DNA of 64,000 nucleotides. It comes from a virus. The notes below the pieces were generated by a model. That model had not been told where the DNA came from. It saw only the letters and a list, made by a program, of their open reading frames with translations, and searched no databases. The stretch lies in IMG/VR virus record IMGVR_UViG_3300046794_000505, positions 21,777 to 85,776 of that record. One strand, 5' to 3'. Shown piece after piece: positions 1-64,000 of this stretch; positions within the stretch are counted from its first letter, which is position 1, and every line of letters begins with the position of its first letter. The position numbers and the translations under genes are program-made.

Positions 1-164
1 AAGTGCCAAGACGGATCTTGGGTGGCGACTGCCTACATAGAGACGCCTGACAAGATTCTTGTCATCGCCGTATCACATGGCAAGAAGATGAATTCGACCT
101 TGAATGACGTTATGTCCAAGGCTATTCAGCGGGTCGAGGCTGGCGAAGTCAATGAGGTGAAACC

Positions 165-371
165 ATGACCCGCATCAGCGCTGGCGAGCTCCGCGCGATA
201 GGGCTGCCAATCCCCGATGACGTGCCGGACTGCGCGTGGATTCCACGATCAGCAATGCTCATTGAGGTCACCGAGGTGACTGCTGAAAACGGAATCCTCA
301 CCACTCATCTAGTCACCAGGTTCAGCGAGCCGTTTAAGTGGGTGAGCGTTACGGGTGAGGTGAAGGAATGA
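165..371 (+). CDS. phage hypothetical protein
   Basis: SD GAGGTG upstream; ATGA overlap with next ORF. Confidence 0.6.
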   Translation: MTRISAGELRAIGLPIPDDVPDCAWIPRSAMLIEVTEVTAENGILTTHLVTRFSEPFKWVSVTGEVKE

Positions 372-742
372 AAATGGTCGAAGTCAAAACTGCCGACCTG
401 ATCGGCAAGCAACTGGATTATGCCGTGGCAGTAGTCGAGGGACATCCGCTGTGTGAGGAGTGCATGTACGGCTCCGACGTGTTGATTATTGGGACCGGGT
501 ACGGCGACTTGGAGGGATTCTCGCCATCCACTCGCTGGATCCAGTGCGGCCCACTGATCGACAAGTATGACGTATGGTTTAACAGCAGGGACCACCACGA
601 GCGAATTGCCGCATGGGCAAACACCAATACGCCCAGCGTAAAAATTCTGGGATGCGGTAAAAGCCGACTCACAGCAGCATGCAGAGCCATCGTTCAGGCA
701 AAGCTCGGCCCCATGGTCAGCGTTCCCGAGGAGGTCGAATGA
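368..742 (+). CDS. NinX/DUF2591-family phage protein
   Basis: 'LIGKQLDYAVA...FSPSTRW...GPLIDKY...LTAACRAIVQAKLG' pattern. Confidence 0.75.
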   Translation: MKMVEVKTADLIGKQLDYAVAVVEGHPLCEECMYGSDVLIIGTGYGDLEGFSPSTRWIQCGPLIDKYDVWFNSRDHHERIAAWANTNTPSVKILGCGKSRLTAACRAIVQAKLGPMVSVPEEVE

Positions 743-1014
743 CGCCCGAAGATATCGCCTACCTTCAGGCCGAACTGTCGATGGCGCAGAAAGAGGGGCT
801 GCCGGCCACCCTGGTCCGGATCCCTGAGCTGCAATCGCTGCTTGATCGCTTGGCGCGGGCGATCGCCGCCGCACCGCCAGGCGTGAACATCTTCGGCTTC
901 GTCCGCCCGGGCGAGGCCAAGGATTTCCGCTCCGGCGCGCTGCCCTCCCTGCGCGTGCGCCGCAGCATCACCGAGTGGCACACCGAACCGCTGTTTATTG
1001 GAGTAAAGGCATGA
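739..1014 (+). CDS. phage hypothetical protein (start MTPED)
   Basis: GAGGAGG SD; ATGA coupling at both ends. Confidence 0.6.
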   Translation: MTPEDIAYLQAELSMAQKEGLPATLVRIPELQSLLDRLARAIAAAPPGVNIFGFVRPGEAKDFRSGALPSLRVRRSITEWHTEPLFIGVKA

Positions 1015-1331
1015 AACACCAATTCAAGCCGGGGGATCCGGCGCTGATCCGACCTAATAAAAAAGTACCGCATCTGGTTGGTAAATCTGTTGAGTTGGTA
1101 TTGGCTGTCGGCCCTGGTGAATCGGCTACGTATGCCGGATCGCTTTGGCATAACACAGTTGGAATCGAACCATCATGGATAGTCACCGGTGAAGGTCTTG
1201 ACTGCGACCATTCACACGAAGGTATTCGCCGTCGACCTGACGGCTTATCATTTTTCAGGGAAAGTCTGCTGATGCCCTTGCGCGGTGACTTTGCGCCAGA
1301 GGACCAGCGTATTGAGGAACTGACAGCATGA
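1011..1331 (+). CDS. phage hypothetical protein, paralogue of 1328-1636
   Basis: MKHQFKPGD...LMPLRGDFAPE; coupled start/stop. Confidence 0.65.
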   Translation: MKHQFKPGDPALIRPNKKVPHLVGKSVELVLAVGPGESATYAGSLWHNTVGIEPSWIVTGEGLDCDHSHEGIRRRPDGLSFFRESLLMPLRGDFAPEDQRIEELTA

Positions 1332-1636
1332 ACCATCAATTCAAGTCAGGCGACATGGCGATGATCATCGGCGCCAACTCGCTCACGCAGAACATCGGCA
1401 AGCAGTGCGAGTTGCGCGAGTACGTGACCAAGGGCGATCGCTACATTGCACCGAATGGCGTGGTCTACCAGCATGAGGATGTTCCGTGCTGGACGCTGGT
1501 AGGTGATGGCCTGGTGGCGGTCGTCGAGGATGAGGTCATTGACCTTGGCTTTGGCATTCACGAGCCGCGCCACCTGATGCCGTTGCCACCTGATCGCGCG
1601 CCCGAGAAGAATCGCGCCAAGGAGCTGACATCATGA
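1328..1636 (+). CDS. phage hypothetical protein, paralogue of 1011-1331
   Basis: MNHQFKSGD...LMPLPPDRAPE; coupled start/stop. Confidence 0.65.
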   Translation: MNHQFKSGDMAMIIGANSLTQNIGKQCELREYVTKGDRYIAPNGVVYQHEDVPCWTLVGDGLVAVVEDEVIDLGFGIHEPRHLMPLPPDRAPEKNRAKELTS

Positions 1637-1944
1637 AATTCGAAGAGGCTGAAAACCATGCTAGCTCAATGATCCGCACGCTCGGCGCTGGCTGGGTGAT
1701 GGACCTGAAGGATGCGCTCGGCTGGCGGTGCCAGGTGAAGAACGGACCGTGCACCGTGACGTTCAACGAGAACTCCCGCGACTACCAGGCCTTCATCCAG
1801 GTAGGCCCGACGTTCAACGCCTACAGCACTGGCCCGGTGACCGCGCTGGATGTTGCCGTGGGGAAACTGGACATCTACCTCAATCGAATCACGGCAGAGC
1901 GCGAGGCGATCGCCAAGATTGTCGCGGGCAAGGAGAAGAGCTGA
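1633..1944 (+). CDS. phage hypothetical protein
   Basis: AGGAG SD; ATGA coupling. Confidence 0.6.
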   Translation: MKFEEAENHASSMIRTLGAGWVMDLKDALGWRCQVKNGPCTVTFNENSRDYQAFIQVGPTFNAYSTGPVTALDVAVGKLDIYLNRITAEREAIAKIVAGKEKS

Positions 1945-2420
1945 TGTCGGCCTGCCAGATCGATGGAAAGCAGTGCACGGCGTGCTGTCGGACGATCACG
2001 CTGCCGCATTCACGTCGCAAGCTGATGGGTATGGTTGGCAAAAAACCACACCTGCGCATTCACGGTGGCGATATCGGTTTTGTCTTGGCCAACTGGAAAC
2101 CGATCAAGCGGCGCATTGCCAAGAAGAAGAACCCGCACCAGGTGCTCAACTACGACCGGAGCAAAACCGGCCAGAAGTGGCGTTCGAACTACTGGCAGTG
2201 CACCAAGGTGACCGACGCTGGCTGTTCGGTCTATGACAGCCGGCCACGCGTATGCAGCGACTTTCCCCTGTACGGTCACAACTATGACGACCTGGCGAAG
2301 ATCTTTGCCGAGCGCAAGGTCGTACCCGAATACCACCCACTGTGCACGGAGTACCCGCGCATCCCTGTCACCGATATCACCCCACCCGCCGGGCCCAGCC
2401 TGGCAAAGGAGATTCAATGA
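1944..2420 (+). CDS. YkgJ-like cysteine-cluster (Fe-S/Zn-binding) protein
   Basis: CxxCC at N-terminus and C...CSVYDSRPRVCSDFP motif; TGATG coupling. Confidence 0.7.
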   Translation: MSACQIDGKQCTACCRTITLPHSRRKLMGMVGKKPHLRIHGGDIGFVLANWKPIKRRIAKKKNPHQVLNYDRSKTGQKWRSNYWQCTKVTDAGCSVYDSRPRVCSDFPLYGHNYDDLAKIFAERKVVPEYHPLCTEYPRIPVTDITPPAGPSLAKEIQ

Positions 2421-2788
2421 GCGACGATCCGAAAGACCCTCAGAGCATCGATCCATCCGAAGTCGGCGACCTGTCGAGCGTGATTGGCAACCTGATGGAC
2501 CCGATCTCTGTCCCTGAGATGGGCATTCCCGTCGACGGGACGCAGAAGAAGACCTACCCCGACAGCACCAACGTGTTCTGTGTGGAATACACGTTCCCGA
2601 CGCGCGAGCTGCTGGTCGAGTTCGCCAATGGCGGTGTCTACCGCTACAGCGATGTGCCGGTGGAGATCTGGCGCGGTTTCCAGCGGGCCGACAGTGCTGG
2701 GAAGTTCCTGGCTGCTGAAGTCCGCGGCAAGTTCAAGTCAGCAAAGGTAGAGCTCGCGCCATCCACCACCGACTTCCCCGAGCTCTAA
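2417..2788 (+). CDS. KTSC domain protein
   Basis: 'STNV..VEY....RELLVEFANGGVYRYSDVP......F..ADSAGKFL..EVRGKF'. Confidence 0.8.
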   Translation: MSDDPKDPQSIDPSEVGDLSSVIGNLMDPISVPEMGIPVDGTQKKTYPDSTNVFCVEYTFPTRELLVEFANGGVYRYSDVPVEIWRGFQRADSAGKFLAAEVRGKFKSAKVELAPSTTDFPEL

Positions 2789-2794
2789 CCCCAC

Positions 2795-2810
2795 GTCGTG
2801 ACCCCATGGT
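2795..2810 (+). promoter_or_regulatory. putative late promoter element GTCGTGAC-CC-CATGGT
   Basis: Copy of the 12x recurring motif; intergenic, 29 nt before ATG 2840. Confidence 0.6.
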
Positions 2811-2839
2811 GACCCTAAATCACCCATAGAGTCGCCACC

Positions 2840-3157
2840 ATGAACGAAACATTCACCACCAGCCCAACCAGCGGGCGACTCAATTACTCGGGGTCGTTCG
2901 CGGTTGGCACTTCGGTTGCAGTCATCATTCCGAAATCAGCCGGTCGGCAGATTGGCATTTCCCTGCTGCCAACGGGCACCGCGCGCGTCGAATACACCCT
3001 CTCTCCTGAGTCCTTCATCGCCGCCGGCACGGCCACCTGGCAACCATGGGCAAAGGGCGATGTAGCTTCTTATGCCGATGACGTCATGCTGATCCCCGCG
3101 ACCGCCGTCCGGTGCGTGGTGACCTCTGCCGCAGCCACGCTGCAGATGGTGCTCTGA
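2840..3157 (+). CDS. hypothetical protein, possibly virion-associated
   Basis: Beta-rich composition; follows late-promoter motif; coupled to fibre-like gene. Confidence 0.55.
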   Translation: MNETFTTSPTSGRLNYSGSFAVGTSVAVIIPKSAGRQIGISLLPTGTARVEYTLSPESFIAAGTATWQPWAKGDVASYADDVMLIPATAVRCVVTSAAATLQMVL

Positions 3158-3738
3158 TGAGTATCTGGGGCAGCGATCAGGGCGGGGCAGTTCCGGCCAA
3201 CACGGACGCACTCAGCGAGGGGGCGACCAACAAATACTTCACCGCAGCACGAGCGATTGCGGCCGCCTTGACCGGGTTGAACCTGGTGACGTCCGGGGCT
3301 ATCACGGCAGCGGACACGATCCTGTCCGCGCTTGGCAAGGTTCAGGTGCAGATCACCGGGCTGCTGAACACCAAGGCAAATCTGGCGAGCCCGACCTTCA
3401 CTGGCACCGTATCGGGCATCACCGCGTCGATGATCGGCCTGACCGACACCAATTACGGCTACTCGGCGCCGACGACAGGCCAGACCATCCAGCTCGCGAA
3501 CGGGATCAACGACTACACCGTGAATCCGGCCGGCACTATCGCGGCGCTCACGGTGAACCTGCCGACGACGCCGGTGGACGGGCAAACCATCACCTTGTCA
3601 TCCACTCAAGTCGTCACGGTGTTCACGCTCACCGCACCATCCGGCACCCTGTTCAATGCGCCGGCCGCCATGGCAACCGGCCAAACGATCGAGTACAAGT
3701 ACCTCGCCACCCAGGGCTTCTGGATCCGCAAGCGGTAA
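3157..3738 (+). CDS. fibre/decoration-like virion protein
   Basis: Fibre-type segments 'TDALSEGATNKYFT', 'DTILSALGKVQ', 'KANLASPTFTGTV'; T/A/G-rich. Confidence 0.6.
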   Translation: MSIWGSDQGGAVPANTDALSEGATNKYFTAARAIAAALTGLNLVTSGAITAADTILSALGKVQVQITGLLNTKANLASPTFTGTVSGITASMIGLTDTNYGYSAPTTGQTIQLANGINDYTVNPAGTIAALTVNLPTTPVDGQTITLSSTQVVTVFTLTAPSGTLFNAPAAMATGQTIEYKYLATQGFWIRKR

Positions 3739-5796
3739 CTACACCTCTCCGTCGTCGTACTCCCGCACCGCGAACATGTCGCACCCTGGATCCTTCTTCT
3801 GAACGATGAAGTTTCTCAGGGTGCAGCGGCCTGTGTCTGGATCGAACGCCGAACACCGTCCACACACACCCTGCGGTAGCGGATCGACCATCGCCACCAC
3901 ATGCGCTGGCAAGCCTGGCATTGCTTCCACGATTGCCTCCTGACCTGGGGTCTGGGTTTTCTCTTGGGGTAGGATGAACGTTGAGGTTCCGTGCGCACGC
4001 GACCAAGCCACATCGCACAGCTGGTTGGCATAGCTGAAGTGGGGGTCAATGCCGACCTTCTGCACCTTGCGCTTGTACTGGTTGGTCTCTTCGTCCTTTT
4101 CGGCGACCAGCGCCGTCTTGGTGAAGTGATGGAACGCGCGACGCGCAGGTGACGCCGTGATGATGCCTTCCTTGTCGCGGATGTCGTCCTGCACGATCTG
4201 GTCAGGATCCGGCCATAGGCAGGTTGGCGGATCCGAGGTGAATCGCGCCAGGGAGATCTGCATGGTGCGGAACTGATCGGCCTTCACCGTCCAGCGGCTG
4301 CGCATTTCGTCATCGGTGCGACGATCAGAGGCGTCCACCTTGCCGCGGTCGTGCCATTCGATCAACTCGCCATTTGTCAGAGCTCCGAAGCCGTCACAGA
4401 TGAACACGCGGCCAGGGTGACGCTTGGCGAAGGCGTGGGCCTCGTTGAAGTTCGGGTTGCCCTCCACCACGCAGCAGGCGACCCCATAATGGTTCATCAG
4501 CTCCGAGCAGCGACCGAACGGATCCTCACTGTAGATTTCCTCGATATGGACCACCGCCTGGCTGCCATCCTCCAGGCGCTTCTTGATGATCATGGCGTTG
4601 AACTGACCCATCTGGTCAATCCCGGCGAATGTGCCCTTCCCTCCCTTCTCCCACTTCAGCCCACGCTCAACCCCGTAGCGAACGCAGCGGTTCATATGCT
4701 CGAGCGTCACCGGGATCTGATCCGGGTTCAGGTACGGCTTCCCCAGCACCCGGTTGTAGAAGTTCTTCTTGTCGGTCGAGATCTGCCACTTGTACATGAT
4801 CTCGCCCGGAGTGATCGTCGGCGAGAGCATCTGCGGGAAGTGGGCCGACAGGATCAGGGCCTTGCTCGGATCGCCGGCGATCCACTCACCGTCTTGCGGA
4901 TCATCGATCCAGTGACCGGATTCGCAGACGTAACGGTACAGGCCGGGGATGCCTGTCAGGGAATCCACTGCATAAGGATCCCACTGGATGCACGCCGGGA
5001 AATAGTCGTCGAGCGGTTTCATGGCATCGCAGGTCGGACATCGCGTATGGAACGCGTGCCGGCTGCCCAGCAGGTACATCGCGTGGATGTCCGATTCTGG
5101 CCAGTTGGCTGTCGAGCCCATCAGCACATAACGGTACTGTGAGGCCGACACCCGCTCCATGGTTTTCTCGATCTGGGCCGAGGTCATCTCCTGGACCTCG
5201 TCGAAGTTCAAAAAGTCCATCGGGACGGATTCTGTTGTGGCGCGGCCGGACGTCCAGGCGAACAGGTACAGCGCATCGCCGATCTGACGGACCGAGACGT
5301 TGCCCTCGCCGCTCTTGCGCCCGTTGCCGTCCATGGCCTCCATGGTCATGCGTTTGTGCGCCTCGGGCACAGTGCGCACGATCGGCATGAAACGGACGCT
5401 GGATTTGATCTGCGCCAAGCGCTGGTCGGGCAGGAACATCCCAATGGTGCACGGCTGGAATTTCAGACCGAGGTAGATCGAGGCGAGGATTTCCATGATG
5501 GTGAACCCCACCTGGGCACACTTCATCAGTACCAGCTGGCGCCGGTAGCACTCTTTCATGGTCGAGGGGATTTGATCATATAGCCAGGCCATCGCTGGGC
5601 GGTCATGGAGCGTGAACGGTTTCCCGTCGACCTTCAGGCCTTTGCGCCCAAGATCCTCGCACCACTCACGGAACGTGACATCGTCCTCGACAGCCTTGTC
5701 CTCAAGCTTGAACCCAGTCTTCTGCTCGAGCCGGGCCAGCATGTCGGTGAGCCCACCGCGATAATCGATTTTCCCCGTTCCGCTGCCGTATGCCAC
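3739..5796 (-). CDS. terminase large subunit (gpA family)
   Basis: Walker A-like KCAQVGFT, Walker B FLNFDEV, CPTC/C..GH zinc segment, nuclease AGIDQM. Confidence 0.85.
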   Translation of the reverse strand: MAYGSGTGKIDYRGGLTDMLARLEQKTGFKLEDKAVEDDVTFREWCEDLGRKGLKVDGKPFTLHDRPAMAWLYDQIPSTMKECYRRQLVLMKCAQVGFTIMEILASIYLGLKFQPCTIGMFLPDQRLAQIKSSVRFMPIVRTVPEAHKRMTMEAMDGNGRKSGEGNVSVRQIGDALYLFAWTSGRATTESVPMDFLNFDEVQEMTSAQIEKTMERVSASQYRYVLMGSTANWPESDIHAMYLLGSRHAFHTRCPTCDAMKPLDDYFPACIQWDPYAVDSLTGIPGLYRYVCESGHWIDDPQDGEWIAGDPSKALILSAHFPQMLSPTITPGEIMYKWQISTDKKNFYNRVLGKPYLNPDQIPVTLEHMNRCVRYGVERGLKWEKGGKGTFAGIDQMGQFNAMIIKKRLEDGSQAVVHIEEIYSEDPFGRCSELMNHYGVACCVVEGNPNFNEAHAFAKRHPGRVFICDGFGALTNGELIEWHDRGKVDASDRRTDDEMRSRWTVKADQFRTMQISLARFTSDPPTCLWPDPDQIVQDDIRDKEGIITASPARRAFHHFTKTALVAEKDEETNQYKRKVQKVGIDPHFSYANQLCDVAWSRAHGTSTFILPQEKTQTPGQEAIVEAMPGLPAHVVAMVDPLPQGVCGRCSAFDPDTGRCTLRNFIVQKKDPGCDMFAVREYDDGEV

Positions 5797-5830
5797 TAGA
5801 TCCGCCTTCCGTGAAGTTTCGCCGATTGTA

Positions 5831-6043
5831 TCAGTGAACCACCTCAGCCACGAACCAGTCGATGCGGATGTTTTCAGGTTTCAGAGGGCGGCCGCAGGAT
5901 GAGCAGACATCGCACTGCGAATACTGCCCGTGGATGTCGTAGGCCTTGTCGAAGTAGATGTGCTTTTCGAGGCTGAGGTCATCACCGTAATGAAACGCCA
6001 CCCGGCCGCATCCGGCCATGTCCAGCAGTGAATAGAGGGCCAT
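5831..6043 (-). CDS. small Cys-rich hypothetical protein
   Basis: GGAGAA SD; CG...CSSCG. Confidence 0.55.
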   Translation of the reverse strand: MALYSLLDMAGCGRVAFHYGDDLSLEKHIYFDKAYDIHGQYSQCDVCSSCGRPLKPENIRIDWFVAEVVH

Positions 6044-6082
6044 GGCCGTTCTCCGGTGATGCGCCTGATTTGGCGCAGGTGT

Positions 6083-6397
6083 TTATTCGCCGTTGTGCAG
6101 GCGACTTTTCAGCTCGTAGCCCATCAGCGGCCATAACTCTTGGGTAGCATTTTCGATGGCAATCTTCTCGCCAATCTCGGCATTGTCGTTCGCCGAGGAC
6201 GCGCTGGCGGATGGTCGTCCGGTGACAGCAAAGCCGTTCTGCGTAGTCAGCACTGCCCAGCGCAATACCTGCCCAGACGGGGACACGTGCTTGACGATTT
6301 CGATGTGAGCAATGTTCGCCTTCAGAGTTTCCAGGGTGATACGTGGCGCCGTAAGACCCTTGGCTTGGATTTCGTTTTCGATTTCTTTGTCGCTCAT
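6083..6397 (-). CDS. Gp49/66-family phage protein
   Basis: 'APRIT......I...VLTTQNGFAVTG..ASAS..N.NAEIGEKIA.ENA.QELWPLMGYELK'. Confidence 0.8.
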   Translation of the reverse strand: MSDKEIENEIQAKGLTAPRITLETLKANIAHIEIVKHVSPSGQVLRWAVLTTQNGFAVTGRPSASASSANDNAEIGEKIAIENATQELWPLMGYELKSRLHNGE

Positions 6398-6437
6398 GAG
6401 AACATTCTCGAATAGGTCGCCATCCGTGGCGATGGGG

Positions 6438-7187
6438 TCAAGGGTATTGAGGTGTTGGCACTTCTGCGGGGACTTCGGGTGCGACGGCTTCGGTTACCGG
6501 CGGTGCTGGTTGATCAGTTGGCGCAACGGTATCGACAGGCGCCGGTGCTGGCACTTCCGGTTCCGGTGCCGGACTCACATCAGCCGGCAACGACAGGGCT
6601 TCAACAACTGTCCATGGAGCAGCCATTTCTGGAACCAGGACTGGCGCCGGCTCAGTTGGCGATACAGCTTCCGCCAGAACCGGTGCAGGGGCCGGCTCAT
6701 CAGTAGGCGATGTACCGTCGAGAGCCGCTGGTACAGTTTCGGCTACGGTCGGTACACCGATAACCGCCGAAGCAACCGGTTCTGGAACAGCCTCCGGAAC
6801 CTCGACGGCAGCCGCAGGAACTTGAACGCCACCGACCGGGGCATCAGCAGGATTCTGGGCGGCTGTCGGAATAGGCGAATGCGGCACCCAGTTTTCGGCG
6901 AAGGCCGTGCGCACATGGTCGATTACTTCTGCCGCCAACAAATTGCCCATGCCGCTGTACGCCAGGAAGTGCTGAAAATCTTCTTCCATGGTATGGAACA
7001 GCGTGGCCGGCGCAGGGTCTGCAGCCTTGACTGGATCCGCCAGCAATCCGGTAGCTACTTCGGTCAGGCGGCAGATCAAGCCTTCGATCGATTTATGGGC
7101 GGCGGATGCCCACGCGATGCCCTCAAGCGAACTGGCAAGATTTGAAAGTGCATGAACCGTCTGCATTGCTTTGTCATGTTGTGACAT
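6438..7187 (-). CDS. hypothetical protein with Pro/Ala/Glu-rich low-complexity C-terminus
   Basis: GAGGA SD before MSQHDK; open frame. Confidence 0.55.
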   Translation of the reverse strand: MSQHDKAMQTVHALSNLASSLEGIAWASAAHKSIEGLICRLTEVATGLLADPVKAADPAPATLFHTMEEDFQHFLAYSGMGNLLAAEVIDHVRTAFAENWVPHSPIPTAAQNPADAPVGGVQVPAAAVEVPEAVPEPVASAVIGVPTVAETVPAALDGTSPTDEPAPAPVLAEAVSPTEPAPVLVPEMAAPWTVVEALSLPADVSPAPEPEVPAPAPVDTVAPTDQPAPPVTEAVAPEVPAEVPTPQYP

Positions 7188-7232
7188 CTGGTATTTCCTC
7201 AAATGAGTTACGCCGTCCTTGGCGCGGAATGG

Positions 7233-7526
7233 TCAGATCTGGAGGCGATGCAGGGCATTCGAAAGGCGCCCAATGTTATGGCCGTTTCTATCCAGCAGTT
7301 CGCTGAGGGAGATAGCCAATGGTGACGATGGACCACAAGCTTTCAATCCTGCCGCTTCCCCGGCTGCTGGAGACTCGGGAGCAAGAACAGTTGCCAGTCG
7401 GTCGAGAATAGCTTGCACCCGATCGCTCAAATCATCTGCCTGGCGCTCAAGACGAGCCAAATAGTCTGGGACTTCCGCAGCCTTCTGATCAGCATCATGT
7501 GATGCGGCCTTCAAATTTCCACTCAT
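7233..7526 (-). CDS. hypothetical coiled-coil protein
   Basis: AGGGG SD; heptad pattern. Confidence 0.55.
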   Translation of the reverse strand: MSGNLKAASHDADQKAAEVPDYLARLERQADDLSDRVQAILDRLATVLAPESPAAGEAAGLKACGPSSPLAISLSELLDRNGHNIGRLSNALHRLQI

Positions 7527-7574
7527 CAGTATTACCCCTGTTATATGCGCGAGAGTGCGCGGTGCTGCGTGTAT

Positions 7575-7949
7575 TTACCAGAGATCTTCGGAGAAGAGCT
7601 CGCGTGGATGCGATGGCTGGATATCACGCTCCACAGCAAGTTCTCGCGCTTCGGCCCGATTCAGGAACCGGCCATTCTTGGTCAGGAAACCATGTACCGC
7701 ACCCGCCTTGAACCCGGATTCATTGGACTCCCATTTCGCAGAAATCACGTTATGGTGTCGACATGGCTTTGCGCACCAATGGATGATTCCACCTTCGAGG
7801 ATGGCGGCCGCCATGATCTCGTCAGCGCCCTCGTTTCGTTTCGCGTTTCGTCTCTCGACCCCGTCCCAGTGCTTCATGGTCTGAAGGACTGGACCTTGGG
7901 TATAAGCAGGTGTCGGAGCGTTGGCAAGTGCAGCATTCAAAGCGGTCAT
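7575..7949 (-). CDS. phage hypothetical protein
   Basis: AAGGA SD; 'PCRHH...GFLTKNGRFLNRAEA...LFSEDLW' recurrent phage motif. Confidence 0.65.
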   Translation of the reverse strand: MTALNAALANAPTPAYTQGPVLQTMKHWDGVERRNAKRNEGADEIMAAAILEGGIIHWCAKPCRHHNVISAKWESNESGFKAGAVHGFLTKNGRFLNRAEARELAVERDIQPSHPRELFSEDLW

Positions 7950-8055
7950 GGCGTGTTCCTTCAGCGACCGAAACGGTGGACGTAGACGTAAGCGAACCAG
8001 GCAGATGCGAGCAGCATATTGACGACCTCGAAGGGTGTTGCGCCAGTGAGGTCTG

Positions 8056-8071
8056 ATCATTGAGTCACGAG
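8056..8071 (-). promoter_or_regulatory. putative late promoter element CTCGTGAC-TC-AATGAT
   Basis: Motif copy at the end of 8057-8464, facing a ~100 nt gap before 7949. Confidence 0.4.
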
Positions 8072-8464
8072 TGAGGTGGGGATCAACATCTCGCCATCTG
8101 AGTCCATAGACATCTTGGCGAGGACGATGCAGCGGGAGGCGGCGACCATGTGGTCTTGGCCGTCCATTGGGTAGTAGCGGCCGGGGATGCCTGGCTTGGC
8201 CACAACAGGTCCTGACTTACCAGCCGCATCCTTGGTGCCCAGTGTTGCGAAGTTCATTCGCCATTTCAGAATAAGCGGGCCGATATGATTCCAATCGGAA
8301 GAGGGGGAGAATCGGCGAAGATCGCCGATGCCGGTCCCTATCAGGATCATGTCCGTCTGGCAGGCTTCGGCGGTAAGAGGAAGCTCCAGCGCTCTTGCCA
8401 CAGCCCAGTCGAGCGCTATGCCCGTGAGCCGTGATATTTTTACAGCGACCATTTCAGCCGACAT
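8057..8464 (-). CDS. NinX/DUF2591-family phage protein (second copy)
   Basis: 'LTGIALDWAVA...FSPSSDW..IGPLI...AASRCIV'. Confidence 0.7.
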   Translation of the reverse strand: MSAEMVAVKISRLTGIALDWAVARALELPLTAEACQTDMILIGTGIGDLRRFSPSSDWNHIGPLILKWRMNFATLGTKDAAGKSGPVVAKPGIPGRYYPMDGQDHMVAASRCIVLAKMSMDSDGEMLIPTSLVTQ

Positions 8465-8682
8465 CAGTTTCCCTCCACATCCTCGGTGAAAAATTCAGGG
8501 GATAGATCATTCAGACCCAACCCATTGCCACAGGTCTCGCAGACAATCGGGTCGTAATCCGAGACCTGCGATCCATCCAAGTGGCGGCATGGTTCTGCAA
8601 TGACGGGATCTGTCAGTTGCGGCTGACTCGTTCGTTTGAAACAAGGTCCACCGCATCCGTTTACGTGCATCAGCGTCCACAT
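8464..8682 (-). CDS. small Cys-rich hypothetical protein
   Basis: TAATG coupling; GCGG...CETCG. Confidence 0.55.
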   Translation of the reverse strand: MWTLMHVNGCGGPCFKRTSQPQLTDPVIAEPCRHLDGSQVSDYDPIVCETCGNGLGLNDLSPEFFTEDVEGN

Positions 8683-8894
8683 TATGCCTTGCTCCACTCG
8701 TCTGCGGTTGCGCGCGCCCAGCATTCGGCCGTCACGATAATGAAGTTCCTGGTTCCGGTCATGACCTTGTGCATCTCGCCGTCAAACTCGATATAGGTGT
8801 CGTTTTTACGGTGCTCGGGATGCCGATCAATCGTATCCAGCAACTTGCCAGGCTTGCCGTCGGCGCGGCGTTCGTGAATGTCGTATTGGCTCAT
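8682..8894 (-). CDS. hypothetical protein
   Basis: AGGAG SD; coupled. Confidence 0.55.
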   Translation of the reverse strand: MSQYDIHERRADGKPGKLLDTIDRHPEHRKNDTYIEFDGEMHKVMTGTRNFIIVTAECWARATADEWSKA

Positions 8895-9184
8895 GTTTTG
8901 CTCCTTTTTTCCGCAGGTAACCACGTTGAAGCCATGTCGGTCGGTCCATGGTCAGTTGGACTCGACGACTGAGAATCAGCACAAACCGGCCTCTGCCCCG
9001 GATACGGAACCGGTGCCTTGGCGAACAGTTCGCCGAACGCATTGAAGTCTTCGCAGCGGGCATCGCGCCAGATTGTTTCGCCCTCGTCGCGATACCTAAA
9101 ATCTAACACTTCGGCCTGCAACACGAGCTGCCCGAACCAGCCGACGCGGTAGCGGGTGCGTCCGGTTAGATTGCTCATTGCCAT
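8891..9184 (-). CDS. hypothetical protein
   Basis: 'LTGRTRYR.GWFG.LVLQ.E...WRDA' recurrent phage motif. Confidence 0.55.
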   Translation of the reverse strand: MAMSNLTGRTRYRVGWFGQLVLQAEVLDFRYRDEGETIWRDARCEDFNAFGELFAKAPVPYPGQRPVCADSQSSSPTDHGPTDMASTWLPAEKRSKT

Positions 9185-9531
9185 TTCTCCAATCGTTCAG
9201 CCCAATCTGGCAGGTCAACAGTCTGACCGGCCAAGGCGTGAGTGCAGTCGCTCAGGAACTGGATGCGGCCGTCAGTGACGAACGAATGACAGATGGTTGG
9301 CGGATCACCCGGCTCATCGATAAACGTCGGATCGACAGCGGAACCGTGTTTGACCAGAACGCTAGGAGTGAAACTCGGCGCGTCGACATTATTGTTCCAA
9401 CCCCAACGCGGGCCAACTCCGGCACCGATCATGACGGTATGAGGCAAGTTGCACCCAGGACAAAAGAAAGTGATGTGCCCGTCATGGGCTGACGCCAGAA
9501 CACGGGATACGGCTACGAAGGCACTCACCAA
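9175..9531 (-). CDS. DUF6527-family protein
   Basis: 'FCPGC..PH....W.WN....PSFTPSVL...CHSFVTDGRIQFLSDCTHALAGQTVDLP'. Confidence 0.75.
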   Translation of the reverse strand: MVSAFVAVSRVLASAHDGHITFFCPGCNLPHTVMIGAGVGPRWGWNNNVDAPSFTPSVLVKHGSAVDPTFIDEPGDPPTICHSFVTDGRIQFLSDCTHALAGQTVDLPDWAERLEKWQ

Positions 9532-9764
9532 ACCACCTCCACGCCATCAGGCAGATGATGAGGTTGCGGGATCAATCGCGACCGGTTCAGATAATCCAGA
9601 ATCTGACGCATCGTATCGCGCTTGATACCTGGAAACCTGGCCAAGATGTCATCAAGTGACCAGTCGGCGAAATCCTGAAGTGCCCTGGCCTCGAGGACCT
9701 GCTCATCGGTCATGATGGGAGCACCTCCTTTCCCGGTCATGGTGTGTCGTGCGCTTTGTTTCAT
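9525..9764 (-). CDS. hypothetical, possible HTH-like protein
   Basis: 'MTDEQVLEAR' helix pattern; coupled. Confidence 0.5.
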   Translation of the reverse strand: MKQSARHTMTGKGGAPIMTDEQVLEARALQDFADWSLDDILARFPGIKRDTMRQILDYLNRSRLIPQPHHLPDGVEVVW

Positions 9765-9874
9765 TTCGCCACCTGCTCATGCCGTATCGCGCACGAACCA
9801 CCACGCGCCTCATCGTTCAGCTGCATGACGCCGAGGAGCAGCATCCCCGCGATTAAAATCGTCCACCAGTTCAT
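9761..9874 (-). CDS. small membrane peptide (37 aa)
   Basis: AGGAG SD; hydrophobic N-terminus; TGATG coupling. Confidence 0.45.
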   Translation of the reverse strand: MNWWTILIAGMLLLGVMQLNDEARGGSCAIRHEQVAK

Positions 9875-10038
9875 CAGCGTTGCTCCTTGTTGTTTTTGTG
9901 AAAGCAGATGTCGAGGCCGAGCAGGAAGACGCCCAAGCCGACGGTGATCCCGAGGCCGACATGCATGAGGCCGAATGCGAGGCCGGCGCCAACGGCGGGG
10001 ATAACGGCGAACAGTAGGCCGGCGAAAAAGTCGTTCAT
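9874..10038 (-). CDS. small 2-TM membrane protein (54 aa)
   Basis: MNDFFAGLLFAVIPAVGAGLAFGL...; GAGGA SD; fills the operon gap. Confidence 0.5.
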   Translation of the reverse strand: MNDFFAGLLFAVIPAVGAGLAFGLMHVGLGITVGLGVFLLGLDICFHKNNKEQR

Positions 10039-10040
10039 GG

Positions 10041-10280
10041 CTAATCCTCGGCGTACAAATTATGCAGTAACTGCCCAACTACTCCTGCCAGCTTGTAAAG
10101 CTCGTGGTTATTGCTCCAGCACGAATGAACACCATCACCTTCCTCCGTGTATGCCACCGCTACAGATCTGAGCTCACCACTTTTAGCTTTGGCCAGCAGC
10201 TCTTCAAGCAAATCGATTGAGTTCTGAACTGGTTCGCATTGATGATCTGGTGCGCCTGGAAATTTTTGTATATTCGTCAT
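10041..10280 (-). CDS. hypothetical protein
   Basis: 'LEELLAKAKSGELRSVAVA' phage motif; coupled. Confidence 0.6.
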   Translation of the reverse strand: MTNIQKFPGAPDHQCEPVQNSIDLLEELLAKAKSGELRSVAVAYTEEGDGVHSCWSNNHELYKLAGVVGQLLHNLYAED

Positions 10281-10942
10281 TGTTCACCCTCGCTGCGCAA
10301 CCGTCGAGCATGCGCGATCAGATGTTCTCTGATCTGTTTTTTGGTCAGGCCTTGGGGGAGTAAATAGCGCTCGCCAGCCAGAGCCTTTTCCATGCGCTCC
10401 ATGTCGAAGTTGATGGTTGGCTCGTGGTGCACCTGATCGGCATCACCCACCATCGCATCACGCCCGCGGGCGCTGATGGCCTGGGATTTCTCGCAGCTGA
10501 TGTTCATGATGGCGTCCACCATGGGAGGCGCTGACACGACTCGTTGGTTTTCCTGGCCGAGGGCCATAGCATCCATTTTTGGACACGGAAGTCCTGACAT
10601 TCCTGGATGGTGACCGCCGCATGCCAGGCAGCGGTTGCTGATATTGGCGTGCAACTTGAGAGCAGGCGACCTGCTATCGATCAACGCATCAGCTGCACAC
10701 TCGCAAGCGTCGATATCTGACGATTGATCGCGGATTGAGGCCAAGGCTTGGCGCAGGGCTGCGATTTCTGATTTCTGCTCAGCGATGAGCGCTGAGGCCG
10801 CACCGGCCAACTCTGCCGCAGAATTCCTGGCATCGCGATGACCTAACTTATAGGCCTCCACTTTATTCGCCAACAGGTCATATTCAAGTCCAGCCGGGAC
10901 TGGAATGCGCATGATCAGGCTTGATAGTGATAGAGCGCTCAT
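10277..10942 (-). CDS. hypothetical protein
   Basis: 'AYKLGHRDAR.SAAELA' phage motif; coupled. Confidence 0.55.
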   Translation of the reverse strand: MSALSLSSLIMRIPVPAGLEYDLLANKVEAYKLGHRDARNSAAELAGAASALIAEQKSEIAALRQALASIRDQSSDIDACECAADALIDSRSPALKLHANISNRCLACGGHHPGMSGLPCPKMDAMALGQENQRVVSAPPMVDAIMNISCEKSQAISARGRDAMVGDADQVHHEPTINFDMERMEKALAGERYLLPQGLTKKQIREHLIAHARRLRSEGEQ

Positions 10943-11085
10943 GACTTCACCTCACCCTTGGCGGGCACGCTATTGGCCATTTTCTGCCGTTTCTCTTCAC
11001 GCAGCTGCAGATAGATCCAGAGATAGGCCAAAGCCATCCCCAGCCATGCGCAAGCCCATCTCCATTTGATCAGCAAGGCGATCAT
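10939..11085 (-). CDS. small membrane protein (48 aa)
   Basis: AGGAGG SD; ATGA overlaps at both ends. Confidence 0.5.
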   Translation of the reverse strand: MIALLIKWRWACAWLGMALAYLWIYLQLREEKRQKMANSVPAKGEVKS

Positions 11086-11561
11086 GACTGCGCCTCCTTG
11101 CTGATGGACATATCAATCAGCCAGTCGATTTCTTCCATGCTTTCGGCTGATGAAAAATCAATCTCATCCTTGGAGTTTCGTAGGAACCGATACCGGCGCG
11201 CCTCTGCGGCCAGGACCTCAAGAGCTCTACTTGCGACTTCGGCCTGTCCGCGGAGTTCTTCGACTTCTGCCTTGAGCTGTTCGGTTTCGCCGAACAACTG
11301 GTCGCGCTCGGCGATCAGGGCCAGGAGTTTGGGAAGTGCATTCACCGCAGCAACGGCCAACCAGGAATCGCGCTTATAGCTGAAGTGTGCCCACGGCTCT
11401 TCTTTGGTCCACGGCTTACCGATCTGGAAGACTTCAATCGGCTCGCAGATGCCACCCATACTTTGCGCAGTCTCGGCCCAATGGCCTGGCTTGTGTTCGG
11501 CCTGCTCGATAGCGCGACTCAGCGCCTCAGCCAGCCTCTTCAGTTCGCTATGGTCGGTCAT
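11082..11561 (-). CDS. Ead/Ea22-like phage protein
   Basis: 'MTDHSELKRLAEA...AAVNALPKLLALIAERDQL...EARRYRFLR'. Confidence 0.6.
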   Translation of the reverse strand: MTDHSELKRLAEALSRAIEQAEHKPGHWAETAQSMGGICEPIEVFQIGKPWTKEEPWAHFSYKRDSWLAVAAVNALPKLLALIAERDQLFGETEQLKAEVEELRGQAEVASRALEVLAAEARRYRFLRNSKDEIDFSSAESMEEIDWLIDMSISKEAQS

Positions 11562-11722
11562 TTGCATTGCTCTAGCGCTACTGAAAGGCCATCCATTTTC
11601 GATATTACCGCTACGCACAAGATCGTCATTTTCCTAGAGCTTTCAGCAACAACCCAGATTGACCCAAAGACGAAGACGATCAAAAAAATCGCAAATAGAA
11701 AATCTTTAACTGATTTCATCAT
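11558..11722 (-). CDS. small membrane protein (54 aa)
   Basis: MMKSVKDFLFAIFLIVFVFGSIWVVA; GAGGA SD; ATGA coupling. Confidence 0.5.
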   Translation of the reverse strand: MMKSVKDFLFAIFLIVFVFGSIWVVAESSRKMTILCVAVISKMDGLSVALEQCK

Positions 11723-11740
11723 TCAGATCCTCGCTGCTAA

Positions 11741-11989
11741 TCATGACTTCTGCTCCTCTCGCCGCACCAGTTCGATCAGGCCGTCAGGTGTTTCGGTGAT
11801 ACGAATCCCCTGCGGGAGAACTCGCCGCAGCTCGGCCATGGTCGAGACCTTACTCGGCTCCGTCGCCAGATAGTTCTGCAGTTCGGCGCGCAGGGCGGCC
11901 TCGCGGCTCAGCGCCCGCCAGTAACGCCAGATCAGTAACGCCTGAGACACCAAGAGTGGAACCACATACACCATCTGATCATTGCTCAT
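11741..11989 (-). CDS. hypothetical membrane-anchored protein
   Basis: N-terminal hydrophobic stretch; operon context. Confidence 0.5.
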   Translation of the reverse strand: MSNDQMVYVVPLLVSQALLIWRYWRALSREAALRAELQNYLATEPSKVSTMAELRRVLPQGIRITETPDGLIELVRREEQKS

Positions 11990-12215
11990 GCTGTTCCCCA
12001 TGCTGGCCGACGATATCGCCGAGCTCAAGTTCGAAAGAGATCTTTTCAAGCGAGGTATCCATCGCTTGGATGATGCTGATCACCGGCATCCCGGCCTCGT
12101 TGATTTCTACGCTGCAGTCGTAGCCATCGCGCTTGAGGGCATCGACCAGGTGGATTGCCATGCGGCGAGTTTCGGCGGAACGGTTTTTCGGCGGCGTGAT
12201 GGCGGTGACGGTCAT
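11979..12215 (-). CDS. hypothetical protein
   Basis: Coupled ORF. Confidence 0.5.
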   Translation of the reverse strand: MTVTAITPPKNRSAETRRMAIHLVDALKRDGYDCSVEINEAGMPVISIIQAMDTSLEKISFELELGDIVGQHGEQHEQ

Positions 12216-12574
12216 GATTTCAGCGCTCGAAGGAAGGCGAAGACCAGGCGATCAGACTCTTTGGGGTCTAGGCCAAGTCCATGCGAGAACTGCTCGTAGT
12301 AGGCCTCAAGGATTGCCGAATGTTTTTCGTTATAAGCACGGACCGTCAGCAGGAACTGATTTTCCAGATGGTAAGTGAAGCTGCCAAGGATCAGGATCCG
12401 CTCAATGCCCGGCCCTAAAGCTGGAGCACCTCCCTGATATGGCGTGTAGTTCGGGTCTCTCGCCACATCGAATTCATACCCGCCGCGCCGATGGAAACAA
12501 CTCTCGGCATACACACCCACCTCAACGATGGCGATCAGCCTGGACCCGTCCGAAGAACTCAGGAGCGCCTTCAT
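12212..12574 (-). CDS. hypothetical protein
   Basis: Coupled ORF, GGAGG SD. Confidence 0.55.
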   Translation of the reverse strand: MKALLSSSDGSRLIAIVEVGVYAESCFHRRGGYEFDVARDPNYTPYQGGAPALGPGIERILILGSFTYHLENQFLLTVRAYNEKHSAILEAYYEQFSHGLGLDPKESDRLVFAFLRALKS

Positions 12575-12795
12575 TCGGCATGCCCTCCGCTGATCAGCTG
12601 ATTACCAACAGACACCTTCAGCAGATCCAAAACGGCCAGCACGTCAGAAACTCGCATCCCGATGCTGGTGACATAGATCTTCGCGGCCAGCACCCCGCGC
12701 AGCTCATCCATCCGCTCCGTTCGCTCGATCTGCTTCAGCTCCGCATCTTCGCGGGACATCTTCGCTTGGGTGAAACTCAGGACTTGGCTCATCAC
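12571..12795 (-). CDS. hypothetical protein
   Basis: Coupled ORF. Confidence 0.5.
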   Translation of the reverse strand: MMSQVLSFTQAKMSREDAELKQIERTERMDELRGVLAAKIYVTSIGMRVSDVLAVLDLLKVSVGNQLISGGHAE

Positions 12796-13391
12796 AACCT
12801 CGCTTCAAAGGTCATACCGATTTCGGAGTTGAGTTTTTTCAGGCGTTCCATGATACGCATGGCAACTTCGGGTGATTCTTGAGAAATTTCGGCCAGGACC
12901 GAATCGTAAAAGCTTTGCATTCGCCTCAAATCCCATACTTCCTGCATCGCCTTCAGCGCCGTCTCCAGCAATTTCTGCCGTAGCGAAACCGACTGCGTTA
13001 GATATTTCGGCAGCTTGATGCGACCCGTCTTGGTATCCATTGAGAATTGTCTCAGTGTCTCAGCGTCAGCGTACAAATCCTCAAGCCGCTGCATGAAATC
13101 CATGTTGCCTGAAGCGCGCGGCCGGCCGACATAATCCGGTGACGGTGCAGCCGGCAAATGCTCGCCAATCTCAAGCGCTATCGCGGCTGACTCGGTCAAG
13201 CGCTGGGTTTTTTGGTCGACGTGGCCAACCAATTCCTTGCAGGAGTGGATCCAGCGATACCAGGACGCAATGGGAACTCCGTGATATTTTTCTCGGAGTT
13301 TCTTGAGACCTTTCTCATTTCCTTCGGCTAAAAGCTTGGCAATCTCAGTAAACGCCTGTAGTCGAAGCTGCTCTCTGTTCGTAACGGCCAT
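12792..13391 (-). CDS. candidate terminase small subunit
   Basis: N-terminal HTH-like 'GVPIASWYRW', helical body; same strand upstream of TerL and next to a phage metallopeptidase. Confidence 0.4.
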   Translation of the reverse strand: MAVTNREQLRLQAFTEIAKLLAEGNEKGLKKLREKYHGVPIASWYRWIHSCKELVGHVDQKTQRLTESAAIALEIGEHLPAAPSPDYVGRPRASGNMDFMQRLEDLYADAETLRQFSMDTKTGRIKLPKYLTQSVSLRQKLLETALKAMQEVWDLRRMQSFYDSVLAEISQESPEVAMRIMERLKKLNSEIGMTFEARL

Positions 13392-13436
13392 TTATCGCAT
13401 TCCGGCAGTTGAAATTTACATTACCAGATACAACTA

Positions 13437-13970
13437 TCACTCATCAAGAGTGTTATGTCCAGTAGCTGCATCGACAAAAGCCTGGATATCTGACCGATAA
13501 GCGCCGTACCTATGCACGGTGGCGATAAATTCCTCAACGTCGTGCCCACGGAGTGCCCAGCGCGCTTTGCCCGTTTCCTCGTCCTGCATCGGTTCGCCGT
13601 CGGCGTTGAACTTGAGCTGCATGTGACAGGTTTCGTGATAAATGAGAATTTCTTTCATTAACGGCGTGTAGCTCTCCCACAGCTCGTTGTCGAGCGTCAC
13701 CAGAAAGTCCGGCACCCTCCCGAACATCTCCTCGAGCATCCACACGAAGAAGTTCTTCAGCATCCCTTGGACCTTCGGCAGGTGACATTGCCCCTCGACC
13801 ATCCGTCCACCCATCACCAGCGAATCGGTGCGCATCAGGAACTCGACGTCGACCTCCCAGGTCTTCAGGAATTCAAGCTCCTCACACGAGTTGATCAACC
13901 GCTTGAAAATCGCGGCTGGCTGGTCATCGCCAGGCTCTGGACGCTTGTACATGCCAATGGACTCGCTCAA
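13437..13970 (-). CDS. putative phage metallopeptidase
   Basis: 'PDFLVTLD..W......EILIYHETCH...LRGHDVEEF..TVHRYG' HExxH motif. Confidence 0.8.
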   Translation of the reverse strand: MSESIGMYKRPEPGDDQPAAIFKRLINSCEELEFLKTWEVDVEFLMRTDSLVMGGRMVEGQCHLPKVQGMLKNFFVWMLEEMFGRVPDFLVTLDNELWESYTPLMKEILIYHETCHMQLKFNADGEPMQDEETGKARWALRGHDVEEFIATVHRYGAYRSDIQAFVDAATGHNTLDE

Positions 13971-14218
13971 TTTTGTTCCACCACGATGGTTCCGGGGAAG
14001 CTGGCGTCACGTTTGGAATTCACCACACAGCGAAGCCTGGCATCCCTTCCTGACTTCATCGTCGCTCCGCAGGCGCACAGATACCGATAACCGTCCTGCG
14101 CGTCTCCTGCGCTCTCTGGCGAGCTTTGACCGCAGTTAGAGCACTCGTACCGTTTCCCGTCGAACAGGATCCGTCCCAAGCAGTTTCGGCAGCAGTGGTC
14201 AGTCAGCTGGTAGGTCAT
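13967..14218 (-). CDS. zinc-finger-like hypothetical protein
   Basis: HCCRNC...CSNCG...CACG. Confidence 0.6.
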   Translation of the reverse strand: MTYQLTDHCCRNCLGRILFDGKRYECSNCGQSSPESAGDAQDGYRYLCACGATMKSGRDARLRCVVNSKRDASFPGTIVVEQN

Positions 14219-14219
14219 G

Positions 14220-14780
14220 TCAGAACAGGCTCAGTTGGATGGCTGAAGGGCGAACACGGCCACGAAACCCGACGATGGCTCGGTCCTTGGATCGTTTGGC
14301 AGCGGCCAGGATGACTTCGAGCATCCCGGTGGCGATGAATTGCTGGAGTTTGGCGCGGCGTTTGCCGTCTCGAACGAGGGCCTGCATGGGGTACACGACG
14401 GCGCAGTGGATGGGCTTGGTGCCTTTGGCGTTTCGGCCCTTGAGGACTTCGTATTCCCGATTTTTGCAGCTGATGCAAACGCTGGCACCGATCAGCCGTC
14501 GCCCCGTATTCCCGCATCGGACGCACTCGGTCGATTCCTGAAACTTGGTCCTTGGCACGAAGTCATCGATCCCGGCGTGCATGGCACCGGTGGGGCAGTT
14601 GCGGCAGTAGTGGCGGGTATCCCGTTCCTCGTCCTGCCGAGCGTACCGGGCGACGGTGAACTGACTGGCACAGGCGGTCGCAGAGAGGGTGGCATTGCCC
14701 GGCATTCGTGGACAGACGAAGTACTTCCCTGGTGCCCCGGGGATTTCGATGTACTCGATCGGCTCGCTGGTCTGGGTCAT
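14220..14780 (-). CDS. multi-CxxC zinc-finger protein, possible regulator
   Basis: C..C, CRNC, CVRC, CISC motifs; basic C-terminal half. Confidence 0.6.
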   Translation of the reverse strand: MTQTSEPIEYIEIPGAPGKYFVCPRMPGNATLSATACASQFTVARYARQDEERDTRHYCRNCPTGAMHAGIDDFVPRTKFQESTECVRCGNTGRRLIGASVCISCKNREYEVLKGRNAKGTKPIHCAVVYPMQALVRDGKRRAKLQQFIATGMLEVILAAAKRSKDRAIVGFRGRVRPSAIQLSLF

Positions 14781-14889
14781 GAGGTCTTGTCGTGATTGGA
14801 TCCGCTGGCGTCGAGTGTAAAGGTTTTGAGCCTAAAAACTAGGGGTTTGCGGGTTAAGGCGTCAAAAATTGGTCCTTGAACGTCAAAAA

Positions 14890-15150
14890 AAACCGTTATC
14901 GCCTCGTTATGCCAAAGTGTTAGCTATGAAACCCAATGGAATCAGGGCTTTATATAATAATAATAACATTTTTAACTTTATAATAATAATATAGACCATA
15001 TAGGATTATTCCTCATATGGTGTAGTGTAGTGTAGGTATACCCATACACACACTACACTACAGTGTATTTTTATATAAAGGGGTCTATCTATCCTTACGC
15101 CTGCAATGCGTCTATATCGTTATGTTCCTATGTAAATCAACAACTTACCA
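14890..15150. other. AT-rich non-coding element, origin- or packaging-site-like
   Basis: Two 13-bp TATAATAATAATA direct repeats, two tandem inverted repeats, two IHF-consensus matches. Confidence 0.5.
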
Positions 15151-15305
15151 GAAAACATGGGAAAATCACCAAATTCCAAAGCGACCTAAACCCCAATAAA
15201 TGCTGAGCCTGGAACCCTTCAAGATACACACAGTGCTTCCATTGGCTGAGATTTATAGATTTTTAATTATCTGGTTTACTGAGTTTATTTTTTGTGATTT
15301 GATGA

Positions 15306-16157
15306 ATGATGCCATCAAAACCGAAAAAAGGACCAACCATGAGACCTACAGCTTCATCCCTCGCCGAAGCTCCATTTGCAATTCTGAACTGCCCTTTCGA
15401 CCCCGTTGCCGGAAAGCATTTCATGGATCACGTCCCTAAAGGGGACATCCCAGTCCTCGAAATTCAGACAATGCCCCCCATGCGGAGGATGCCAATCAAT
15501 GGTGATTCGCGCATCGCCGACCGAATTCGGAAGACATTTATTGCCGAAGCGGAGAGTTTTGGAGGCGATATTTACCTCCAGACCATGGGGAATATTGAAT
15601 TCAACGCGCAGCTGATGGTCTATAAATTACCCCTCGGATCCTACTTCCCAAGGGTCCGCGAATGGCTCTATAACGCCTTTGATTCGATGGATCCGGACAA
15701 GGTGTATTTCATTCAATTCACCTCCTATGACGCCATCCAGCTGGCGTTCAAGTTCGTCACGGACTGGGAGGAAGAACGCGGCGCGATCATGCGCCTGGGA
15801 GCCACCTATGAAGGCCGGATCTTGACCCTGCGGGCCTTTAAGCCACGAGTAAAAATGAATCAGTACGAAGCTGAGCGCATGATCAAGCTCGAAAGGAAAT
15901 CAGCGAAAATCGGTGCCGAGAAAGCCAAGGCGGCCAAGAAGCTGGAGAAGGCGCTGGCTGGCCCCACCGTAAAATCTGGCAAGCCCTACCACACGCTGCA
16001 GGCTGGCGAATCAATCACTCTCTACCCTGATACCGGGGCCTTCAGTACGATTTTGAACCTGCGGAATGTGGTCTACCGATACGGGACCATGACCTCCAAA
16101 AAATTCTCCATCTCCAGGAATGAAGATGGTTCAGCCACCATAAAGAGGACGCTTTAA
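15306..16157 (+). CDS. hypothetical protein with C-terminal small putative DNA-binding domain
   Basis: Long ORF (start may be 15340); C-terminal domain recurs twice in the next gene. Confidence 0.6.
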   Translation: MMPSKPKKGPTMRPTASSLAEAPFAILNCPFDPVAGKHFMDHVPKGDIPVLEIQTMPPMRRMPINGDSRIADRIRKTFIAEAESFGGDIYLQTMGNIEFNAQLMVYKLPLGSYFPRVREWLYNAFDSMDPDKVYFIQFTSYDAIQLAFKFVTDWEEERGAIMRLGATYEGRILTLRAFKPRVKMNQYEAERMIKLERKSAKIGAEKAKAAKKLEKALAGPTVKSGKPYHTLQAGESITLYPDTGAFSTILNLRNVVYRYGTMTSKKFSISRNEDGSATIKRTL

Positions 16158-16541
16158 ATGCCCATTGGAATTGAGGCCGAAAACATCATAGCCACCATGA
16201 ACATTGGCGAAACGATGACTCTAGCTATTCCTGATTGGATTCGCCCACTCGGATTTCGCGATGAGGCTATAGCCTACGCATTAAGCCTAGGGAAGAATTT
16301 TTCAGCCATAGTGGATAGCTTGGACCGCACAATGACGGTAACCCGGCTTACCGACATCGGGCGCCTGAGGAAGCCAAGCTATCACGCATTGAAAGTTGGG
16401 GAGCATGCCTATTCTTACCCCGCCGATTATGGAAGCTTCGCTTCCTTCTCCGAAATCGTCAGCCGCTACGCCAAGCACATGGGTTGGGTCTTGGAGGTAT
16501 CAACCACCAAAACAGGCGCCAAAGTCACTCGTATCTCGTAA
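16158..16541 (+). CDS. hypothetical protein made of two tandem small domains
   Basis: 'MNIGETM...VTRL' and 'LKVGEH...VTRI' repeats; GAGGA SD. Confidence 0.6.
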   Translation: MPIGIEAENIIATMNIGETMTLAIPDWIRPLGFRDEAIAYALSLGKNFSAIVDSLDRTMTVTRLTDIGRLRKPSYHALKVGEHAYSYPADYGSFASFSEIVSRYAKHMGWVLEVSTTKTGAKVTRIS

Positions 16542-16562
16542 TGGGAAATGCGTGGCCGACCC

Positions 16563-16596
16563 AAAATAAAAAAACCGCCTGGGCGAGAGGCGGTTA
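16563..16596 (-). terminator. rho-independent terminator
   Basis: AACCGCCT-CTCGCCC-AGGCGGTT plus T run. Confidence 0.75.
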
Positions 16597-16629
16597 AGGT
16601 ACAGCGGGTCCTGGCGTTCCTGCCAGCGT
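16567..16629 (-). ncRNA. candidate small RNA with AGGA-loop hairpin (Rsm/Csr-like)
   Basis: Lies between a late-promoter motif and a terminator; CUGGC-AGGAAC-GCCAG hairpin. Confidence 0.3.
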
Positions 16630-16635
16630 GGTCAC

Positions 16636-16651
16636 ACCGTAGCGTCACGAG
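16636..16651 (-). promoter_or_regulatory. putative late promoter element CTCGTGAC-GC-TACGGT
   Basis: Motif copy overlapping the stop of 16645-16974. Confidence 0.45.
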
Positions 16652-16974
16652 GTGGCCACGTCCGGCCCGGGGGTCTGGGGGAGCATCTGAACCCAGTGCT
16701 TTTTATTCGTTTCGTCCCGCTCCCATCGCCAACCTGCGCCGTGCAGCATTTTCATTTCTGCTTTGATCAGCTCGTGGAACTCTTCGTGGTACCCCTCACG
16801 CATCGCGCGCAGCCGGAACACTTTCTCATTCTTTAGGATGTCCCGCGCGGCCCGCCACACCTTGTCGGCGACCAGACGCCAGGCGGCGCGCTTGCACTCA
16901 GGCGGGAAGTCCTTCACTGGCAGACGCCCCGCCCAGCACTCATCGGCGACCTTTACCGGATCAGCGACGATCAT
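16645..16974 (-). CDS. hypothetical protein
   Basis: AGGAGG SD. Confidence 0.55.
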   Translation of the reverse strand: MIVADPVKVADECWAGRLPVKDFPPECKRAAWRLVADKVWRAARDILKNEKVFRLRAMREGYHEEFHELIKAEMKMLHGAGWRWERDETNKKHWVQMLPQTPGPDVATS

Positions 16975-17359
16975 TGATCACCTCCTTGAGCAGTCGCTGC
17001 AGCGTTCTCAGCCTGGCGCGAGCGACTTCATCACCAACCTCCTTGATCGCGGCACCCATCAGCGCTTCTGCCTTGGCCAATTGCTTAACGGCCTTTTCAT
17101 AGGCAGTTTTCGGCCGATAACCAGTCAGCGGATTGCGCTCAGCCAGGAGGTTCCAGTAATTGTCTTTGCAGTTGTCGCTGCCGCTATTCGAGCAAAACAC
17201 CGTGTTGTAGCGATTCTTGATGAGTTTGCTCTGGCAGACAGGGCAGCACACTTCAGCGCCGATCGAAGCCGCCTTGACGACCTCATAGCATGCCCTGGCA
17301 TCTGCCGCGCTGCGCGGCTCCGTCTGCATGACATTCGAATCCATGATTGCCTCCATCAC
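16961..17359 (-). CDS. zinc-finger-like hypothetical protein
   Basis: CPVC...FCS.....CKD.YWN. Confidence 0.6.
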   Translation of the reverse strand: MMEAIMDSNVMQTEPRSAADARACYEVVKAASIGAEVCCPVCQSKLIKNRYNTVFCSNSGSDNCKDNYWNLLAERNPLTGYRPKTAYEKAVKQLAKAEALMGAAIKEVGDEVARARLRTLQRLLKEVINDRR

Positions 17360-18267
17360 TGATTGACGACTGTTGGATTGCGCTCTTCGGTCAGGAATCG
17401 CGTGACCAGCGGCCCGACCGTTTTGGCCTGGGTGACCAGAAATAGATGCCCGTCATTGATGACATGCAGGTCAGCGTTAGGCATGCGCTGGGCCATCCTG
17501 CGCATGTTGACCAGCGGAATCAGCGGGTCATCGTTGCCGGCCAGCACCAGGGTGGGCTGCCTGATCTTGTGCACCCAGTGAATGCTGGTCCACATATACA
17601 CCGCCATCATCTGGTAGTAATAGCCGCGGCCGCCGGAGGATTGCATTTTCTCGGCGTAGGCCGCAGCCAAGGCCTTATCGCTCCGGAACACCCCACCATA
17701 GATGTACGGGGCGATCTTTGCGCCGTATGCCGGGCTCGTATAGCGCAGCGGGCTGGACATCAACCACAGGACCTTGAGTGACGGCGGCACCATAAACACA
17801 CCACAGGATGTCGCCGCGAGGATGAGCTTTTTGCAGCGCAGTGGATGATCAAAGGCGAACTGCTGGGCAAGGAAACCGCCCCACGACACGCCGATCACAT
17901 TGACCTGGCCGTAATCCAGATAGTCCAGCATCTGGGCCACCAGCCGTGCCAGTCCCGAAAACCCATATGGCAGCACTGGCGTTGAGGAGCCCCCCACGCC
18001 AGGTACGTCGAAGGCGATCACCTCCTGTTCACGGTCCAGGGCTTCCATGAACGGGATGACCAATTCCAGACTCGCACCGATACCGTTGAACACCAGCAGC
18101 GGGGTCAGGTGCGAACTGCCAGGGCGAACCAGCGTGCGGATCGACTGCCCATCGATTTCGATGGTACGGATGACCAAGGCTTTAGTCGGAGCACCCCGTC
18201 GATTCGTCTTGCGGCGCTCAGGGACACCAAGTTTTCCTTCGTCGAACGACTCGTTTAGATTGCTCAT
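17356..18267 (-). CDS. phaZ: medium-chain-length poly(3-hydroxyalkanoate) depolymerase
   Basis: Near-colinear with Pseudomonas PhaZ: LTPLLVFNGIGA, AFDVPGVGGSSTP, lipase box GVSWGG, LAGNDDPLIPLVNM, DGHLFL. Confidence 0.92.
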   Translation of the reverse strand: MSNLNESFDEGKLGVPERRKTNRRGAPTKALVIRTIEIDGQSIRTLVRPGSSHLTPLLVFNGIGASLELVIPFMEALDREQEVIAFDVPGVGGSSTPVLPYGFSGLARLVAQMLDYLDYGQVNVIGVSWGGFLAQQFAFDHPLRCKKLILAATSCGVFMVPPSLKVLWLMSSPLRYTSPAYGAKIAPYIYGGVFRSDKALAAAYAEKMQSSGGRGYYYQMMAVYMWTSIHWVHKIRQPTLVLAGNDDPLIPLVNMRRMAQRMPNADLHVINDGHLFLVTQAKTVGPLVTRFLTEERNPTVVNQ

Positions 18268-18986
18268 GATAATCCTTTAGATCTAGACACGACCGGAGTG
18301 GTCAAGGCTTGATGCAGTGTCATGCCACGATGGATCCTGGCGCTAATGGTACCGATGGGAATTCCTGCCGCTGCCGCATGATCCGACAGATTGCGCACTG
18401 CGCCACGGTGTTCGGCGTGTTTACCCTGCTTGCGAAACACTGGGTTCAACCCCTGGGCCACCAGATAGGAGCGCATGGTGGTGACCGAGCAATAACCGAG
18501 GAACGAAGCGGCCTGGGTCTGCGAGTACTTCGACGCGTGCAGATCCAACCATGCGGCGATCGTTATCCCACTGCCCTGCTTGAAGCGCGCGGCCACTGGC
18601 AAATAGGTCGTTGCCGACCATGGGTTATCACCGGGTCGCTTCGCCAAGTAGCGATAAAGTGCCCGGGCGTCGTACTCGAGTCGCTTCGCGGTCGCGTTGA
18701 TAGACAACCCTTCTGCCTGCAGGTCGGCCAGCACCTCATCAAACAGCTTGCCGTATTGCATTTCGATGGCCAGTCGCCGCGGCGCGATCAGGATTGACGG
18801 GTTATCGCCGCCGGCGCGTTTCGCATAGCCGAGTGCTTCTGATAGTTTCCAGCCGCGAGCTTTGCGCGATCGCACAGTCGAAGGGGATAAGCCTTGGCGT
18901 GCGGCGTGCTCTGGAATTGTCCCAACAAACCCGCCCAGGTCGTAGGAGAAATAATCCATGTCGCGTTTTTTCTTCACTGATTCCAT
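18264..18986 (-). CDS. multi-HTH DNA-binding protein
   Basis: 'HAARQGLSPSTVRSR..RGW.LSEAL' repeated as 'HAAAAGIPIGTISARIHRGM.LHQAL', plus two internal HTH-like units. Confidence 0.6.
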   Translation of the reverse strand: MESVKKKRDMDYFSYDLGGFVGTIPEHAARQGLSPSTVRSRKARGWKLSEALGYAKRAGGDNPSILIAPRRLAIEMQYGKLFDEVLADLQAEGLSINATAKRLEYDARALYRYLAKRPGDNPWSATTYLPVAARFKQGSGITIAAWLDLHASKYSQTQAASFLGYCSVTTMRSYLVAQGLNPVFRKQGKHAEHRGAVRNLSDHAAAAGIPIGTISARIHRGMTLHQALTTPVVSRSKGLS

Positions 18987-19028
18987 GGTCCATTCTCAAA
19001 AATCGCCCGGTGTCACCCGGGCTTGATG

Positions 19029-19238
19029 TCAGAGGTACAGCGGCTGATTGATGTAGCGGGCCAGGCGATTGTCGATTTCACGGATGGCGCTGACCACATG
19101 GTGAACAGGGAAAAAGGCGTTTATCAGTTCCGTTCTCGTCACCACATAGGACTCGAGCCGCCGCTCATCACCATCTTTGTACAAGCCACAAATCCAATAG
19201 TTGTCGTACCGATCGCGCTGCACGAAGTAGGTGGTCAG
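19029..19238 (-). CDS. hypothetical protein (start uncertain)
   Basis: Open frame filling the operon gap; no canonical start seen. Confidence 0.3.
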   Translation of the reverse strand: MTTYFVQRDRYDNYWICGLYKDGDERRLESYVVTRTELINAFFPVHHVVSAIREIDNRLARYINQPLYL

Positions 19239-19480
19239 TTTGGCATGATCTGGGCAACGGTGATCCTGGAGCCCAAGAGGCTCAACGTTCCATTCATGAT
19301 CCCTTCGCGAATCTGACTCTGCGAAAACTTGACCTGCTTTGGATTGGTTGACAGGCATTGGTAGATCTCCAGCGAGGCAGCGTCGACCTCCGAAAACGGA
19401 ATGGCATAGACGTGCTGTTCGGTGATGCCGCGCATTTTCAGGTCGCGACGGATACGGTTCAGGTCGGTGATGATGCTCAT
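19235..19480 (-). CDS. hypothetical protein
   Basis: Coupled ORF. Confidence 0.5.
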   Translation of the reverse strand: MSIITDLNRIRRDLKMRGITEQHVYAIPFSEVDAASLEIYQCLSTNPKQVKFSQSQIREGIMNGTLSLLGSRITVAQIMPN

Positions 19481-19887
19481 GCGTCACCTGGTGGAAGTGG
19501 TTGCGTGCGGACCCAGGTGCCTTCTCCGATTTTCCGCCAGCCGCCCGCCTCACGGCAGTTGTCGCGAACATCACGGAAACGATCATTGCAGAGGCTTGGC
19601 GACTCGGCATACAGCAACGTCAGTTCGCTCCAGATCGGTACCAGCGGCGCCCACTGAGGACAGGCCTCTACAACGGCCGGCAGATACTCGTGCAGCTCCG
19701 GCACCTGGGACAGCAGGCGAAGGCAACGACCGAAGTCATCGGCATCATGCGGACAGTCGAATGACACTCGGCCCCCATCATGTTTAATGCCTAGCGCGAC
19801 ACGGGCGATCGTCGACGCTGATACACCGGTGGTCCCGCTCAAAGCCCAGAGGGCGATACGTTTGTTTGCATCAGTTGAGAGATTCAC
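19477..19887 (-). CDS. phage hypothetical protein
   Basis: 'W...G.TGVSA.TI...PHDADDFGRCLRLL..VPE...W..L...W.EL..LY' recurrent phage family. Confidence 0.65.
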   Translation of the reverse strand: MNLSTDANKRIALWALSGTTGVSASTIARVALGIKHDGGRVSFDCPHDADDFGRCLRLLSQVPELHEYLPAVVEACPQWAPLVPIWSELTLLYAESPSLCNDRFRDVRDNCREAGGWRKIGEGTWVRTQPLPPGDA

Positions 19888-20387
19888 AACTCACCCCTTG
19901 GCGCCCGCACCCAGCCAGCGGCGCGCATGCGCTCCTCATCCAGCACTTCGAGTTCGAGCGGTGACGAAATGCACAAAACCAGCGTGTTCGGCGCGCGGTT
20001 GCGTCGGATTGCACGATGGAACTCGTTCAGCTCAGTATGGTGCTCAGGTTTGAAGTCACCGACCAAGGCCACCGCGACCGAGTCTTCGTGCACCTCGACG
20101 ATTCGCGCTGACGCGATCGCTTGAGCCGCGCGCAGACGATTGATCAACTCCAGCACCACCGGCGCGTGCCGCCGCTCCTGTTCCTGCCAGGCCCACAAGC
20201 AATGAAGGCGGTAGTTTTCAGTAGCTGCATCGTCCGAGTAAAACGAACGCATCCACGCGTCCAGCTCATCGTTGGTTTTCACCAGGAACGCAGTACTGCG
20301 CGGTCCGTTCACACCTGTATTATCTTCAGCTGCCGCTTTCGCCGCTGCCTCGAGCGCATCTAAATCCAACACGATAGCGGTGGTCAT
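19884..20387 (-). CDS. Ead/Ea22-like hypothetical protein
   Basis: 'LDLDALEAAAKAA...PVVLELINRLRAA'; AGGAGG SD. Confidence 0.55.
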   Translation of the reverse strand: MTTAIVLDLDALEAAAKAAAEDNTGVNGPRSTAFLVKTNDELDAWMRSFYSDDAATENYRLHCLWAWQEQERRHAPVVLELINRLRAAQAIASARIVEVHEDSVAVALVGDFKPEHHTELNEFHRAIRRNRAPNTLVLCISSPLELEVLDEERMRAAGWVRAPRGEL

Positions 20388-20758
20388 TGCACACCTCCTT
20401 TGCGGGCAGCGAGCATGGCATCGGCCCAAGCGGCTGGCCACTGGAGTAGACGCTGCTGGTCACGAGCTCTATTCCAAGCTAGGACCGCCGAAGTCATTCC
20501 CCACCATAAGCGATCATCAGCGCTTTCATCATCCATATTCCGCCAGAATTGCCACCAACGTTTTGGTGAAGTCCAAGTCTCAGGAGGCTCAGGATATGGT
20601 TCCGAAAACTCAGGCTGAAACCAATCCTGCGGCTTAGCCGGGGCATGAGCGATGAAATAATCACGTATGGTTATTCCTTGATTTTCCGGAAGGGTATATT
20701 CATTCGGAAACGCCGGACCACTATTGTCCAGCACTACTGTTTTTTCGGTCATGATCAT
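20384..20758 (-). CDS. phage hypothetical protein (RDYF motif family)
   Basis: 'SGPAFP...GITIRDYFIAHA...WADAMLAAR'. Confidence 0.7.
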   Translation of the reverse strand: MIMTEKTVVLDNSGPAFPNEYTLPENQGITIRDYFIAHAPAKPQDWFQPEFSEPYPEPPETWTSPKRWWQFWRNMDDESADDRLWWGMTSAVLAWNRARDQQRLLQWPAAWADAMLAARKGGVQ

Positions 20759-20842
20759 TCCTTTCTCAGTTGATTATTGGTTTACGCCAGATCACTCATC
20801 GCTAAAAGACGCCCAAGCTGATTTTTCCGCTGCGCTCAATTC

Positions 20843-21529
20843 TCATGCGACCACCTTGAAATTTACGCACCAGACCCACGGGTTGGCATCCCAGTCGCCG
20901 CCGGTGGATTCCCACAACCGCTTGAACGCGATTTTTGCATCGGTGTAATCACCCGATGGGGTGAGGTAGATTCCGGGGAAACGGTCAGACTCTACGATCC
21001 CTTCGGCCACCGCCTGCTCCTCACTGATATCCTGCAACCGCTCGACGCGAACATCCGTGATTTCCAGCAGGATCCGGCAAGCCGCCCGAGGCATGTGAAT
21101 TGATGGCCGCATCTTGCCGACCCAGTCCGGGACGCAGATGTTGTCTTCGTTGACGTAGGTGCCGGTGTTGTCTTTGGACCGCGAACCACCAGCGGCGTAG
21201 TAGGTGGTTAGACCACGGTCATAGTCGAGGTCACGGGGCTTGATCCCGTCATGAATTTTGCTGACTTGGTAGGACTCACGGATCCACAAGTGATCGCCGA
21301 CCTTGCCAAACGGACAACGAGCATCGAAGCGATGCTCAAACTCTTCGCCATGAGAAAACTCAGCGGTACCAGATTTTTTGCCGACCCCTTCCAGCCTGTA
21401 GATGTCAGGCATATTCAGGTTCAGCTCATCGAGCCCATGAGGGCGCCGCGTCACCGTCTTCCGGCCTTCCAGGATGGCGCGCACCATAGGAGCTGAGAAC
21501 AGGATCGGGCGTTCGTTGATCTTGGTCAT
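20843..21529 (-). CDS. ASCH/PUA-like phage protein
   Basis: 'ERPILFSAPMVRAILEGRKTVTRR...RPSIHMPRAACRILLEITDVRVERLQDISEE.A.AEG...NPWVW'. Confidence 0.8.
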   Translation of the reverse strand: MTKINERPILFSAPMVRAILEGRKTVTRRPHGLDELNLNMPDIYRLEGVGKKSGTAEFSHGEEFEHRFDARCPFGKVGDHLWIRESYQVSKIHDGIKPRDLDYDRGLTTYYAAGGSRSKDNTGTYVNEDNICVPDWVGKMRPSIHMPRAACRILLEITDVRVERLQDISEEQAVAEGIVESDRFPGIYLTPSGDYTDAKIAFKRLWESTGGDWDANPWVWCVNFKVVA

Positions 21530-21990
21530 GACTTCACCTTCCCTGCCTCGACCCCAGCCTCATAGGCTCCTTCCATCAGTTCTTCAATGCCCAATTCATG
21601 CTGCATCCCAGCTTTCCCATGATCTTCAAACCATTGGCTAAAGTTGGGACTCGGATCATATTGGGCCGGGATAACTTGCGCCCGAAACATCGCCTGCAAT
21701 TTCTTGGCGATATCGACACCGGCCAGGTCGTAGTCGCAGTCATCTTCCTCGGCTGACGCCCAAACGACTGCGTGGTACTCGGCCAGCAGGCTATCGAAGT
21801 CGAGTGATCCGCTGCCCTTCGGCTGTTCGAGCAAGTGCTCATCGATAGGCTTGGCAAGAAGGGCACGAATCTCTTCCATCGCTTTCCAGGCATCCACCAG
21901 CTGCAACGCATTGGAACCCATGCTGGCATCGCCTTTTACAACTCGTTGCAGCAACTTCCTTGGAACCCCATCAATCGTTTGGCTGTTCAT
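21526..21990 (-). CDS. hypothetical protein
   Basis: 'TIDGVPR.LL' Pseudomonas-phage-type N-terminus. Confidence 0.55.
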   Translation of the reverse strand: MNSQTIDGVPRKLLQRVVKGDASMGSNALQLVDAWKAMEEIRALLAKPIDEHLLEQPKGSGSLDFDSLLAEYHAVVWASAEEDDCDYDLAGVDIAKKLQAMFRAQVIPAQYDPSPNFSQWFEDHGKAGMQHELGIEELMEGAYEAGVEAGKVKS

Positions 21991-22135
21991 CCTTCACCTT
22001 TTCCTTACACGTTGGGCAGCTTGCGTGGTGCAGCTGCGAATAGTTGGTCTGGCAGACTGCGCAGTACGTCACCCGCATGCGCTGCAATGCTGACACGGCC
22101 CTACGGCCTTTTCTGTCGATGATGATGCGGCCCAT
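21971..22135 (-). CDS. small zinc-ribbon protein (54 aa)
   Basis: CAVC...CPTC; downstream of a sigma70-like promoter near 22165-22193. Confidence 0.5.
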   Translation of the reverse strand: MGRIIIDRKGRRAVSALQRMRVTYCAVCQTNYSQLHHASCPTCKEKVKDEQPND

Positions 22136-22206
22136 GCTGACGCCTTTTCGTTGTATTGTTGCTGAAGCTTACAGCCATAACACCAAAAAGCAAATACACA
22201 GACATG

Positions 22207-22234
22207 AAAAAACCCGGCGCGGAACCGGGTTTTT
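22207..22234. terminator. bidirectional rho-independent terminator
   Basis: AAAAAACCCGG-CGCGGAA-CCGGGTTTTT. Confidence 0.75.
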
Positions 22235-22250
22235 GTCCTGCTGTCGGCGC

Positions 22251-22703
22251 TTACAGTTCGCCGACTGGCTCTTCTGCTGCGACTGCCGTCTGCGACTGTT
22301 TGCTGAATCCGATCAGAGCCGTGTCGGCCCAGACTTCAGCCGTTTTCGGCCCAGCAAATTCTGACCTCGATGCCGCCAAGCCGCCCATGTACCCGTCAAC
22401 GATCAGCTTTCGCACATCGCCGGCGAGCGCTTCCAGGGCCAGGGCCTGCTCAGCACCACGCAACAGGAAAAACCCCGTTGGCGTTGCCTCGATTACCCCA
22501 TCCTGCTCTTCGATCATTGCGGCGATCTGCACGAGCATCATGCCTTCGGTGATAGCCCCATCCAGGGCGATATTGATCGCGCTGAATACCCGATGAGCCG
22601 GGACGGCGGGAGAGTTCACCATTTGGCCGTCAATTTCACCTTCGACCGCTTCAGCAGCCGGCCGGATCGCGGTATACGGGATGTAGTAGAGATGTTCGCT
22701 CAA
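22251..22703 (-). CDS. hypothetical protein
   Basis: Coupled ORF ending at the terminator. Confidence 0.55.
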   Translation of the reverse strand: MSEHLYYIPYTAIRPAAEAVEGEIDGQMVNSPAVPAHRVFSAINIALDGAITEGMMLVQIAAMIEEQDGVIEATPTGFFLLRGAEQALALEALAGDVRKLIVDGYMGGLAASRSEFAGPKTAEVWADTALIGFSKQSQTAVAAEEPVGEL

Positions 22704-23017
22704 TTTAAAATTTCCTTGTCTTCAATCACGCCCGCCGGGAGGTGGGCGCGGTGGGTTCGGCTCTCGATAACATCGTGAACCAGTTCGGATGCGGTGGCCA
22801 TTGTGGCAGCCGCAGAGGATAAATCGGCAAGAGTTTTCTGCATGCGGTTGTGGTCGCACAGCAGCTCGATGATGGCGATGGCGATCGGGCCGATACCGTC
22901 ACGGATGAGCGCCGCGTGCAGCTCACGCTCAAAATTTGAATAAACGTCGGCCGGTTTCATCAGTCGATTCGTCGCCACAAGCAAGCCAGCAAATTTGTTC
23001 TTATGATCGATCCTCAT
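22700..23017 (-). CDS. hypothetical protein
   Basis: Coupled ORF. Confidence 0.55.
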   Translation of the reverse strand: MRIDHKNKFAGLLVATNRLMKPADVYSNFERELHAALIRDGIGPIAIAIIELLCDHNRMQKTLADLSSAAATMATASELVHDVIESRTHRAHLPAGVIEDKEILN

Positions 23018-23946
23018 GCCGCCTCATCCTCTTCATCCACCGGCGGAACATACCCCAGCAGGTCGCAGATATGCTTGACGGTGGCCACGAATTCCAGCAA
23101 CTGGATCGCCGCCTCATGACGCCAGATGTGGGCGATATCCTCCAGTTCGCTAGTGTCATAATCCGGATCACTGGCGAAGCTGATGCTGCTGAACTTGAAT
23201 TCGTCATTCAGCTTGAAATCCATCTCGCCATGCTCGAACCGAATGGCATGAACTTCCAGTTTCGATTCCAGCGCCTCGAGCAATCCGGCGCGACCCTCGG
23301 CCAGGTCGTCGAGTTGGTAACTGACCTTCTGGCTTTTTTGGCCTTTTTTCTTAAGTTCGACCAAGCCGCCCAGGTGCAGATCACCAAACGCGCGCTCCTG
23401 ATCCTGCAGATGGTTCTTCAGGCGTGTGGTGAGACCGTTTTTGATGTCGCTGATGTGGATGGTGGTGGTTTTCACTGACCCAACGACGTGCACCAGCACA
23501 CCAACCAACATGCGGGCCTGCATCTTGCTGGCAGTCAGTACGATCAGCAGTTTCTCGTCGATATGGTAGAAACAGGTGATGTAGGACGATTCCACCAGCG
23601 CCTTCTTGCACATCAGCGCCAGAGTCTGTTCGGCGATCGCCTGGCGCTCGACCTTTTTCAGCCTGACACCGGACGACTTCTCAGCCGCCTTGATCAGCTT
23701 GTTGGCCTCGGCCATCACCAGATTCATCGGCAACACCTTGCTGTCTTCACGCAGAGTGAACGAGTAGCCACCTTGGAATTCCGTAACCAGCTCGCCGGTG
23801 ATGGCATTCGGCACGAAGCCAGACCGCGACAGCATATTCTCGGGGAGTTCTTCGAACGGATGCTCCAGCAGATGCTTTGCGATATCGGTCGCACCGGGTA
23901 ACTCGGCGCTGTAGACGATCGCATTTTTCAGATGGTTGAATTCCAT
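23014..23946 (-). CDS. rdgC: recombination-associated protein RdgC
   Basis: 'KNAIVY...L.EHPF......RSGFVP...LREDSKVLP..V..E...LKK.ER..IAEQ..A.M..KA'; 310 aa. Confidence 0.8.
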   Translation of the reverse strand: MEFNHLKNAIVYSAELPGATDIAKHLLEHPFEELPENMLSRSGFVPNAITGELVTEFQGGYSFTLREDSKVLPMNLVMAEANKLIKAAEKSSGVRLKKVERQAIAEQTLALMCKKALVESSYITCFYHIDEKLLIVLTASKMQARMLVGVLVHVVGSVKTTTIHISDIKNGLTTRLKNHLQDQERAFGDLHLGGLVELKKKGQKSQKVSYQLDDLAEGRAGLLEALESKLEVHAIRFEHGEMDFKLNDEFKFSSISFASDPDYDTSELEDIAHIWRHEAAIQLLEFVATVKHICDLLGYVPPVDEEDEAA

Positions 23947-23948
23947 AA

Positions 23949-24383
23949 TCAGGCCCCCATCGATGATTTGGAGCGGATGAGCTCGGAGGTATCACGAGCT
24001 ATGGCCTCTGCCGCCATGGATATCCAGTAGAACAGCAGCAGGAAGCCAGCGAACCATTCATAACCGGCCGCGGCGATGACAAAGAAACCCACCGTCCAAG
24101 CGGTGCGGGCTAGGGCTGAAAGCGTTTCCCCGTCGCCTGTTCTCGCCGGGAACGCCTTCATGAAGATTGCTAACTTGTCGGCCTTCAACTCACCATTGAG
24201 CGCCTTCTTGCTTTCCAAAGTTGCAAAACAGGTCATCAGTCCCAGCAGGAGTAAAAATAGCCCCAAGACAAAAGATGCCAAGCTCCCCGACCACTCAGAC
24301 CCAGTGAAATAATGAATCACCGGCAATGATGCGATCGCCAACACCAACAGGATTTTACGGGTGAATTTCCAAATACTCGCCAT
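23949..24383 (-). CDS. multi-pass membrane protein
   Basis: About four hydrophobic segments; GGAG SD. Confidence 0.6.
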   Translation of the reverse strand: MASIWKFTRKILLVLAIASLPVIHYFTGSEWSGSLASFVLGLFLLLLGLMTCFATLESKKALNGELKADKLAIFMKAFPARTGDGETLSALARTAWTVGFFVIAAAGYEWFAGFLLLFYWISMAAEAIARDTSELIRSKSSMGA

Positions 24384-24416
24384 CGATAGTGCTCCGTTTT
24401 ATATGGGCTACGCCCG

Positions 24417-25049
24417 TTAAATGGCCGGTTTCTGGCCTTCTGCCAATTCCCACTTCATCACATGCCCGCAGGAAGAACAGTGTTTTTCATTTTGCGAGCT
24501 GAGTAGCACCAGCTGCAATCCGCCGCACGCATCACAGAATTTTGTGGTGCCCGGTTTATCCGAATTGTTGCCGAGTAGCGCTAGAGCGCCCCGTGCCTCT
24601 GTCGACATTTTTTCGAGAAATACGACCGCATCGATCAACTCCTCGAAATGGCGCCCCATCACATCCGCGCAGACTTTTCCGGTGGTCTGATCCCGGTAGA
24701 CCTCCAGCCAGCTTTTGCAGCGCTCCGACTGGCCGCCGACGTCCGGGAAAAATTCACCATGCGCGGCAATGAATTCGGCTGATCCGATATCTGGCTCACT
24801 GGGGCGCATCAACAGCCAGCACTGATCAGCCGATAGCCAAGGATCCAAACTGGAGCTGCGAGAGGTGACACACATATCCGCATCAAAACTCACTCGCGAA
24901 CACTTCACCATATGCGAACCACATCGGACGACATTCACCTGTAGCACCGGACCATGCGTATGCTGAATGATGTCGCCTTTCTGAAAAGGTCGATCAGTGT
25001 TATCGCCTGAATAGATCCGCATCGCTGGAACGATTGCCATAACGTGCAC
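24417..25049 (-). CDS. hypothetical protein with C-terminal zinc ribbon
   Basis: CDAC...CSSC. Confidence 0.55.
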   Translation of the reverse strand: MHVMAIVPAMRIYSGDNTDRPFQKGDIIQHTHGPVLQVNVVRCGSHMVKCSRVSFDADMCVTSRSSSLDPWLSADQCWLLMRPSEPDIGSAEFIAAHGEFFPDVGGQSERCKSWLEVYRDQTTGKVCADVMGRHFEELIDAVVFLEKMSTEARGALALLGNNSDKPGTTKFCDACGGLQLVLLSSQNEKHCSSCGHVMKWELAEGQKPAI

Positions 25050-25074
25050 TCCGTTTTCATTATGCTATCGCAAG

Positions 25075-25088
25075 TGCAAAGATATGCA
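25075..25088. promoter_or_regulatory. putative operator TGCAAAGATATGCA
   Basis: Identical 14-mer at 42791-42804; both overlap promoter-like boxes. Confidence 0.45.
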
Positions 25089-25097
25089 ATAGCTAAA

Positions 25098-27890
25098 TCA
25101 CCCCATCAGGGCAGTAATTGGAACGATCACTGCTCTTGAGACAGCACCAACTCCGAAATATTCGGTCTTGGCTGTTGGGGAAGCGCCCGGAATGCGTTTG
25201 ATGATCTTGCCCCAGTTGTTAGGCCATGGGCTGTCACGAAGAATCTTGGCGATCGCGTCATGCTGGTTCGAAATGATCACGCCTTTGCGATCATCCGACA
25301 GCTTGACGCCATAACGCAGCAACGATTCTTTGGCCGTCTGCGCGTAGACCTCGGGATCCGCCTCCATGCCAGATGCCAGCCCGACGAGCTCGCCCAAGGT
25401 CCGATCCAAGTTGCTGCCCTGTGTGCCTAGCACTTTCACCTGCTGACTCATCAACCTGGCCATCAACGAGAATTCATCGCGTTGTTCATTCAGGCTGTTT
25501 TCTTCTTCCCACTCCTGGCCTTCAATCCATTTCTGGGCTTCTTCGATGGTGACCACATTGTTTGAATGCAGCGCATAGGCACCGGCGAGCAACGCCCCAA
25601 TCTGGTCGCCCAAGCGTTGCTGACCCAGAACCCGAGCACCAGCCTTAGCGAAAGTCTTCGCGTTCTCACGGATGATGCCGATCATGCGAATGGAGCGGGC
25701 GTGCAGGCTCTGCACGAATTTGTCAGTCAGCGTCCCGAAGGTCAGCGCCTCCAGTTTGGCGAATTGCTCGGCCCTGGATTCTTGGCTCTGCGATTGATCG
25801 ACACGCAACTGCAGCACTGATACCCGGGTTTTGTCAGAGTATTGATGCACTGCGACACCAATAGATGAGAACGCGAACATGGAACGAATACGGAACGATT
25901 GGTGTTTACCACCAGCGCTGCCTTTCAGGATTTCACCACCAGACTCACTGGACGCCTGGCGCATCAACTGCATGATGTTCTGGATTCGCTGCTGGGCACC
26001 GGCATCCTCACCTTCCGCTTCATCGAAGATCACTGGACGCGCATCGTGGCCGAGGGCTTGCCGGATACCTGCCTCCGTAGTCGAGGACAATGCATTCAGC
26101 GCGAAGCCATCCAAACACCGTGACAGAATGTTGGTGATCGCCCACGACTTACCGGTACCACCGCCACCCGTGAGCCAGATATGCGGACGCCAATCGAGAG
26201 AGCCGCAGATCGCCGCCAGTACAATGAAGCCGGCGAACAGGTAAGCATCGATCGGCTTCTCCCACTGCATCATCTTGCAGATTTCGATCACTTTGTAGGC
26301 TTCGCGGGCGCTCAAGGGGTGGTCGATATCCACCAGCATGCCGCGCGAATGTTCGTAAATATGCCATCCATCCACGTCCCGCAGCTGACAGACAGTGCCA
26401 TCGACGATCAGGTGCGAACCCAGGTGCAGCACCGAGCGCCCACTGTCCCACCAAGCGCCGCGCCCGCGGATGCGATCCGGGTCATAGATACCCTCGGCCT
26501 CGCACATCCGCATCAGGGCATTGACGGCCATGTCCCAAGAAACTCGACTCGTTGCACCAGGATAACGGGCCTCCCAGTGCGAGAGGGGCGCCATGGCCAA
26601 CAGCGCCTGTTTCGAGTGACCGGATGCGGTCAGCTCGTGCACCTGTCGTGAACCCTTGGCCAGATAGAAGAACGACCCGTGGTCATAGCCGAGCGGACGA
26701 TAGGGGTCATCGTCATCGTCGAAAACTTCAAGGTATTCGGCGCTGACCGGCTCTTTGAATTCTTCTTCCTCTTCGAGGCTGACACCATCACCAGCCTCAG
26801 ATTCATACTGATCCGGCACCTCCTCATCGTCGGCGTCTGCATGCGGCAGCGGCTCAAGTGCTTTGCCGGCATGCGCCTTGATATAAGCCAGGGTGTGCAT
26901 GGCATCCCAGCCGTCGATATTGATCGCGTCGGCGATGTCCCAGCCCTCGGGCGAGCCATCGGGCGGCTCAACGCACATGATCCCGGCAACACCGACTTCT
27001 TGCAGTATCTGGACCAGGCCGTTATTCAGCTCGCCGTCACTGTTGAACCAACCGTAAGTCGTCTGATAGCCGGGGATGTCAGCATCGCGCCAGAGAATGA
27101 TCCGGCGCCCGGCCAACGAACTGAAATCAACATGACGAATCGCCTTCCCGCCTCCCGGCCATGAGACGATGGGAATCTGATTGATGACTTCGGTGGCGAC
27201 ATCGACGCACTTCTCGCCCTCGACCAGGAGCACGGGAACCTTGCTGTCGAACTGCACCAGATTGTCGAGGCCATAGAGCGGACGTGGTTTCGGGAACGAG
27301 AGCCAGCGCCAAGCTTCACGGTTGTCCTCAGTATTGCGCGCCCACACCAACGGCATTGGCTCTTTCTTCCCGGTAACTGGGTGCAAAAACCGCACGACAT
27401 AGCCGATCAATTGGCTGCCCATGTCGCGATAGGGGTAAATCTTCTGGATCGGAAACTCTATCCATTCATTTTCGATCATGCGTCGATAAATGAATGTCGG
27501 CTCGGGGACGCCGGCCGGTGCCGGAATGATCGGCTCCCACTCAGGCTGTGCATTCATCTTCACCGAGTCGCGTTGCATCGGCGTCAGATTATTCACTTGG
27601 CGCAGATCACCACCAGATAGCACCTTACAGGCATCGACAAAACTCATCTGCTCGAAGTCGATAACAAACCGAATTGCATCGCCACTCGCACCACAACCGA
27701 AGCAGTAATACATCTGCTTGTCCGGAACCACCTTGAAACTTGGCGACTTTTCTTTGTGGAATGGGCAACAGGCTTCCCACTCCTTGCCGGACTTTTTCAG
27801 GTCGACGCCATAACCGGCGATCACCTCTTTGATGTCGACCGCGGCCAGGATTTTTTCCCGGTCAATGCGGGGTAGCTCTTTTCTTGCCAT
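25098..27890 (-). CDS. DNA primase-helicase (CHC2 zinc finger + TOPRIM + P-loop NTPase)
   Basis: CPFH...CFGC; VEGEK/WPGG/DAD TOPRIM motifs; GGGGTGKS Walker A; IFDEAE Walker B. Confidence 0.88.
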   Translation of the reverse strand: MARKELPRIDREKILAAVDIKEVIAGYGVDLKKSGKEWEACCPFHKEKSPSFKVVPDKQMYYCFGCGASGDAIRFVIDFEQMSFVDACKVLSGGDLRQVNNLTPMQRDSVKMNAQPEWEPIIPAPAGVPEPTFIYRRMIENEWIEFPIQKIYPYRDMGSQLIGYVVRFLHPVTGKKEPMPLVWARNTEDNREAWRWLSFPKPRPLYGLDNLVQFDSKVPVLLVEGEKCVDVATEVINQIPIVSWPGGGKAIRHVDFSSLAGRRIILWRDADIPGYQTTYGWFNSDGELNNGLVQILQEVGVAGIMCVEPPDGSPEGWDIADAINIDGWDAMHTLAYIKAHAGKALEPLPHADADDEEVPDQYESEAGDGVSLEEEEEFKEPVSAEYLEVFDDDDDPYRPLGYDHGSFFYLAKGSRQVHELTASGHSKQALLAMAPLSHWEARYPGATSRVSWDMAVNALMRMCEAEGIYDPDRIRGRGAWWDSGRSVLHLGSHLIVDGTVCQLRDVDGWHIYEHSRGMLVDIDHPLSAREAYKVIEICKMMQWEKPIDAYLFAGFIVLAAICGSLDWRPHIWLTGGGGTGKSWAITNILSRCLDGFALNALSSTTEAGIRQALGHDARPVIFDEAEGEDAGAQQRIQNIMQLMRQASSESGGEILKGSAGGKHQSFRIRSMFAFSSIGVAVHQYSDKTRVSVLQLRVDQSQSQESRAEQFAKLEALTFGTLTDKFVQSLHARSIRMIGIIRENAKTFAKAGARVLGQQRLGDQIGALLAGAYALHSNNVVTIEEAQKWIEGQEWEEENSLNEQRDEFSLMARLMSQQVKVLGTQGSNLDRTLGELVGLASGMEADPEVYAQTAKESLLRYGVKLSDDRKGVIISNQHDAIAKILRDSPWPNNWGKIIKRIPGASPTAKTEYFGVGAVSRAVIVPITALMG

Positions 27891-27894
27891 GACG

Positions 27895-28335
27895 CTACTT
27901 CCCTTGTTGTTGGTCGTCGTAAGGCCAGGAGTCAATAACAGCCTGAGCCTGCTCGGGACTTTTGGCGAAGCCTGCGATCCCGCCGTAGAAACGGATTCGC
28001 TCCACGAAGGTTTTCTGATGCTTCTTCGCCACGCCCTTGAGGTCTTTGACCTCGATCACGGTGTAAACAGCGATCTTCCTGCCCATCAACCGCTCGGCCC
28101 ACTCCGGGGTCATGGTGATGGTGGTCCATCCGTTGAGGTCGCTGGCGCCGGTCAGCAGCTCACCATCCGACTTGGTCAACCCAGCCCTGAGCGGCCTGAA
28201 GGTGGTGCCCACCAGCATGTTTTTGACACGCTTGAAATTTCCAACCCAGCCCATGCCCGTGGTCAGTTTGAACAGCCGGGTTGCGCCGTTGGAGCAGGCA
28301 AGCATGATTTCCTTGACGACATTCGTTTCACTCAT
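27895..28335 (-). CDS. VRR-NUC family nuclease
   Basis: 'G.SDL.G...IEVKD.KG....Q..F...I...GGIAGFA.S'. Confidence 0.8.
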   Translation of the reverse strand: MSETNVVKEIMLACSNGATRLFKLTTGMGWVGNFKRVKNMLVGTTFRPLRAGLTKSDGELLTGASDLNGWTTITMTPEWAERLMGRKIAVYTVIEVKDLKGVAKKHQKTFVERIRFYGGIAGFAKSPEQAQAVIDSWPYDDQQQGK

Positions 28336-29798
28336 GCCTTGGCAGCCTGTTTTGCTTGACGTCCATGGAGGATGTGCCGCGCCCATGCATGCGGATTTTT
28401 GTAACGCTTCTGTTTGGCCAGTTCGACCAGCTCCTCAAGCGTTTTCGCCTGACTCTGTTCGTAGGCACGGTTACGTTTCATCTGCGCCGCCTGCTCGGCC
28501 TCCACGCGCTGCAACTCACCATCGACCTCGTCAACTACTCGGCCTTTGAATTCGACCGCAGTACCACAGTTCGGACAACTCGGCGCTGGCGCGAAGGTCA
28601 CCCAGCAGGTATCACACTGGAGCACCCGGATATTGATTTCGTTTTTCTTCCCGGTGCGCGTCACTTCACCACTGAGGGACCATTCGCGATCCTCTTCGGG
28701 GAGGCCATGCTTGGCACAGTTGCCAACATGGTCCAGCACGATGGCCCGGTCCTGGCCTTCGAACGGACGCAGGATGCGCCCAACTTGCTGCATGTGCAGG
28801 CCAGTACTCTGCGTTGGCCGCAGCAGGATCCCGCAACCCACTACCGGGATGTCGGTACCTTCGGAAACGATATCACAGCTGCTCAACCCGTCCAGACGCC
28901 CAGTGGTCAGGCCATGAATCAGCGAGCGGCGCTGTGCGCTGTGCATGGTGCCGTCGATTGACTGGAACTTCCAGCCGGCAGAGCGGAAGTCGGCCGCCAC
29001 GTGTTCGGCATGCGAGACGGACACGCAGAAGGCCAATGCCTGAAGGCCTGGGCAGAGCTTGCCATAATGCTTCACGGCGGAACCGGTAATAACGGGTTTG
29101 TCGACCGCTTCCACCAGTTCTTTCTGGATGAAGTCCTTGCCGCCACCGCCATGCCGAACCCCGGTCAGGTCAAGAGCAGTGGGCGGCGCATAGACAGTCG
29201 ATGGCAGCAAGAACCCCAGTCGAATCAGTTCGCTCATTGACGGCCCGACCACCATGTCGTTGAACAGGCCTCCATGGTCTACACCCAGACCTTTACCATC
29301 GGAGCGGATCGGCGTCGCCGTCACCCCGAGAATTCGCGCTTGATCATAGAACCCGAGGATCTTGCCCCACGTATTGTCCTTCTGACAGTGGTGCGCCTCA
29401 TCCGGGATGATCAGATCGGGCGACCAGGTCGTTGACAGCCGATTGACCAAAGTCCCAACGCTGGCGATCGCGATTTTCGCCGTTTCACTCAGGTACAGGC
29501 GACCCAGCTCGCTCAGCTGCTGATGCTGGATCTCGCGGATATGGTCGGTCTGAGCGATCAGGTAATGCTTCAGACCCATCTTCGCCAGCGACATCGAGGC
29601 CTGCATCAGCAGCTCTTTACGGTGCACCAGAATCAGGACTTTATTCTGTTTTTTCGTCGCGCCATCGGCTACATAGCTGAACGTAAAAGTCTTACCCCCG
29701 CCGGTTGGCAGCACATACAGAACAGCCCTGTTCTTAGCCTGGAATGAACGCCGTATCGCATCCACCCCGGCCGCTTGATACGGCCTGAGTTGAATCAT
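28332..29798 (-). CDS. SF2 DEAD/DEAH-box helicase
   Basis: LRPYQ, PTGGGKT, DEAHH, TATP, EGTDIP, QQVGRILR, C-terminal zinc ribbon. Confidence 0.92.
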   Translation of the reverse strand: MIQLRPYQAAGVDAIRRSFQAKNRAVLYVLPTGGGKTFTFSYVADGATKKQNKVLILVHRKELLMQASMSLAKMGLKHYLIAQTDHIREIQHQQLSELGRLYLSETAKIAIASVGTLVNRLSTTWSPDLIIPDEAHHCQKDNTWGKILGFYDQARILGVTATPIRSDGKGLGVDHGGLFNDMVVGPSMSELIRLGFLLPSTVYAPPTALDLTGVRHGGGGKDFIQKELVEAVDKPVITGSAVKHYGKLCPGLQALAFCVSVSHAEHVAADFRSAGWKFQSIDGTMHSAQRRSLIHGLTTGRLDGLSSCDIVSEGTDIPVVGCGILLRPTQSTGLHMQQVGRILRPFEGQDRAIVLDHVGNCAKHGLPEEDREWSLSGEVTRTGKKNEINIRVLQCDTCWVTFAPAPSCPNCGTAVEFKGRVVDEVDGELQRVEAEQAAQMKRNRAYEQSQAKTLEELVELAKQKRYKNPHAWARHILHGRQAKQAAKA

Positions 29799-30112
29799 TC
29801 ATCGCGCCCCTGTTCCTCCTCAGTGGCCTCGCGGGCTCTGTTTCGTGCGAGCGCTTCCTCCGTATCTGCGGAATTGATCAGATCGAGATGCACCAGGTGC
29901 GCTTCGATCATGTTCTGATTACGTTGCTGCACCATCTTGATCAGTGCGCAGATCATCAGGTCATAGGTGCGTTGGCTGCACCCGGTTTTTTGCCGGCGTA
30001 ACACGGCGATTGTAGACGGAGAGACACCCGCCAACACACAAACCTCCTTTACGGCAAATCCTGCGCTATCCACTTTCTGCAGGAGGTCAGAAGCTAAGTT
30101 CATGATTTTCAC
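29795..30112 (-). CDS. HTH transcriptional regulator (Cro-like position)
   Basis: 'VKEVCVLAGVSPSTIA'; first gene of the leftward operon. Confidence 0.6.
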   Translation of the reverse strand: MKIMNLASDLLQKVDSAGFAVKEVCVLAGVSPSTIAVLRRQKTGCSQRTYDLMICALIKMVQQRNQNMIEAHLVHLDLINSADTEEALARNRAREATEEEQGRDE

Positions 30113-30135
30113 CTTGTATTTTCCAGTTTTGCTCC

Positions 30136-30151
30136 TGACGGAACACCGTCA
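30136..30151. promoter_or_regulatory. palindromic operator TGACGG-AACA-CCGTCA
   Basis: Perfect 6-bp inverted repeat overlapping a leftward TTGACG box. Confidence 0.5.
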
Positions 30152-30213
30152 AGATTTAATGATTATGGGCCACTGGATTTACAATTTGCAAACGCTAACG
30201 TCAAAAAACTAGC

Positions 30214-30242
30214 TTGCAAGGTGCAAAATTGTTGCCCATAAT
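30214..30242 (+). promoter_or_regulatory. sigma70-type promoter
   Basis: TTGCAA-N17-CATAAT. Confidence 0.6.
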
Positions 30243-30280
30243 CGCGCCAGTCGGGACTAATTTGAATTTCGAGCGCGGAT

Positions 30281-31132
30281 ATGGCCACAGACGAGACGAT
30301 CATCAGGTGCAGCGGATTGCCTGCTTATATGGACTGCAATCGCCGGGCGGCGGCCAAGCTGTTTCAGGGTGAGGTAGAGGCCGCTGGCTACGAACTGCGC
30401 CAGCTGGCCGCTTCTGTCGGTTCCGCACTGGGCACCTCTGCGCACTATGGCATTGAGGTGGTGCTGACCAACAAGATCTATAACGGTCAGCTGGGCAGCG
30501 TTGATGATGCCTGCAATGCGGCCGTGGACAAGTTCAGCGAAGAGATCACCGACGGCGTCATCTGGGATGACACCACTCCGAGCTTGAACGCCGCAATTGT
30601 TCAGCTACGGCGCCAAGTGCAAGCCTATATGCCCCTGGCTGCCCTGCTGGACCCGAAGGCCGTGGAAATTTCACTCTCAGCCGATATCGGTGATGGGTTT
30701 ACACTTGCCGGCCACATCGACATTTTGGAAAACAACGGCGCGATTCGCGACGAGAAATACGGCGCCCGGGAAGGCCAGTTCTGGCTGCAACTGGGAGGCT
30801 ATGCCTTGCTGGCGATATCGGCCGGACATGAGGTCAACAGCCTCAACGTCGACTGGATCCCCCGCGTTGGCAAAACGAAACACCAACCACCGGTTACCAC
30901 TACCACTTATCCCCTGCAACAGGCCCAGACCGATGCCTATCAGGTGATTCAGCGGATCAAAATGGACGTTGGGTTATTCCGCCAAGACCCCGACAGGCTG
31001 TATCAGTCCTTCCCGGCAAACCCCATGAGCATGCTGTGCTCGGACAAGTATTGTCCGGCTCACGGTACTGAGTTCTGTAATGCCTGGAAATATCAGGTCG
31101 CCAAACCCAAAGACGAGGAATTCCCCGTATGA
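30281..31132 (+). CDS. PD-(D/E)XK exonuclease (RecB/Cas4-like)
   Basis: C.RR, GT.AH, LAGHID, IRDEKYG, QLGGY, CSDKYCP...C. Confidence 0.8.
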   Translation: MATDETIIRCSGLPAYMDCNRRAAAKLFQGEVEAAGYELRQLAASVGSALGTSAHYGIEVVLTNKIYNGQLGSVDDACNAAVDKFSEEITDGVIWDDTTPSLNAAIVQLRRQVQAYMPLAALLDPKAVEISLSADIGDGFTLAGHIDILENNGAIRDEKYGAREGQFWLQLGGYALLAISAGHEVNSLNVDWIPRVGKTKHQPPVTTTTYPLQQAQTDAYQVIQRIKMDVGLFRQDPDRLYQSFPANPMSMLCSDKYCPAHGTEFCNAWKYQVAKPKDEEFPV

Positions 31133-32283
31133 GCAATGAAGTGGCAAAAACCGGCCAGATGGTCAACCCCTACGCGCTTCAGCAAGGCGGGAAACTGCCG
31201 GATAGCGTGAATGCCGGCACCGTAACGATCGAAGTGCAACGGGCGATCGCCGAGGTTCAGGCCAAGCTGATGATCGCCAAAGCGATGCCGCGCGATCCGG
31301 TCGCCGCCTGGGAGAAGGTCATGAAAGCATGCGCGTTGCCGGGCATGGCTGAAGCGGCGTTCTACTCTTACAAGCGTGGCGGACAAGAGGTGACCGGCCC
31401 ATCGATCCGCCTGGCCGAGGCGCTGGCCAGCGCTTGGGGAAACATCGACTACGGCATGCGCGAGCTGTCGAACAAGGACGGCGTGACCGAACTCGAGGCG
31501 TATGCCTGGGATCTGGAAACCAACACTCTGACCACCCAGCGTTTCACCGTCCAGCACAAACGCGACACCAAAGGCGGTGGCTACGCCCTGACCGATCAGC
31601 GTGACATCTATGAGCTGGGGGCCAACATGGGTGCACGACGCATGCGCGCACGGATCTTGGCCGTATTGCCGGCCGATATCGTCAAGGCAGCTGAAGAGAA
31701 ATGCCGCCAGACCTTGGCCGGTGGCGGCGGTGTGCCAATCGAAGAACGCGTGAAAAAGATGCTGACCGCATTCGGAACTCACGGAATTTCGCAGAAGCAC
31801 ATCGAAGCACGCCTGGGTAAAAAACTCGCCGACGTGCTGCCGGATGACTTGGTATTGCTGATCGGGATTCACAACTCGATCAAAGACGGAAACGTCACCG
31901 CTTCCGAAGCGTTCGAAGCAAAAACCGAACAACCCCTGGTTAAAGATCCGACACCGGAAAAACCAACGACAACCACCACATCTCCTGCTGCTACTGGCGA
32001 AAACACCGGAGGCGCGATCAAAGATCCAGCGCCCGCTCGCGCACGGCAGACCCGCGCAAGACCAGCGGATAAGCCGGCAGATACCACACCGCTGAATGTC
32101 GAAAACGCCAATCAGGACCAGCTACAGGATCAGGGTCAATTACAGAACCAAGATCAATCCGGCGCCGGTGATCCACCACTTGAAAATCCGGCTGAAGATC
32201 TGGGTTCACTGTTCGGCGGCGATGACAGTCAATCATCAGACCCTGATCAAGATGCTGAAAACGACGACGATTCACCGTTCTAA
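31129..32283 (+). CDS. putative ssDNA-annealing recombinase
   Basis: 'AKAMPRD...FYSYKRGG..VTGPSIRLAE.LA.AWGN' family; acidic tail ending DDDSPF; coupled to exonuclease. Confidence 0.6.
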   Translation: MSNEVAKTGQMVNPYALQQGGKLPDSVNAGTVTIEVQRAIAEVQAKLMIAKAMPRDPVAAWEKVMKACALPGMAEAAFYSYKRGGQEVTGPSIRLAEALASAWGNIDYGMRELSNKDGVTELEAYAWDLETNTLTTQRFTVQHKRDTKGGGYALTDQRDIYELGANMGARRMRARILAVLPADIVKAAEEKCRQTLAGGGGVPIEERVKKMLTAFGTHGISQKHIEARLGKKLADVLPDDLVLLIGIHNSIKDGNVTASEAFEAKTEQPLVKDPTPEKPTTTTTSPAATGENTGGAIKDPAPARARQTRARPADKPADTTPLNVENANQDQLQDQGQLQNQDQSGAGDPPLENPAEDLGSLFGGDDSQSSDPDQDAENDDDSPF

Positions 32284-32345
32284 CACCACCATCTATCACA
32301 AGCACCGCCGGGCACGCTGCCCGGCTGGCGTAGGGGAGCACCTGA

Positions 32346-34049
32346 ATGTTAGCCAGAATTGAAAACTTCCGAGGGATTCGCCGCGGCGATTTCCAGATCA
32401 AAGGCCTGACGCTGATCGGCGCCGATAACTATGCGGGCAAATCATCGCTGGCCCAGGCAGTGGGGGCAGCTCTAACTGGTCGCCCGTTACCACTCAAAGG
32501 CATGACCAAGGCCATGGCCGGCCTGCTGGTCCGCAGCGGTGCCACCAAGGCATTTGTCGAAGTGGCTACCGATGACAACGAAAGCATGGTCCGGATCAAC
32601 TGGCCAAAAGCCGAAGTGTCCACAGAAGGCCCGCGACCACCGACCGCCACCGAATGGGCGACCGGCCTGATCAGCTTGGCCAACATGGACCCAACCGAGC
32701 GCAGCATCGCGCTGACCGACTTCCTGCAAGCAGTACCTAGCAAAGCCGACCTGGCCGCCGAGCTGAAGAAGGCGGAAATCTCCGAGAAGGCCACCGAACA
32801 GTTGTGGGCCATGATCACGGAATTTGGCTGGGAGGAATCCGAGCGCAAGGCCCGCGACAAAGGCAAGGATTACAAATTCCAATGGAAGAACATCACCGGC
32901 GAAAACTGGGGCAGCAAAAAAGGCGAGAGTTATGTCCCGGCCGACTGGGATTACGAGCTCGACAAGGACGGCACCAGCCTCGAGCAGCTGCAGATCGACG
33001 TCGACAATTACAAAGCCGAACTGGAGTCGGCGATCGCCGCCAGTGCTGTCGACTTCGCGGAGTACTCGCGTCTACAAGAGCTGGCCGACGCCGAAACAGT
33101 TCTACATGACGCGCTGGATGAAATCGCCAGTCGCTTAAAGGCTGCTCGCGAAGCCGAAGATGTCGCCAACCAGGCGGTAACCGACAACCCGATGCCGTCG
33201 GCCCGACCGACCACCGTTGATTGCCCGCACTGTGCGAAACCGCTCATCGTTCGGGGCGGACAGCTGCACAAGGTGGAGGACACGCTATCGCCGGAGAAAT
33301 TCGCCGAGATGCAAACCGCCCACATGGACGCCCGCAATGCTGCTGCCACCGCCCGCGAGCTATCGCAGACTATCGGTGGTGAGCATAGCGTCGCTCAGTC
33401 GAAACTCAACGAAGCCAAAGACGCGCAGGCCAAGGTTTTTGCCATTGACGAAGCGGCTGAGGCCGGTGCTGACGAGACCAACCAGGTGGACGTCGAAGGT
33501 GCCCGCGCTAACTTGTCCAACGCCGAAAGCCGTTTCAATTCATTCAAGAAGAAACACGATGCCGACCGGATTAACGCGGCGATCGAGAAAAACCAACTGG
33601 TGGTCGATATCCTGGCGCCCAGTGGCCTTCGCCTGAATGTCCTGTACACCGCCGTGCGCAAGTTCTGCGATGAGTGGGTGAAACCATTGATCAAGGCGTC
33701 GGGCTTCCCGTCGGTGGCGATCGATCGCGAACTGTCGTTGACCTTGGGCGACCGCGTGTACCTGATGCTGTCTGAAGCCGAGAAATACATTGTCCGTGTG
33801 GTGCTCCAGACGGCCATGGCGATGAAGCTCGGCGATACGGTGATGGTGATTGATGCGGCCGACATCCTGATGCGCAGCGGCCGCAACAGCCTGGTGAAAA
33901 TGCTGGTTCATTCCGCCATTGATACCCTGCTGTTCATGTCGCTGGGATCAATCTCTGACCTCCCGGACTTGGCCAAATCCGGCAAAGGCAACTCCTACTG
34001 GATCAATGAGGGGGAAGTTGTTGAACGGGTTGCCGTCATAGCTGCCTAG
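32346..34049 (+). CDS. Rad50/SMC-like ABC ATPase
   Basis: GADNYAGKSS Walker A, coiled coils with central CPHC hook, LSEAEK signature, VIDAAD. Confidence 0.75.
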   Translation: MLARIENFRGIRRGDFQIKGLTLIGADNYAGKSSLAQAVGAALTGRPLPLKGMTKAMAGLLVRSGATKAFVEVATDDNESMVRINWPKAEVSTEGPRPPTATEWATGLISLANMDPTERSIALTDFLQAVPSKADLAAELKKAEISEKATEQLWAMITEFGWEESERKARDKGKDYKFQWKNITGENWGSKKGESYVPADWDYELDKDGTSLEQLQIDVDNYKAELESAIAASAVDFAEYSRLQELADAETVLHDALDEIASRLKAAREAEDVANQAVTDNPMPSARPTTVDCPHCAKPLIVRGGQLHKVEDTLSPEKFAEMQTAHMDARNAAATARELSQTIGGEHSVAQSKLNEAKDAQAKVFAIDEAAEAGADETNQVDVEGARANLSNAESRFNSFKKKHDADRINAAIEKNQLVVDILAPSGLRLNVLYTAVRKFCDEWVKPLIKASGFPSVAIDRELSLTLGDRVYLMLSEAEKYIVRVVLQTAMAMKLGDTVMVIDAADILMRSGRNSLVKMLVHSAIDTLLFMSLGSISDLPDLAKSGKGNSYWINEGEVVERVAVIAA

Positions 34050-34112
34050 CAGTCGTTGTTGGGCGCCTAAGTATAGGCGCCCGGCATGCCAATGGAGAAG
34101 AGCGCCCGGGCA

Positions 34113-34128
34113 GTCGTGCCAACAGAAT
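34113..34128 (+). promoter_or_regulatory. putative late promoter element GTCGTGCC-AA-CAGAAT
   Basis: Motif copy, intergenic, upstream of 34160. Confidence 0.55.
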
Positions 34129-34159
34129 TGGGTGTCTCTAACAGAGCGAGGGGAACTAC

Positions 34160-34498
34160 GTGGCTCACAGAAAGATAAAAGACTTGGCCGTTAAGGTTGG
34201 GGAGTATGAATCACAAGGTGAAAAAAAGAGCAGATGGCACAATGTCGGGGCACTGATGGATGATGGAAATGGCGGTCAATACCTGATGCTGGATCGCTTC
34301 TTTAACCCGGCTGGCGTCCCGAATCCTGAGGGTCGTGCCTCATTGCTGATCTCGATGTTTGACCCTAAAGACCAGCGGACAGAAACGCGACCACAAGCAA
34401 CCCCGCAACGGACACCGGCCCAGCGCCCGACACCACAGCAACCACGACCACAAGCGCCACCACCCCAGAATAGAAAAGATGATGATGTGCCGTTCTAG
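34160..34498 (+). CDS. putative single-stranded DNA-binding protein
   Basis: Small OB-like body, Pro/Gln linker, C-terminal DDDVPF. Confidence 0.65.
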   Translation: MAHRKIKDLAVKVGEYESQGEKKSRWHNVGALMDDGNGGQYLMLDRFFNPAGVPNPEGRASLLISMFDPKDQRTETRPQATPQRTPAQRPTPQQPRPQAPPPQNRKDDDVPF

Positions 34499-34526
34499 CC
34501 ATTCACCAGCACAAAGGATGCAGCAG

Positions 34527-34805
34527 ATGTCGAATGATTTGAGAGACCGGTGCGTCGCCAGCATGACCGCCGCCGGACATACACAGAAAGCCGCGAATCA
34601 TATCTTCACCGAGATTATGAATGATGTGGCCACCACTCTACTCTCCGAAGGAAAAGCGGTGCTGCCAGGCGTGGGCACCCTGAAGAAATATCGCCGCAAC
34701 GCCCGAAAGGGCTATGACATTCAGGCTGGCACCATGGGCGAGATCCCTGAAACCAACGCCATCAAGTTCATCCCCGCGAAACAGATTCGCGAAGCTTTGA
34801 ACTGA
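34527..34805 (+). CDS. HU/IHF-family DNA-binding protein
   Basis: 'TQKAA...L..G.AVLPGVGTL...R.AR.G.....G..EIPE...IKF.PAK.IREALN'. Confidence 0.8.
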   Translation: MSNDLRDRCVASMTAAGHTQKAANHIFTEIMNDVATTLLSEGKAVLPGVGTLKKYRRNARKGYDIQAGTMGEIPETNAIKFIPAKQIREALN

Positions 34806-34819
34806 TCAGTATCATCCAT

Positions 34820-34849
34820 AAAAAATGGGCACCTGTTATGGCGCCCATT
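34820..34849 (-). terminator. rho-independent terminator ending the lysis/tail operon
   Basis: AATGGGCGCC-ATAACA-GGTGCCCATT plus T run. Confidence 0.65.
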
Positions 34850-34875
34850 CGGAATGAAACACTCCCCGCACAACA

Positions 34876-35409
34876 TTATTTTGTCGGCGGCGTGCTCTGT
34901 GCAAGCAGGACGTCTTTGGCTTGGCTTCCATGGCTTGAGCCAAAGTAGAAAGAAAGGATGAGCATCAGGCCGTCACGAAGCGTGGCGATAAGGTCGTTGG
35001 CGGTCCCATCCGTTGGTATCCCGACGCCGGTCAGCTTCAGTCCAGTGATGATGCAAAACCCCAGTACAAACAGCCATGCGAGCACTGGCAATGTGTAGGA
35101 CTTGGTGCTGACCTGCATCGACCGAGCATTGGCGCGGTCCGACACTTCGGCTGAATATTGATCCGTTTCGAATTTCAGCTGTAACCCGAGCATCGTCTCT
35201 TGATGCGTCTCTTCGAACTGCTTGGCCTTGAGCGCAGCGTCTGCGTTAGCCGTCAGTGCATTCAGGATGTCGTTCGGGTCAGCACTCTTGGCGCCCAGTG
35301 CCGAAGCCAGGGCCGTTCCGATCGCTGCACCTCCGGGGATCGGCAGCACCGCGCCGAGCAACGGCAACCCAACGCGGGCGAGTTCACCACCGAGATCTTT
35401 CCAGTCCAT
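34876..35409 (-). CDS. putative holin-like membrane protein
   Basis: '..DRANARSM...TM...ILSFYFGSSHGS..KD'; coupled to endolysin. Confidence 0.65.
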   Translation of the reverse strand: MDWKDLGGELARVGLPLLGAVLPIPGGAAIGTALASALGAKSADPNDILNALTANADAALKAKQFEETHQETMLGLQLKFETDQYSAEVSDRANARSMQVSTKSYTLPVLAWLFVLGFCIITGLKLTGVGIPTDGTANDLIATLRDGLMLILSFYFGSSHGSQAKDVLLAQSTPPTK

Positions 35410-35954
35410 TATGAAACCCCCAGGGCTGCTTTCGCCGAGCCCCATAAAACCAGCCGATCTGCGAGACCATTGAGACCTCCATTGATACGACGGGTGATCG
35501 TTTCGAACGCCCCAGCATCGGCCAAGTCGTTCAGATTATGCGCATTCCAGAACCAAGCCGCCGAAAGCGCCGCGTTATCCGGGTCCTCTAACAGCTCCGG
35601 ATGATCGACCAGAGACAGGTTCAGCGCCACTGCCGCTGTCGTGTAGTTGGCACGCCCGGTGACCTGGATCAGACCGCGACCGCGATACTTGAAGCCGTCA
35701 CCGACCGCGATATTGCCGAGGTCGGCACGGCCCTCATAACCTTTCTGCTGCGCGGTCGGCCCCCACAACTCATGAACGTAGACCAGACGGCCAGACTCAT
35801 GACCGACCTGCGCAAGGAACGCTGCTTGGCGTACTGGGGTGTCGATGCTGTATAGCGCCATGGCGGCGCTAAGCGGATCGGCCCAAGTGGTGGCGCGAGC
35901 GGGTGGAATACCGAGTGCAACAGCGAGATCTTCGGGGCTCATTTTCTTACTCAC
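35409..35954 (-). CDS. endolysin, glycoside hydrolase family 19
   Basis: AAFLAQVGHESG, DGFKYRGRGLIQVTGRANY, SAAWFW, TRRINGGLNGLADR. Confidence 0.92.
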   Translation of the reverse strand: MSKKMSPEDLAVALGIPPARATTWADPLSAAMALYSIDTPVRQAAFLAQVGHESGRLVYVHELWGPTAQQKGYEGRADLGNIAVGDGFKYRGRGLIQVTGRANYTTAAVALNLSLVDHPELLEDPDNAALSAAWFWNAHNLNDLADAGAFETITRRINGGLNGLADRLVLWGSAKAALGVS

Positions 35955-36011
35955 TTAAAAATTATGATCGTTTTGCTGGCAGTTTTAAAATTAGGCGCCG
36001 GCCCCAACAAA

Positions 36012-36383
36012 TCAGCTGCCACCACCCTTTCTGTTCTGCCATTCGTTGAAAAGCCAAATAGTGAAAGCCATGATGGCCGCCAGCGTTGGTGCTTTTTCAA
36101 TCAGCCAACCCAGCGCACTGCGCACGGCTTTTTGGTTGTTATGCGAGGCCATCAGGACATCGAGCATCGACTTCTGTTGACCGAGATGATTCTGCAATTC
36201 GACAATTGATTCCAGAGCGTCAGAAACCTTGGTATCGATTGTCACCATGGACTGGAAGTTATCCGTCAGACGCCTATGGAGATGAACAATTTCCTTGATC
36301 AAATTTGCATTGTTGGCCAGCTCCCGACGCAGCGATTCCATGTCGGTTTTTGCATGCCCTGCCTGATCCTGATCTTCTGGCAC
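36012..36383 (-). CDS. coiled-coil protein with C-terminal TM (lysis-associated)
   Basis: GAGGA SD before GTG 36383; directly upstream of endolysin. Confidence 0.55.
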   Translation of the reverse strand: MPEDQDQAGHAKTDMESLRRELANNANLIKEIVHLHRRLTDNFQSMVTIDTKVSDALESIVELQNHLGQQKSMLDVLMASHNNQKAVRSALGWLIEKAPTLAAIMAFTIWLFNEWQNRKGGGS

Positions 36384-36411
36384 TGTCGTGTCCTCACTAC
36401 GATGTACAACC

Positions 36412-36427
36412 ATGCTAATGGCACGAC
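36412..36427 (-). promoter_or_regulatory. putative late promoter element GTCGTGCC-AT-TAGCAT
   Basis: Motif copy heading the lysis cassette. Confidence 0.6.
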
Positions 36428-36453
36428 TTTAATCGCATGGTGATGGCTCGGAA

Positions 36454-36651
36454 CTAAGTGGCTGGCATCGCCGACTTATCAGAACTGGAGAATTTTTCAG
36501 TCGCGGGATCATAGGTGAATCCTGGAGAAACATTATCCCCGTCCTTGACTGGAATAAGCGAAATACCATCAGGCTGCGGCCAACCACTCTCACCATCCCA
36601 AATGGCAACGTTCTTAACTACTCCCTTATAAACCATTGCATAAATTCCCAT
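36454..36651 (-). CDS. small tail-fibre-associated protein
   Basis: 'YAMV..GVV.NV..WDG...W.P.G...G.TY' typical gene after a fibre. Confidence 0.65.
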   Translation of the reverse strand: MGIYAMVYKGVVKNVAIWDGESGWPQPDGISLIPVKDGDNVSPGFTYDPATEKFSSSDKSAMPAT

Positions 36652-38177
36652 TATGCATACTCCTCAATAATTACTGCGCCAGCATTACCAGTAACACCTA
36701 CCTGAGCTGCTACACTTGAGCCAACCGCTACACCGCCTGGCCCTGCGCCTGGTCCTGTCCCTGTCAAGTATCCACCGCCTGATACGCTGCCACCTGCACC
36801 ACCACCGGTTCCAGTTATGGGTGATCCACCGCCAGTTCCAGAAACACCAGCGCCGGTCGTGATAAAAATGGCTGGAGTACTTGGTGCTCCCTTGATGTTG
36901 ATTGTGGAGCCGCCACTGGAATCTCCACCAACACTAGGCTGCAGAATATAAGCTGCGGCGGATGCTACCCCCGCAAGACCGCCTACGCCACCATTGGCAG
37001 TCATTCCTATAAAAGATGAATTTCCCCCTGTTCCTCCATTCCCCGCTGAGACGCCAGTGCCGCCCGCACCTACAGTCACTGTTGCGGGGAGCGTGCCGAT
37101 CGCTGCAACGGTCATAGTTCCTTCGCTATATCCGCCACCCCCACCGCCACCAGCGACAGAATTCTGGGTTGATGATGTAGCAGGGGTACCACCACTTGCA
37201 CCACTACCACCTATAACTCGGACACGTACCGTATTAGTGCTTGCCAATGGAGTAAAACTACCGCTGCTTGTGAAAACCGTGATTTTTAAAAATCTTCCAG
37301 TGGCCTGCCCTAATTGCATGGCATGGTTACTTTTTGTTGCGGCAGCGACCTGCTCTGCCGAACCGGTACAGAACAGCAGAATGTATGAACCTCCGCCGAC
37401 AGAAGTATTCCATTGCACCCACGCGTCACCGTTGGCAACAAGCTCTCCACCTTGAAGAGCAGAATGCGCACCGCCAACCAGAGCCACGACACCCAAGCCA
37501 TCGTTGAAGGTCGATGCGCCGGTATTGGATGTCTTGACCTTGAAGCGCAGCGGCTGCTGTTCACTGCGAGCGGTAATAGCTGGAGTGAAAGCGCAGACGT
37601 AAGTATTAGCCGTGCCGGTATCCACCGCAGCCGTATTATTGACCACGGCATCCGCCACGAAAGCTGTACTGGCCACCTGCGTCGTCTTTGTGCCCGCTGC
37701 GGCTGTTGGTGCAGTTGGAGTTCCGGTCAGTCCAGGACTTGCCAGTGGCGCTCGAGAAGTATCAATGGGATGAACATGATCTTCGCGGCTAAGGGCTGTT
37801 GCTGAACCAGCAGCGGCCGTACCATTCATCAATGGGGTGGCTGTAGATATCGCGCCAGCCGCTGCCGTACCTAACTGAACCGTCCAGTTTGCAGGGTTGA
37901 ATGCACCTGGAGAAATCGCAGTATTTGCCTGCCAAATATTCAGCTGATAAATGACCTGCTGACCACCTGTGTATGAGTTCCCGGTACTGAACGCCGGGAT
38001 GCCAGTCCCTTTAAGCAGGTTGAGTGCATCTACCTGAGATTTTAACCAGTTGGTCCGATTTGCCAGGCCTTTGGCTTGCAGGTTGGAAATACCATTGACG
38101 CCACCAATGACGGCATCGTCCAGTTCAATCTGGTAAATACCGGCATCATAACTGGTGGATTCTGGAAGGTTAGACAT
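36651..38177 (-). CDS. tail fibre protein
   Basis: 'IYQIE..D.V.GG.NG.SN.QA..LANRT.WLK' anchor; 'APLASP.LTGTPTAPT' fibre repeat; Gly-rich C-terminus. Confidence 0.88.
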   Translation of the reverse strand: MSNLPESTSYDAGIYQIELDDAVIGGVNGISNLQAKGLANRTNWLKSQVDALNLLKGTGIPAFSTGNSYTGGQQVIYQLNIWQANTAISPGAFNPANWTVQLGTAAAGAISTATPLMNGTAAAGSATALSREDHVHPIDTSRAPLASPGLTGTPTAPTAAAGTKTTQVASTAFVADAVVNNTAAVDTGTANTYVCAFTPAITARSEQQPLRFKVKTSNTGASTFNDGLGVVALVGGAHSALQGGELVANGDAWVQWNTSVGGGSYILLFCTGSAEQVAAATKSNHAMQLGQATGRFLKITVFTSSGSFTPLASTNTVRVRVIGGSGASGGTPATSSTQNSVAGGGGGGGYSEGTMTVAAIGTLPATVTVGAGGTGVSAGNGGTGGNSSFIGMTANGGVGGLAGVASAAAYILQPSVGGDSSGGSTINIKGAPSTPAIFITTGAGVSGTGGGSPITGTGGGAGGSVSGGGYLTGTGPGAGPGGVAVGSSVAAQVGVTGNAGAVIIEEYA

Positions 38178-38191
38178 TCACCAGCCCCTTT

Positions 38192-38656
38192 CTAAAAGTT
38201 GATCTGCCAAGTGCCGGCAAGAGAAAGATCAGAGTCTTTTACGATGGCCCCCGAGCGAGTTTTTCTGGCGAATAGAACACTACCGGTGGTGAACAGTCCG
38301 AACTCCATGATCGATAGACCATTGGCTTCGGTAGTCCCCAGGGAAAAAGCGTATTGAACTGAATTCGTAGTCGGATAGGTGACAGCGCCGAGGGCATTCG
38401 TATAGGCGCCGGTAAGCGATGTATTGCCAGCTGCTGGCGCGGTGCCGGAGGTGCCGAAGCCCATAATCGTCAGGGATCGGTTGGTAACATCCCCGCCGAT
38501 CAACCTGGCCAATTGTTGCTTTGAAAGATCGACTACCAGGTTTTTATCCTGATAGACCTCAATTAAAAGGCCCTTGTGATAAATATTGAGCGTGAAGATG
38601 CCCTGAGGCCGATAGGCAATATCGCCATTACCGATGGAATCAATGAGTTGAATCAT
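38192..38656 (-). CDS. baseplate / fibre-attachment protein
   Basis: 'NLVV...GFGT.GT......L...EANG..I.EFGLF...LFARK....I.K'. Confidence 0.65.
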   Translation of the reverse strand: MIQLIDSIGNGDIAYRPQGIFTLNIYHKGLLIEVYQDKNLVVDLSKQQLARLIGGDVTNRSLTIMGFGTSGTAPAAGNTSLTGAYTNALGAVTYPTTNSVQYAFSLGTTEANGLSIMEFGLFTTGSVLFARKTRSGAIVKDSDLSLAGTWQINF

Positions 38657-38683
38657 GGATCGATGCCCTCCTTTAGTGAAAGG

Positions 38684-38699
38684 AGGGTAATGTCACGAC
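38684..38699 (-). promoter_or_regulatory. putative late promoter element GTCGTGAC-AT-TACCCT
   Basis: Motif copy in a 46-nt gap, followed by AGGAGG SD. Confidence 0.65.
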
Positions 38700-38702
38700 C
38701 AT

Positions 38703-39818
38703 CTACAGCGTTTCAGTGACTACCGTACCGCTATTGTAATTCACCACGCGCCCGGAACCACCGTAGACATGAACGCCATTGTAGGTGTGGTTGCTTGTCG
38801 AATTTATGACGAGATCACCATCATTCGGGGCTACGGCTGCATCAGAGAGCGTCAGCGTCGAAGAGATACCCAAGGTATCAGTCTGGCCGCTCACCGCATC
38901 CACCAAGGCAAATGACCCCACAAAAGTCATGGGGTCAGTGAAGCTGTAGACGGCATTATCTGTCATCTGCCCTGAGCGCAGAAGGATCTGACGTAGATGG
39001 GTGCCGGCCGCACGAAATTGATCAATCAGCCCAATTACTCTGGCCTCAAATGGGGCGATATCCTCGGAGCCCTCAAGGTTGTACATGTATTCAACATCAA
39101 ACAGATTTCGGACGTACTTGCCGGTGGGATTGTAGTGGCGAATACCATCAAAATGTATAGATCCGTCATGCAGAGGGCTCATGCTTCCCGGCAGTACAAC
39201 GTCCACAACCTTCGCTGGTAAACCACCCGTAGCTTGGCTGATAGCTATCTCAATGGCCTTGTTGTTGTTCCTGGGGCGGACAACCTCGTAGATGATTCGT
39301 GGGCCATAAATATCATCAATCTCGCCATCTTTTCGTTTTACGTTGTAATAGTCGCCAATCTCATCCAGCCATTGATCTTGGGCGGTAGGCGCACTCATCT
39401 GCCGAAGCATTTGATAAATCTGATCGCGCGCGAGCTTTAGCTCGGAGGCGGCGGCTTCCAGATAGGCCCATGTCAGCGACGTATAGGCGTACAGGTGATC
39501 ACCATTTGAAATGGATTGATCACTACTCCCATCCATCAAAACTCGAGCGCTTAGGGTGGATGCATCACCTGTGATTTGAAACGGGACTGAATACCCCGGG
39601 AGCGCAGCGAAAAAGTTACCGAGCTGCGCGATATTGTAGTCATCAAGGTCTACAGTCTGACTCGATCCAGGGCCACCAGTAACCGTGGTAGTCAGCACCC
39701 CATCTTCAACAGCCCAAACCAAGGTACCTGCATAATTGATGCGCAGCGCAAGGAACTGAACGGGATCGCGAGAAAAAGCCCGATTCAAATAACCCAGAAG
39801 TTTTTGTGTGAGCTTCAT
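38703..39818 (-). CDS. baseplate wedge protein (gpI-like)
   Basis: 'TA.DQWLD.IG.YY.V.R..GE.D..Y..RI...RAAGT'; follows gpJ-like gene. Confidence 0.7.
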   Translation of the reverse strand: MKLTQKLLGYLNRAFSRDPVQFLALRINYAGTLVWAVEDGVLTTTVTGGPGSSQTVDLDDYNIAQLGNFFAALPGYSVPFQITGDASTLSARVLMDGSSDQSISNGDHLYAYTSLTWAYLEAAASELKLARDQIYQMLRQMSAPTAQDQWLDEIGDYYNVKRKDGEIDDIYGPRIIYEVVRPRNNNKAIEIAISQATGGLPAKVVDVVLPGSMSPLHDGSIHFDGIRHYNPTGKYVRNLFDVEYMYNLEGSEDIAPFEARVIGLIDQFRAAGTHLRQILLRSGQMTDNAVYSFTDPMTFVGSFALVDAVSGQTDTLGISSTLTLSDAAVAPNDGDLVINSTSNHTYNGVHVYGGSGRVVNYNSGTVVTETL

Positions 39819-39828
39819 AAATTCAGCC

Positions 39829-40956
39829 TCAGGCAGCCGTTAGGGTCACAGTGCCCGGCATGATCTTCTGAGATGCCAGTGATGTGAGATCTGCCGTCGG
39901 CGCCGACATGGCGAGATTGTAGACTCCAGGCGTCGACATGATGATTTCAATGATCTCGTTTTTGACAGAGGTATTGCCGGGCTTCAATTGCAACTGGTAG
40001 GCCCGCACGTTGGTAGTGGCAGCCGCCAGAACGTCAACACTCTGATAGCCCGGCAGGCAGGTGACTGTACCCGTAACGTTTTGTAGAACCTCAGTCGCCG
40101 CAAAACAGTCAACCTCAACCCCAGCTGCTTTCCAGCCAGGAACAGGGTTTCCAGCCACGTCATACGATCCATCAATAATCGTCTGAGCGTTGGCTACCAA
40201 CGTCGAGCTCGTGCCCCCTACGCCATTGTGAAGATAAACTTGGACATACCCTGGCGCATTGGCAATAGGGTCGACCTCGTAGGGTTCAATGATCCCGATG
40301 AATACCACGCGCTCGGTGATGATCCCGTTCACGTTCACGACAGTCGCCAAACTGGCGCCATAACGAATGGCAGCCAGTGTCCCGCGCTGAAGGGTGCTGA
40401 TGTAACCCTGGAATCTGAGCTTGCGCTCATCATCCGTTTCGATGTCGCGGCCGTTTTTAAATGCGGTCAGATTGGCCACGCCCGTGATGTTACTGATATT
40501 CCCGACCATTTGCAGGATGGTGTTGGCATCACAATTGGTATCAGCCCCCACCGCACTCGCGACACCGGCAACGGTTACCTGCGTCACCCCAATACCTACC
40601 GTGACGTCGAGAATCGTTTGATAGATTTTATTCGTTGTTGGGTTCTTGGCGAGCTGGCCGGCGGCAATCAAAATCGGCGCCGTCTGGGCACCCGTCGCAT
40701 AAAATGTCAGCGCACCGGTGGCTGCTGATGCTGGGAGCAGTGGGAATTCAAAGGTGTTGTAAGTCGCGACGGGAATTGCTTCCTTCAAGCCATGGAACAT
40801 TTCCTGATACAGCTGATCCTGTTCGGAAGCGACTGCCTCGACCAGGGTGCGCGCCACCGAACCGATATTGAAGTCAGTGATTTTTTTGGTGCTGGCCCGC
40901 ATGAGGTTGATCATGGAGGCGCAAATTGAAGTGAAGTCCTTGATTTGAAACGCCAT
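39829..40956 (-). CDS. baseplate J/gp47-family protein
   Basis: 'TDFN.GSVARTLVEA...G.D.ETD.E.K.RF...RGT..AI...KAAGV'. Confidence 0.85.
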   Translation of the reverse strand: MAFQIKDFTSICASMINLMRASTKKITDFNIGSVARTLVEAVASEQDQLYQEMFHGLKEAIPVATYNTFEFPLLPASAATGALTFYATGAQTAPILIAAGQLAKNPTTNKIYQTILDVTVGIGVTQVTVAGVASAVGADTNCDANTILQMVGNISNITGVANLTAFKNGRDIETDDERKLRFQGYISTLQRGTLAAIRYGASLATVVNVNGIITERVVFIGIIEPYEVDPIANAPGYVQVYLHNGVGGTSSTLVANAQTIIDGSYDVAGNPVPGWKAAGVEVDCFAATEVLQNVTGTVTCLPGYQSVDVLAAATTNVRAYQLQLKPGNTSVKNEIIEIIMSTPGVYNLAMSAPTADLTSLASQKIMPGTVTLTAA

Positions 40957-41579
40957 CAGATACCTACCTCGATTTTCAATGAGCGCCCAATGATGGGAAT
41001 GACATCCGCCACGACGCCGATCTGATCGCCAACAACAGTCGAAATTACGCTGGAAATTTCCCGCACACGCGGATCAGCTTTTAGCGTGGCCTCCACATAC
41101 TTGGATGCCAGGGTGCTCGCAGTCGGACCATTCGTAGTGCCGATCAAGGCTCGGTGCAGCGACCCATATTCCGGATGCCACAGGAGTTCCCCGCGCTCAA
41201 CATCCACTCGATGCTCCAAAGCCTGCTTGAGGTTGTCGCGCCCGTTGAACACCAGAAAATCGCCATTTTCATCGGACGTCAGTTCGCCGTTGGATAGCCC
41301 CATATCCAGCTGATAGACCTCATCCGGATCCGTAGAATCAGAGGCCTCAGATAATTTGCTTTGTGCCGGGACGGTGATCGTTTTCCCTGAGAGAAGCACC
41401 CGATCCGAAGAAAGCGAAGCATCATCCGTGATGTACGGGGGTAACAGGTTGTTGATGTTGGCCAGGTCAGGCCAGCGATCGGCGTTTCCAAGTTCGCGCG
41501 CGGCAACCTTCTGCAGGGTGTCGCCATACAGCGTATCGACCAGTCGATAGCCGATCAGGGGACGATCAAATTCACTCAT
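40956..41579 (-). CDS. baseplate protein, LysM-like + gp25-like
   Basis: GDTLQKVA.RELG....W..LA.IN; NLKQAL..R...RGEL..HPEYGS; DPRV. Confidence 0.75.
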   Translation of the reverse strand: MSEFDRPLIGYRLVDTLYGDTLQKVAARELGNADRWPDLANINNLLPPYITDDASLSSDRVLLSGKTITVPAQSKLSEASDSTDPDEVYQLDMGLSNGELTSDENGDFLVFNGRDNLKQALEHRVDVERGELLWHPEYGSLHRALIGTTNGPTASTLASKYVEATLKADPRVREISSVISTVVGDQIGVVADVIPIIGRSLKIEVGI

Positions 41580-42739
41580 GCTGTAGCCCCGACGACGGCA
41601 GTCCCGCTGTTAACCGAACGGATATTCGATTCCATATCCACACCCGGCACCGTCGACAAGATATCCATGCCGACCAGCTGCTTCATGGAATTGCGAGCTT
41701 CGGGCGTTTGAGTGATTGGCGTGCTGGCGCTGGGCGTCAATTTGTAGAAGGGGTTTTCAAAGCGCAATGGCGAAAGCGGGCGCCCACCGGAAATGGATGA
41801 GCAGTTGCTCGCGCCATACCAATCGGAGTAATCTGCATACTTCTTGCCGCCGCCGAAAGCATTCTTCAGTAGGCAGAAGGCATAGGTGAAAGCTCCCCCC
41901 ATCTCCATGATCCTGGACTTGACGAAAGTCCCCAGCGACTGGACAGAGGCCACTGATGCCATGATGTTTCGGCCGGCCTGGGCCAGGTCAGAAGCGACCG
42001 ATAGTAGTGGTCCAGCGATCTCGTCGAACGAACCCTTGAGTGAGCTGATCGTTTCGACGGTGACGCTCAGCACATTGGCTGTCAGGTTCATGAATGAGCG
42101 CACTGCCGCGCCGATGGTGCCATTGATGAAGTTGCCAACCGATGTGGCGAAGGTGCGGATTCGACCCAGGATTTCCCGCAGGGTTTTCAGTGCCTCGGGC
42201 ACCGCGACGCTTCCCGGGAGAATTGCCGGGGGCTTGAGCTTGGCCTTCAGTTCTATCAGGTCTTCCGACAGGACCAGCATGCTGATCTGGTACTGCATCA
42301 GCAGCGGACTCTGTTTGCTCCGGCGTAGGGTAAAGGCCATTGGGGCCACCACGTACACAAAGTCATCGAGTAGATCTGCAAAAATCAGCTGGATCAGTTC
42401 GGGATCTCGGCCAGCAGCAATCGCCAGGCGCCGTTTCTCATGCCAGTTCTTGAACACGGCATTGTTTAACGTTTTGAACGCCTCAACCCCGTCCTCTGCA
42501 AAGCTGCCACGCCAGCCGGTATGCCCGTTGATGTTTACTTGGCGGACACCCGGCCCCCAGTTATCCAACCACGCACCGCCGAGGGTCTGCTGCACCGACG
42601 CACGCGATGGCTCCGCCCGCGTCAGGTCGGCCGGACGGATGTTCAGCGGAACGCTGGTCAGATCATTGCCATTGCTCAGGTCCTGAAGCAGGAAGCTGAT
42701 CGGGCGAACGTCTGATTTCTGGGACGAGGGAGTGGTCAT
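41576..42739 (-). CDS. tail/baseplate structural protein (tube-initiator-like)
   Basis: 'P..L...EP.R..V.QTLGG.W.D.WG.G...I.G.TGW'; position in module. Confidence 0.6.
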   Translation of the reverse strand: MTTPSSQKSDVRPISFLLQDLSNGNDLTSVPLNIRPADLTRAEPSRASVQQTLGGAWLDNWGPGVRQVNINGHTGWRGSFAEDGVEAFKTLNNAVFKNWHEKRRLAIAAGRDPELIQLIFADLLDDFVYVVAPMAFTLRRSKQSPLLMQYQISMLVLSEDLIELKAKLKPPAILPGSVAVPEALKTLREILGRIRTFATSVGNFINGTIGAAVRSFMNLTANVLSVTVETISSLKGSFDEIAGPLLSVASDLAQAGRNIMASVASVQSLGTFVKSRIMEMGGAFTYAFCLLKNAFGGGKKYADYSDWYGASNCSSISGGRPLSPLRFENPFYKLTPSASTPITQTPEARNSMKQLVGMDILSTVPGVDMESNIRSVNSGTAVVGATA

Positions 42740-42745
42740 GCTGGG

Positions 42746-42761
42746 ATGGTGCTGTCACGAC
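42746..42761 (-). promoter_or_regulatory. putative late promoter GTCGTGAC-AG-CACCAT, leaderless
   Basis: Ends 6 nt before ATG 42739; no SD. Confidence 0.7.
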
Positions 42762-42789
42762 AGACGGCAGAATTATTTTGCATCTGTAG

Positions 42790-42818
42790 TTGCAAAGATA
42801 TGCAGCCAAGGCTAGTAT
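42790..42818 (+). promoter_or_regulatory. sigma70-type promoter of the island, overlapped by TGCAAAGATATGCA
   Basis: TTGCAA-N17-TAGTAT. Confidence 0.6.
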
Positions 42819-42860
42819 TTGAGTTGTAGGAAAGACAAACGAACAACGGAGCAAGACGAG

Positions 42861-43133
42861 ATGACCATCGACAAATGCCGAGAAGCACTTCAAGCCGCAT
42901 ATGAAGCTGGTGTTCCGTCAGCAGTTTGGCAAGCGTCGATGTGCGCAGAGGATAACGCGGGCGGCACTCTGATTGACCAAGGTCGCAAGCAAGACCGCTT
43001 CATTGAAGGCACAAGCATTTTCAGCGATGAGATGGTGACATTCTGGTATTACAGCATCCAAGGCATTATGAGCGAGTCAGATTGCGATTCTGTCGTTCGA
43101 GAGTTCTTCGCAAAATTTGGGATCATTGCCTAA
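42861..43133 (+). CDS. island hypothetical protein
   Basis: GGAG SD; follows promoter. Confidence 0.55.
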   Translation: MTIDKCREALQAAYEAGVPSAVWQASMCAEDNAGGTLIDQGRKQDRFIEGTSIFSDEMVTFWYYSIQGIMSESDCDSVVREFFAKFGIIA

Positions 43134-43324
43134 CCAACCCCGCCCACCTCAAACCCCTTAACTGGGGCTGAGTAGGTGCAAGAGGTAGGATATTTTTCCT
43201 ATGAACCGCCAGAGGATACGACCATGCGCTCGCCGACCAAAACCGGCACCTGACGAATGCTCAGCCCGCCATGTGCGGGCTTTGCCAGTACCACAGGAAG
43301 CAACTCGCCCAAGGAGTCACCGTC

Positions 43325-43546
43325 ATGAAATTCAGTACTTTGCGCCACATTCTGAACCCACACATCACCAAGATTCTGCTGCTGCATACCGCTGGCGGGA
43401 TCTACGCAGGAATGACCGGGCGTAGCTATGTACAGCGCCTAATTCGCCGGAAAGTGGTGGCGGCCTACAAAACTTGGGCCGCACCAAAGCAGCCAAGTCA
43501 GGCTGAATCCGACACTCTGATCGAACAAGTCATCCGTTCAATTTGA
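43325..43546 (+). CDS. hypothetical protein
   Basis: AAGGAG SD before MKFST. Confidence 0.5.
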   Translation: MKFSTLRHILNPHITKILLLHTAGGIYAGMTGRSYVQRLIRRKVVAAYKTWAAPKQPSQAESDTLIEQVIRSI

Positions 43547-43567
43547 ATTGAATGATAGGAGATCGTC

Positions 43568-43696
43568 ATGCGCGCCATTCTACGGAAAATTCAAAGCAAG
43601 CCTCGGCCTGATCTGCGCGATTGTGCGAAGGGCCGGATGCATGATGCCGTTGCTCAAAAAATCGTGATCACAATGCCGGGGGGATTTATCGCCTGA
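43568..43696 (+). CDS. small basic hypothetical protein (42 aa)
   Basis: AGGAG SD; MRAILRKIQSKPRPDLRDCAKGRM. Confidence 0.45.
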   Translation: MRAILRKIQSKPRPDLRDCAKGRMHDAVAQKIVITMPGGFIA

Positions 43697-43700
43697 CATC

Positions 43701-43778
43701 GGGCCTCCAGCCTATATGGTACAGGCATCCGCCTCATAAGCGGGAGATAGACCGGTTCGAATCCGGCGAGGCCCACCA
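43701..43778 (+). tRNA. tRNA with CAT anticodon (probably Ile2, otherwise Met)
   Basis: GGGCCTC/GAGGCCC acceptor, GCCT/AGGC D stem, CTCATAA loop, GGTTCGAATCC, encoded CCA. Confidence 0.85.
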
Positions 43779-43863
43779 AATAAAGCAAGACCATTAGGCA
43801 GCACCGGGGTGGGCGCGCTGTAACAGGCGCCCTGTTTCAATCCACAATACTGAGAACCATCAA

Positions 43864-44022
43864 ATGCTTGACGAGTTGATCCCACTGTCTGTGTTGGCGC
43901 TAATTATCATCATCATGATCCTTGGCACTGCGTGGTTGGTCTGGATGTTCAGCGCAGAGGGCCAAGACGCCAGGCGATTTAAACGAGAAAACAAGGGTCG
44001 CCGGAAAAGCGATCAATACTGA
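43864..44022 (+). CDS. small single-TM protein (52 aa)
   Basis: MLDELIPLSVLALIIIIMILGTAWLVWMF plus basic tail. Confidence 0.5.
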   Translation: MLDELIPLSVLALIIIIMILGTAWLVWMFSAEGQDARRFKRENKGRRKSDQY

Positions 44023-44080
44023 GTAATCTGATTTTCAAAAAATCAGGCTGGTCAGAACCAGAGAATCACCGAGCGCCGCC

Positions 44081-44260
44081 ATGAACACTACCAAGATAGT
44101 CCGCATATTAACCACCCCGATGTACCGTGACGGCCTGATCTTGCAAACCTCCATTGAGTTCGCAGCGTTCTACAAGCTGTTCTTACGCTTAGGTGATCAC
44201 GGTCTCTATTGTGAAATCCGTTACGAGATGACCCCAACCTATCGAGGTATAAAGCCATGA
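44081..44260 (+). CDS. hypothetical protein (59 aa)
   Basis: ATGA overlap with 44257. Confidence 0.4.
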   Translation: MNTTKIVRILTTPMYRDGLILQTSIEFAAFYKLFLRLGDHGLYCEIRYEMTPTYRGIKP

Positions 44261-44937
44261 AATCGCAAGCCACCCGCAACACCGTCATTGAAGCGCGCCG
44301 CCAGCGGGCCTGGACGATCCTCACTGCACCCTTTGCGGTCGGCTGCGTGCTGCTCGCCTGCTTCGCCTTGGTCAGCATGATTACGCCAGCCCAGGCAGCT
44401 GATGATGTTGAGGTGTATCGCGTAGCTAATGACACTTTTTACTGCCATGCTTCGAAAACCATCAAAACGGCCATGGCACGGATAATGTCTGACGACTTCC
44501 CAGGCTACTTGGCGGCCATCCGGGAAGGACATTGCGCGAAGGCACCTCGAGGGTACGTCGTGGTAGTGACCGACATTCAAGGCGATATAACCCGCGGACT
44601 GATGCGCAACGAGCAGAGCCATATCATTGATGGTTATTTTATGAGTGGCCTTCTAATCCCTGCACCAGACTTGATGCCATCCCAATCAGCCACCGTGCTG
44701 ACGCACACGGTATTTATGTGCCGCGAGGCTATCGCCGCAGAGCTTTACCAGTCACGGCTTGATATCGGTGACATGGAAGGGGCCAAGCTGCTGATCCAGG
44801 AAAATGGCTGCGCCCCAGTGTTCGCCGGCGACATGATCACCGTGACCGGGGAGCCGAACGACAAGGTCTATGCTGTCGAGGCTCCCGTTGGCGGCCAAGT
44901 GGTGCCTGGGTTTATACCGAAGGCGCTGATGCATTAA
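44257..44937 (+). CDS. exported/membrane-anchored protein with two Cys-pair repeats
   Basis: TM/signal ending AQA; duplicated F.C...G.C domain. Confidence 0.6.
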   Translation: MKSQATRNTVIEARRQRAWTILTAPFAVGCVLLACFALVSMITPAQAADDVEVYRVANDTFYCHASKTIKTAMARIMSDDFPGYLAAIREGHCAKAPRGYVVVVTDIQGDITRGLMRNEQSHIIDGYFMSGLLIPAPDLMPSQSATVLTHTVFMCREAIAAELYQSRLDIGDMEGAKLLIQENGCAPVFAGDMITVTGEPNDKVYAVEAPVGGQVVPGFIPKALMH

Positions 44938-45710
44938 TTCGGCACGGCAGTGCTTCCAAGGCCGATTGTAACGCCACCATGCTCATGCGTATCGCCCACG
45001 TTTTTAGCATTGTGCTTGAGCGTGGTGCTGTTGATCTGCACTGTGTTGGCGGTCAAGGTATCTGAACCCGTGACGTTCTTGGTCGCGCTTCCACCCACAA
45101 TCAGCGAATAGTTCCCGCTCACGTTATGGGAGTAGTTCCCCGCATGCGTCAGAGCCACATTTCCTACCGGATCGATCTCCAAGCTGGCCACTTCAGCGCC
45201 AGCGTTCTGCACCGATAAATGCACATGCACAGACTTGTCGGTATTTTTGGTGATCGCCCATTTCTTGTCGAAATCCTGCCCCGTCAAATCCTCATGACTT
45301 GGGGTTGTACCGATTCGGAGATAGGTGCCTGAGGGATGAAATAATTCATGATTCCCATTGTTGTCGGTGGTCGTATAGAAATCCGATGCGTGCCGGTCCA
45401 CCCTGAAATTCTGCCGATCGAACAGCATCTGACAGACTTGGGGAAACAGAAATCCTACCACTACCGGCAGGTTGCGGTAATAGCTGACACAGGCGATCAC
45501 CTCGCGCTCGCCAATCCGGCTGGGATCCCACTGATCCGCACCTTGGTCTGGCTGCACCAGATCCACACGTCCAGTGTCACCGCTGGCAGATCCGGACATG
45601 ACCTGCACCGCCGGAACGCGATCGCCGGTATCCATGAACAGCAAGTCGACGGCATGACCGCCCGGGAGTACTCGAGTGACTTTTGCCAGACTGATTCCGC
45701 CGCCGTTCAT
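44934..45710 (-). CDS. baseplate central spike (gp5/gpV-like)
   Basis: OB-like N-terminus, HPSGT, beta-helix repeats, C-terminal THEH.GV. Confidence 0.8.
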   Translation of the reverse strand: MNGGGISLAKVTRVLPGGHAVDLLFMDTGDRVPAVQVMSGSASGDTGRVDLVQPDQGADQWDPSRIGEREVIACVSYYRNLPVVVGFLFPQVCQMLFDRQNFRVDRHASDFYTTTDNNGNHELFHPSGTYLRIGTTPSHEDLTGQDFDKKWAITKNTDKSVHVHLSVQNAGAEVASLEIDPVGNVALTHAGNYSHNVSGNYSLIVGGSATKNVTGSDTLTANTVQINSTTLKHNAKNVGDTHEHGGVTIGLGSTAVPN

Positions 45711-47311
45711 TTGCTGCTCCAGTAGACGCCTGCACCGTTCAATTCGGAAAGGTATGGCGATTGTAATCCGTTGCCGCGCTTGGCTCGCTCAATGAAACCG
45801 GTGCCGCGCTCGAAGGTCACTGTTGTGATGAAGGATCGGAACGGCATATATGAGTGCTCAACCCGAGCCAAGTAGTAGTAGGCGCTCAAGCTACCACGCG
45901 TCAGTCGAAGGTACATGCCGGCCTTGATCCGCTCATTCCCCTTGAGGACCATGACGCCATCTTCAAACACCACATTGTCGCGGTTATTGGCCACCAGGAT
46001 TGCTCGGCGCTCATCCAGCCACGACTGGAGTTCACCCTTGCCGGCCAGCAGTTCCTGTTCCTGTTGCGAATCGAAACGACCACCCTGATTGGTCTGCACC
46101 TGCATCATCCGCAGCCCATACAACCATGGTGCGCTGTTGCGGTAATTCTCGATGAAGTAGGTTTCTGGATTCAGGCCCGCGGCCTGCAGTCTCAACGTTT
46201 CGCCTTGGATCAGCGAGAAACTTGGATTGTCGACCCAATAATAGTTCGCCAGATTCTGATCCGATCGCCCGACATTCAGGCTGATCACATCGGAATCGGT
46301 GATCTCAATGGTAACGATGCCCAGGCCCTGCACAAGCCCTTCGCCAGCTGGCGGTGAGTAGGGATCAGCTGGTGGATTCACCAGGTCATTGCCTGGCGTG
46401 AAAAACGGATTCGGCCGGTATACGATTGCTACTCCATCCTCCCGATCTTCCATAAACAGTTCGTTCCACGGACCTACGTCACCATAATGAGCGAGCATCT
46501 GGTACAGCGTACCGCCGGAGAAGCTATTGGCCCCGAACGTCGATACTCGCGCATCCGGCACGGTCAGGTCGAACACTTCGATATCACGCACTGGGCTGTT
46601 ACTGTCACCCATCGCATCAAGGCCCATGCCTGAATTGCTGCGCATATTGGCCGTGAATGAGTTCAGCACCTTCTGCACCACTTCATAGATGAACTGGTTC
46701 GGCGTGAAGTCGACGTTCGAATTCACACCGTAGTTCTGGGCAAATTTCAGCGTGGTCAGCAGCTCTTGACCCAGCACGTAGTTGGCCAGGTAGCGAATCT
46801 GGATGATCTGCCACAGCTTTCCGTAATCCATACCGGTGATGCTGATCGAGCGCTGAGGCTTACCACTGGGGTCCATGCTTTCAATGCGCCGTGGGGCCGT
46901 GACGAACCCTCGCATTATGATCGGAAGCTGTTCGGGAAGCCCCTGATACTCACTGACGACACCCGGACTCGTTGGCGCATGCGCCATGCGGATTTCAATA
47001 ACGTCCATAGGCTCGACCAGGCCATAAATCGACTCCATCTGCTGGTTGCTGCCGTTGAATATCTTGTCGGCCAGCGTGACAGTGAACGTGCCTGCCGGAT
47101 CGCGCGTGCTTTTGGCAGTTCGAACGCCACCGCCTTCGCCGAGATAGGGGGTCAGATCAATACGATTGTCGACTCCCTGGAATCGGCCCGAGGCCGGCGC
47201 ATCACTGCCAAGACCATCCCCGCCGGCCACATATTCCCTAGCCACGTTTTTCAGCAGCAGTACGCTGATTTTTGGCTCATGTACCGGTATCGGCGTTTTG
47301 TTTGTTGCCAT
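45707..47311 (-). CDS. baseplate hub / tail protein
   Basis: Directly after tape measure; 'G.F.VTL...ITG.DYGK...PWNELF...V.H.Y......T.V...RG'. Confidence 0.7.
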   Translation of the reverse strand: MATNKTPIPVHEPKISVLLLKNVAREYVAGGDGLGSDAPASGRFQGVDNRIDLTPYLGEGGGVRTAKSTRDPAGTFTVTLADKIFNGSNQQMESIYGLVEPMDVIEIRMAHAPTSPGVVSEYQGLPEQLPIIMRGFVTAPRRIESMDPSGKPQRSISITGMDYGKLWQIIQIRYLANYVLGQELLTTLKFAQNYGVNSNVDFTPNQFIYEVVQKVLNSFTANMRSNSGMGLDAMGDSNSPVRDIEVFDLTVPDARVSTFGANSFSGGTLYQMLAHYGDVGPWNELFMEDREDGVAIVYRPNPFFTPGNDLVNPPADPYSPPAGEGLVQGLGIVTIEITDSDVISLNVGRSDQNLANYYWVDNPSFSLIQGETLRLQAAGLNPETYFIENYRNSAPWLYGLRMMQVQTNQGGRFDSQQEQELLAGKGELQSWLDERRAILVANNRDNVVFEDGVMVLKGNERIKAGMYLRLTRGSLSAYYYLARVEHSYMPFRSFITTVTFERGTGFIERAKRGNGLQSPYLSELNGAGVYWSSK

Positions 47312-50079
47312 TATTTTCTAGCCCCAGCAGCCATTGGTAGCAAGAAAGTGGCCTGATGAGGCTCGAATTCTCCGACCTTGTCATGACCACCACTGGCGGT
47401 GATCGTACCATTTAAGTTCACCTCAAGGCGCAGCGGTTCGGAGCTGCCGCCACTGCCACCGCCCGGAACATTTCCGGTCAAACCGTCGGCCATAGTCAGG
47501 TAGTCACGGGTTTCTGCTGCTGGTGCTTTTCCACCGTCTGCCACCGCTTCACCGGCCTTGGTGCCACCATTGTAATGGGCGAACATGGCCTGTTCATTCC
47601 AATTGTACTTCTTGCCGAGAAAGCCGATAAACCTCGACATTCCATCAGCTGCATCGTCTAGGTTGTTGGGATCTTTTACACCATATTCAGAGGCCGTATC
47701 TGGCATGATCTGGAACGGACCTGCCGCGCCCTTTGGACTGTTCACTGAATAATTCAGCTTGCCGAACCCTCGGTTCTCGACTGCCAGAATCCGTTTCATC
47801 ATGCTCAACTTGCGCGGATCACCACCGGCGCCCTTTTCCAACGTTTTCAGTTCTTCGGCGGTGAAATTCACCTTGCCGATTTGAGCACCACCGTCAGATG
47901 CTGCGCTTTCGTCCAGCGGACCAAGATCCAGCGCGCCATTGGCATCCGAAGCAGCACCACCCTCAGTGGTTGGTACGGCAGCTTTCTGCTGTAGAAGTTT
48001 TTCTTCGGGCTCATGCTCTCGGGTGAACTTATAGACCTCTTCGGCCTGAAGATCCTTTAAGTTCTTGATGGCTTGCTCTCGCCGCGGTCCTGTGATTCCG
48101 CGTGCATCCAGGCTCTGATCAAGATTGTCTATCTGCCGGATGTGACCCGCAATTAAATCCACCTTCTGCGCCTGGTACGCACCAAGACCCTCTTGCAGCT
48201 TCATTTTTTTGGCGTAATCGGAGCTCGGCGAGAGCGCTGCGGCCATCGCAGAAACACCCTCTTGGATACCGCTGATTATCGGCAGGATCTGGCCGCCAAT
48301 CTTGGTCAGCGTATTGTTCAGTTCGGCCACAGCATCGCGCGTCTCAGTGCCAACGTTCTTTTCCTGCTCGCGCACTGCCACGGCCTTGGCCATGGTCGAA
48401 CGCAGGTCCTCCATATTGCCGCCTGCGAGATCCTTCGAGATCTTCCCCTTCTCGGTATCGGTCAGGCGATCATCTTTCATCAACCTGGCGGCGATTTGCT
48501 TCAGTTCGCCATCATCCGCCGACCCAATGCGTGCCACATTCTGGATGCCGGATGCGCTGAGAGTGCTGATATCGCTACCGACGAGGTTCTGGAGGCCGCC
48601 CAATTTCTTGCGGTCCATGTTCGACAGAGCGGCGGCCTGGGACAAGCTGCTCAACCCGAAAACATTCTTCGTGGCATCCAGCTTGGCCATGCTGTTGCCG
48701 TACTGCCGATCCAACTGACCGAGCATCAGCGACAGATTATCCTGTCCGGTGAATTTCGGTGTTTTGATCCCGTTGCGTTTTGCGTATTCAGCCACCTGCG
48801 GCGAAACCCCAGACCCGAACGCACCCTGCTCCATGACGGCCTTGGCCATGATTGGATCAATCCCGGGCATCGCCCGCGAGAGGGCGCCATAGGTGAAATT
48901 CAACCCCGCTTCACCCATACCGCCGCCTTGGCGGATCGAGCTGTCTACCTGCATCAGCATCGATGATGCGTTAGCCGGATCCAGGCCGGGCGTATGCATT
49001 GATGTCAGGCCGGCCAAAGCACCCGCAAACCCACCGGCATTCGGCGCGGTCAGTGCCAATCGGGCTACCTGAGAACTGAAGCTGGAGATCGCCGTCAGCA
49101 CTTCACCGGCCTTGCTGGTGTTGCCACCTTTCTCGATGCTTTCGGCGATCAATAGCGCGAACTTACGGCCGTCCTTGTCGTCAACGCCGATCTGGCCGAA
49201 GTGCCGGGCCTGCGCCATGAACCCGACGCCTTCACCCAGTTCCAGACCATAACCCCGCGCCAGCCCGAAACCGGTGCGCACATTGCCGCCGATATCGCCG
49301 CCATCGCCGCCATTGATTTTCGCGTACTGCTTGGCCAAGGCTGCCGACTCGGTATAGAGCACGCCCAGGCCGTCACCTGAGGCCCGCACACGGGAGCGAA
49401 GATCATCGAAGGTCTTGTCCAGATCGCCGACACTGCGCAGCAATTGGTCGGTACTGGTAGATTCTTGGCGAGCCAGATCAACTGCACGGCCGGCCATCGC
49501 CATGACGCTGGTGATCCCGGCCAGCGCCAGACCAGCGCCAGCGGCCATTTTCAGTCCGCCCATACCAGAAGAAGCGGCCGCGCCGTAGCTTGGCTGTAAA
49601 TACCCATAGCCCGGAGTATTTGCCGCGCCACTACCATGTACGCGTGGTGGTGGCGGTGGTGCGCCTGGCGCCTGATTAAAACCAGGAAGATTCCGACCTG
49701 CAATACCGTACACTCGCCGCTTGTAAGCGTCGGCGTCACCCTGATTAACGAACAGCGAATGGTTCTTTGCGTGCCAGTCTTCGAAGCTGCCGAACTGCCG
49801 AACTGCCGAACCACGAGGGATGTTGCGGTTCGTACGGATATTTTCGAAATTACGCAGGAACTCTTCCGCCTGCTTGGGATTGATCGCCTTGCCCATTTCC
49901 TTAGACAGGATCGCGGCGATAGCCTCCAGACGCTGGAGGCTTGCCCCGGCTTTCTTGGCGGCCTCATCAATTTGCTTGACACTGTCAACGACCTTTTTCG
50001 CGCCCTTTTCGACATTCGAGAGGCCTGACGTCGTGTTATTGGTGTCGGCGCTTACGCCAATTCGAATGTCATTGCTCAA
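47311..50079 (-). CDS. tape measure protein with lytic transglycosylase domain
   Basis: 922 aa, A/G-rich; 'AVEN...SPKGAAGPFQIMPDTA...AHYNGG' SLT motifs. Confidence 0.85.
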   Translation of the reverse strand: MSNDIRIGVSADTNNTTSGLSNVEKGAKKVVDSVKQIDEAAKKAGASLQRLEAIAAILSKEMGKAINPKQAEEFLRNFENIRTNRNIPRGSAVRQFGSFEDWHAKNHSLFVNQGDADAYKRRVYGIAGRNLPGFNQAPGAPPPPPRVHGSGAANTPGYGYLQPSYGAAASSGMGGLKMAAGAGLALAGITSVMAMAGRAVDLARQESTSTDQLLRSVGDLDKTFDDLRSRVRASGDGLGVLYTESAALAKQYAKINGGDGGDIGGNVRTGFGLARGYGLELGEGVGFMAQARHFGQIGVDDKDGRKFALLIAESIEKGGNTSKAGEVLTAISSFSSQVARLALTAPNAGGFAGALAGLTSMHTPGLDPANASSMLMQVDSSIRQGGGMGEAGLNFTYGALSRAMPGIDPIMAKAVMEQGAFGSGVSPQVAEYAKRNGIKTPKFTGQDNLSLMLGQLDRQYGNSMAKLDATKNVFGLSSLSQAAALSNMDRKKLGGLQNLVGSDISTLSASGIQNVARIGSADDGELKQIAARLMKDDRLTDTEKGKISKDLAGGNMEDLRSTMAKAVAVREQEKNVGTETRDAVAELNNTLTKIGGQILPIISGIQEGVSAMAAALSPSSDYAKKMKLQEGLGAYQAQKVDLIAGHIRQIDNLDQSLDARGITGPRREQAIKNLKDLQAEEVYKFTREHEPEEKLLQQKAAVPTTEGGAASDANGALDLGPLDESAASDGGAQIGKVNFTAEELKTLEKGAGGDPRKLSMMKRILAVENRGFGKLNYSVNSPKGAAGPFQIMPDTASEYGVKDPNNLDDAADGMSRFIGFLGKKYNWNEQAMFAHYNGGTKAGEAVADGGKAPAAETRDYLTMADGLTGNVPGGGSGGSSEPLRLEVNLNGTITASGGHDKVGEFEPHQATFLLPMAAGARK

Positions 50080-50375
50080 GGTCTACAAGCTCCCATTCTT
50101 CCGGCGGAATATTTGCGGCTTCAGCTTCGGCCTCGGCATTGATACGCTCCAGTTCGGCCGCCATGTCGAAATCGTCATCCTCGACTTCGTCCTGTATTCC
50201 CTTCTCAGCGTACTGGTGCGCCCAATATTCAGCGGCTATCTGATCGGCAGTCAGATCGAGGTAGCGCGGATCATTCGGCGGGAGGTTGTACTTCCGCCGG
50301 AACCAGAAGCCCATCGTCTGGTACATTTCCTTTGCTCGGCGCTTCGCCTGCTTTTGCGCGTTTCGGACGAAAAGA
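50069..50375 (-). CDS. tail assembly chaperone extension (+1 frame, probable frameshift product)
   Basis: 'WFRRKYNLPPNDPRYLDLT..QI' in the +1 frame overlapping the TAC; ends at tape measure start. Confidence 0.6.
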
Positions 50376-50669
50376 GTCCTCCTTAGCGCGGAGCCCGGCG
50401 AATACCCGCTCGATTTGAATGAAGGTTTCTTCATCCAATGGGTCGAGTTCTTCAAGATCCCAGCCATTAGGTGCCTTGACCATCAGCACCCGCAGGGCCG
50501 ACAGGTAGGTTGCCAAGTTGAACAGCCACACGGTGGCCTGAACACCTTCGGTGATGCGTGCATACTCGACCTGGATCCGCAGTTCATCGGCCAATTTCCG
50601 ATAACCGAACATGAACGTGCCGACGCCTTCGACGACTACAGGGAAATCATTGCTGCTTTCGATGCGCAT
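50271..50669 (-). CDS. tail assembly chaperone
   Basis: Between tube and tape measure; AAGGA SD. Confidence 0.7.
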   Translation of the reverse strand: MRIESSNDFPVVVEGVGTFMFGYRKLADELRIQVEYARITEGVQATVWLFNLATYLSALRVLMVKAPNGWDLEELDPLDEETFIQIERVFAGLRAKEDSFRPKRAKAGEAPSKGNVPDDGLLVPAEVQPPAE

Positions 50670-50696
50670 GCGAGTAATCCTTTTTATCACTCATGG

Positions 50697-50717
50697 AAAA
50701 ACGGCCCCGAAGGGCCG
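50697..50717 (-). terminator. rho-independent terminator after tail tube
   Basis: CGGCCC-TTCG-GGGCCG-TTTTT. Confidence 0.7.
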
Positions 50718-50739
50718 CATCTATCGGTGAGCCTTCTGA

Positions 50740-51165
50740 TTAACCGGCGTCACCTGTTACATCAAGCGCGTTGAACGTCGCGTTCGCCATAACGATCGCA
50801 TGCTTCGACACTTCCATCGAGCCGGAAGCGTAGGAGCAACTGACGTACTTACGCAACTGAGTGCCGTCATCCTTGGATAGGGCCACAAAGTCGAACACCA
50901 GACCCTGCAGCATGGCATCACCATTCACAGCACCGATACCCGCCGCACGCATCGAGCCACGGTTCAGCACCATGGCCGATACGTTCAGCGAGTGCCGCGC
51001 CATGGTTGGCACGTACTCGGCAACATGGATATCACCAATCCCGCTGGCCGGCTCAGGCGCGTAGTCATCGCTCATGCCGACGCTCTGTACCAAGCCGATT
51101 TGCTTGCCATCGAACAACACGACAATCCGGTTACCGGTGCGCGTTTGGAGGTTTTCTCTAGACAT
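50740..51165 (-). CDS. tail tube protein (SPO1/K-like)
   Basis: 'QT.TGN.......GK.IG..QS....DY....GIG.I...EYV'; follows sheath. Confidence 0.8.
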   Translation of the reverse strand: MSRENLQTRTGNRIVVLFDGKQIGLVQSVGMSDDYAPEPASGIGDIHVAEYVPTMARHSLNVSAMVLNRGSMRAAGIGAVNGDAMLQGLVFDFVALSKDDGTQLRKYVSCSYASGSMEVSKHAIVMANATFNALDVTGDAG

Positions 51166-51177
51166 TTTCTATGCCCC

Positions 51178-52896
51178 TTACGCGGATGCACTGCCGCTGA
51201 ACGGCACCGCAAAAATGGTGATCGGAATGTAGTTGATCGGGATGACCGGACTGCACTGGAATTGGATTCGCAGGACATCACCCTCAAGCGCTACAGTGAT
51301 GTTTTTGTACGGCGGATTCGTCGCGTCACCTACCAGAACACCTGGGCCATTAGGCGCAGGCAAGGAGAGCTGACGCAGCGTGCTTTCAACGATGGTCAAG
51401 GCACGACCCATGTTGACGGGGTTGGCACCTTCACCACGCAACACATCCATCGCCTGACGCACATTGCGTGCGGTGAAGTCCAGCGCGACACCGACTGACT
51501 GCTCAACGCGGTTGTAGTTGTCGTTGGTGAGCCAAGTGCTGATCGATTGCACAACCTTAAAACCGCTGGTCACATCCTCGACACAGAGCACACCACCGGT
51601 GATGAGAGGGTCGGTATCGGTCGGATTGCGCAACTTGCGTTCAAGGCCGCGAATTTTCAAAGCCTTGTTGGTCATGGTGGTGCCAGGATTACTGCCGCAG
51701 AACGCGCCGGCAATCTGGGCCGCCAGAATGTAGGGGGCGAACAACGTCAGCGCGCCGCTGTCGTCATAGTCATAAAACCCTAGGTGAACCAATGATGTGC
51801 GATCACTATTAAGCGCCTTCGCCGCTGCAATGGCCTGACTGTCCGTGGTGGCCAACGCCGTACCACAAATCCCGCGTCGCTCCATACGGGCAATGTTCGA
51901 CATATACGCGCAATGCGCATCGTTCATGGCGTGAATCGCCGGATCACTGCTCAGCGGAGTTACCCACTGCACGTCTTCAGACTGAAGAACCTGGTCATAG
52001 GCATTCGACCAGTTCGTATTGGTGACGGTGCCATCAGAACCACCGGACAGATAAGTCCAGTTGATGTTCGCCGGCGGCTTACCAACACCAGGCACGCGGA
52101 CAGCGTCGACGAATCCTTCGGCAGGCCCATTGATATAATCAACAAAAGCCTGGAGGTCTGCGCGAGCGGTATACGCCGCAGTTTTCACGTCCTGGACACT
52201 CACATAATCCAGACCGTTGAGCGCGGGCTTGTCGGCATTCCCATCGAGTACGGCAGCGCTGAAACCGGAAACAGCATTGATCCGATCAACCAGTTCCTGA
52301 ATCGAATCGTAGGCATTCAGGTCAATGGTCGCCACAGTGGTGCCGCTCGGAGCCTGCAGAACAACAGAGGTTCCGGTGATCGACATTACCCCAGTAACTT
52401 GTGCACCTATGTACTGCACCTGGAAGGCATCACGGTGGACGTCGTCCTGTGTGTAATACGCATTGCCGCGCTGAGTCGAAACCTTCATGCCACGGTTGGT
52501 GGCTGTCTCGATCTTGAACTTCACCTGATTTGCCACCAGACCGTAGTCAGTCGATTTCAGATTGACTACGGTCACCGGTGTCAGATCGCTAAGGTCCAGG
52601 GTTGCCTGAGTTGCAGGATTGACCCGAACGAAAACGATCTCAGATGCAGCTCCAGTTTGCGACGATGGATCAAAAGCCTTTTCAATGGCCGTCAGACCAT
52701 CACCGCCTTGAAGTGCAGCACGAGCTTCGGAGGGGCTGCCAAACCGCAGAGCGGTATTCGGCTGGCCGGCTACGGATCGACCGACGATGGCCTGCACGTT
52801 AGCGACCGATAAGCCGCGGTTGAACATGGCAGAATCATCCACCAAGCTCATGGTTGCCGGGGAGATCCACAACCGGCCATTAAAGAAAACAGGCAT
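51178..52896 (-). CDS. tail sheath protein (SPO1/K-like)
   Basis: 572 aa; 'IVG....G.PN....F.S..EA...L.GG....AIE.AF', KSTDYG, LSGG.DG, PV.P.NYI. Confidence 0.88.
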   Translation of the reverse strand: MPVFFNGRLWISPATMSLVDDSAMFNRGLSVANVQAIVGRSVAGQPNTALRFGSPSEARAALQGGDGLTAIEKAFDPSSQTGAASEIVFVRVNPATQATLDLSDLTPVTVVNLKSTDYGLVANQVKFKIETATNRGMKVSTQRGNAYYTQDDVHRDAFQVQYIGAQVTGVMSITGTSVVLQAPSGTTVATIDLNAYDSIQELVDRINAVSGFSAAVLDGNADKPALNGLDYVSVQDVKTAAYTARADLQAFVDYINGPAEGFVDAVRVPGVGKPPANINWTYLSGGSDGTVTNTNWSNAYDQVLQSEDVQWVTPLSSDPAIHAMNDAHCAYMSNIARMERRGICGTALATTDSQAIAAAKALNSDRTSLVHLGFYDYDDSGALTLFAPYILAAQIAGAFCGSNPGTTMTNKALKIRGLERKLRNPTDTDPLITGGVLCVEDVTSGFKVVQSISTWLTNDNYNRVEQSVGVALDFTARNVRQAMDVLRGEGANPVNMGRALTIVESTLRQLSLPAPNGPGVLVGDATNPPYKNITVALEGDVLRIQFQCSPVIPINYIPITIFAVPFSGSASA

Positions 52897-52907
52897 TTGT
52901 CAGGCCC

Positions 52908-53201
52908 TCATGCAGGTTGGTTGATGAAGGTCTCATAGCGCGCAGTGAATGCGGCTATGGTGTCCTTAATGGTGCCGGCCACAGTTTCGGTGTGGTGAAA
53001 ACCACCGATCAGGGATACGCGTTTATCGGTGCCCGATAGCTGCGTGCAAAACTCGTTGAGAGTCAGTGGGAAATGATCCTCGTCGGGCTGAACTGGCGTG
53101 GCGCTGACGGCCGGGACAGCCGGGGCCACAGCAACAGTCTGGGTTTTGCCGCTTGGGGCTTCTACCACGACCGGAGCGACATCATCTTCTGGGGAACTCA
53201 T
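52908..53201 (-). CDS. hypothetical protein in tail module
   Basis: AAGGTG SD; operon context. Confidence 0.55.
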   Translation of the reverse strand: MSSPEDDVAPVVVEAPSGKTQTVAVAPAVPAVSATPVQPDEDHFPLTLNEFCTQLSGTDKRVSLIGGFHHTETVAGTIKDTIAAFTARYETFINQPA

Positions 53202-53230
53202 GCAATCACCTTTTGGTATGTTTTGCCGCT

Positions 53231-54058
53231 CTACGGCACGTTTACGGTCAATTCAACATCAATAATTTCATCTTGCTTGCTGACGATCTGAATCGGTGCA
53301 ACACAGGAAAAACTGCCAACGCTTTTGTAAATAACGGTGTTCTTTTCGCCGCCAGGATCCTCACCATCCATCTGGGAAAGATCGATATGAACAATCCCGG
53401 CACTATCGAATACTGGAAGGTTGGCAATGATCACGCGGCGAATGGCTTGCCGCAGCGATGCGCGCTCTATCGGGTTCTGCGACCAGCCGATGATGTCGAG
53501 GCGCACGCGAGACAACCAGCCTTCACCCACTTCCCAGTCGTTGCCATCAAACTCATCGGGTGACAGCATTTCGCCGAGGCCTCGACCATCCGATCCATCT
53601 GACGACAAATGTACTGTCACGACAGGCCATGTAATTTCAGCGCTGAAGGGGAAGGCACCCAATACTGGGATGCGCCCTTTCGGATGCTTGAGCTTTCCGC
53701 GCTGGATCTCGACAAACAGCCCGAGGTTCAGACGATCGAGCATCATGGTCATCACGTCTTCAGTGACTTCCTGATAATCAGCAGTCACCACTACAGGCAC
53801 AGTCGCCGACCCGGTCCAGGTCGTGCCGGCCAAGTAATAGACGCGGTAAAAATAGGTGCTTGTGTTCGTCAGTGATTGGCGGTCAACCGCGCTGATGGTC
53901 TGTTTGCTGTCGAGCACTACCAGCGCGGCCGGATCATCCTGGCCGGTGAACGTATCGGCGGTCTTGCGCAGCAGGCGCCAGCGGGTAGCCCCGGCTGGAG
54001 GCAAGAGGACAATGCGGACGGCATTGCCGATTGCGAGTGATTGCGCAAAGGAGATCAT
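53231..54058 (-). CDS. tail terminator/completion protein with N-terminal FN3-like domain
   Basis: Position before sheath; 'L.NTSTYFYRVY'; start placed at MISFAQ by the promoter motif. Confidence 0.6.
   Translation of the reverse strand: MISFAQSLAIGNAVRIVLLPPAGATRWRLLRKTADTFTGQDDPAALVVLDSKQTISAVDRQSLTNTSTYFYRVYYLAGTTWTGSATVPVVVTADYQEVTEDVMTMMLDRLNLGLFVEIQRGKLKHPKGRIPVLGAFPFSAEITWPVVTVHLSSDGSDGRGLGEMLSPDEFDGNDWEVGEGWLSRVRLDIIGWSQNPIERASLRQAIRRVIIANLPVFDSAGIVHIDLSQMDGEDPGGEKNTVIYKSVGSFSCVAPIQIVSKQDEIIDVELTVNVP
53608..53623 (-). promoter_or_regulatory. intragenic late promoter element GTCGTGAC-AG-TACATT
   Basis: Full motif match pointing at the sheath/tube genes. Confidence 0.45.
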
Positions 54059-54065
54059 GGGCAGC

Positions 54066-54081
54066 ATCGTGCGGTCACGAC
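54066..54081 (-). promoter_or_regulatory. putative late promoter GTCGTGAC-CG-CACGAT, leaderless
   Basis: Ends 7 nt before ATG 54058; no SD. Confidence 0.7.
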
Positions 54082-54084
54082 CTG

Positions 54085-54100
54085 ATCGTGATGCGAATAT
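54085..54100 (+). promoter_or_regulatory. putative late promoter ATCGTGAT-GC-GAATAT, leaderless
   Basis: Ends 6 nt before ATG 54107; back-to-back with 54066-54081. Confidence 0.6.
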
Positions 54101-54106
54101 CGCGTC

Positions 54107-54961
54107 ATGGCCTACTTCAATATCAACGTCGATGTCTCCCCCCTGCTGAACCTTGCTCCGACCTTGAGCAAGGAGATTTTTCCACGACTGCATGAAGCCG
54201 TCGGTGCAGTCGCGGCTGCCGCACACCGGGACTGGAGTGCCGCAGTGATGAATGCTCCGCTCTGGTCAAAGGAGCGTGAGGAGTACGCTAAGTCGATCAC
54301 CTGGGATTACACGGGGGCATTCAAGGCTGAAGTCATTGCCACCTATAAATACGCCAATGACATCGAGACAGGACGCCCGGAGCGCGATCTGAAAAAGATG
54401 CTCGATACGAGCCTGAAGGTTCGCCGGACCGCCAGCGGGAAACGATTCCTGATCATCCCGTTTCGCCATAACACGCCAGGCAACAATGCCAGCGGCAGTG
54501 CGATGCCATTCGCGGTCTATGAACAGGCGCGGGAACTGGCGAAGTCACTAATCACCGGGAAGGGCGAACGACTGGCAGGCCAGACTGTGCACCTAATTCC
54601 AGGCGCCGGCATGGTGATCGCCCGCAAACAACCGCAGTTCGCCTCCGACCCAAAAACCATGGGGCGATCCGTCGTTCCGCAGCGCGATTACCAGTGGGGC
54701 GGCGCACTCAAGCGCGGTGATCTGTCTAGTCTCGGCAAGGATGTGAAGAACAAATATGCGGGGATGGTGCGGATGGAGACTTCATCCGGCAAGCAGACTA
54801 GCAGCTCCTACATGACGTTCCGCGTGATGATGGAAGGCTCGAGCGGTTGGATCGTTCCGGCAAAGCCTGGCCTGTTCCTGGCCAAACAAGTCGCCGAACG
54901 CATGACACCGCTGGCAGAGGAAGTATTCCGCGAAGCCGTGAAGCTGGATCTCGGAGGCTAA
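54107..54961 (+). CDS. neck/tail-completion protein, inverted relative to its module
   Basis: 'E.G....DLK..L..S.K.R....G.RFLIIPF...Y.TFR...S.GWI.P' resembles K/SPO1-like neck proteins. Confidence 0.6.
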   Translation: MAYFNINVDVSPLLNLAPTLSKEIFPRLHEAVGAVAAAAHRDWSAAVMNAPLWSKEREEYAKSITWDYTGAFKAEVIATYKYANDIETGRPERDLKKMLDTSLKVRRTASGKRFLIIPFRHNTPGNNASGSAMPFAVYEQARELAKSLITGKGERLAGQTVHLIPGAGMVIARKQPQFASDPKTMGRSVVPQRDYQWGGALKRGDLSSLGKDVKNKYAGMVRMETSSGKQTSSSYMTFRVMMEGSSGWIVPAKPGLFLAKQVAERMTPLAEEVFREAVKLDLGG

Positions 54962-55605
54962 GCCCCGCTCTCTACTCGACCCAACAGATCGAATTTGCGC
55001 AGCACCACTTTGCGCGGGAGTCGCGCGCCAGCATGATGGGCTCGGTCTTGGGGGAAGTCCTGGAAGCAGAAGTACTCCGGAATACGGCGCCCGGTGATGC
55101 TATATATGATCCCCATTGGCGGCTCACCAAAAGCCCAGGTCAGCGAGCCGTCGTCAGCCACATTAGGAATTTCTCCCTCAACAATCTGCTTGTTCTCATC
55201 CAGCCAAAAAATACGGCTGATCGATACAGCGGCAAACCACAACCTGTCATTGCCCCCACGGGTCAACCCGAAAGAGAACGGCTCCGAACTGTTTAGCATG
55301 GACGCCCGGTCAAACTCGCCAATATCGTAGATTGGCGAATCACTGGGGATAGTCAGCACCACATCCCCAGCCTGGAACAATCCAAAGTCTGCCCACTGGC
55401 GCTGGATCTTCATCCCGGCGATGCCCGACATGCCTTGCTGCTCTGCACTCCAGATGTGGCCGCGCCCCAGGCACTGAGGGCAATCGGGATCGGCTGCCCC
55501 ATAGCCGACCAGGGTACACGGACAAACGAAAGACGGACGCCATCCGAACAGCTGCCCCAAATCATTCAGATGGGCATTGAACTCATCAGGATTGAGATGC
55601 ATCAC
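54958..55605 (-). CDS. head completion/stopper protein
   Basis: 'G....W..S..CPC.......P.C..C.GRG...DR'. Confidence 0.6.
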   Translation of the reverse strand: MMHLNPDEFNAHLNDLGQLFGWRPSFVCPCTLVGYGAADPDCPQCLGRGHIWSAEQQGMSGIAGMKIQRQWADFGLFQAGDVVLTIPSDSPIYDIGEFDRASMLNSSEPFSFGLTRGGNDRLWFAAVSISRIFWLDENKQIVEGEIPNVADDGSLTWAFGEPPMGIIYSITGRRIPEYFCFQDFPQDRAHHAGARLPRKVVLRKFDLLGRVESGA

Positions 55606-55772
55606 AGTGCGCGACCATCCGGCAGCGGCCGGTGCAATGGCTGAACCTCAGCGAAATCGAAGCGTTTTTCCATTGGCTCATGAATGGGCTCAAAGCGGCC
55701 GTCACCGATGTAACGCAGGCGCTGGCCATTCATTGTGATCTCATCACCGATTGCCAACTGTCGAGCATCCAT
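55602..55772 (-). CDS. hypothetical protein (56 aa)
   Basis: TGATG and GTGA couplings fill the gap exactly. Confidence 0.45.
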   Translation of the reverse strand: MDARQLAIGDEITMNGQRLRYIGDGRFEPIHEPMEKRFDFAEVQPLHRPLPDGRAL

Positions 55773-56545
55773 CACATGATCACCGCGCTACGGATGCCAT
55801 GGATTTCAGCCATCAGGCCGCCGTTGCTGCCCTTCGGCCCATTGAGTTCGTAGTCGATCTGATCCTGGAACTTGCTGGTCTCGACACTCATCGATCGCGA
55901 CAGACCATCAGCACTAATGCTGCCGCTGGCCGGGATGAAGGCCCCCAAAATAATCTTGAGCCCGGCCATCATCTTGATCAGGTCGATTAAGTTCGGATAA
56001 TCGTTAAAAACGTCTTTCAGGCCGGCAGTGTAGGTCACCCTAATCATGTGCGGGATGGTTCGGCCGCCGCCCAAGGCCTGCATAATATAAGCACCCAGCG
56101 GGGCCATGAATGCCTGGCTTGAAGGAACCATCCGGATATGCCCGTACTTCTTGTCGAGACGCAGCCAGTCATCCGGGACACGCAGAATTGATTGCGTGGG
56201 CGCGGGATAAGCGAATTCAATCTTGTCGACCGCAATGATTGGGCTCTGACGGGTGATGATGTAACCCCAGCGCTCATTTGTGAAGAAGTCAGGGTCATAA
56301 TCATATGCCGGCTCTTCAGCCCAAGGCATATTGGTTGGCTCCTCGCTCGGATTGTGTCCGAACGGCAGAACCTTAGTCGGCTGAAGAAAGACCCGCAACT
56401 TTTGTGCGGCATCCGCTTCAGCAGCCAGGACCTTGTGCCAGATAAAATCATCCGACAGCGTCACCCCGGCAAGATAAGTGCGAATGGCTGCTGCCAGCCA
56501 ATCGCGCATCTCCGCAACGATTGCATCCTTCACGAAGATGGACAT
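55772..56545 (-). CDS. head-tail adaptor protein
   Basis: 'EE..YDY....F....WG......PI...P..I.VTY.AG...SISADGLS.S'. Confidence 0.65.
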   Translation of the reverse strand: MSIFVKDAIVAEMRDWLAAAIRTYLAGVTLSDDFIWHKVLAAEADAAQKLRVFLQPTKVLPFGHNPSEEPTNMPWAEEPAYDYDPDFFTNERWGYIITRQSPIIAVDKIEFAYPAPTQSILRVPDDWLRLDKKYGHIRMVPSSQAFMAPLGAYIMQALGGGRTIPHMIRVTYTAGLKDVFNDYPNLIDLIKMMAGLKIILGAFIPASGSISADGLSRSMSVETSKFQDQIDYELNGPKGSNGGLMAEIHGIRSAVIM

Positions 56546-56549
56546 AGGG

Positions 56550-56762
56550 TTACGCCAAACGACTTTGCAGAGTGGCGATGCCCAGCAGCGCGGTATAGTT
56601 GGTGTCAGTGACACCGGCATCCGCGTCGAGTTTCGCGCAGAGCGCGTTGTGGTTGGTGATCAGATCATTGAGCACATTGCCCAACTTGATGTAGTCAGCT
56701 ACGGGCACCATGTTGTTGACCATGCTGACGGCATCACGGGTGCTACGGCCTGCAGAGCTCAT
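56550..56762 (-). CDS. small hypothetical virion protein
   Basis: Operon context. Confidence 0.5.
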   Translation of the reverse strand: MSSAGRSTRDAVSMVNNMVPVADYIKLGNVLNDLITNHNALCAKLDADAGVTDTNYTALLGIATLQSRLA

Positions 56763-56765
56763 GTT

Positions 56766-57098
56766 TTACGCCTCGGTTTCTGGGGTTTTAGTGGTATCGA
56801 CAGGCGCGTCCGGTGTCGCCGAGTCCATCACTACTGGAATGGTAGGAGTGGTAGGAGGGGCGGCAGGTCCATTACCGGCGGCATCTTTGAGAGCCTGCTT
56901 CTCGGCCTTGAGGCGAGCCTTTTTATCAGCGGCCGATTCACCAGTAGCGTCCTCAAAACCCTGAATGGACAGGAAAAGTGCTGCCATGTCTTCTGGCACG
57001 TCGTCGATGGAAACAACACCACCATCAACGTCTACAGCGAATTTGATGCCGTTCATCTCTTCGGAGGCGTTCGGCAAAATGCAACGAATTTTGGTCAT
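56766..57098 (-). CDS. hypothetical protein after capsid gene
   Basis: GGAG SD; operon context. Confidence 0.55.
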   Translation of the reverse strand: MTKIRCILPNASEEMNGIKFAVDVDGGVVSIDDVPEDMAALFLSIQGFEDATGESAADKKARLKAEKQALKDAAGNGPAAPPTTPTIPVVMDSATPDAPVDTTKTPETEA

Positions 57099-57158
57099 CT
57101 GATATCTCCCAGTAAGAACGCCCCGATCGGGGCGCTCCTATTCAGCCAATCACCGCGG

Positions 57159-58604
57159 TTAAACGGTGAATGGACGCCAGACTGCACCGTTCGGCACGAT
57201 GTTTTTGATCACAACGTGGTGCTTACGCTTGGCAATTCGCAGGTAGCCGAACATCAGCTGAGCCCATGGGATGGTGGCGCTTACGGTTGGGTACAGCGGG
57301 AACTTCAGCATCGGCAACAGCTGACGCCAGTTGATCGCGGAATCACCTGGGTTGCAGTTGAGGATGTAGGCGCTGGTGGCGCCCGGGATGTCGCGGTTGA
57401 AGTCGGTGTACACGGTAGTTGCACCAGCCTTCGCCACACGAGCCATCTGCCGGAAGTCAGTCACAGCGTTGGTGCCGTTCTGGCGGCCGCGATAGATCAC
57501 GTAGCCAGTTTCAGCGCCGCCGACCGATGCCGTAATGGTCAGTGCAACCTTCTTGCCTGCCGCTACCGTCACTTGGGTGGAGATAACCCCGGTGGATTGG
57601 CCGCTGGCATTGATGCCAGTGACCAGGTAGTAGTAGTTGCCAGCGCGCGCGGCGGTGAACTGCGACGACGCATCGGTCACAGTAGCGTCAGGAGTCACGC
57701 TCACTGGCTTGAAGACATCGTTGGTCACAGCCAGAGAGGCGAAACCCACCTGAAACGGCATCTGCTGCGCTTCGTCACGGATGAATACGTCCGGCACGGC
57801 GGCGACATTGCCCCAGCTTGTACGGATGCCAGAAACCGGCGAGCCGAGCATGATGCTGTTCGGCTGGTTGTCCAGCGCTACACGCCAGGCCGGATCGAGA
57901 CCGGTGTCGAAGTCGGCCTGGGTCGATTGCGACATGAACAGGTGGGTCGGCGTACCGAAGTTTCCGTAGCCGCTGATGGTCGCGGCGCCCTTGTTGATCA
58001 GGTCGATGCTCGCCAGGCTTGCGCCTTGGGCATCCAGTACGTGATCGGGGCTGCCGAGGCTGTTGATCTGAACCTCGATACCGTCGAACTCGGTCGGAAC
58101 CACCGAGGAATCGCCTTCGAAGCACAGGAACTCGGCATCGGTCAGCAGCTGCTTGGCACCGTTCTGCTGCTCGACAGCTTCCGAGTCAGCGATGGTGTTT
58201 TGCAGCGATTGAACCAGAGTCACTTCGCGACGGGTCATCAGGTACTTCACAGTACCCACGCGGCGAGCGTAGTCGCCGGTTGCCGCGGCAATAGTGCCGG
58301 ATTCGGTGTTGGTCGAACCACCGAGGAAACCACCGACGCCGGACTGTTCGGTCCATTCGTCCACGGTCGCCGTCGCGTTACCTTTGGCGATCAGATTGAA
58401 CAGACGGAAGTGCTTGTTCTCCTGAATGGTCGACATCATGGTTTTGTCGAGGGACTGGATGCGGAGCGCGCCGCCACCGGTCAGCGTAGCAACGTCAGTG
58501 CCGTAACCGGCAGAGAGTGCTTTACGCAGTTCGGCGATGCTTTCCATCCCCATGTCGCCGGTGGTCGAAGAACCGGCAGCCAAATTTGGCAGATTGATGT
58601 TCAT
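57159..58604 (-). CDS. major capsid protein (SPO1/K/A511-like)
   Basis: 'KA..AGYG......GALR..SLD', 'KY', 'F.GD....EFDG', 'FGT.T..M', 'LLPM.K.PL', 'IKNI' colinear with phage K-type MCP. Confidence 0.9.
   Translation of the reverse strand: MNINLPNLAAGSSTTGDMGMESIAELRKALSAGYGTDVATLTGGGALRIQSLDKTMMSTIQENKHFRLFNLIAKGNATATVDEWTEQSGVGGFLGGSTNTESGTIAAATGDYARRVGTVKYLMTRREVTLVQSLQNTIADSEAVEQQNGAKQLLTDAEFLCFEGDSSVVPTEFDGIEVQINSLGSPDHVLDAQGASLASIDLINKGAATISGYGNFGTPTHLFMSQSTQADFDTGLDPAWRVALDNQPNSIMLGSPVSGIRTSWGNVAAVPDVFIRDEAQQMPFQVGFASLAVTNDVFKPVSVTPDATVTDASSQFTAARAGNYYYLVTGINASGQSTGVISTQVTVAAGKKVALTITASVGGAETGYVIYRGRQNGTNAVTDFRQMARVAKAGATTVYTDFNRDIPGATSAYILNCNPGDSAINWRQLLPMLKFPLYPTVSATIPWAQLMFGYLRIAKRKHHVVIKNIVPNGAVWRPFTV
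58468..58511. repeat. 44-bp perfect direct repeat, copy 1 (MCP N-terminus)
   Basis: GCGCCGCCACCGGTCAGCGTAGCAACGTCAGTGCCGTAACCGGC. Confidence 0.9.
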
Positions 58605-58644
58605 TTATTACCCCTGTTGCAGGATTTAAGATTTGGCAGCCGGT

Positions 58645-59304
58645 TTAGGCCATTACTTTGGTGCGGATATCCGCTGGGATTTCCAGACCGCGGTTCAGAT
58701 ACGACTCGGCACGCGATACGTCCAGGCCGGAGAGCTTCCCCTGTTCCTGAAGCGAGAGTGCTTTCGCCATGAATTCTTCTGGAGCCATGCCGGTCGGTTC
58801 GGACTTCGCCAGCGAAGCCGGATCAACTTTGTCGACAAGGGTCACAGCGGTTTTGCGACCGCGGCCAGCATTAGCCAGGCGGGTTACGTCGGCCTGCAAG
58901 GACTTGATCATGTCGCCCTGGGTTTTGATGGTGCCGACGGTGATTTCCAACGCCTTGGTCAAGGCAGTTTCAACGCCGTCCTGACGCGCACCGAGGGCCT
59001 TCAGCATTTCGGTAGCATCGAAGGCTTGAACCTGAGTGCCGTCTTCGAGGGTCAGGTCGAACGACTTGCCCATCGGCTCGTCGTCTTTGTCATCTTTCTT
59101 GTCAGCCGGGTTACCGGTCGCGTCGACCTTGCCGTCGTCATCCAAGTCGCCATTGCCCTTGTCATCGGCAGCGGCAGCAATATTTTTGTCATCAGCCTTG
59201 TCATCGGCAGGGACGTAGGATTTTTGCAGTGCTTCGCCTTCGCCCTTCAGGGCGGTGAGATCGGCGAGCAGCGCGTCAAACGGATTTGCAGTAGTGCCAG
59301 TCAT
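58645..59304 (-). CDS. putative capsid scaffold protein
   Basis: Between protease and MCP; D/K-rich, coiled coil, repeated K-S/K-A sites. Confidence 0.65.
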   Translation of the reverse strand: MTGTTANPFDALLADLTALKGEGEALQKSYVPADDKADDKNIAAAADDKGNGDLDDDGKVDATGNPADKKDDKDDEPMGKSFDLTLEDGTQVQAFDATEMLKALGARQDGVETALTKALEITVGTIKTQGDMIKSLQADVTRLANAGRGRKTAVTLVDKVDPASLAKSEPTGMAPEEFMAKALSLQEQGKLSGLDVSRAESYLNRGLEIPADIRTKVMA

Positions 59305-60215
59305 GATTTACTCCGGTTTTTCAGCTCGGTATTAAGGTCGCGCATGAAGCGCTCTACGGTTTTCGCCGCTTCATCCAGCGACACTCCGAACGTCTTGGCG
59401 GCATACTCAACGAGTTGTCGCGCGCCAGGGTTCTTACCGGCACTCCCGTCTTTGAGGGCGCTGGCGAGTTTGTTGCGGAAGTCCCAGTAGTTGGCCGGGG
59501 CTCCGTGGAGGCTTTGGGTGCGCATGGCGCCGCCACCGGTCAGCGTAGCAACGTCAGTGCCGTAACCGGCCTCCAGGGTTTTGGCCATGACAAAACCGTT
59601 CAACGATTTGGCGAACACGCCAATCGGAGCGGTATTGATTTCGGAAACTGATTTATTGACGGGGCAGCGATCGAGCGCGATGTTGTTCCAGCGAACTTCC
59701 TCGATCACCGCAACACGCTGCTGGGTTGCTGGATCGAACTGGACTGATTTCGACAGGACCGCACCACCAACAGACGGATACCAGCGCATCGGTGGTTGCT
59801 GGGATGTCAGGCTCTCCCACACCATGTTGGCATTGCGCGCCTGGGGCGAGTCGCCGCGATAGAGCTGGGCCTTCACGAAGGTCTTCTTGCCATTCATCCT
59901 GACCTCAACCGGCTTGCCGATCTCGTATTCAAGATGGTTCGGGATGCCGGCTTTCGGCCCCATGATCGAGTAGTGCGACAGGTCGATGTTGCCATGGCGC
60001 AGGTAATAGTCAGACGAAGCCTTGAGCGCCTTTTGCAGAACGATTTCGTTCTGGTGATCGACGTCTTCGTTACTCGCTTCCAAATAGATGAAGCGCTCGC
60101 CGTCCTCGCTGGAGGGCGTAGCTTTGAGCAGTCCACCCACGCTGATAAAGCCGGGGATACCTGCTAGAAGTTCTTCATCGTTCGCGGTCAACGTGGTTGC
60201 GCCTGTGTCGTTCAT
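59301..60215 (-). CDS. prohead protease
   Basis: 'I..EAS....D.QNEIV...L.HGNID..H...IG.P...FVKAQLY...SVGG...IAL...PVN'. Confidence 0.75.
   Translation of the reverse strand: MNDTGATTLTANDEELLAGIPGFISVGGLLKATPSSEDGERFIYLEASNEDVDHQNEIVLQKALKASSDYYLRHGNIDLSHYSIMGPKAGIPNHLEYEIGKPVEVRMNGKKTFVKAQLYRGDSPQARNANMVWESLTSQQPPMRWYPSVGGAVLSKSVQFDPATQQRVAVIEEVRWNNIALDRCPVNKSVSEINTAPIGVFAKSLNGFVMAKTLEAGYGTDVATLTGGGAMRTQSLHGAPANYWDFRNKLASALKDGSAGKNPGARQLVEYAAKTFGVSLDEAAKTVERFMRDLNTELKNRSKS
59527..59570. repeat. 44-bp perfect direct repeat, copy 2 (protease C-terminal part)
   Basis: Identical to 58468-58511. Confidence 0.9.
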
Positions 60216-60222
60216 GGCTTGG

Positions 60223-60238
60223 ATTCTGCTGTCACGAC
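60223..60238 (-). promoter_or_regulatory. putative late promoter GTCGTGAC-AG-CAGAAT, leaderless
   Basis: Ends 7 nt before ATG 60215; no SD. Confidence 0.7.
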
Positions 60239-60337
60239 TGCGGAGCTGGTCATCTGCCGGTCAGCGGACCGGGCGCACGTGTACAGGCCGGCTACTTTGG
60301 CCAGCTGCTGGTGCACGTTCTCGATGGTGTCACGCAT

Positions 60338-60365
60338 AAAAAAATCCCCGCTCAATGGCGGGGAT
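60338..60365 (-). terminator. rho-independent terminator
   Basis: ATCCCCGC-CATTGA-GCGGGGAT plus T run. Confidence 0.7.
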
Positions 60366-60379
60366 CATGGGATCACGAC
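60364..60379 (-). promoter_or_regulatory. putative late promoter element GTCGTGAT-CC-CATGAT
   Basis: Motif copy abutting the terminator stem. Confidence 0.5.
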
Positions 60380-60477
60380 TTGTACGTCAGATCAGCGAGA
60401 GTTGACTCGCCTCATCCTTAGCGAACTGCTGGGCGTGCTGGATGCGCGCTTCGGCGATTGCCAGGGATCAGCACCCA

Positions 60478-61686
60478 TCAGATCACCTTCCATTCTTCGC
60501 GGCGACGTTTCATCAGGTCACAATATTTCTGATAGGCCGCGCTCTTGGTCGGACTGAAACCCAGGCCCTTGCACCAGTAGTCATTCTTCAAGAAAGTTTT
60601 CACGATCTTGCGCCAAGTCGGTACTTTACCTCTCGACTCCAAAGACTTGTCGGCCTGATCAGGGATGCCATCCGGGTAACCGCGCTTGCTCCACCACTTC
60701 AGGTACACGGCCAGTTTGTTCCGGTAATGCTCGGCCGTGGTCTTGGGCATCGTCTTCAGCAGGTGATGCGCAAAGCTTTCGTAGGTATGCCCCTCTGGCA
60801 GCGCCACGCTGTGATTGCCTAGAACCGCCCCTTTCTCGTTGCTGTACATCTTGCCGCTGTTGGCCCCCGCACAGCGCAGGACCACCTTCGCCCACATCCC
60901 AGGATCTACAACTTGGTACAGCCACAAGCCTTTGCGCGCCTCATCGCCGAACGGCTCGCAGATACGCATTTGACTGATCTTCATCCCGGCCTGGTGCATC
61001 CGGTCGTATAGGCGGTTGTACGGCAGTCCGGTCTTACCGTGGTAGCGCCAGATATCTTGGGTGCGCCAGTCGTAAATCGGATAAGCGTTCCACGCATCAC
61101 CGGCCACATTGGTGGTCCACATCTTGCCGTTAAAGGTCGGCTTGTCGGCGCGGGCCACGGTGCGGAAGCGGTTCAGGCTTTCGTCGGCACGAATACCCAC
61201 GAAACAAGCGCAGGTCTTGCCGTCGGCGTACCACTGCGCGAAGGCCGGCACGAATTCTTCAAACGGCATGCCCTCATAGTAAAACGGATAGGCGCCTTTA
61301 TCTGTCACGCTCATGGCGTCTGGCAAGCGTACCCAAAGGTCACGCTTGCTCTCGCCCCAGGCCGTCCATTCAGGCTCAATCTGGCTACAGGCGTTCCACG
61401 TCTTGATCGGCAGGGCGACCCAGTGCAGCTCGATCCACTCGGCGTACAGTTCGAACATCTGCTTGGCGAAATCCACCGTAAGGCCAATCTGGCATTCCCA
61501 GTCGATGAACAGGATGCCAATCTTCTGGTTGCGTTTTTTGGCCTCATCCATCACCAAGTGCAGCATAACCGTCGAGTCTTTTCCGGCGCTGAACGACAGG
61601 TAAATCTTTTCGAAGTGATCGAAGGTGTAGACGATCCGCTCCCTAGCCGCGACCAGTACATTTATTCCCAGTCCGCGCTTAGGCAT
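60478..61686 (-). CDS. ibrA: IbrA-like PP-loop protein (PAPS-reductase fold, DUF3440)
   Basis: SFSAGKDS, FIDWE, VGIRADESLNR, YPIYDW...DIW, YN.LYD.M..AG....MRIC.PF. Confidence 0.85.
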   Translation of the reverse strand: MPKRGLGINVLVAARERIVYTFDHFEKIYLSFSAGKDSTVMLHLVMDEAKKRNQKIGILFIDWECQIGLTVDFAKQMFELYAEWIELHWVALPIKTWNACSQIEPEWTAWGESKRDLWVRLPDAMSVTDKGAYPFYYEGMPFEEFVPAFAQWYADGKTCACFVGIRADESLNRFRTVARADKPTFNGKMWTTNVAGDAWNAYPIYDWRTQDIWRYHGKTGLPYNRLYDRMHQAGMKISQMRICEPFGDEARKGLWLYQVVDPGMWAKVVLRCAGANSGKMYSNEKGAVLGNHSVALPEGHTYESFAHHLLKTMPKTTAEHYRNKLAVYLKWWSKRGYPDGIPDQADKSLESRGKVPTWRKIVKTFLKNDYWCKGLGFSPTKSAAYQKYCDLMKRRREEWKVI

Positions 61687-62056
61687 TTTTTATCACTCGG
61701 GTGAAATTTTTGGTTCGGCTAACCACTTCAAAGCCAGCCGAAAGGAACGCTGGCAGGCTGGACGCTGTGCAGGTCGCTCGGAAAACTGGCGCCGGCTCCA
61801 GCAGCACGCGGTTCAGGATCGACCTGAAGCGCCCCATCCCGCGATAGGCCGGTTTGACATAGCAATCCCCAATCAGGCCTCCACGCAGCGAGGCGCAGCC
61901 AATTAATAGTGAGCCATCGCGACAAACAAACCACTCCTTGTCGGCATCATCATAGACATGAATGCCGATCTCTTTAGCAGCCTCTCGACTGCCAAAGATT
62001 GGCCCCATCAAGCGGTAAAAGTCTTTTGAGTCACGCGACAACGGCACGACGTGCAT
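61679..62056 (-). CDS. GNAT-family acetyltransferase
   Basis: 'YVKPAYRGMG' acetyl-CoA motif A; 'S...F..AGF'. Confidence 0.65.
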   Translation of the reverse strand: MHVVPLSRDSKDFYRLMGPIFGSREAAKEIGIHVYDDADKEWFVCRDGSLLIGCASLRGGLIGDCYVKPAYRGMGRFRSILNRVLLEPAPVFRATCTASSLPAFLSAGFEVVSRTKNFTRVIKNA

Positions 62057-62444
62057 AGCTCTCTCCCCACTCATGAATCGCTTGATCAGCAACTGTATTG
62101 GCTGCGTCTTGTTGCTCCTGGCTCAGTGTGCGCCAACCCAGTCGCGTCATATCCTCCGATGCGCCGTGATTCAGTGCGCAGGCAGCCGCACCGATCCAGG
62201 CCTGGTGATTTATCACTGAGGCGGTCAAGTTGGATTCGCAGCTGTTCGGCCATTCTGCAATCACCCGCAGGCATGCCGCCTTGAAGCGCTTGCTGTCGAT
62301 CATCAGATCTGCCGACGCTTGAACTGCCTCGGCGCGCGCCTCAACATCCAGCGTTTTCCACATCGGCCCGTCATACTCTTCGCACTTCAGGTAGTGGTGA
62401 TAGACCCGCTTAAACTTGCGCTTCGTCAATTTCTTCTGCCTCAT
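62031..62444 (-). CDS. conserved hypothetical protein of the ibrAB cluster
   Basis: 'RVYHHY...EE....MW...WP.SC..NLT....N..AWIG.AA...E..TR..W..L...QQ..AN'; overlaps neighbours. Confidence 0.65.
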   Translation of the reverse strand: MRQKKLTKRKFKRVYHHYLKCEEYDGPMWKTLDVEARAEAVQASADLMIDSKRFKAACLRVIAEWPNSCESNLTASVINHQAWIGAAACALNHGASEDMTRLGWRTLSQEQQDAANTVADQAIHEWGESYARRAVVA

Positions 62445-63063
62445 CCGTGAATGACTCCGCTTCCCACGCCTCTGAGAAATCCTCGTCGGCGAACAGTCCG
62501 GCCAAGCCGGTGATCTGCTGTAGGCGCAGCACCTCATCGGGCTCCATGCCAAGCTCTTTTGAAATACGCTCATCACTCCAGAATCGGCGCTTCAGCTCGA
62601 CAACGATGTCCGACATGCTTTCGACCTTGTGCGCACCTCGGGCCCGGTTATGGCGGATCGTCGAGGCCATGCGGTCGTTCTTGTCTTGCTGTCCAGGATT
62701 GATCGATACCACCGGCAGATAGCCGTGAATGCGCTCGCGGACTAGATCAGATTCCTTGCCGACGCGGTGCCGGTGGAAGCCGTCCACGACCTCGATACCA
62801 TTATTTGGCCAAGTGACGATGGGTTGTGTATAGCCGTCGCTAAGGATCGAGTGTTCCAGCAAGCGCATTTCAGGTGGCGCTACGCTGTTCGGGTTGTAGT
62901 CGTTAGCGTGAATCTGATCGTTCTTAACCCACTCGACGAAATCGACCGGCTCAGACTTGAAGGGGCTGTAGGCGTGAATCTGACGACGCAGCTCATTGAT
63001 TGCCTCAATGCGAGCATCAATGGGGAGCGCCTCCAAGTATGAAAAGTCCAGAAGATCACGCAT
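62410..63063 (-). CDS. ibrB: IbrB-like ParB/Srx-domain protein
   Basis: ANDYNPNSVAPPEM.LL..SI..DG.TQPIV, VVDGFHR, ASTIRHNRARG.H, C-terminal HTH. Confidence 0.85.
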   Translation of the reverse strand: MRDLLDFSYLEALPIDARIEAINELRRQIHAYSPFKSEPVDFVEWVKNDQIHANDYNPNSVAPPEMRLLEHSILSDGYTQPIVTWPNNGIEVVDGFHRHRVGKESDLVRERIHGYLPVVSINPGQQDKNDRMASTIRHNRARGAHKVESMSDIVVELKRRFWSDERISKELGMEPDEVLRLQQITGLAGLFADEDFSEAWEAESFTDEAEEIDEAQV

Positions 63064-63463
63064 CAGCCATCTCCTGCTTGATCGCCCGATCGATGAACTT
63101 CGGCAGACGTGGACCGGGAACAAATACCGCAGGGCATGGCAGGACTTCGGCAGATTCGTAGATCGGGATTCCGAGGCGAACCGCCTCGATGATCTCGCCG
63201 ATGGTCCCGCGAGACATCTGCCAGCCGGCGCAGAGGACGACGGCATCACAGCGCCGCATAAGTTCGAGGGTTGCATCCAGCCAGAATTTTTCGTCGCCCG
63301 GACGGATGATGGAATCCATGTGGGCTGTGTTCATGTGTGGCACTATCGGGCTCCATCCAAGTTGGGCTACCAGGCAGCCCACCTTCTTGGCCGACTGGAT
63401 GTTGAGTTCGATGCCTTCACGCGTGGCGTGTCTATACGGACCTGCGACGTAAATGACCTTCAT
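63056..63463 (-). CDS. nucleoside deoxyribosyltransferase-like protein (DUF4406-type)
   Basis: 'IYVAGPY...P..PH...L.L...CDAV....GW..S.G...E...A..LGIP'. Confidence 0.7.
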   Translation of the reverse strand: MKVIYVAGPYRHATREGIELNIQSAKKVGCLVAQLGWSPIVPHMNTAHMDSIIRPGDEKFWLDATLELMRRCDAVVLCAGWQMSRGTIGEIIEAVRLGIPIYESAEVLPCPAVFVPGPRLPKFIDRAIKQEMADA

Positions 63464-63641
63464 GTTCAGCTATCCCTAATAATTAGTGGCGCCGCTAATT
63501 TGCGCTCGCAACTGCATTATTCAGGAACACTGACATTAAAACAAGCTATCTGACTGTTCTTGTTGACGACAGCAGCGCTGTTTCTAAGCCGGCGAGGATA
63601 AACCTGTTTCAGCGCTGATAGAGCACAGCTTGAATGGCATC

Positions 63642-64000
63642 TCATGATATTTTACCTGGGTAGGTTTTTGTCAGCGCTCCATTGACGGCATGTCCGCGCC
63701 TCTGGACGATCCGAGCCAGCTTCTCCCGGTCCTTCTCGCTGTGGCTGGCCTGACTGAGCAAACCGAAATAGCTGTTTGCGGTTTCGCGCAGATCCTCGGC
63801 TGGTGCTGCGGCTGTGCGCTTCAGTGCCTGAGCTAGTGAACGTTTACGGGTGGTGCGCCTCCACGGCTTGATGACGTGACCAACGAAGTCGACGCCGCGA
63901 TCCACGGGTTGCAGGATGGTCTTCGTCGGGTTCAACTTGGCGCCAAGGCTCGGCAGGAATGCTTCGACCTCAGCCTTCCAAGCGTTGAGCTGTTGCGGAG
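63642..64000 (-). CDS. reverse transcriptase, DGR-type (3' end only; truncated by window edge)
   Basis: Frame open to the edge: PQQLNAW...FL..LG.KLNP.KT.LQPV.RGVDFVGH...NSYFGLL (RT domains 6-7 and thumb); YxDD not visible. Confidence 0.7.
   Translation of the reverse strand, partial: PQQLNAWKAEVEAFLPSLGAKLNPTKTILQPVDRGVDFVGHVIKPWRRTTRKRSLAQALKRTAAAPAEDLRETANSYFGLLSQASHSEKDREKLARIVQRRGHAVNGALTKTYPGKIS

What the first reader, a model, noticed from the sequence alone, without database searches (positions are those of the whole stretch)
17356..18267. Phage-borne PHA depolymerase (phaZ) built into an early operon
Seen: a full-length PhaZ-like ORF with intact Ser (GVSWG), Asp (NDDPL) and His (DGHL) and an N-terminal extension. 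It overlaps both phage neighbours by 4 nt, and no phaC1/phaC2 flank it. Established: in Pseudomonas, phaZ lies between phaC1 and phaC2 and mobilises intracellular mcl-PHA granules. Inference: an auxiliary metabolic gene that releases the host's stored carbon and energy during infection. I know of no characterised phage example, but this needs a search.
Basis: partly seen in the sequence, partly recalled or inferred. Interest (0 to 1): 0.8.

Follow-up and report, generated by a model that had tools for sequence, protein, structure and literature searches.

The report
Phage-carried PHA storage-polymer depolymerase gene
A complete 86-kb Pseudomonas-type phage carries an intact, selectively maintained copy of the enzyme its hosts use to break down their polyester (PHA) carbon store; many unrelated phages carry close relatives, which suggests but does not prove that phages tap this store during infection.

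Summary
Window 17356-18267 (minus strand) encodes a 303-aa protein that scores 438 bits on NCBIfam TIGR02240 (poly(3-hydroxyalkanoate) depolymerase, cutoff 250.6). Its Ser128/Asp247/His274 triad is intact. The gene lies inside a CheckV-complete 85.8-kb myovirus with direct terminal repeats and no PHA synthase.

It is not a one-off. 47 other IMG/VR contigs carry 53-74% identical PhaZ genes in at least 15 different local gene contexts. Sixteen of the 48 records searched, this phage included, are complete or nearly so (48-307 kb). None of them carries phaC. All keep the triad, and dN/dS is 0.03-0.10.

A collinear sister phage lacks the gene at exactly this gene junction and carries its own copy elsewhere.

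All sampled Pseudomonas chromosomal PhaZ are 63-70% identical to it, so there is no recent donor.

Function as a carbon- and energy-releasing auxiliary gene is inferred, not shown. The inference is well grounded: raising PhaZ dosage alone gives P. putida about ten times more ATP in stationary phase (PMC8764540).

It is not entirely new. The Ralstonia jumbo phages RP12/RP31 were annotated with a PHA depolymerase in 2017 (PMC5468394), uncharacterised. This scan has also met phage phaZ on other DNA several times, with concordant conclusions.

Verdict: a real new member of a known kind, of moderate interest.

The parts
17356..18267 (-). phaZ: 303-aa poly(3-hydroxyalkanoate) depolymerase homologue (P0001). 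Ser128 codon 17886-17884, Asp247 codon 17529-17527, His274 codon 17448-17446.
   Evidence: ORF; TIGR02240, 438.2 bits against a cutoff of 250.6; Abhydrolase_1; triad invariant; confident alpha/beta-hydrolase model.
18178..18267 (-). N-terminal extension (residues 1-30): basic, with no hydrophobic stretch, predicted disordered. A 'DRR..(S/T)(N/D)R..PK'-like motif is shared with a few close relatives.
   Evidence: the HMM match starts at residue 31; pLDDT below 50 for residues 1-27; extension present in P0002, P0016 and L018; most viral copies start at the core.
18264..18986 (-). Upstream 240-aa multi-HTH protein. Its stop overlaps the phaZ start (ATGA).
   Evidence: sequence; HTH_28/HTH_23; phrog_1065; 86% identical homologue in sister phage G010.
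16961..17359 (-). Downstream 132-aa Zn-ribbon protein of unknown function. The probable start is the ATG at 17344, preceded by GGAGG.
   Evidence: sequence; phrog_8162; weak Zn_ribbon; 51% identical homologue in G010, which there abuts the 240-aa gene directly.
16645..16974 (-). 109-aa protein, the last gene of the four-gene block.
   Evidence: (83% identical homologue in G010).
19005..19022 (-). GC-rich hairpin plus T-run (terminator-like) about 18 nt upstream of the 240-aa gene start.
16573..16595 (-). Strong intrinsic-terminator-like hairpin followed by T7, closing the four-gene block.
42867..44256 (.). Variable island between divergent units. It holds tRNA-Met (43701-43778, +) here. The syntenic island in sister phage G010 holds that phage's own phaZ.
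   Evidence: tRNA; synteny; G010 phaZ at 37642-38487, minus strand.

Best explanation
The ORF encodes a catalytically competent, cytoplasmic medium-chain-length PHA depolymerase (PhaZ) carried as cargo by a probably virulent Pseudomonas-type myovirus.

The gene sits as a single-gene cassette exactly at the junction of two conserved phage genes. It is translationally coupled to the gene upstream (ATGA) and co-oriented with the replication module.

Inferred mechanism: once expressed in an infected cell that holds PHA granules, the enzyme adds depolymerase activity beyond the host's own regulated PhaZ and hydrolyses the polyester to (R)-3-hydroxyalkanoic acids. The host's FadD and beta-oxidation (the phage encodes neither) convert these to acetyl-CoA, NAD(P)H and ATP. 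This fuels phage DNA replication and virion synthesis in carbon-starved or non-growing hosts.

Shown here: family membership, intact triad, phage context, purifying selection, recurrence across phages, and presence/absence between sister phages.

Inferred: activity on mcl-PHA, timing of expression, and the benefit to the phage.
For: Family membership and fold:
- TIGR02240 equivalog match of 438 bits against a cutoff of 250.6.
- 63-70% identity to chromosomal Pseudomonas PhaZ, including a P. putida PHA depolymerase record (P0100, 66%).
- Ser/Asp/His and 70 other columns invariant over 91 homologues.
- AlphaFold model with mean pLDDT 86 and pTM 0.85, an alpha/beta-hydrolase with a lid; the best PDB folds are esterases/hydrolases, including a Bacillus PHB depolymerase.

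Phage context:
- The genome is an 85,776-bp DTR virus record, CheckV 100% complete, with terminase, capsid, sheath, baseplate, primase and helicase.
- No PhaC_N, AMP-binding/FadD, phasin or integrase was found in it.

Recurrence in phages:
- 47 further IMG/VR loci carry PhaZ in at least 15 contexts, none with phaC. Of the 48 records searched (this phage included), 16 are at least 90% complete.
- Their flanks hit 184 PHROG families.
- Eight representatives plus cultured phage RP12 all pass the TIGR02240 cutoff.

Selection and residence:
- dN/dS is 0.03-0.10 among close viral pairs. For the window gene, dN is about 0.19-0.21 against saturated dS.
- GC and GC3 of phaZ lie within the range of the phage's own genes.
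- Sister phage G010 is collinear at 70-88% nt identity. It lacks phaZ at this exact junction and has its own copy elsewhere.

Mechanistic grounding: in P. putida, raising PhaZ dosage alone raised beta-oxidation and TCA flux and gave about 10-fold higher ATP in stationary phase (PMC8764540).
Against: - There is no biochemical or expression evidence for any phage PhaZ.
- The phage is uncultured and its host is inferred. The inference rests on the nearest cultured relatives being Pseudomonas phages at about 50-58% aa identity, short nucleotide matches to P. syringae phages, and the PhaZ affinity.
- No promoter was identified. A terminator-like hairpin sits just upstream of the block, so the level and timing of expression are unknown.
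- High PhaZ dosage in P. putida also causes secretion of the monomers (PMC8764540), so the carbon need not all be used.
- Cultured relatives of this phage group (Touem01, Jeremy, Dolphis) gave no PhaZ hit, so the gene is dispensable for the lineage.
- Deep branching of the tree is soft: the AU test does not reject placing the window protein next to the canonical clade (p 0.50).
Confidence: 0.6

Rival explanations
1. The enzyme does degrade PHA, but the benefit is not fuel. It might stop carbon being diverted into new PHA when growth stops on infection, clear bulky granules from the cytoplasm, or release (R)-3-hydroxyalkanoic acids that alter host or neighbouring-cell physiology.
For: PHA synthesis and degradation run at the same time as a cycle. 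High PhaZ dosage causes all the PHA made to be hydrolysed and the monomers secreted (PMC8764540). The phage carries no FadD to reactivate the monomers.
Against: The same study shows that high PhaZ dosage raises ATP about 10-fold and increases oxidative metabolism in stationary phase, which fits the fuel reading directly. Nothing in the sequence separates these sub-hypotheses.
Confidence: 0.17
2. The protein is an esterase that has shifted to a substrate other than PHA (for example envelope lipids, acyl-homoserine lactones or another ester) and serves lysis, entry or interference with signalling.
For: It belongs to the broad alpha/beta-hydrolase superfamily. PHROGs only calls it 'esterase/lipase'. 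Its nearest solved folds are generic esterases, a phospholipase A and an AHL-degrading esterase. It has an extra N-terminal tail and lineage-specific substitutions near the nucleophile elbow (WGGFLAQQ against WGGALAQQ).
Against: The score is equivalog-level, far above the cutoff. Identity to a P. putida PHA depolymerase record over the whole length is 66% (P0100). There is no signal peptide or hydrophobic segment (read directly from the sequence). It is not in the lysis or tail modules. The next-best NCBIfam families score 110 bits or less, far below their cutoffs.
Confidence: 0.1
3. The gene is a functionless passenger picked up from a host or another phage and not yet lost.
For: It is an indel between sister phages. 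Cultured relatives lack it. HNH endonucleases are common near phaZ in other phages.
Against: The ORF and triad are intact in 47/47 viral copies. dN/dS is 0.03-0.10. Composition is ameliorated. No chromosomal donor is closer than 70% among 301 Pseudomonas species genomes. The gene is kept in at least 15 phage contexts, including 16 complete or near-complete genomes.
Confidence: 0.05
4. It is an assembly chimera or host contamination in the viral contig.
For: The record is a metagenome-assembled genome.
Against: The 127-bp direct terminal repeats are exact and CheckV gives 100% completeness. Both flanking genes have homologues in collinear sister phage G010. The ATGA coupling to the phage gene upstream is seamless. 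There is no phaC or other host gene nearby. The same situation recurs in 47 other viral contigs.
Confidence: 0.01

Closest known systems
Intracellular mcl-PHA depolymerase PhaZ of Pseudomonas putida KT2440/KT2442 and other pseudomonads (NCBIfam TIGR02240)
   Same: Same family at equivalog level (438 bits). About 66% identical over the whole core. Same GxSxG Ser, Asp and His. Same size of alpha/beta-hydrolase core with lid. No secretion signal.
   Different: It is encoded by a phage, not between phaC1 and phaC2. It carries a 30-aa basic, disordered N-terminal extension. It has non-canonical states at positions such as S66, F132, P162 and M208. It is flatly 63-70% identical to every sampled Pseudomonas PhaZ, so it lies outside the canonical crown group. 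Its activity is untested.
Poly(3-hydroxyalkanoate) depolymerase annotated in Ralstonia jumbo phages RP12 (ORF269) and RP31 (ORF266) (PMC5468394)
   Same: A phage-encoded TIGR02240-family protein (291 bits). It was listed as a PHA depolymerase in the 2017 genome paper and is uncharacterised.
   Different: It is only 45% identical. It sits in phiKZ-like 280-kb jumbo phages of Ralstonia, a host I know (own knowledge) as a short-chain PHB producer. RefSeq now labels it merely 'esterase/lipase'.
Uncultured phage PhaZ genes in IMG/VR (L003-L049), including sister phage G010
   Same: 53-74% identical, same triad, no phaC, under purifying selection. G010 is the same phage lineage (terminase 68% aa identical, genome collinear).
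   Different: They are inserted at other genome positions and in otherwise unrelated phages (48-kb to 307-kb genomes). Most lack the N-terminal extension.
Classical phage auxiliary metabolic genes (own knowledge: for example cyanophage psbA, talC; phoH)
   Same: A host-type metabolic gene kept under selection in virulent phage genomes, plausibly to sustain energy and carbon supply during infection.
   Different: It targets a storage polymer rather than photosynthesis, the pentose-phosphate pathway or nutrient uptake. No expression or fitness data exist.

Membership tests
PhaZ, intracellular mcl-PHA depolymerase (TIGR02240) | Whole-protein HMM score above the curated equivalog cutoff | tested here: met
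   438.2 bits against a cutoff of 250.6, covering residues 31-301 and profile positions 2-272 of 276.
PhaZ, intracellular mcl-PHA depolymerase (TIGR02240) | Ser (GxSxG) - Asp - His catalytic triad | tested here: met
   GVS128WG, D247 and H274 are invariant in 16-, 91- and 48-sequence alignments. The 3-D geometry of the triad in the model was not measured.
PhaZ, intracellular mcl-PHA depolymerase (TIGR02240) | Alpha/beta-hydrolase fold with a lid/cap domain | tested here: met
   AlphaFold2 mean pLDDT 85.9, pTM 0.85. The strand/helix order is typical, with a helical insertion at residues 164-224. Foldseek TM-score 0.7-0.77 to alpha/beta-hydrolases.
PhaZ, intracellular mcl-PHA depolymerase (TIGR02240) | Cytoplasmic, with no signal peptide | tested here: inconclusive
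   The N-terminus is hydrophilic, basic and predicted disordered, with no hydrophobic h-region. No dedicated signal-peptide predictor was available.
PhaZ, intracellular mcl-PHA depolymerase (TIGR02240) | Location in the pha cluster between phaC1 and phaC2 | tested here: not met
   No PhaC_N anywhere in the phage genome. The flanks are phage genes. This is a contextual feature, not a biochemical one, and its absence is expected for a phage copy.
PhaZ, intracellular mcl-PHA depolymerase (TIGR02240) | Hydrolysis of mcl-PHA and association with granules | not testable with these tools
   Needs an enzyme assay and localisation.
Phage auxiliary metabolic gene (AMG) | Encoded inside a bona fide viral genome, with viral genes on both sides | tested here: met
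   DTR genome, CheckV 100% complete. Phage modules lie on both sides. The flanks are conserved in sister phage G010.
Phage auxiliary metabolic gene (AMG) | Maintained by purifying selection in viruses | tested here: met
   NG86 dN/dS is 0.03-0.10 among close viral pairs. The window gene against its relatives gives dN about 0.2 with saturated dS.
Phage auxiliary metabolic gene (AMG) | Expressed during infection and altering host metabolism to the phage's benefit | not testable with these tools
   No transcriptome or culture is available. The support is only indirect, from PhaZ-dosage experiments in P. putida (PMC8764540).

The most novel reading that the evidence does not exclude
PhaZ genes of this non-canonical type form an old gene pool maintained by phages. 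The pool circulates among many unrelated phages of PHA-accumulating pseudomonads (48-kb siphovirus-like genomes to 300-kb jumbo phages), is re-inserted at different genome sites, and now and then seeds orphan chromosomal paralogues. On this reading, liquidating the host's PHA granules is a general and so far unstudied phage strategy for replicating in starved, non-growing cells. The basic, disordered N-terminal tail seen in this phage and a few relatives would be a phage-specific adaptation, for example for granule or phasin targeting or for escape from host control.
Probability: 0.4. Interest if true: 0.7.

Novelty: new member of a known kind. Interest (0 to 1): 0.5.

Why it matters
PHA granules can make up a large share of the dry mass of pseudomonads under carbon excess and nutrient limitation. 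They are the cell's main carbon and energy reserve in famine, the state in which most environmental bacteria meet phages and in which phage replication is usually poor.

A phage-delivered depolymerase would be a simple way to turn that reserve into ATP and precursors on demand. It would add storage-polymer mobilisation to the list of auxiliary metabolic functions.

The hypothesis is directly testable. The host enzyme, deletion strains and PhaZ-dosage strains exist for P. putida, and a cultured phage with a homologue (Ralstonia RP12) is available.

It also bears on PHA bioproduction (phage contamination could strip product) and on carbon turnover in PHA-rich microbial systems (own knowledge, not tested here).

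The practical annotation point is that such genes are now labelled only 'esterase/lipase' or 'hypothetical' in phage records.

Tried and rejected
The genomic context of the nearest relative, P0002 (77-78% identical, 2.6-kb ENA contig), stays unknown.
- **Viral scan with the single protein** found nothing. Only the alignment-based scan worked.
- **The metagenome scan** used a pattern that canonical PhaZ shares. It gave no relative closer than 73%.
- **Independent acquisition in the two sister phages.** I first read the tree this way, but the AU test does not reject their PhaZs being one clade (p 0.65). One acquisition followed by relocation is equally possible.
- **A clean 'viral clade sister to the chromosomal clade'.** The free tree gives SH-aLRT 98/99. 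However, placing the window protein next to the canonical clade is not rejected (p 0.50), and four cellular sequences lie inside the viral-dominated clade. The claim is therefore softened to 'outside the canonical crown group, nearest to phage copies'.
- **A mobility partner.** No gene family travels consistently with phaZ, although HNH endonucleases are frequent nearby.
- **Further PHA-pathway genes in the phage** (PhaC, FadD-type AMP-binding, phasin): none found.
- **Promoter scan:** no sigma-70-like site near the block.
- **Tat-signal reading of the RR motif:** rejected, because no hydrophobic region follows it (sequence).
- **Leader-capture origin of the N-extension:** only a weak 6-10-residue resemblance, so it is left as a note.

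Full report
**1. Observation**

The stated coordinates hold an ORF on the minus strand, 17356-18267, of 303 aa (P0001).
- It has the nucleophile elbow GVS128WG, the NDD247PL motif and DGH274L.
- Pfam sees only generic alpha/beta-hydrolase domains.
- NCBIfam gives an equivalog-level match to TIGR02240, poly(3-hydroxyalkanoate) depolymerase: 438.2 bits against a cutoff of 250.6, covering residues 31-301. The next family scores 110 bits, far below its own cutoff.
- PHROGs says only 'esterase/lipase'.

The start is well supported. An AAGGA lies 5 nt upstream of the ATG, and that ATG overlaps the TGA of the upstream gene as ATGA.

An ATG at 17344 preceded by GGAGG, 11 nt after the phaZ stop, is the more plausible start. 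Either way the gene is packed tightly.

**2. Context**

The window is bases 21777-85776 of an 85,776-bp IMG/VR virus record with direct terminal repeats (127 bp, exact) and a CheckV completeness of 100%. Its genes include:

| Gene | Window coordinates |
|---|---|
| Large terminase | 3739-5796 |
| Primase | 25098-27935 |
| Helicase | 28332-29798 |
| Recombination exonuclease | 23014-23946 |
| Tail fibre | 36651-38177 |
| Baseplate wedge subunit | 39829-40956 |
| Tail sheath | 51178-52896 |
| Major capsid protein | 57159-58604 |

The nearest cultured relatives by capsid and terminase are 86-95-kb myoviruses of Gram-negative bacteria, led by Pseudomonas phages Touem01, Jeremy and Dolphis at about 50-58% aa identity. 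Short nucleotide matches go to P. syringae phages. No tyrosine integrase was found, which fits a virulent lifestyle.

phaZ lies in a four-gene minus-strand block, in this order:
- a 240-aa multi-HTH protein,
- phaZ,
- a 132-aa Zn-ribbon protein,
- a 109-aa protein.

A terminator-like hairpin (19022-19005) bounds the block upstream and a strong terminator (16595-16573) closes it. The block is co-oriented with the replication genes. No promoter was identified, so 'early' is an inference.

The phage has no PhaC, no FadD-type AMP-binding enzyme and no phasin.

**3. Not an artefact**

Sister phage G010 (90,791 bp, also with a 127-bp DTR) is collinear with this genome at 70-88% nt identity over about 54 kb.
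- At our site, its 240-aa gene (86% aa identical) abuts its Zn-ribbon gene (51%) directly, with an ATGA overlap.
- phaZ is therefore absent there to the base. In our phage it occupies that junction and inherits the ATGA coupling.
- G010 has its own 281-aa phaZ (74% aa identical to ours) in a variable island between divergent units. In our phage that island holds tRNA-Met.

phaZ GC (0.59) and GC3 (0.74) lie within the range of the phage's own genes.

**4. How common it is**

*Cultured and GenBank phages.* Among 50,697 phage records, only Ralstonia jumbo phages RP12/RP31 have a true homologue (45% identical). It passes the TIGR02240 cutoff at 291 bits.

*Uncultured viral contigs.* An alignment-based scan of IMG/VR found 47 further loci at 53-74% identity.
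- None of the 48 records contains PhaC_N.
- 16 of the 48, this phage included, are at least 90% complete, and 13 have DTRs.
- Sizes run from 48 kb to 307 kb.
- By shared flanking genes they fall into at least 15 contexts.
- 139 flanking ORFs hit 184 PHROG families, including major tail, virion structural, DNA polymerase and many HNH endonuclease families.
- Other phaZ phages of similar size (G011, G045, G046) share no terminase with ours.
- Representatives all pass the TIGR02240 cutoff (314-434 bits).

*Cellular genomes.* In 185,579 species genomes the subgroup motif is rare near this identity level.
- The best cases are a P. serbica replicon (66%) and orphan copies in P. fluorescens PS833 and P. 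lini (58-59%). The rest are 53% or less.
- Those three genomes also have the canonical copy.
- The two orphan copies sit in ordinary metabolic contexts. They are much AT-richer than their loci, so they look acquired.
- Of 301 Pseudomonas species genomes, 280 have a PhaZ match, almost always one copy, at 63-70% identity and never closer. This tally includes two unpublished genomes, G149 and G200, each with one ordinary match. No specific claim rests on them, and without them the count is 278 of 299.

**5. Selection and function**

The triad and other signature residues are intact in 47/47 viral copies.

NG86 dN/dS among closely related viral pairs is 0.03-0.10. The window gene against its nearest DNA-available relatives gives dN 0.19-0.21 with dS above 1.

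The AlphaFold model is confident for residues 31-298 and shows an alpha/beta-hydrolase with a helical lid. Residues 1-27 are predicted disordered.

No close homologue has a solved structure. The nearest folds are esterases and hydrolases, including a Bacillus PHB depolymerase.

**6. Phylogeny**

The maximum-likelihood tree (quick search, LG+G4) puts canonical chromosomal PhaZ of Pseudomonas, Halopseudomonas and Zestomonas in one clade (SH-aLRT 98). The window protein, next to P0002, falls in a sister clade (SH-aLRT 99) of 38 viral, 6 unknown-context and 4 cellular rows. A further viral clade branches more deeply.

The deep structure is soft, however.
- AU tests do not reject the window protein lying next to the canonical clade (p 0.50).
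- They also do not reject the two sister phages' PhaZs forming one clade (p 0.65).

What can be said:
- The protein is equidistant (64-67%) from all canonical PhaZs.
- It carries the non-canonical state at the strictly diagnostic positions.
- Its nearest relatives are phage copies.

So it is not a recent capture from a sampled host. Whether the G000/G010 lineage acquired phaZ once and moved it, or acquired it twice, stays open.

**7. Mechanism**

Established knowledge (PMC8764540):
- In P. putida, PhaZ is a granule-associated protein that releases (R)-3-hydroxyalkanoic acids.
- FadD reactivates these acids for beta-oxidation.
- Raising PhaZ dosage alone gave higher beta-oxidation and TCA flux and about 10-fold higher ATP, sustained for 72 h into stationary phase. 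It also caused secretion of monomers.

A phage that expresses PhaZ in a PHA-loaded, non-growing host would therefore be expected to raise energy charge and precursor supply. This is the best-supported reading (confidence about 0.6).

Rival readings:
- Other benefits of PHA hydrolysis.
- A shifted substrate.
- A neutral passenger.
- A chimera.

The last two are disfavoured by the data above.

**8. The N-terminal extension**

Most viral copies start at the conserved core (MKAFVFRT...). P0001, P0002, P0016 and the jumbo-phage copy L018 share a short basic motif upstream of it. The in-frame translation of the untranslated leader of some chromosomal phaZ genes resembles this motif weakly. Its role is unknown.

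**9. Prior knowledge**

- The 2017 RP12/RP31 genome paper lists a poly(3-hydroxyalkanoate) depolymerase among its annotations, without further study (PMC5468394).
- A 2026 preprint proposes a PHB depolymerase AMG in a Gloeobacter prophage (PMC13317609).
- Full-text searches combining PHA depolymerase or phaZ with phage and AMG terms found nothing characterised.
- Earlier follow-ups in this scan reached the same reading on other phage genomes, apparently including G010 and a 284-kb jumbo phage. I read these after forming my own view. They agree with it and did not change it.

**10. Verdict**

It is a new member of a known kind, of moderate interest.

Noticed in passing
window 42867-44256 (tRNA-Met at 43701-43778, +); G010 37642-38487: A variable island between divergent transcription units holds tRNA-Met in this phage and a phaZ cassette in the collinear sister phage. 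It looks like a hot spot for cargo genes.
   Followed up: partly
L051:7911-8801 and L052:7989-8801 (P. fluorescens PS833, P. lini): These are orphan second phaZ copies in ordinary chromosomal contexts. They group with the viral-dominated clade and are much AT-richer than their surroundings (GC 0.51 and 0.48 against 0.60 and 0.56). They were probably acquired from the phage-type pool.
   Followed up: partly
window 18178-18267 (-); L138, L139 upstream of chromosomal phaZ: The basic N-terminal extension shares a 'DRR..(S/T)(N/D)R..PK' motif with P0002, P0016 and L018. It weakly resembles the in-frame translation of the untranslated leader of some chromosomal phaZ genes, which could mean leader capture or a start shift.
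   Followed up: partly
L141:2974-3789 (Ralstonia phage RP12 ORF269): RefSeq labels this gene 'esterase/lipase', although it passes the TIGR02240 cutoff (291 bits) and the original paper called it a poly(3-hydroxyalkanoate) depolymerase. The annotation has lost information.
   Followed up: yes
flanks of phaZ in L004-L048 (14 representative loci): HNH endonuclease PHROG families are the commonest annotated families near phaZ in other phages. No single family is consistently adjacent, so a link to homing-endonuclease mobility is only a hint.
   Followed up: partly
window 19005-19022 (-): A GC-rich hairpin with a T-run lies only about 18 nt upstream of the start of the 240-aa HTH gene that heads the phaZ block. 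It could attenuate read-through into the block, or act as a processing or stability element.
   Followed up: no
window 13437-13970 (-): A 177-aa ORF matches a PHROG 'transposase' family (phrog_513, E 1e-31) in a phage with no detectable integrase.
   Followed up: no
window 60478-61686 (-): A 402-aa PAPS-reductase-like protein (phrog_2302, 'auxiliary metabolic gene' category). An earlier first-reader note reads it as an IbrA/DndC-like DNA-modification gene.
   Followed up: no
L050:6278-13009 (P. serbica replicon): The 66%-identical phaZ copy on a replicon labelled as a plasmid (1.06 Mb) sits among NYN-domain, R2K ATP-grasp and HipA genes, a context that looks like a mobile element or defence island.
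   Followed up: partly
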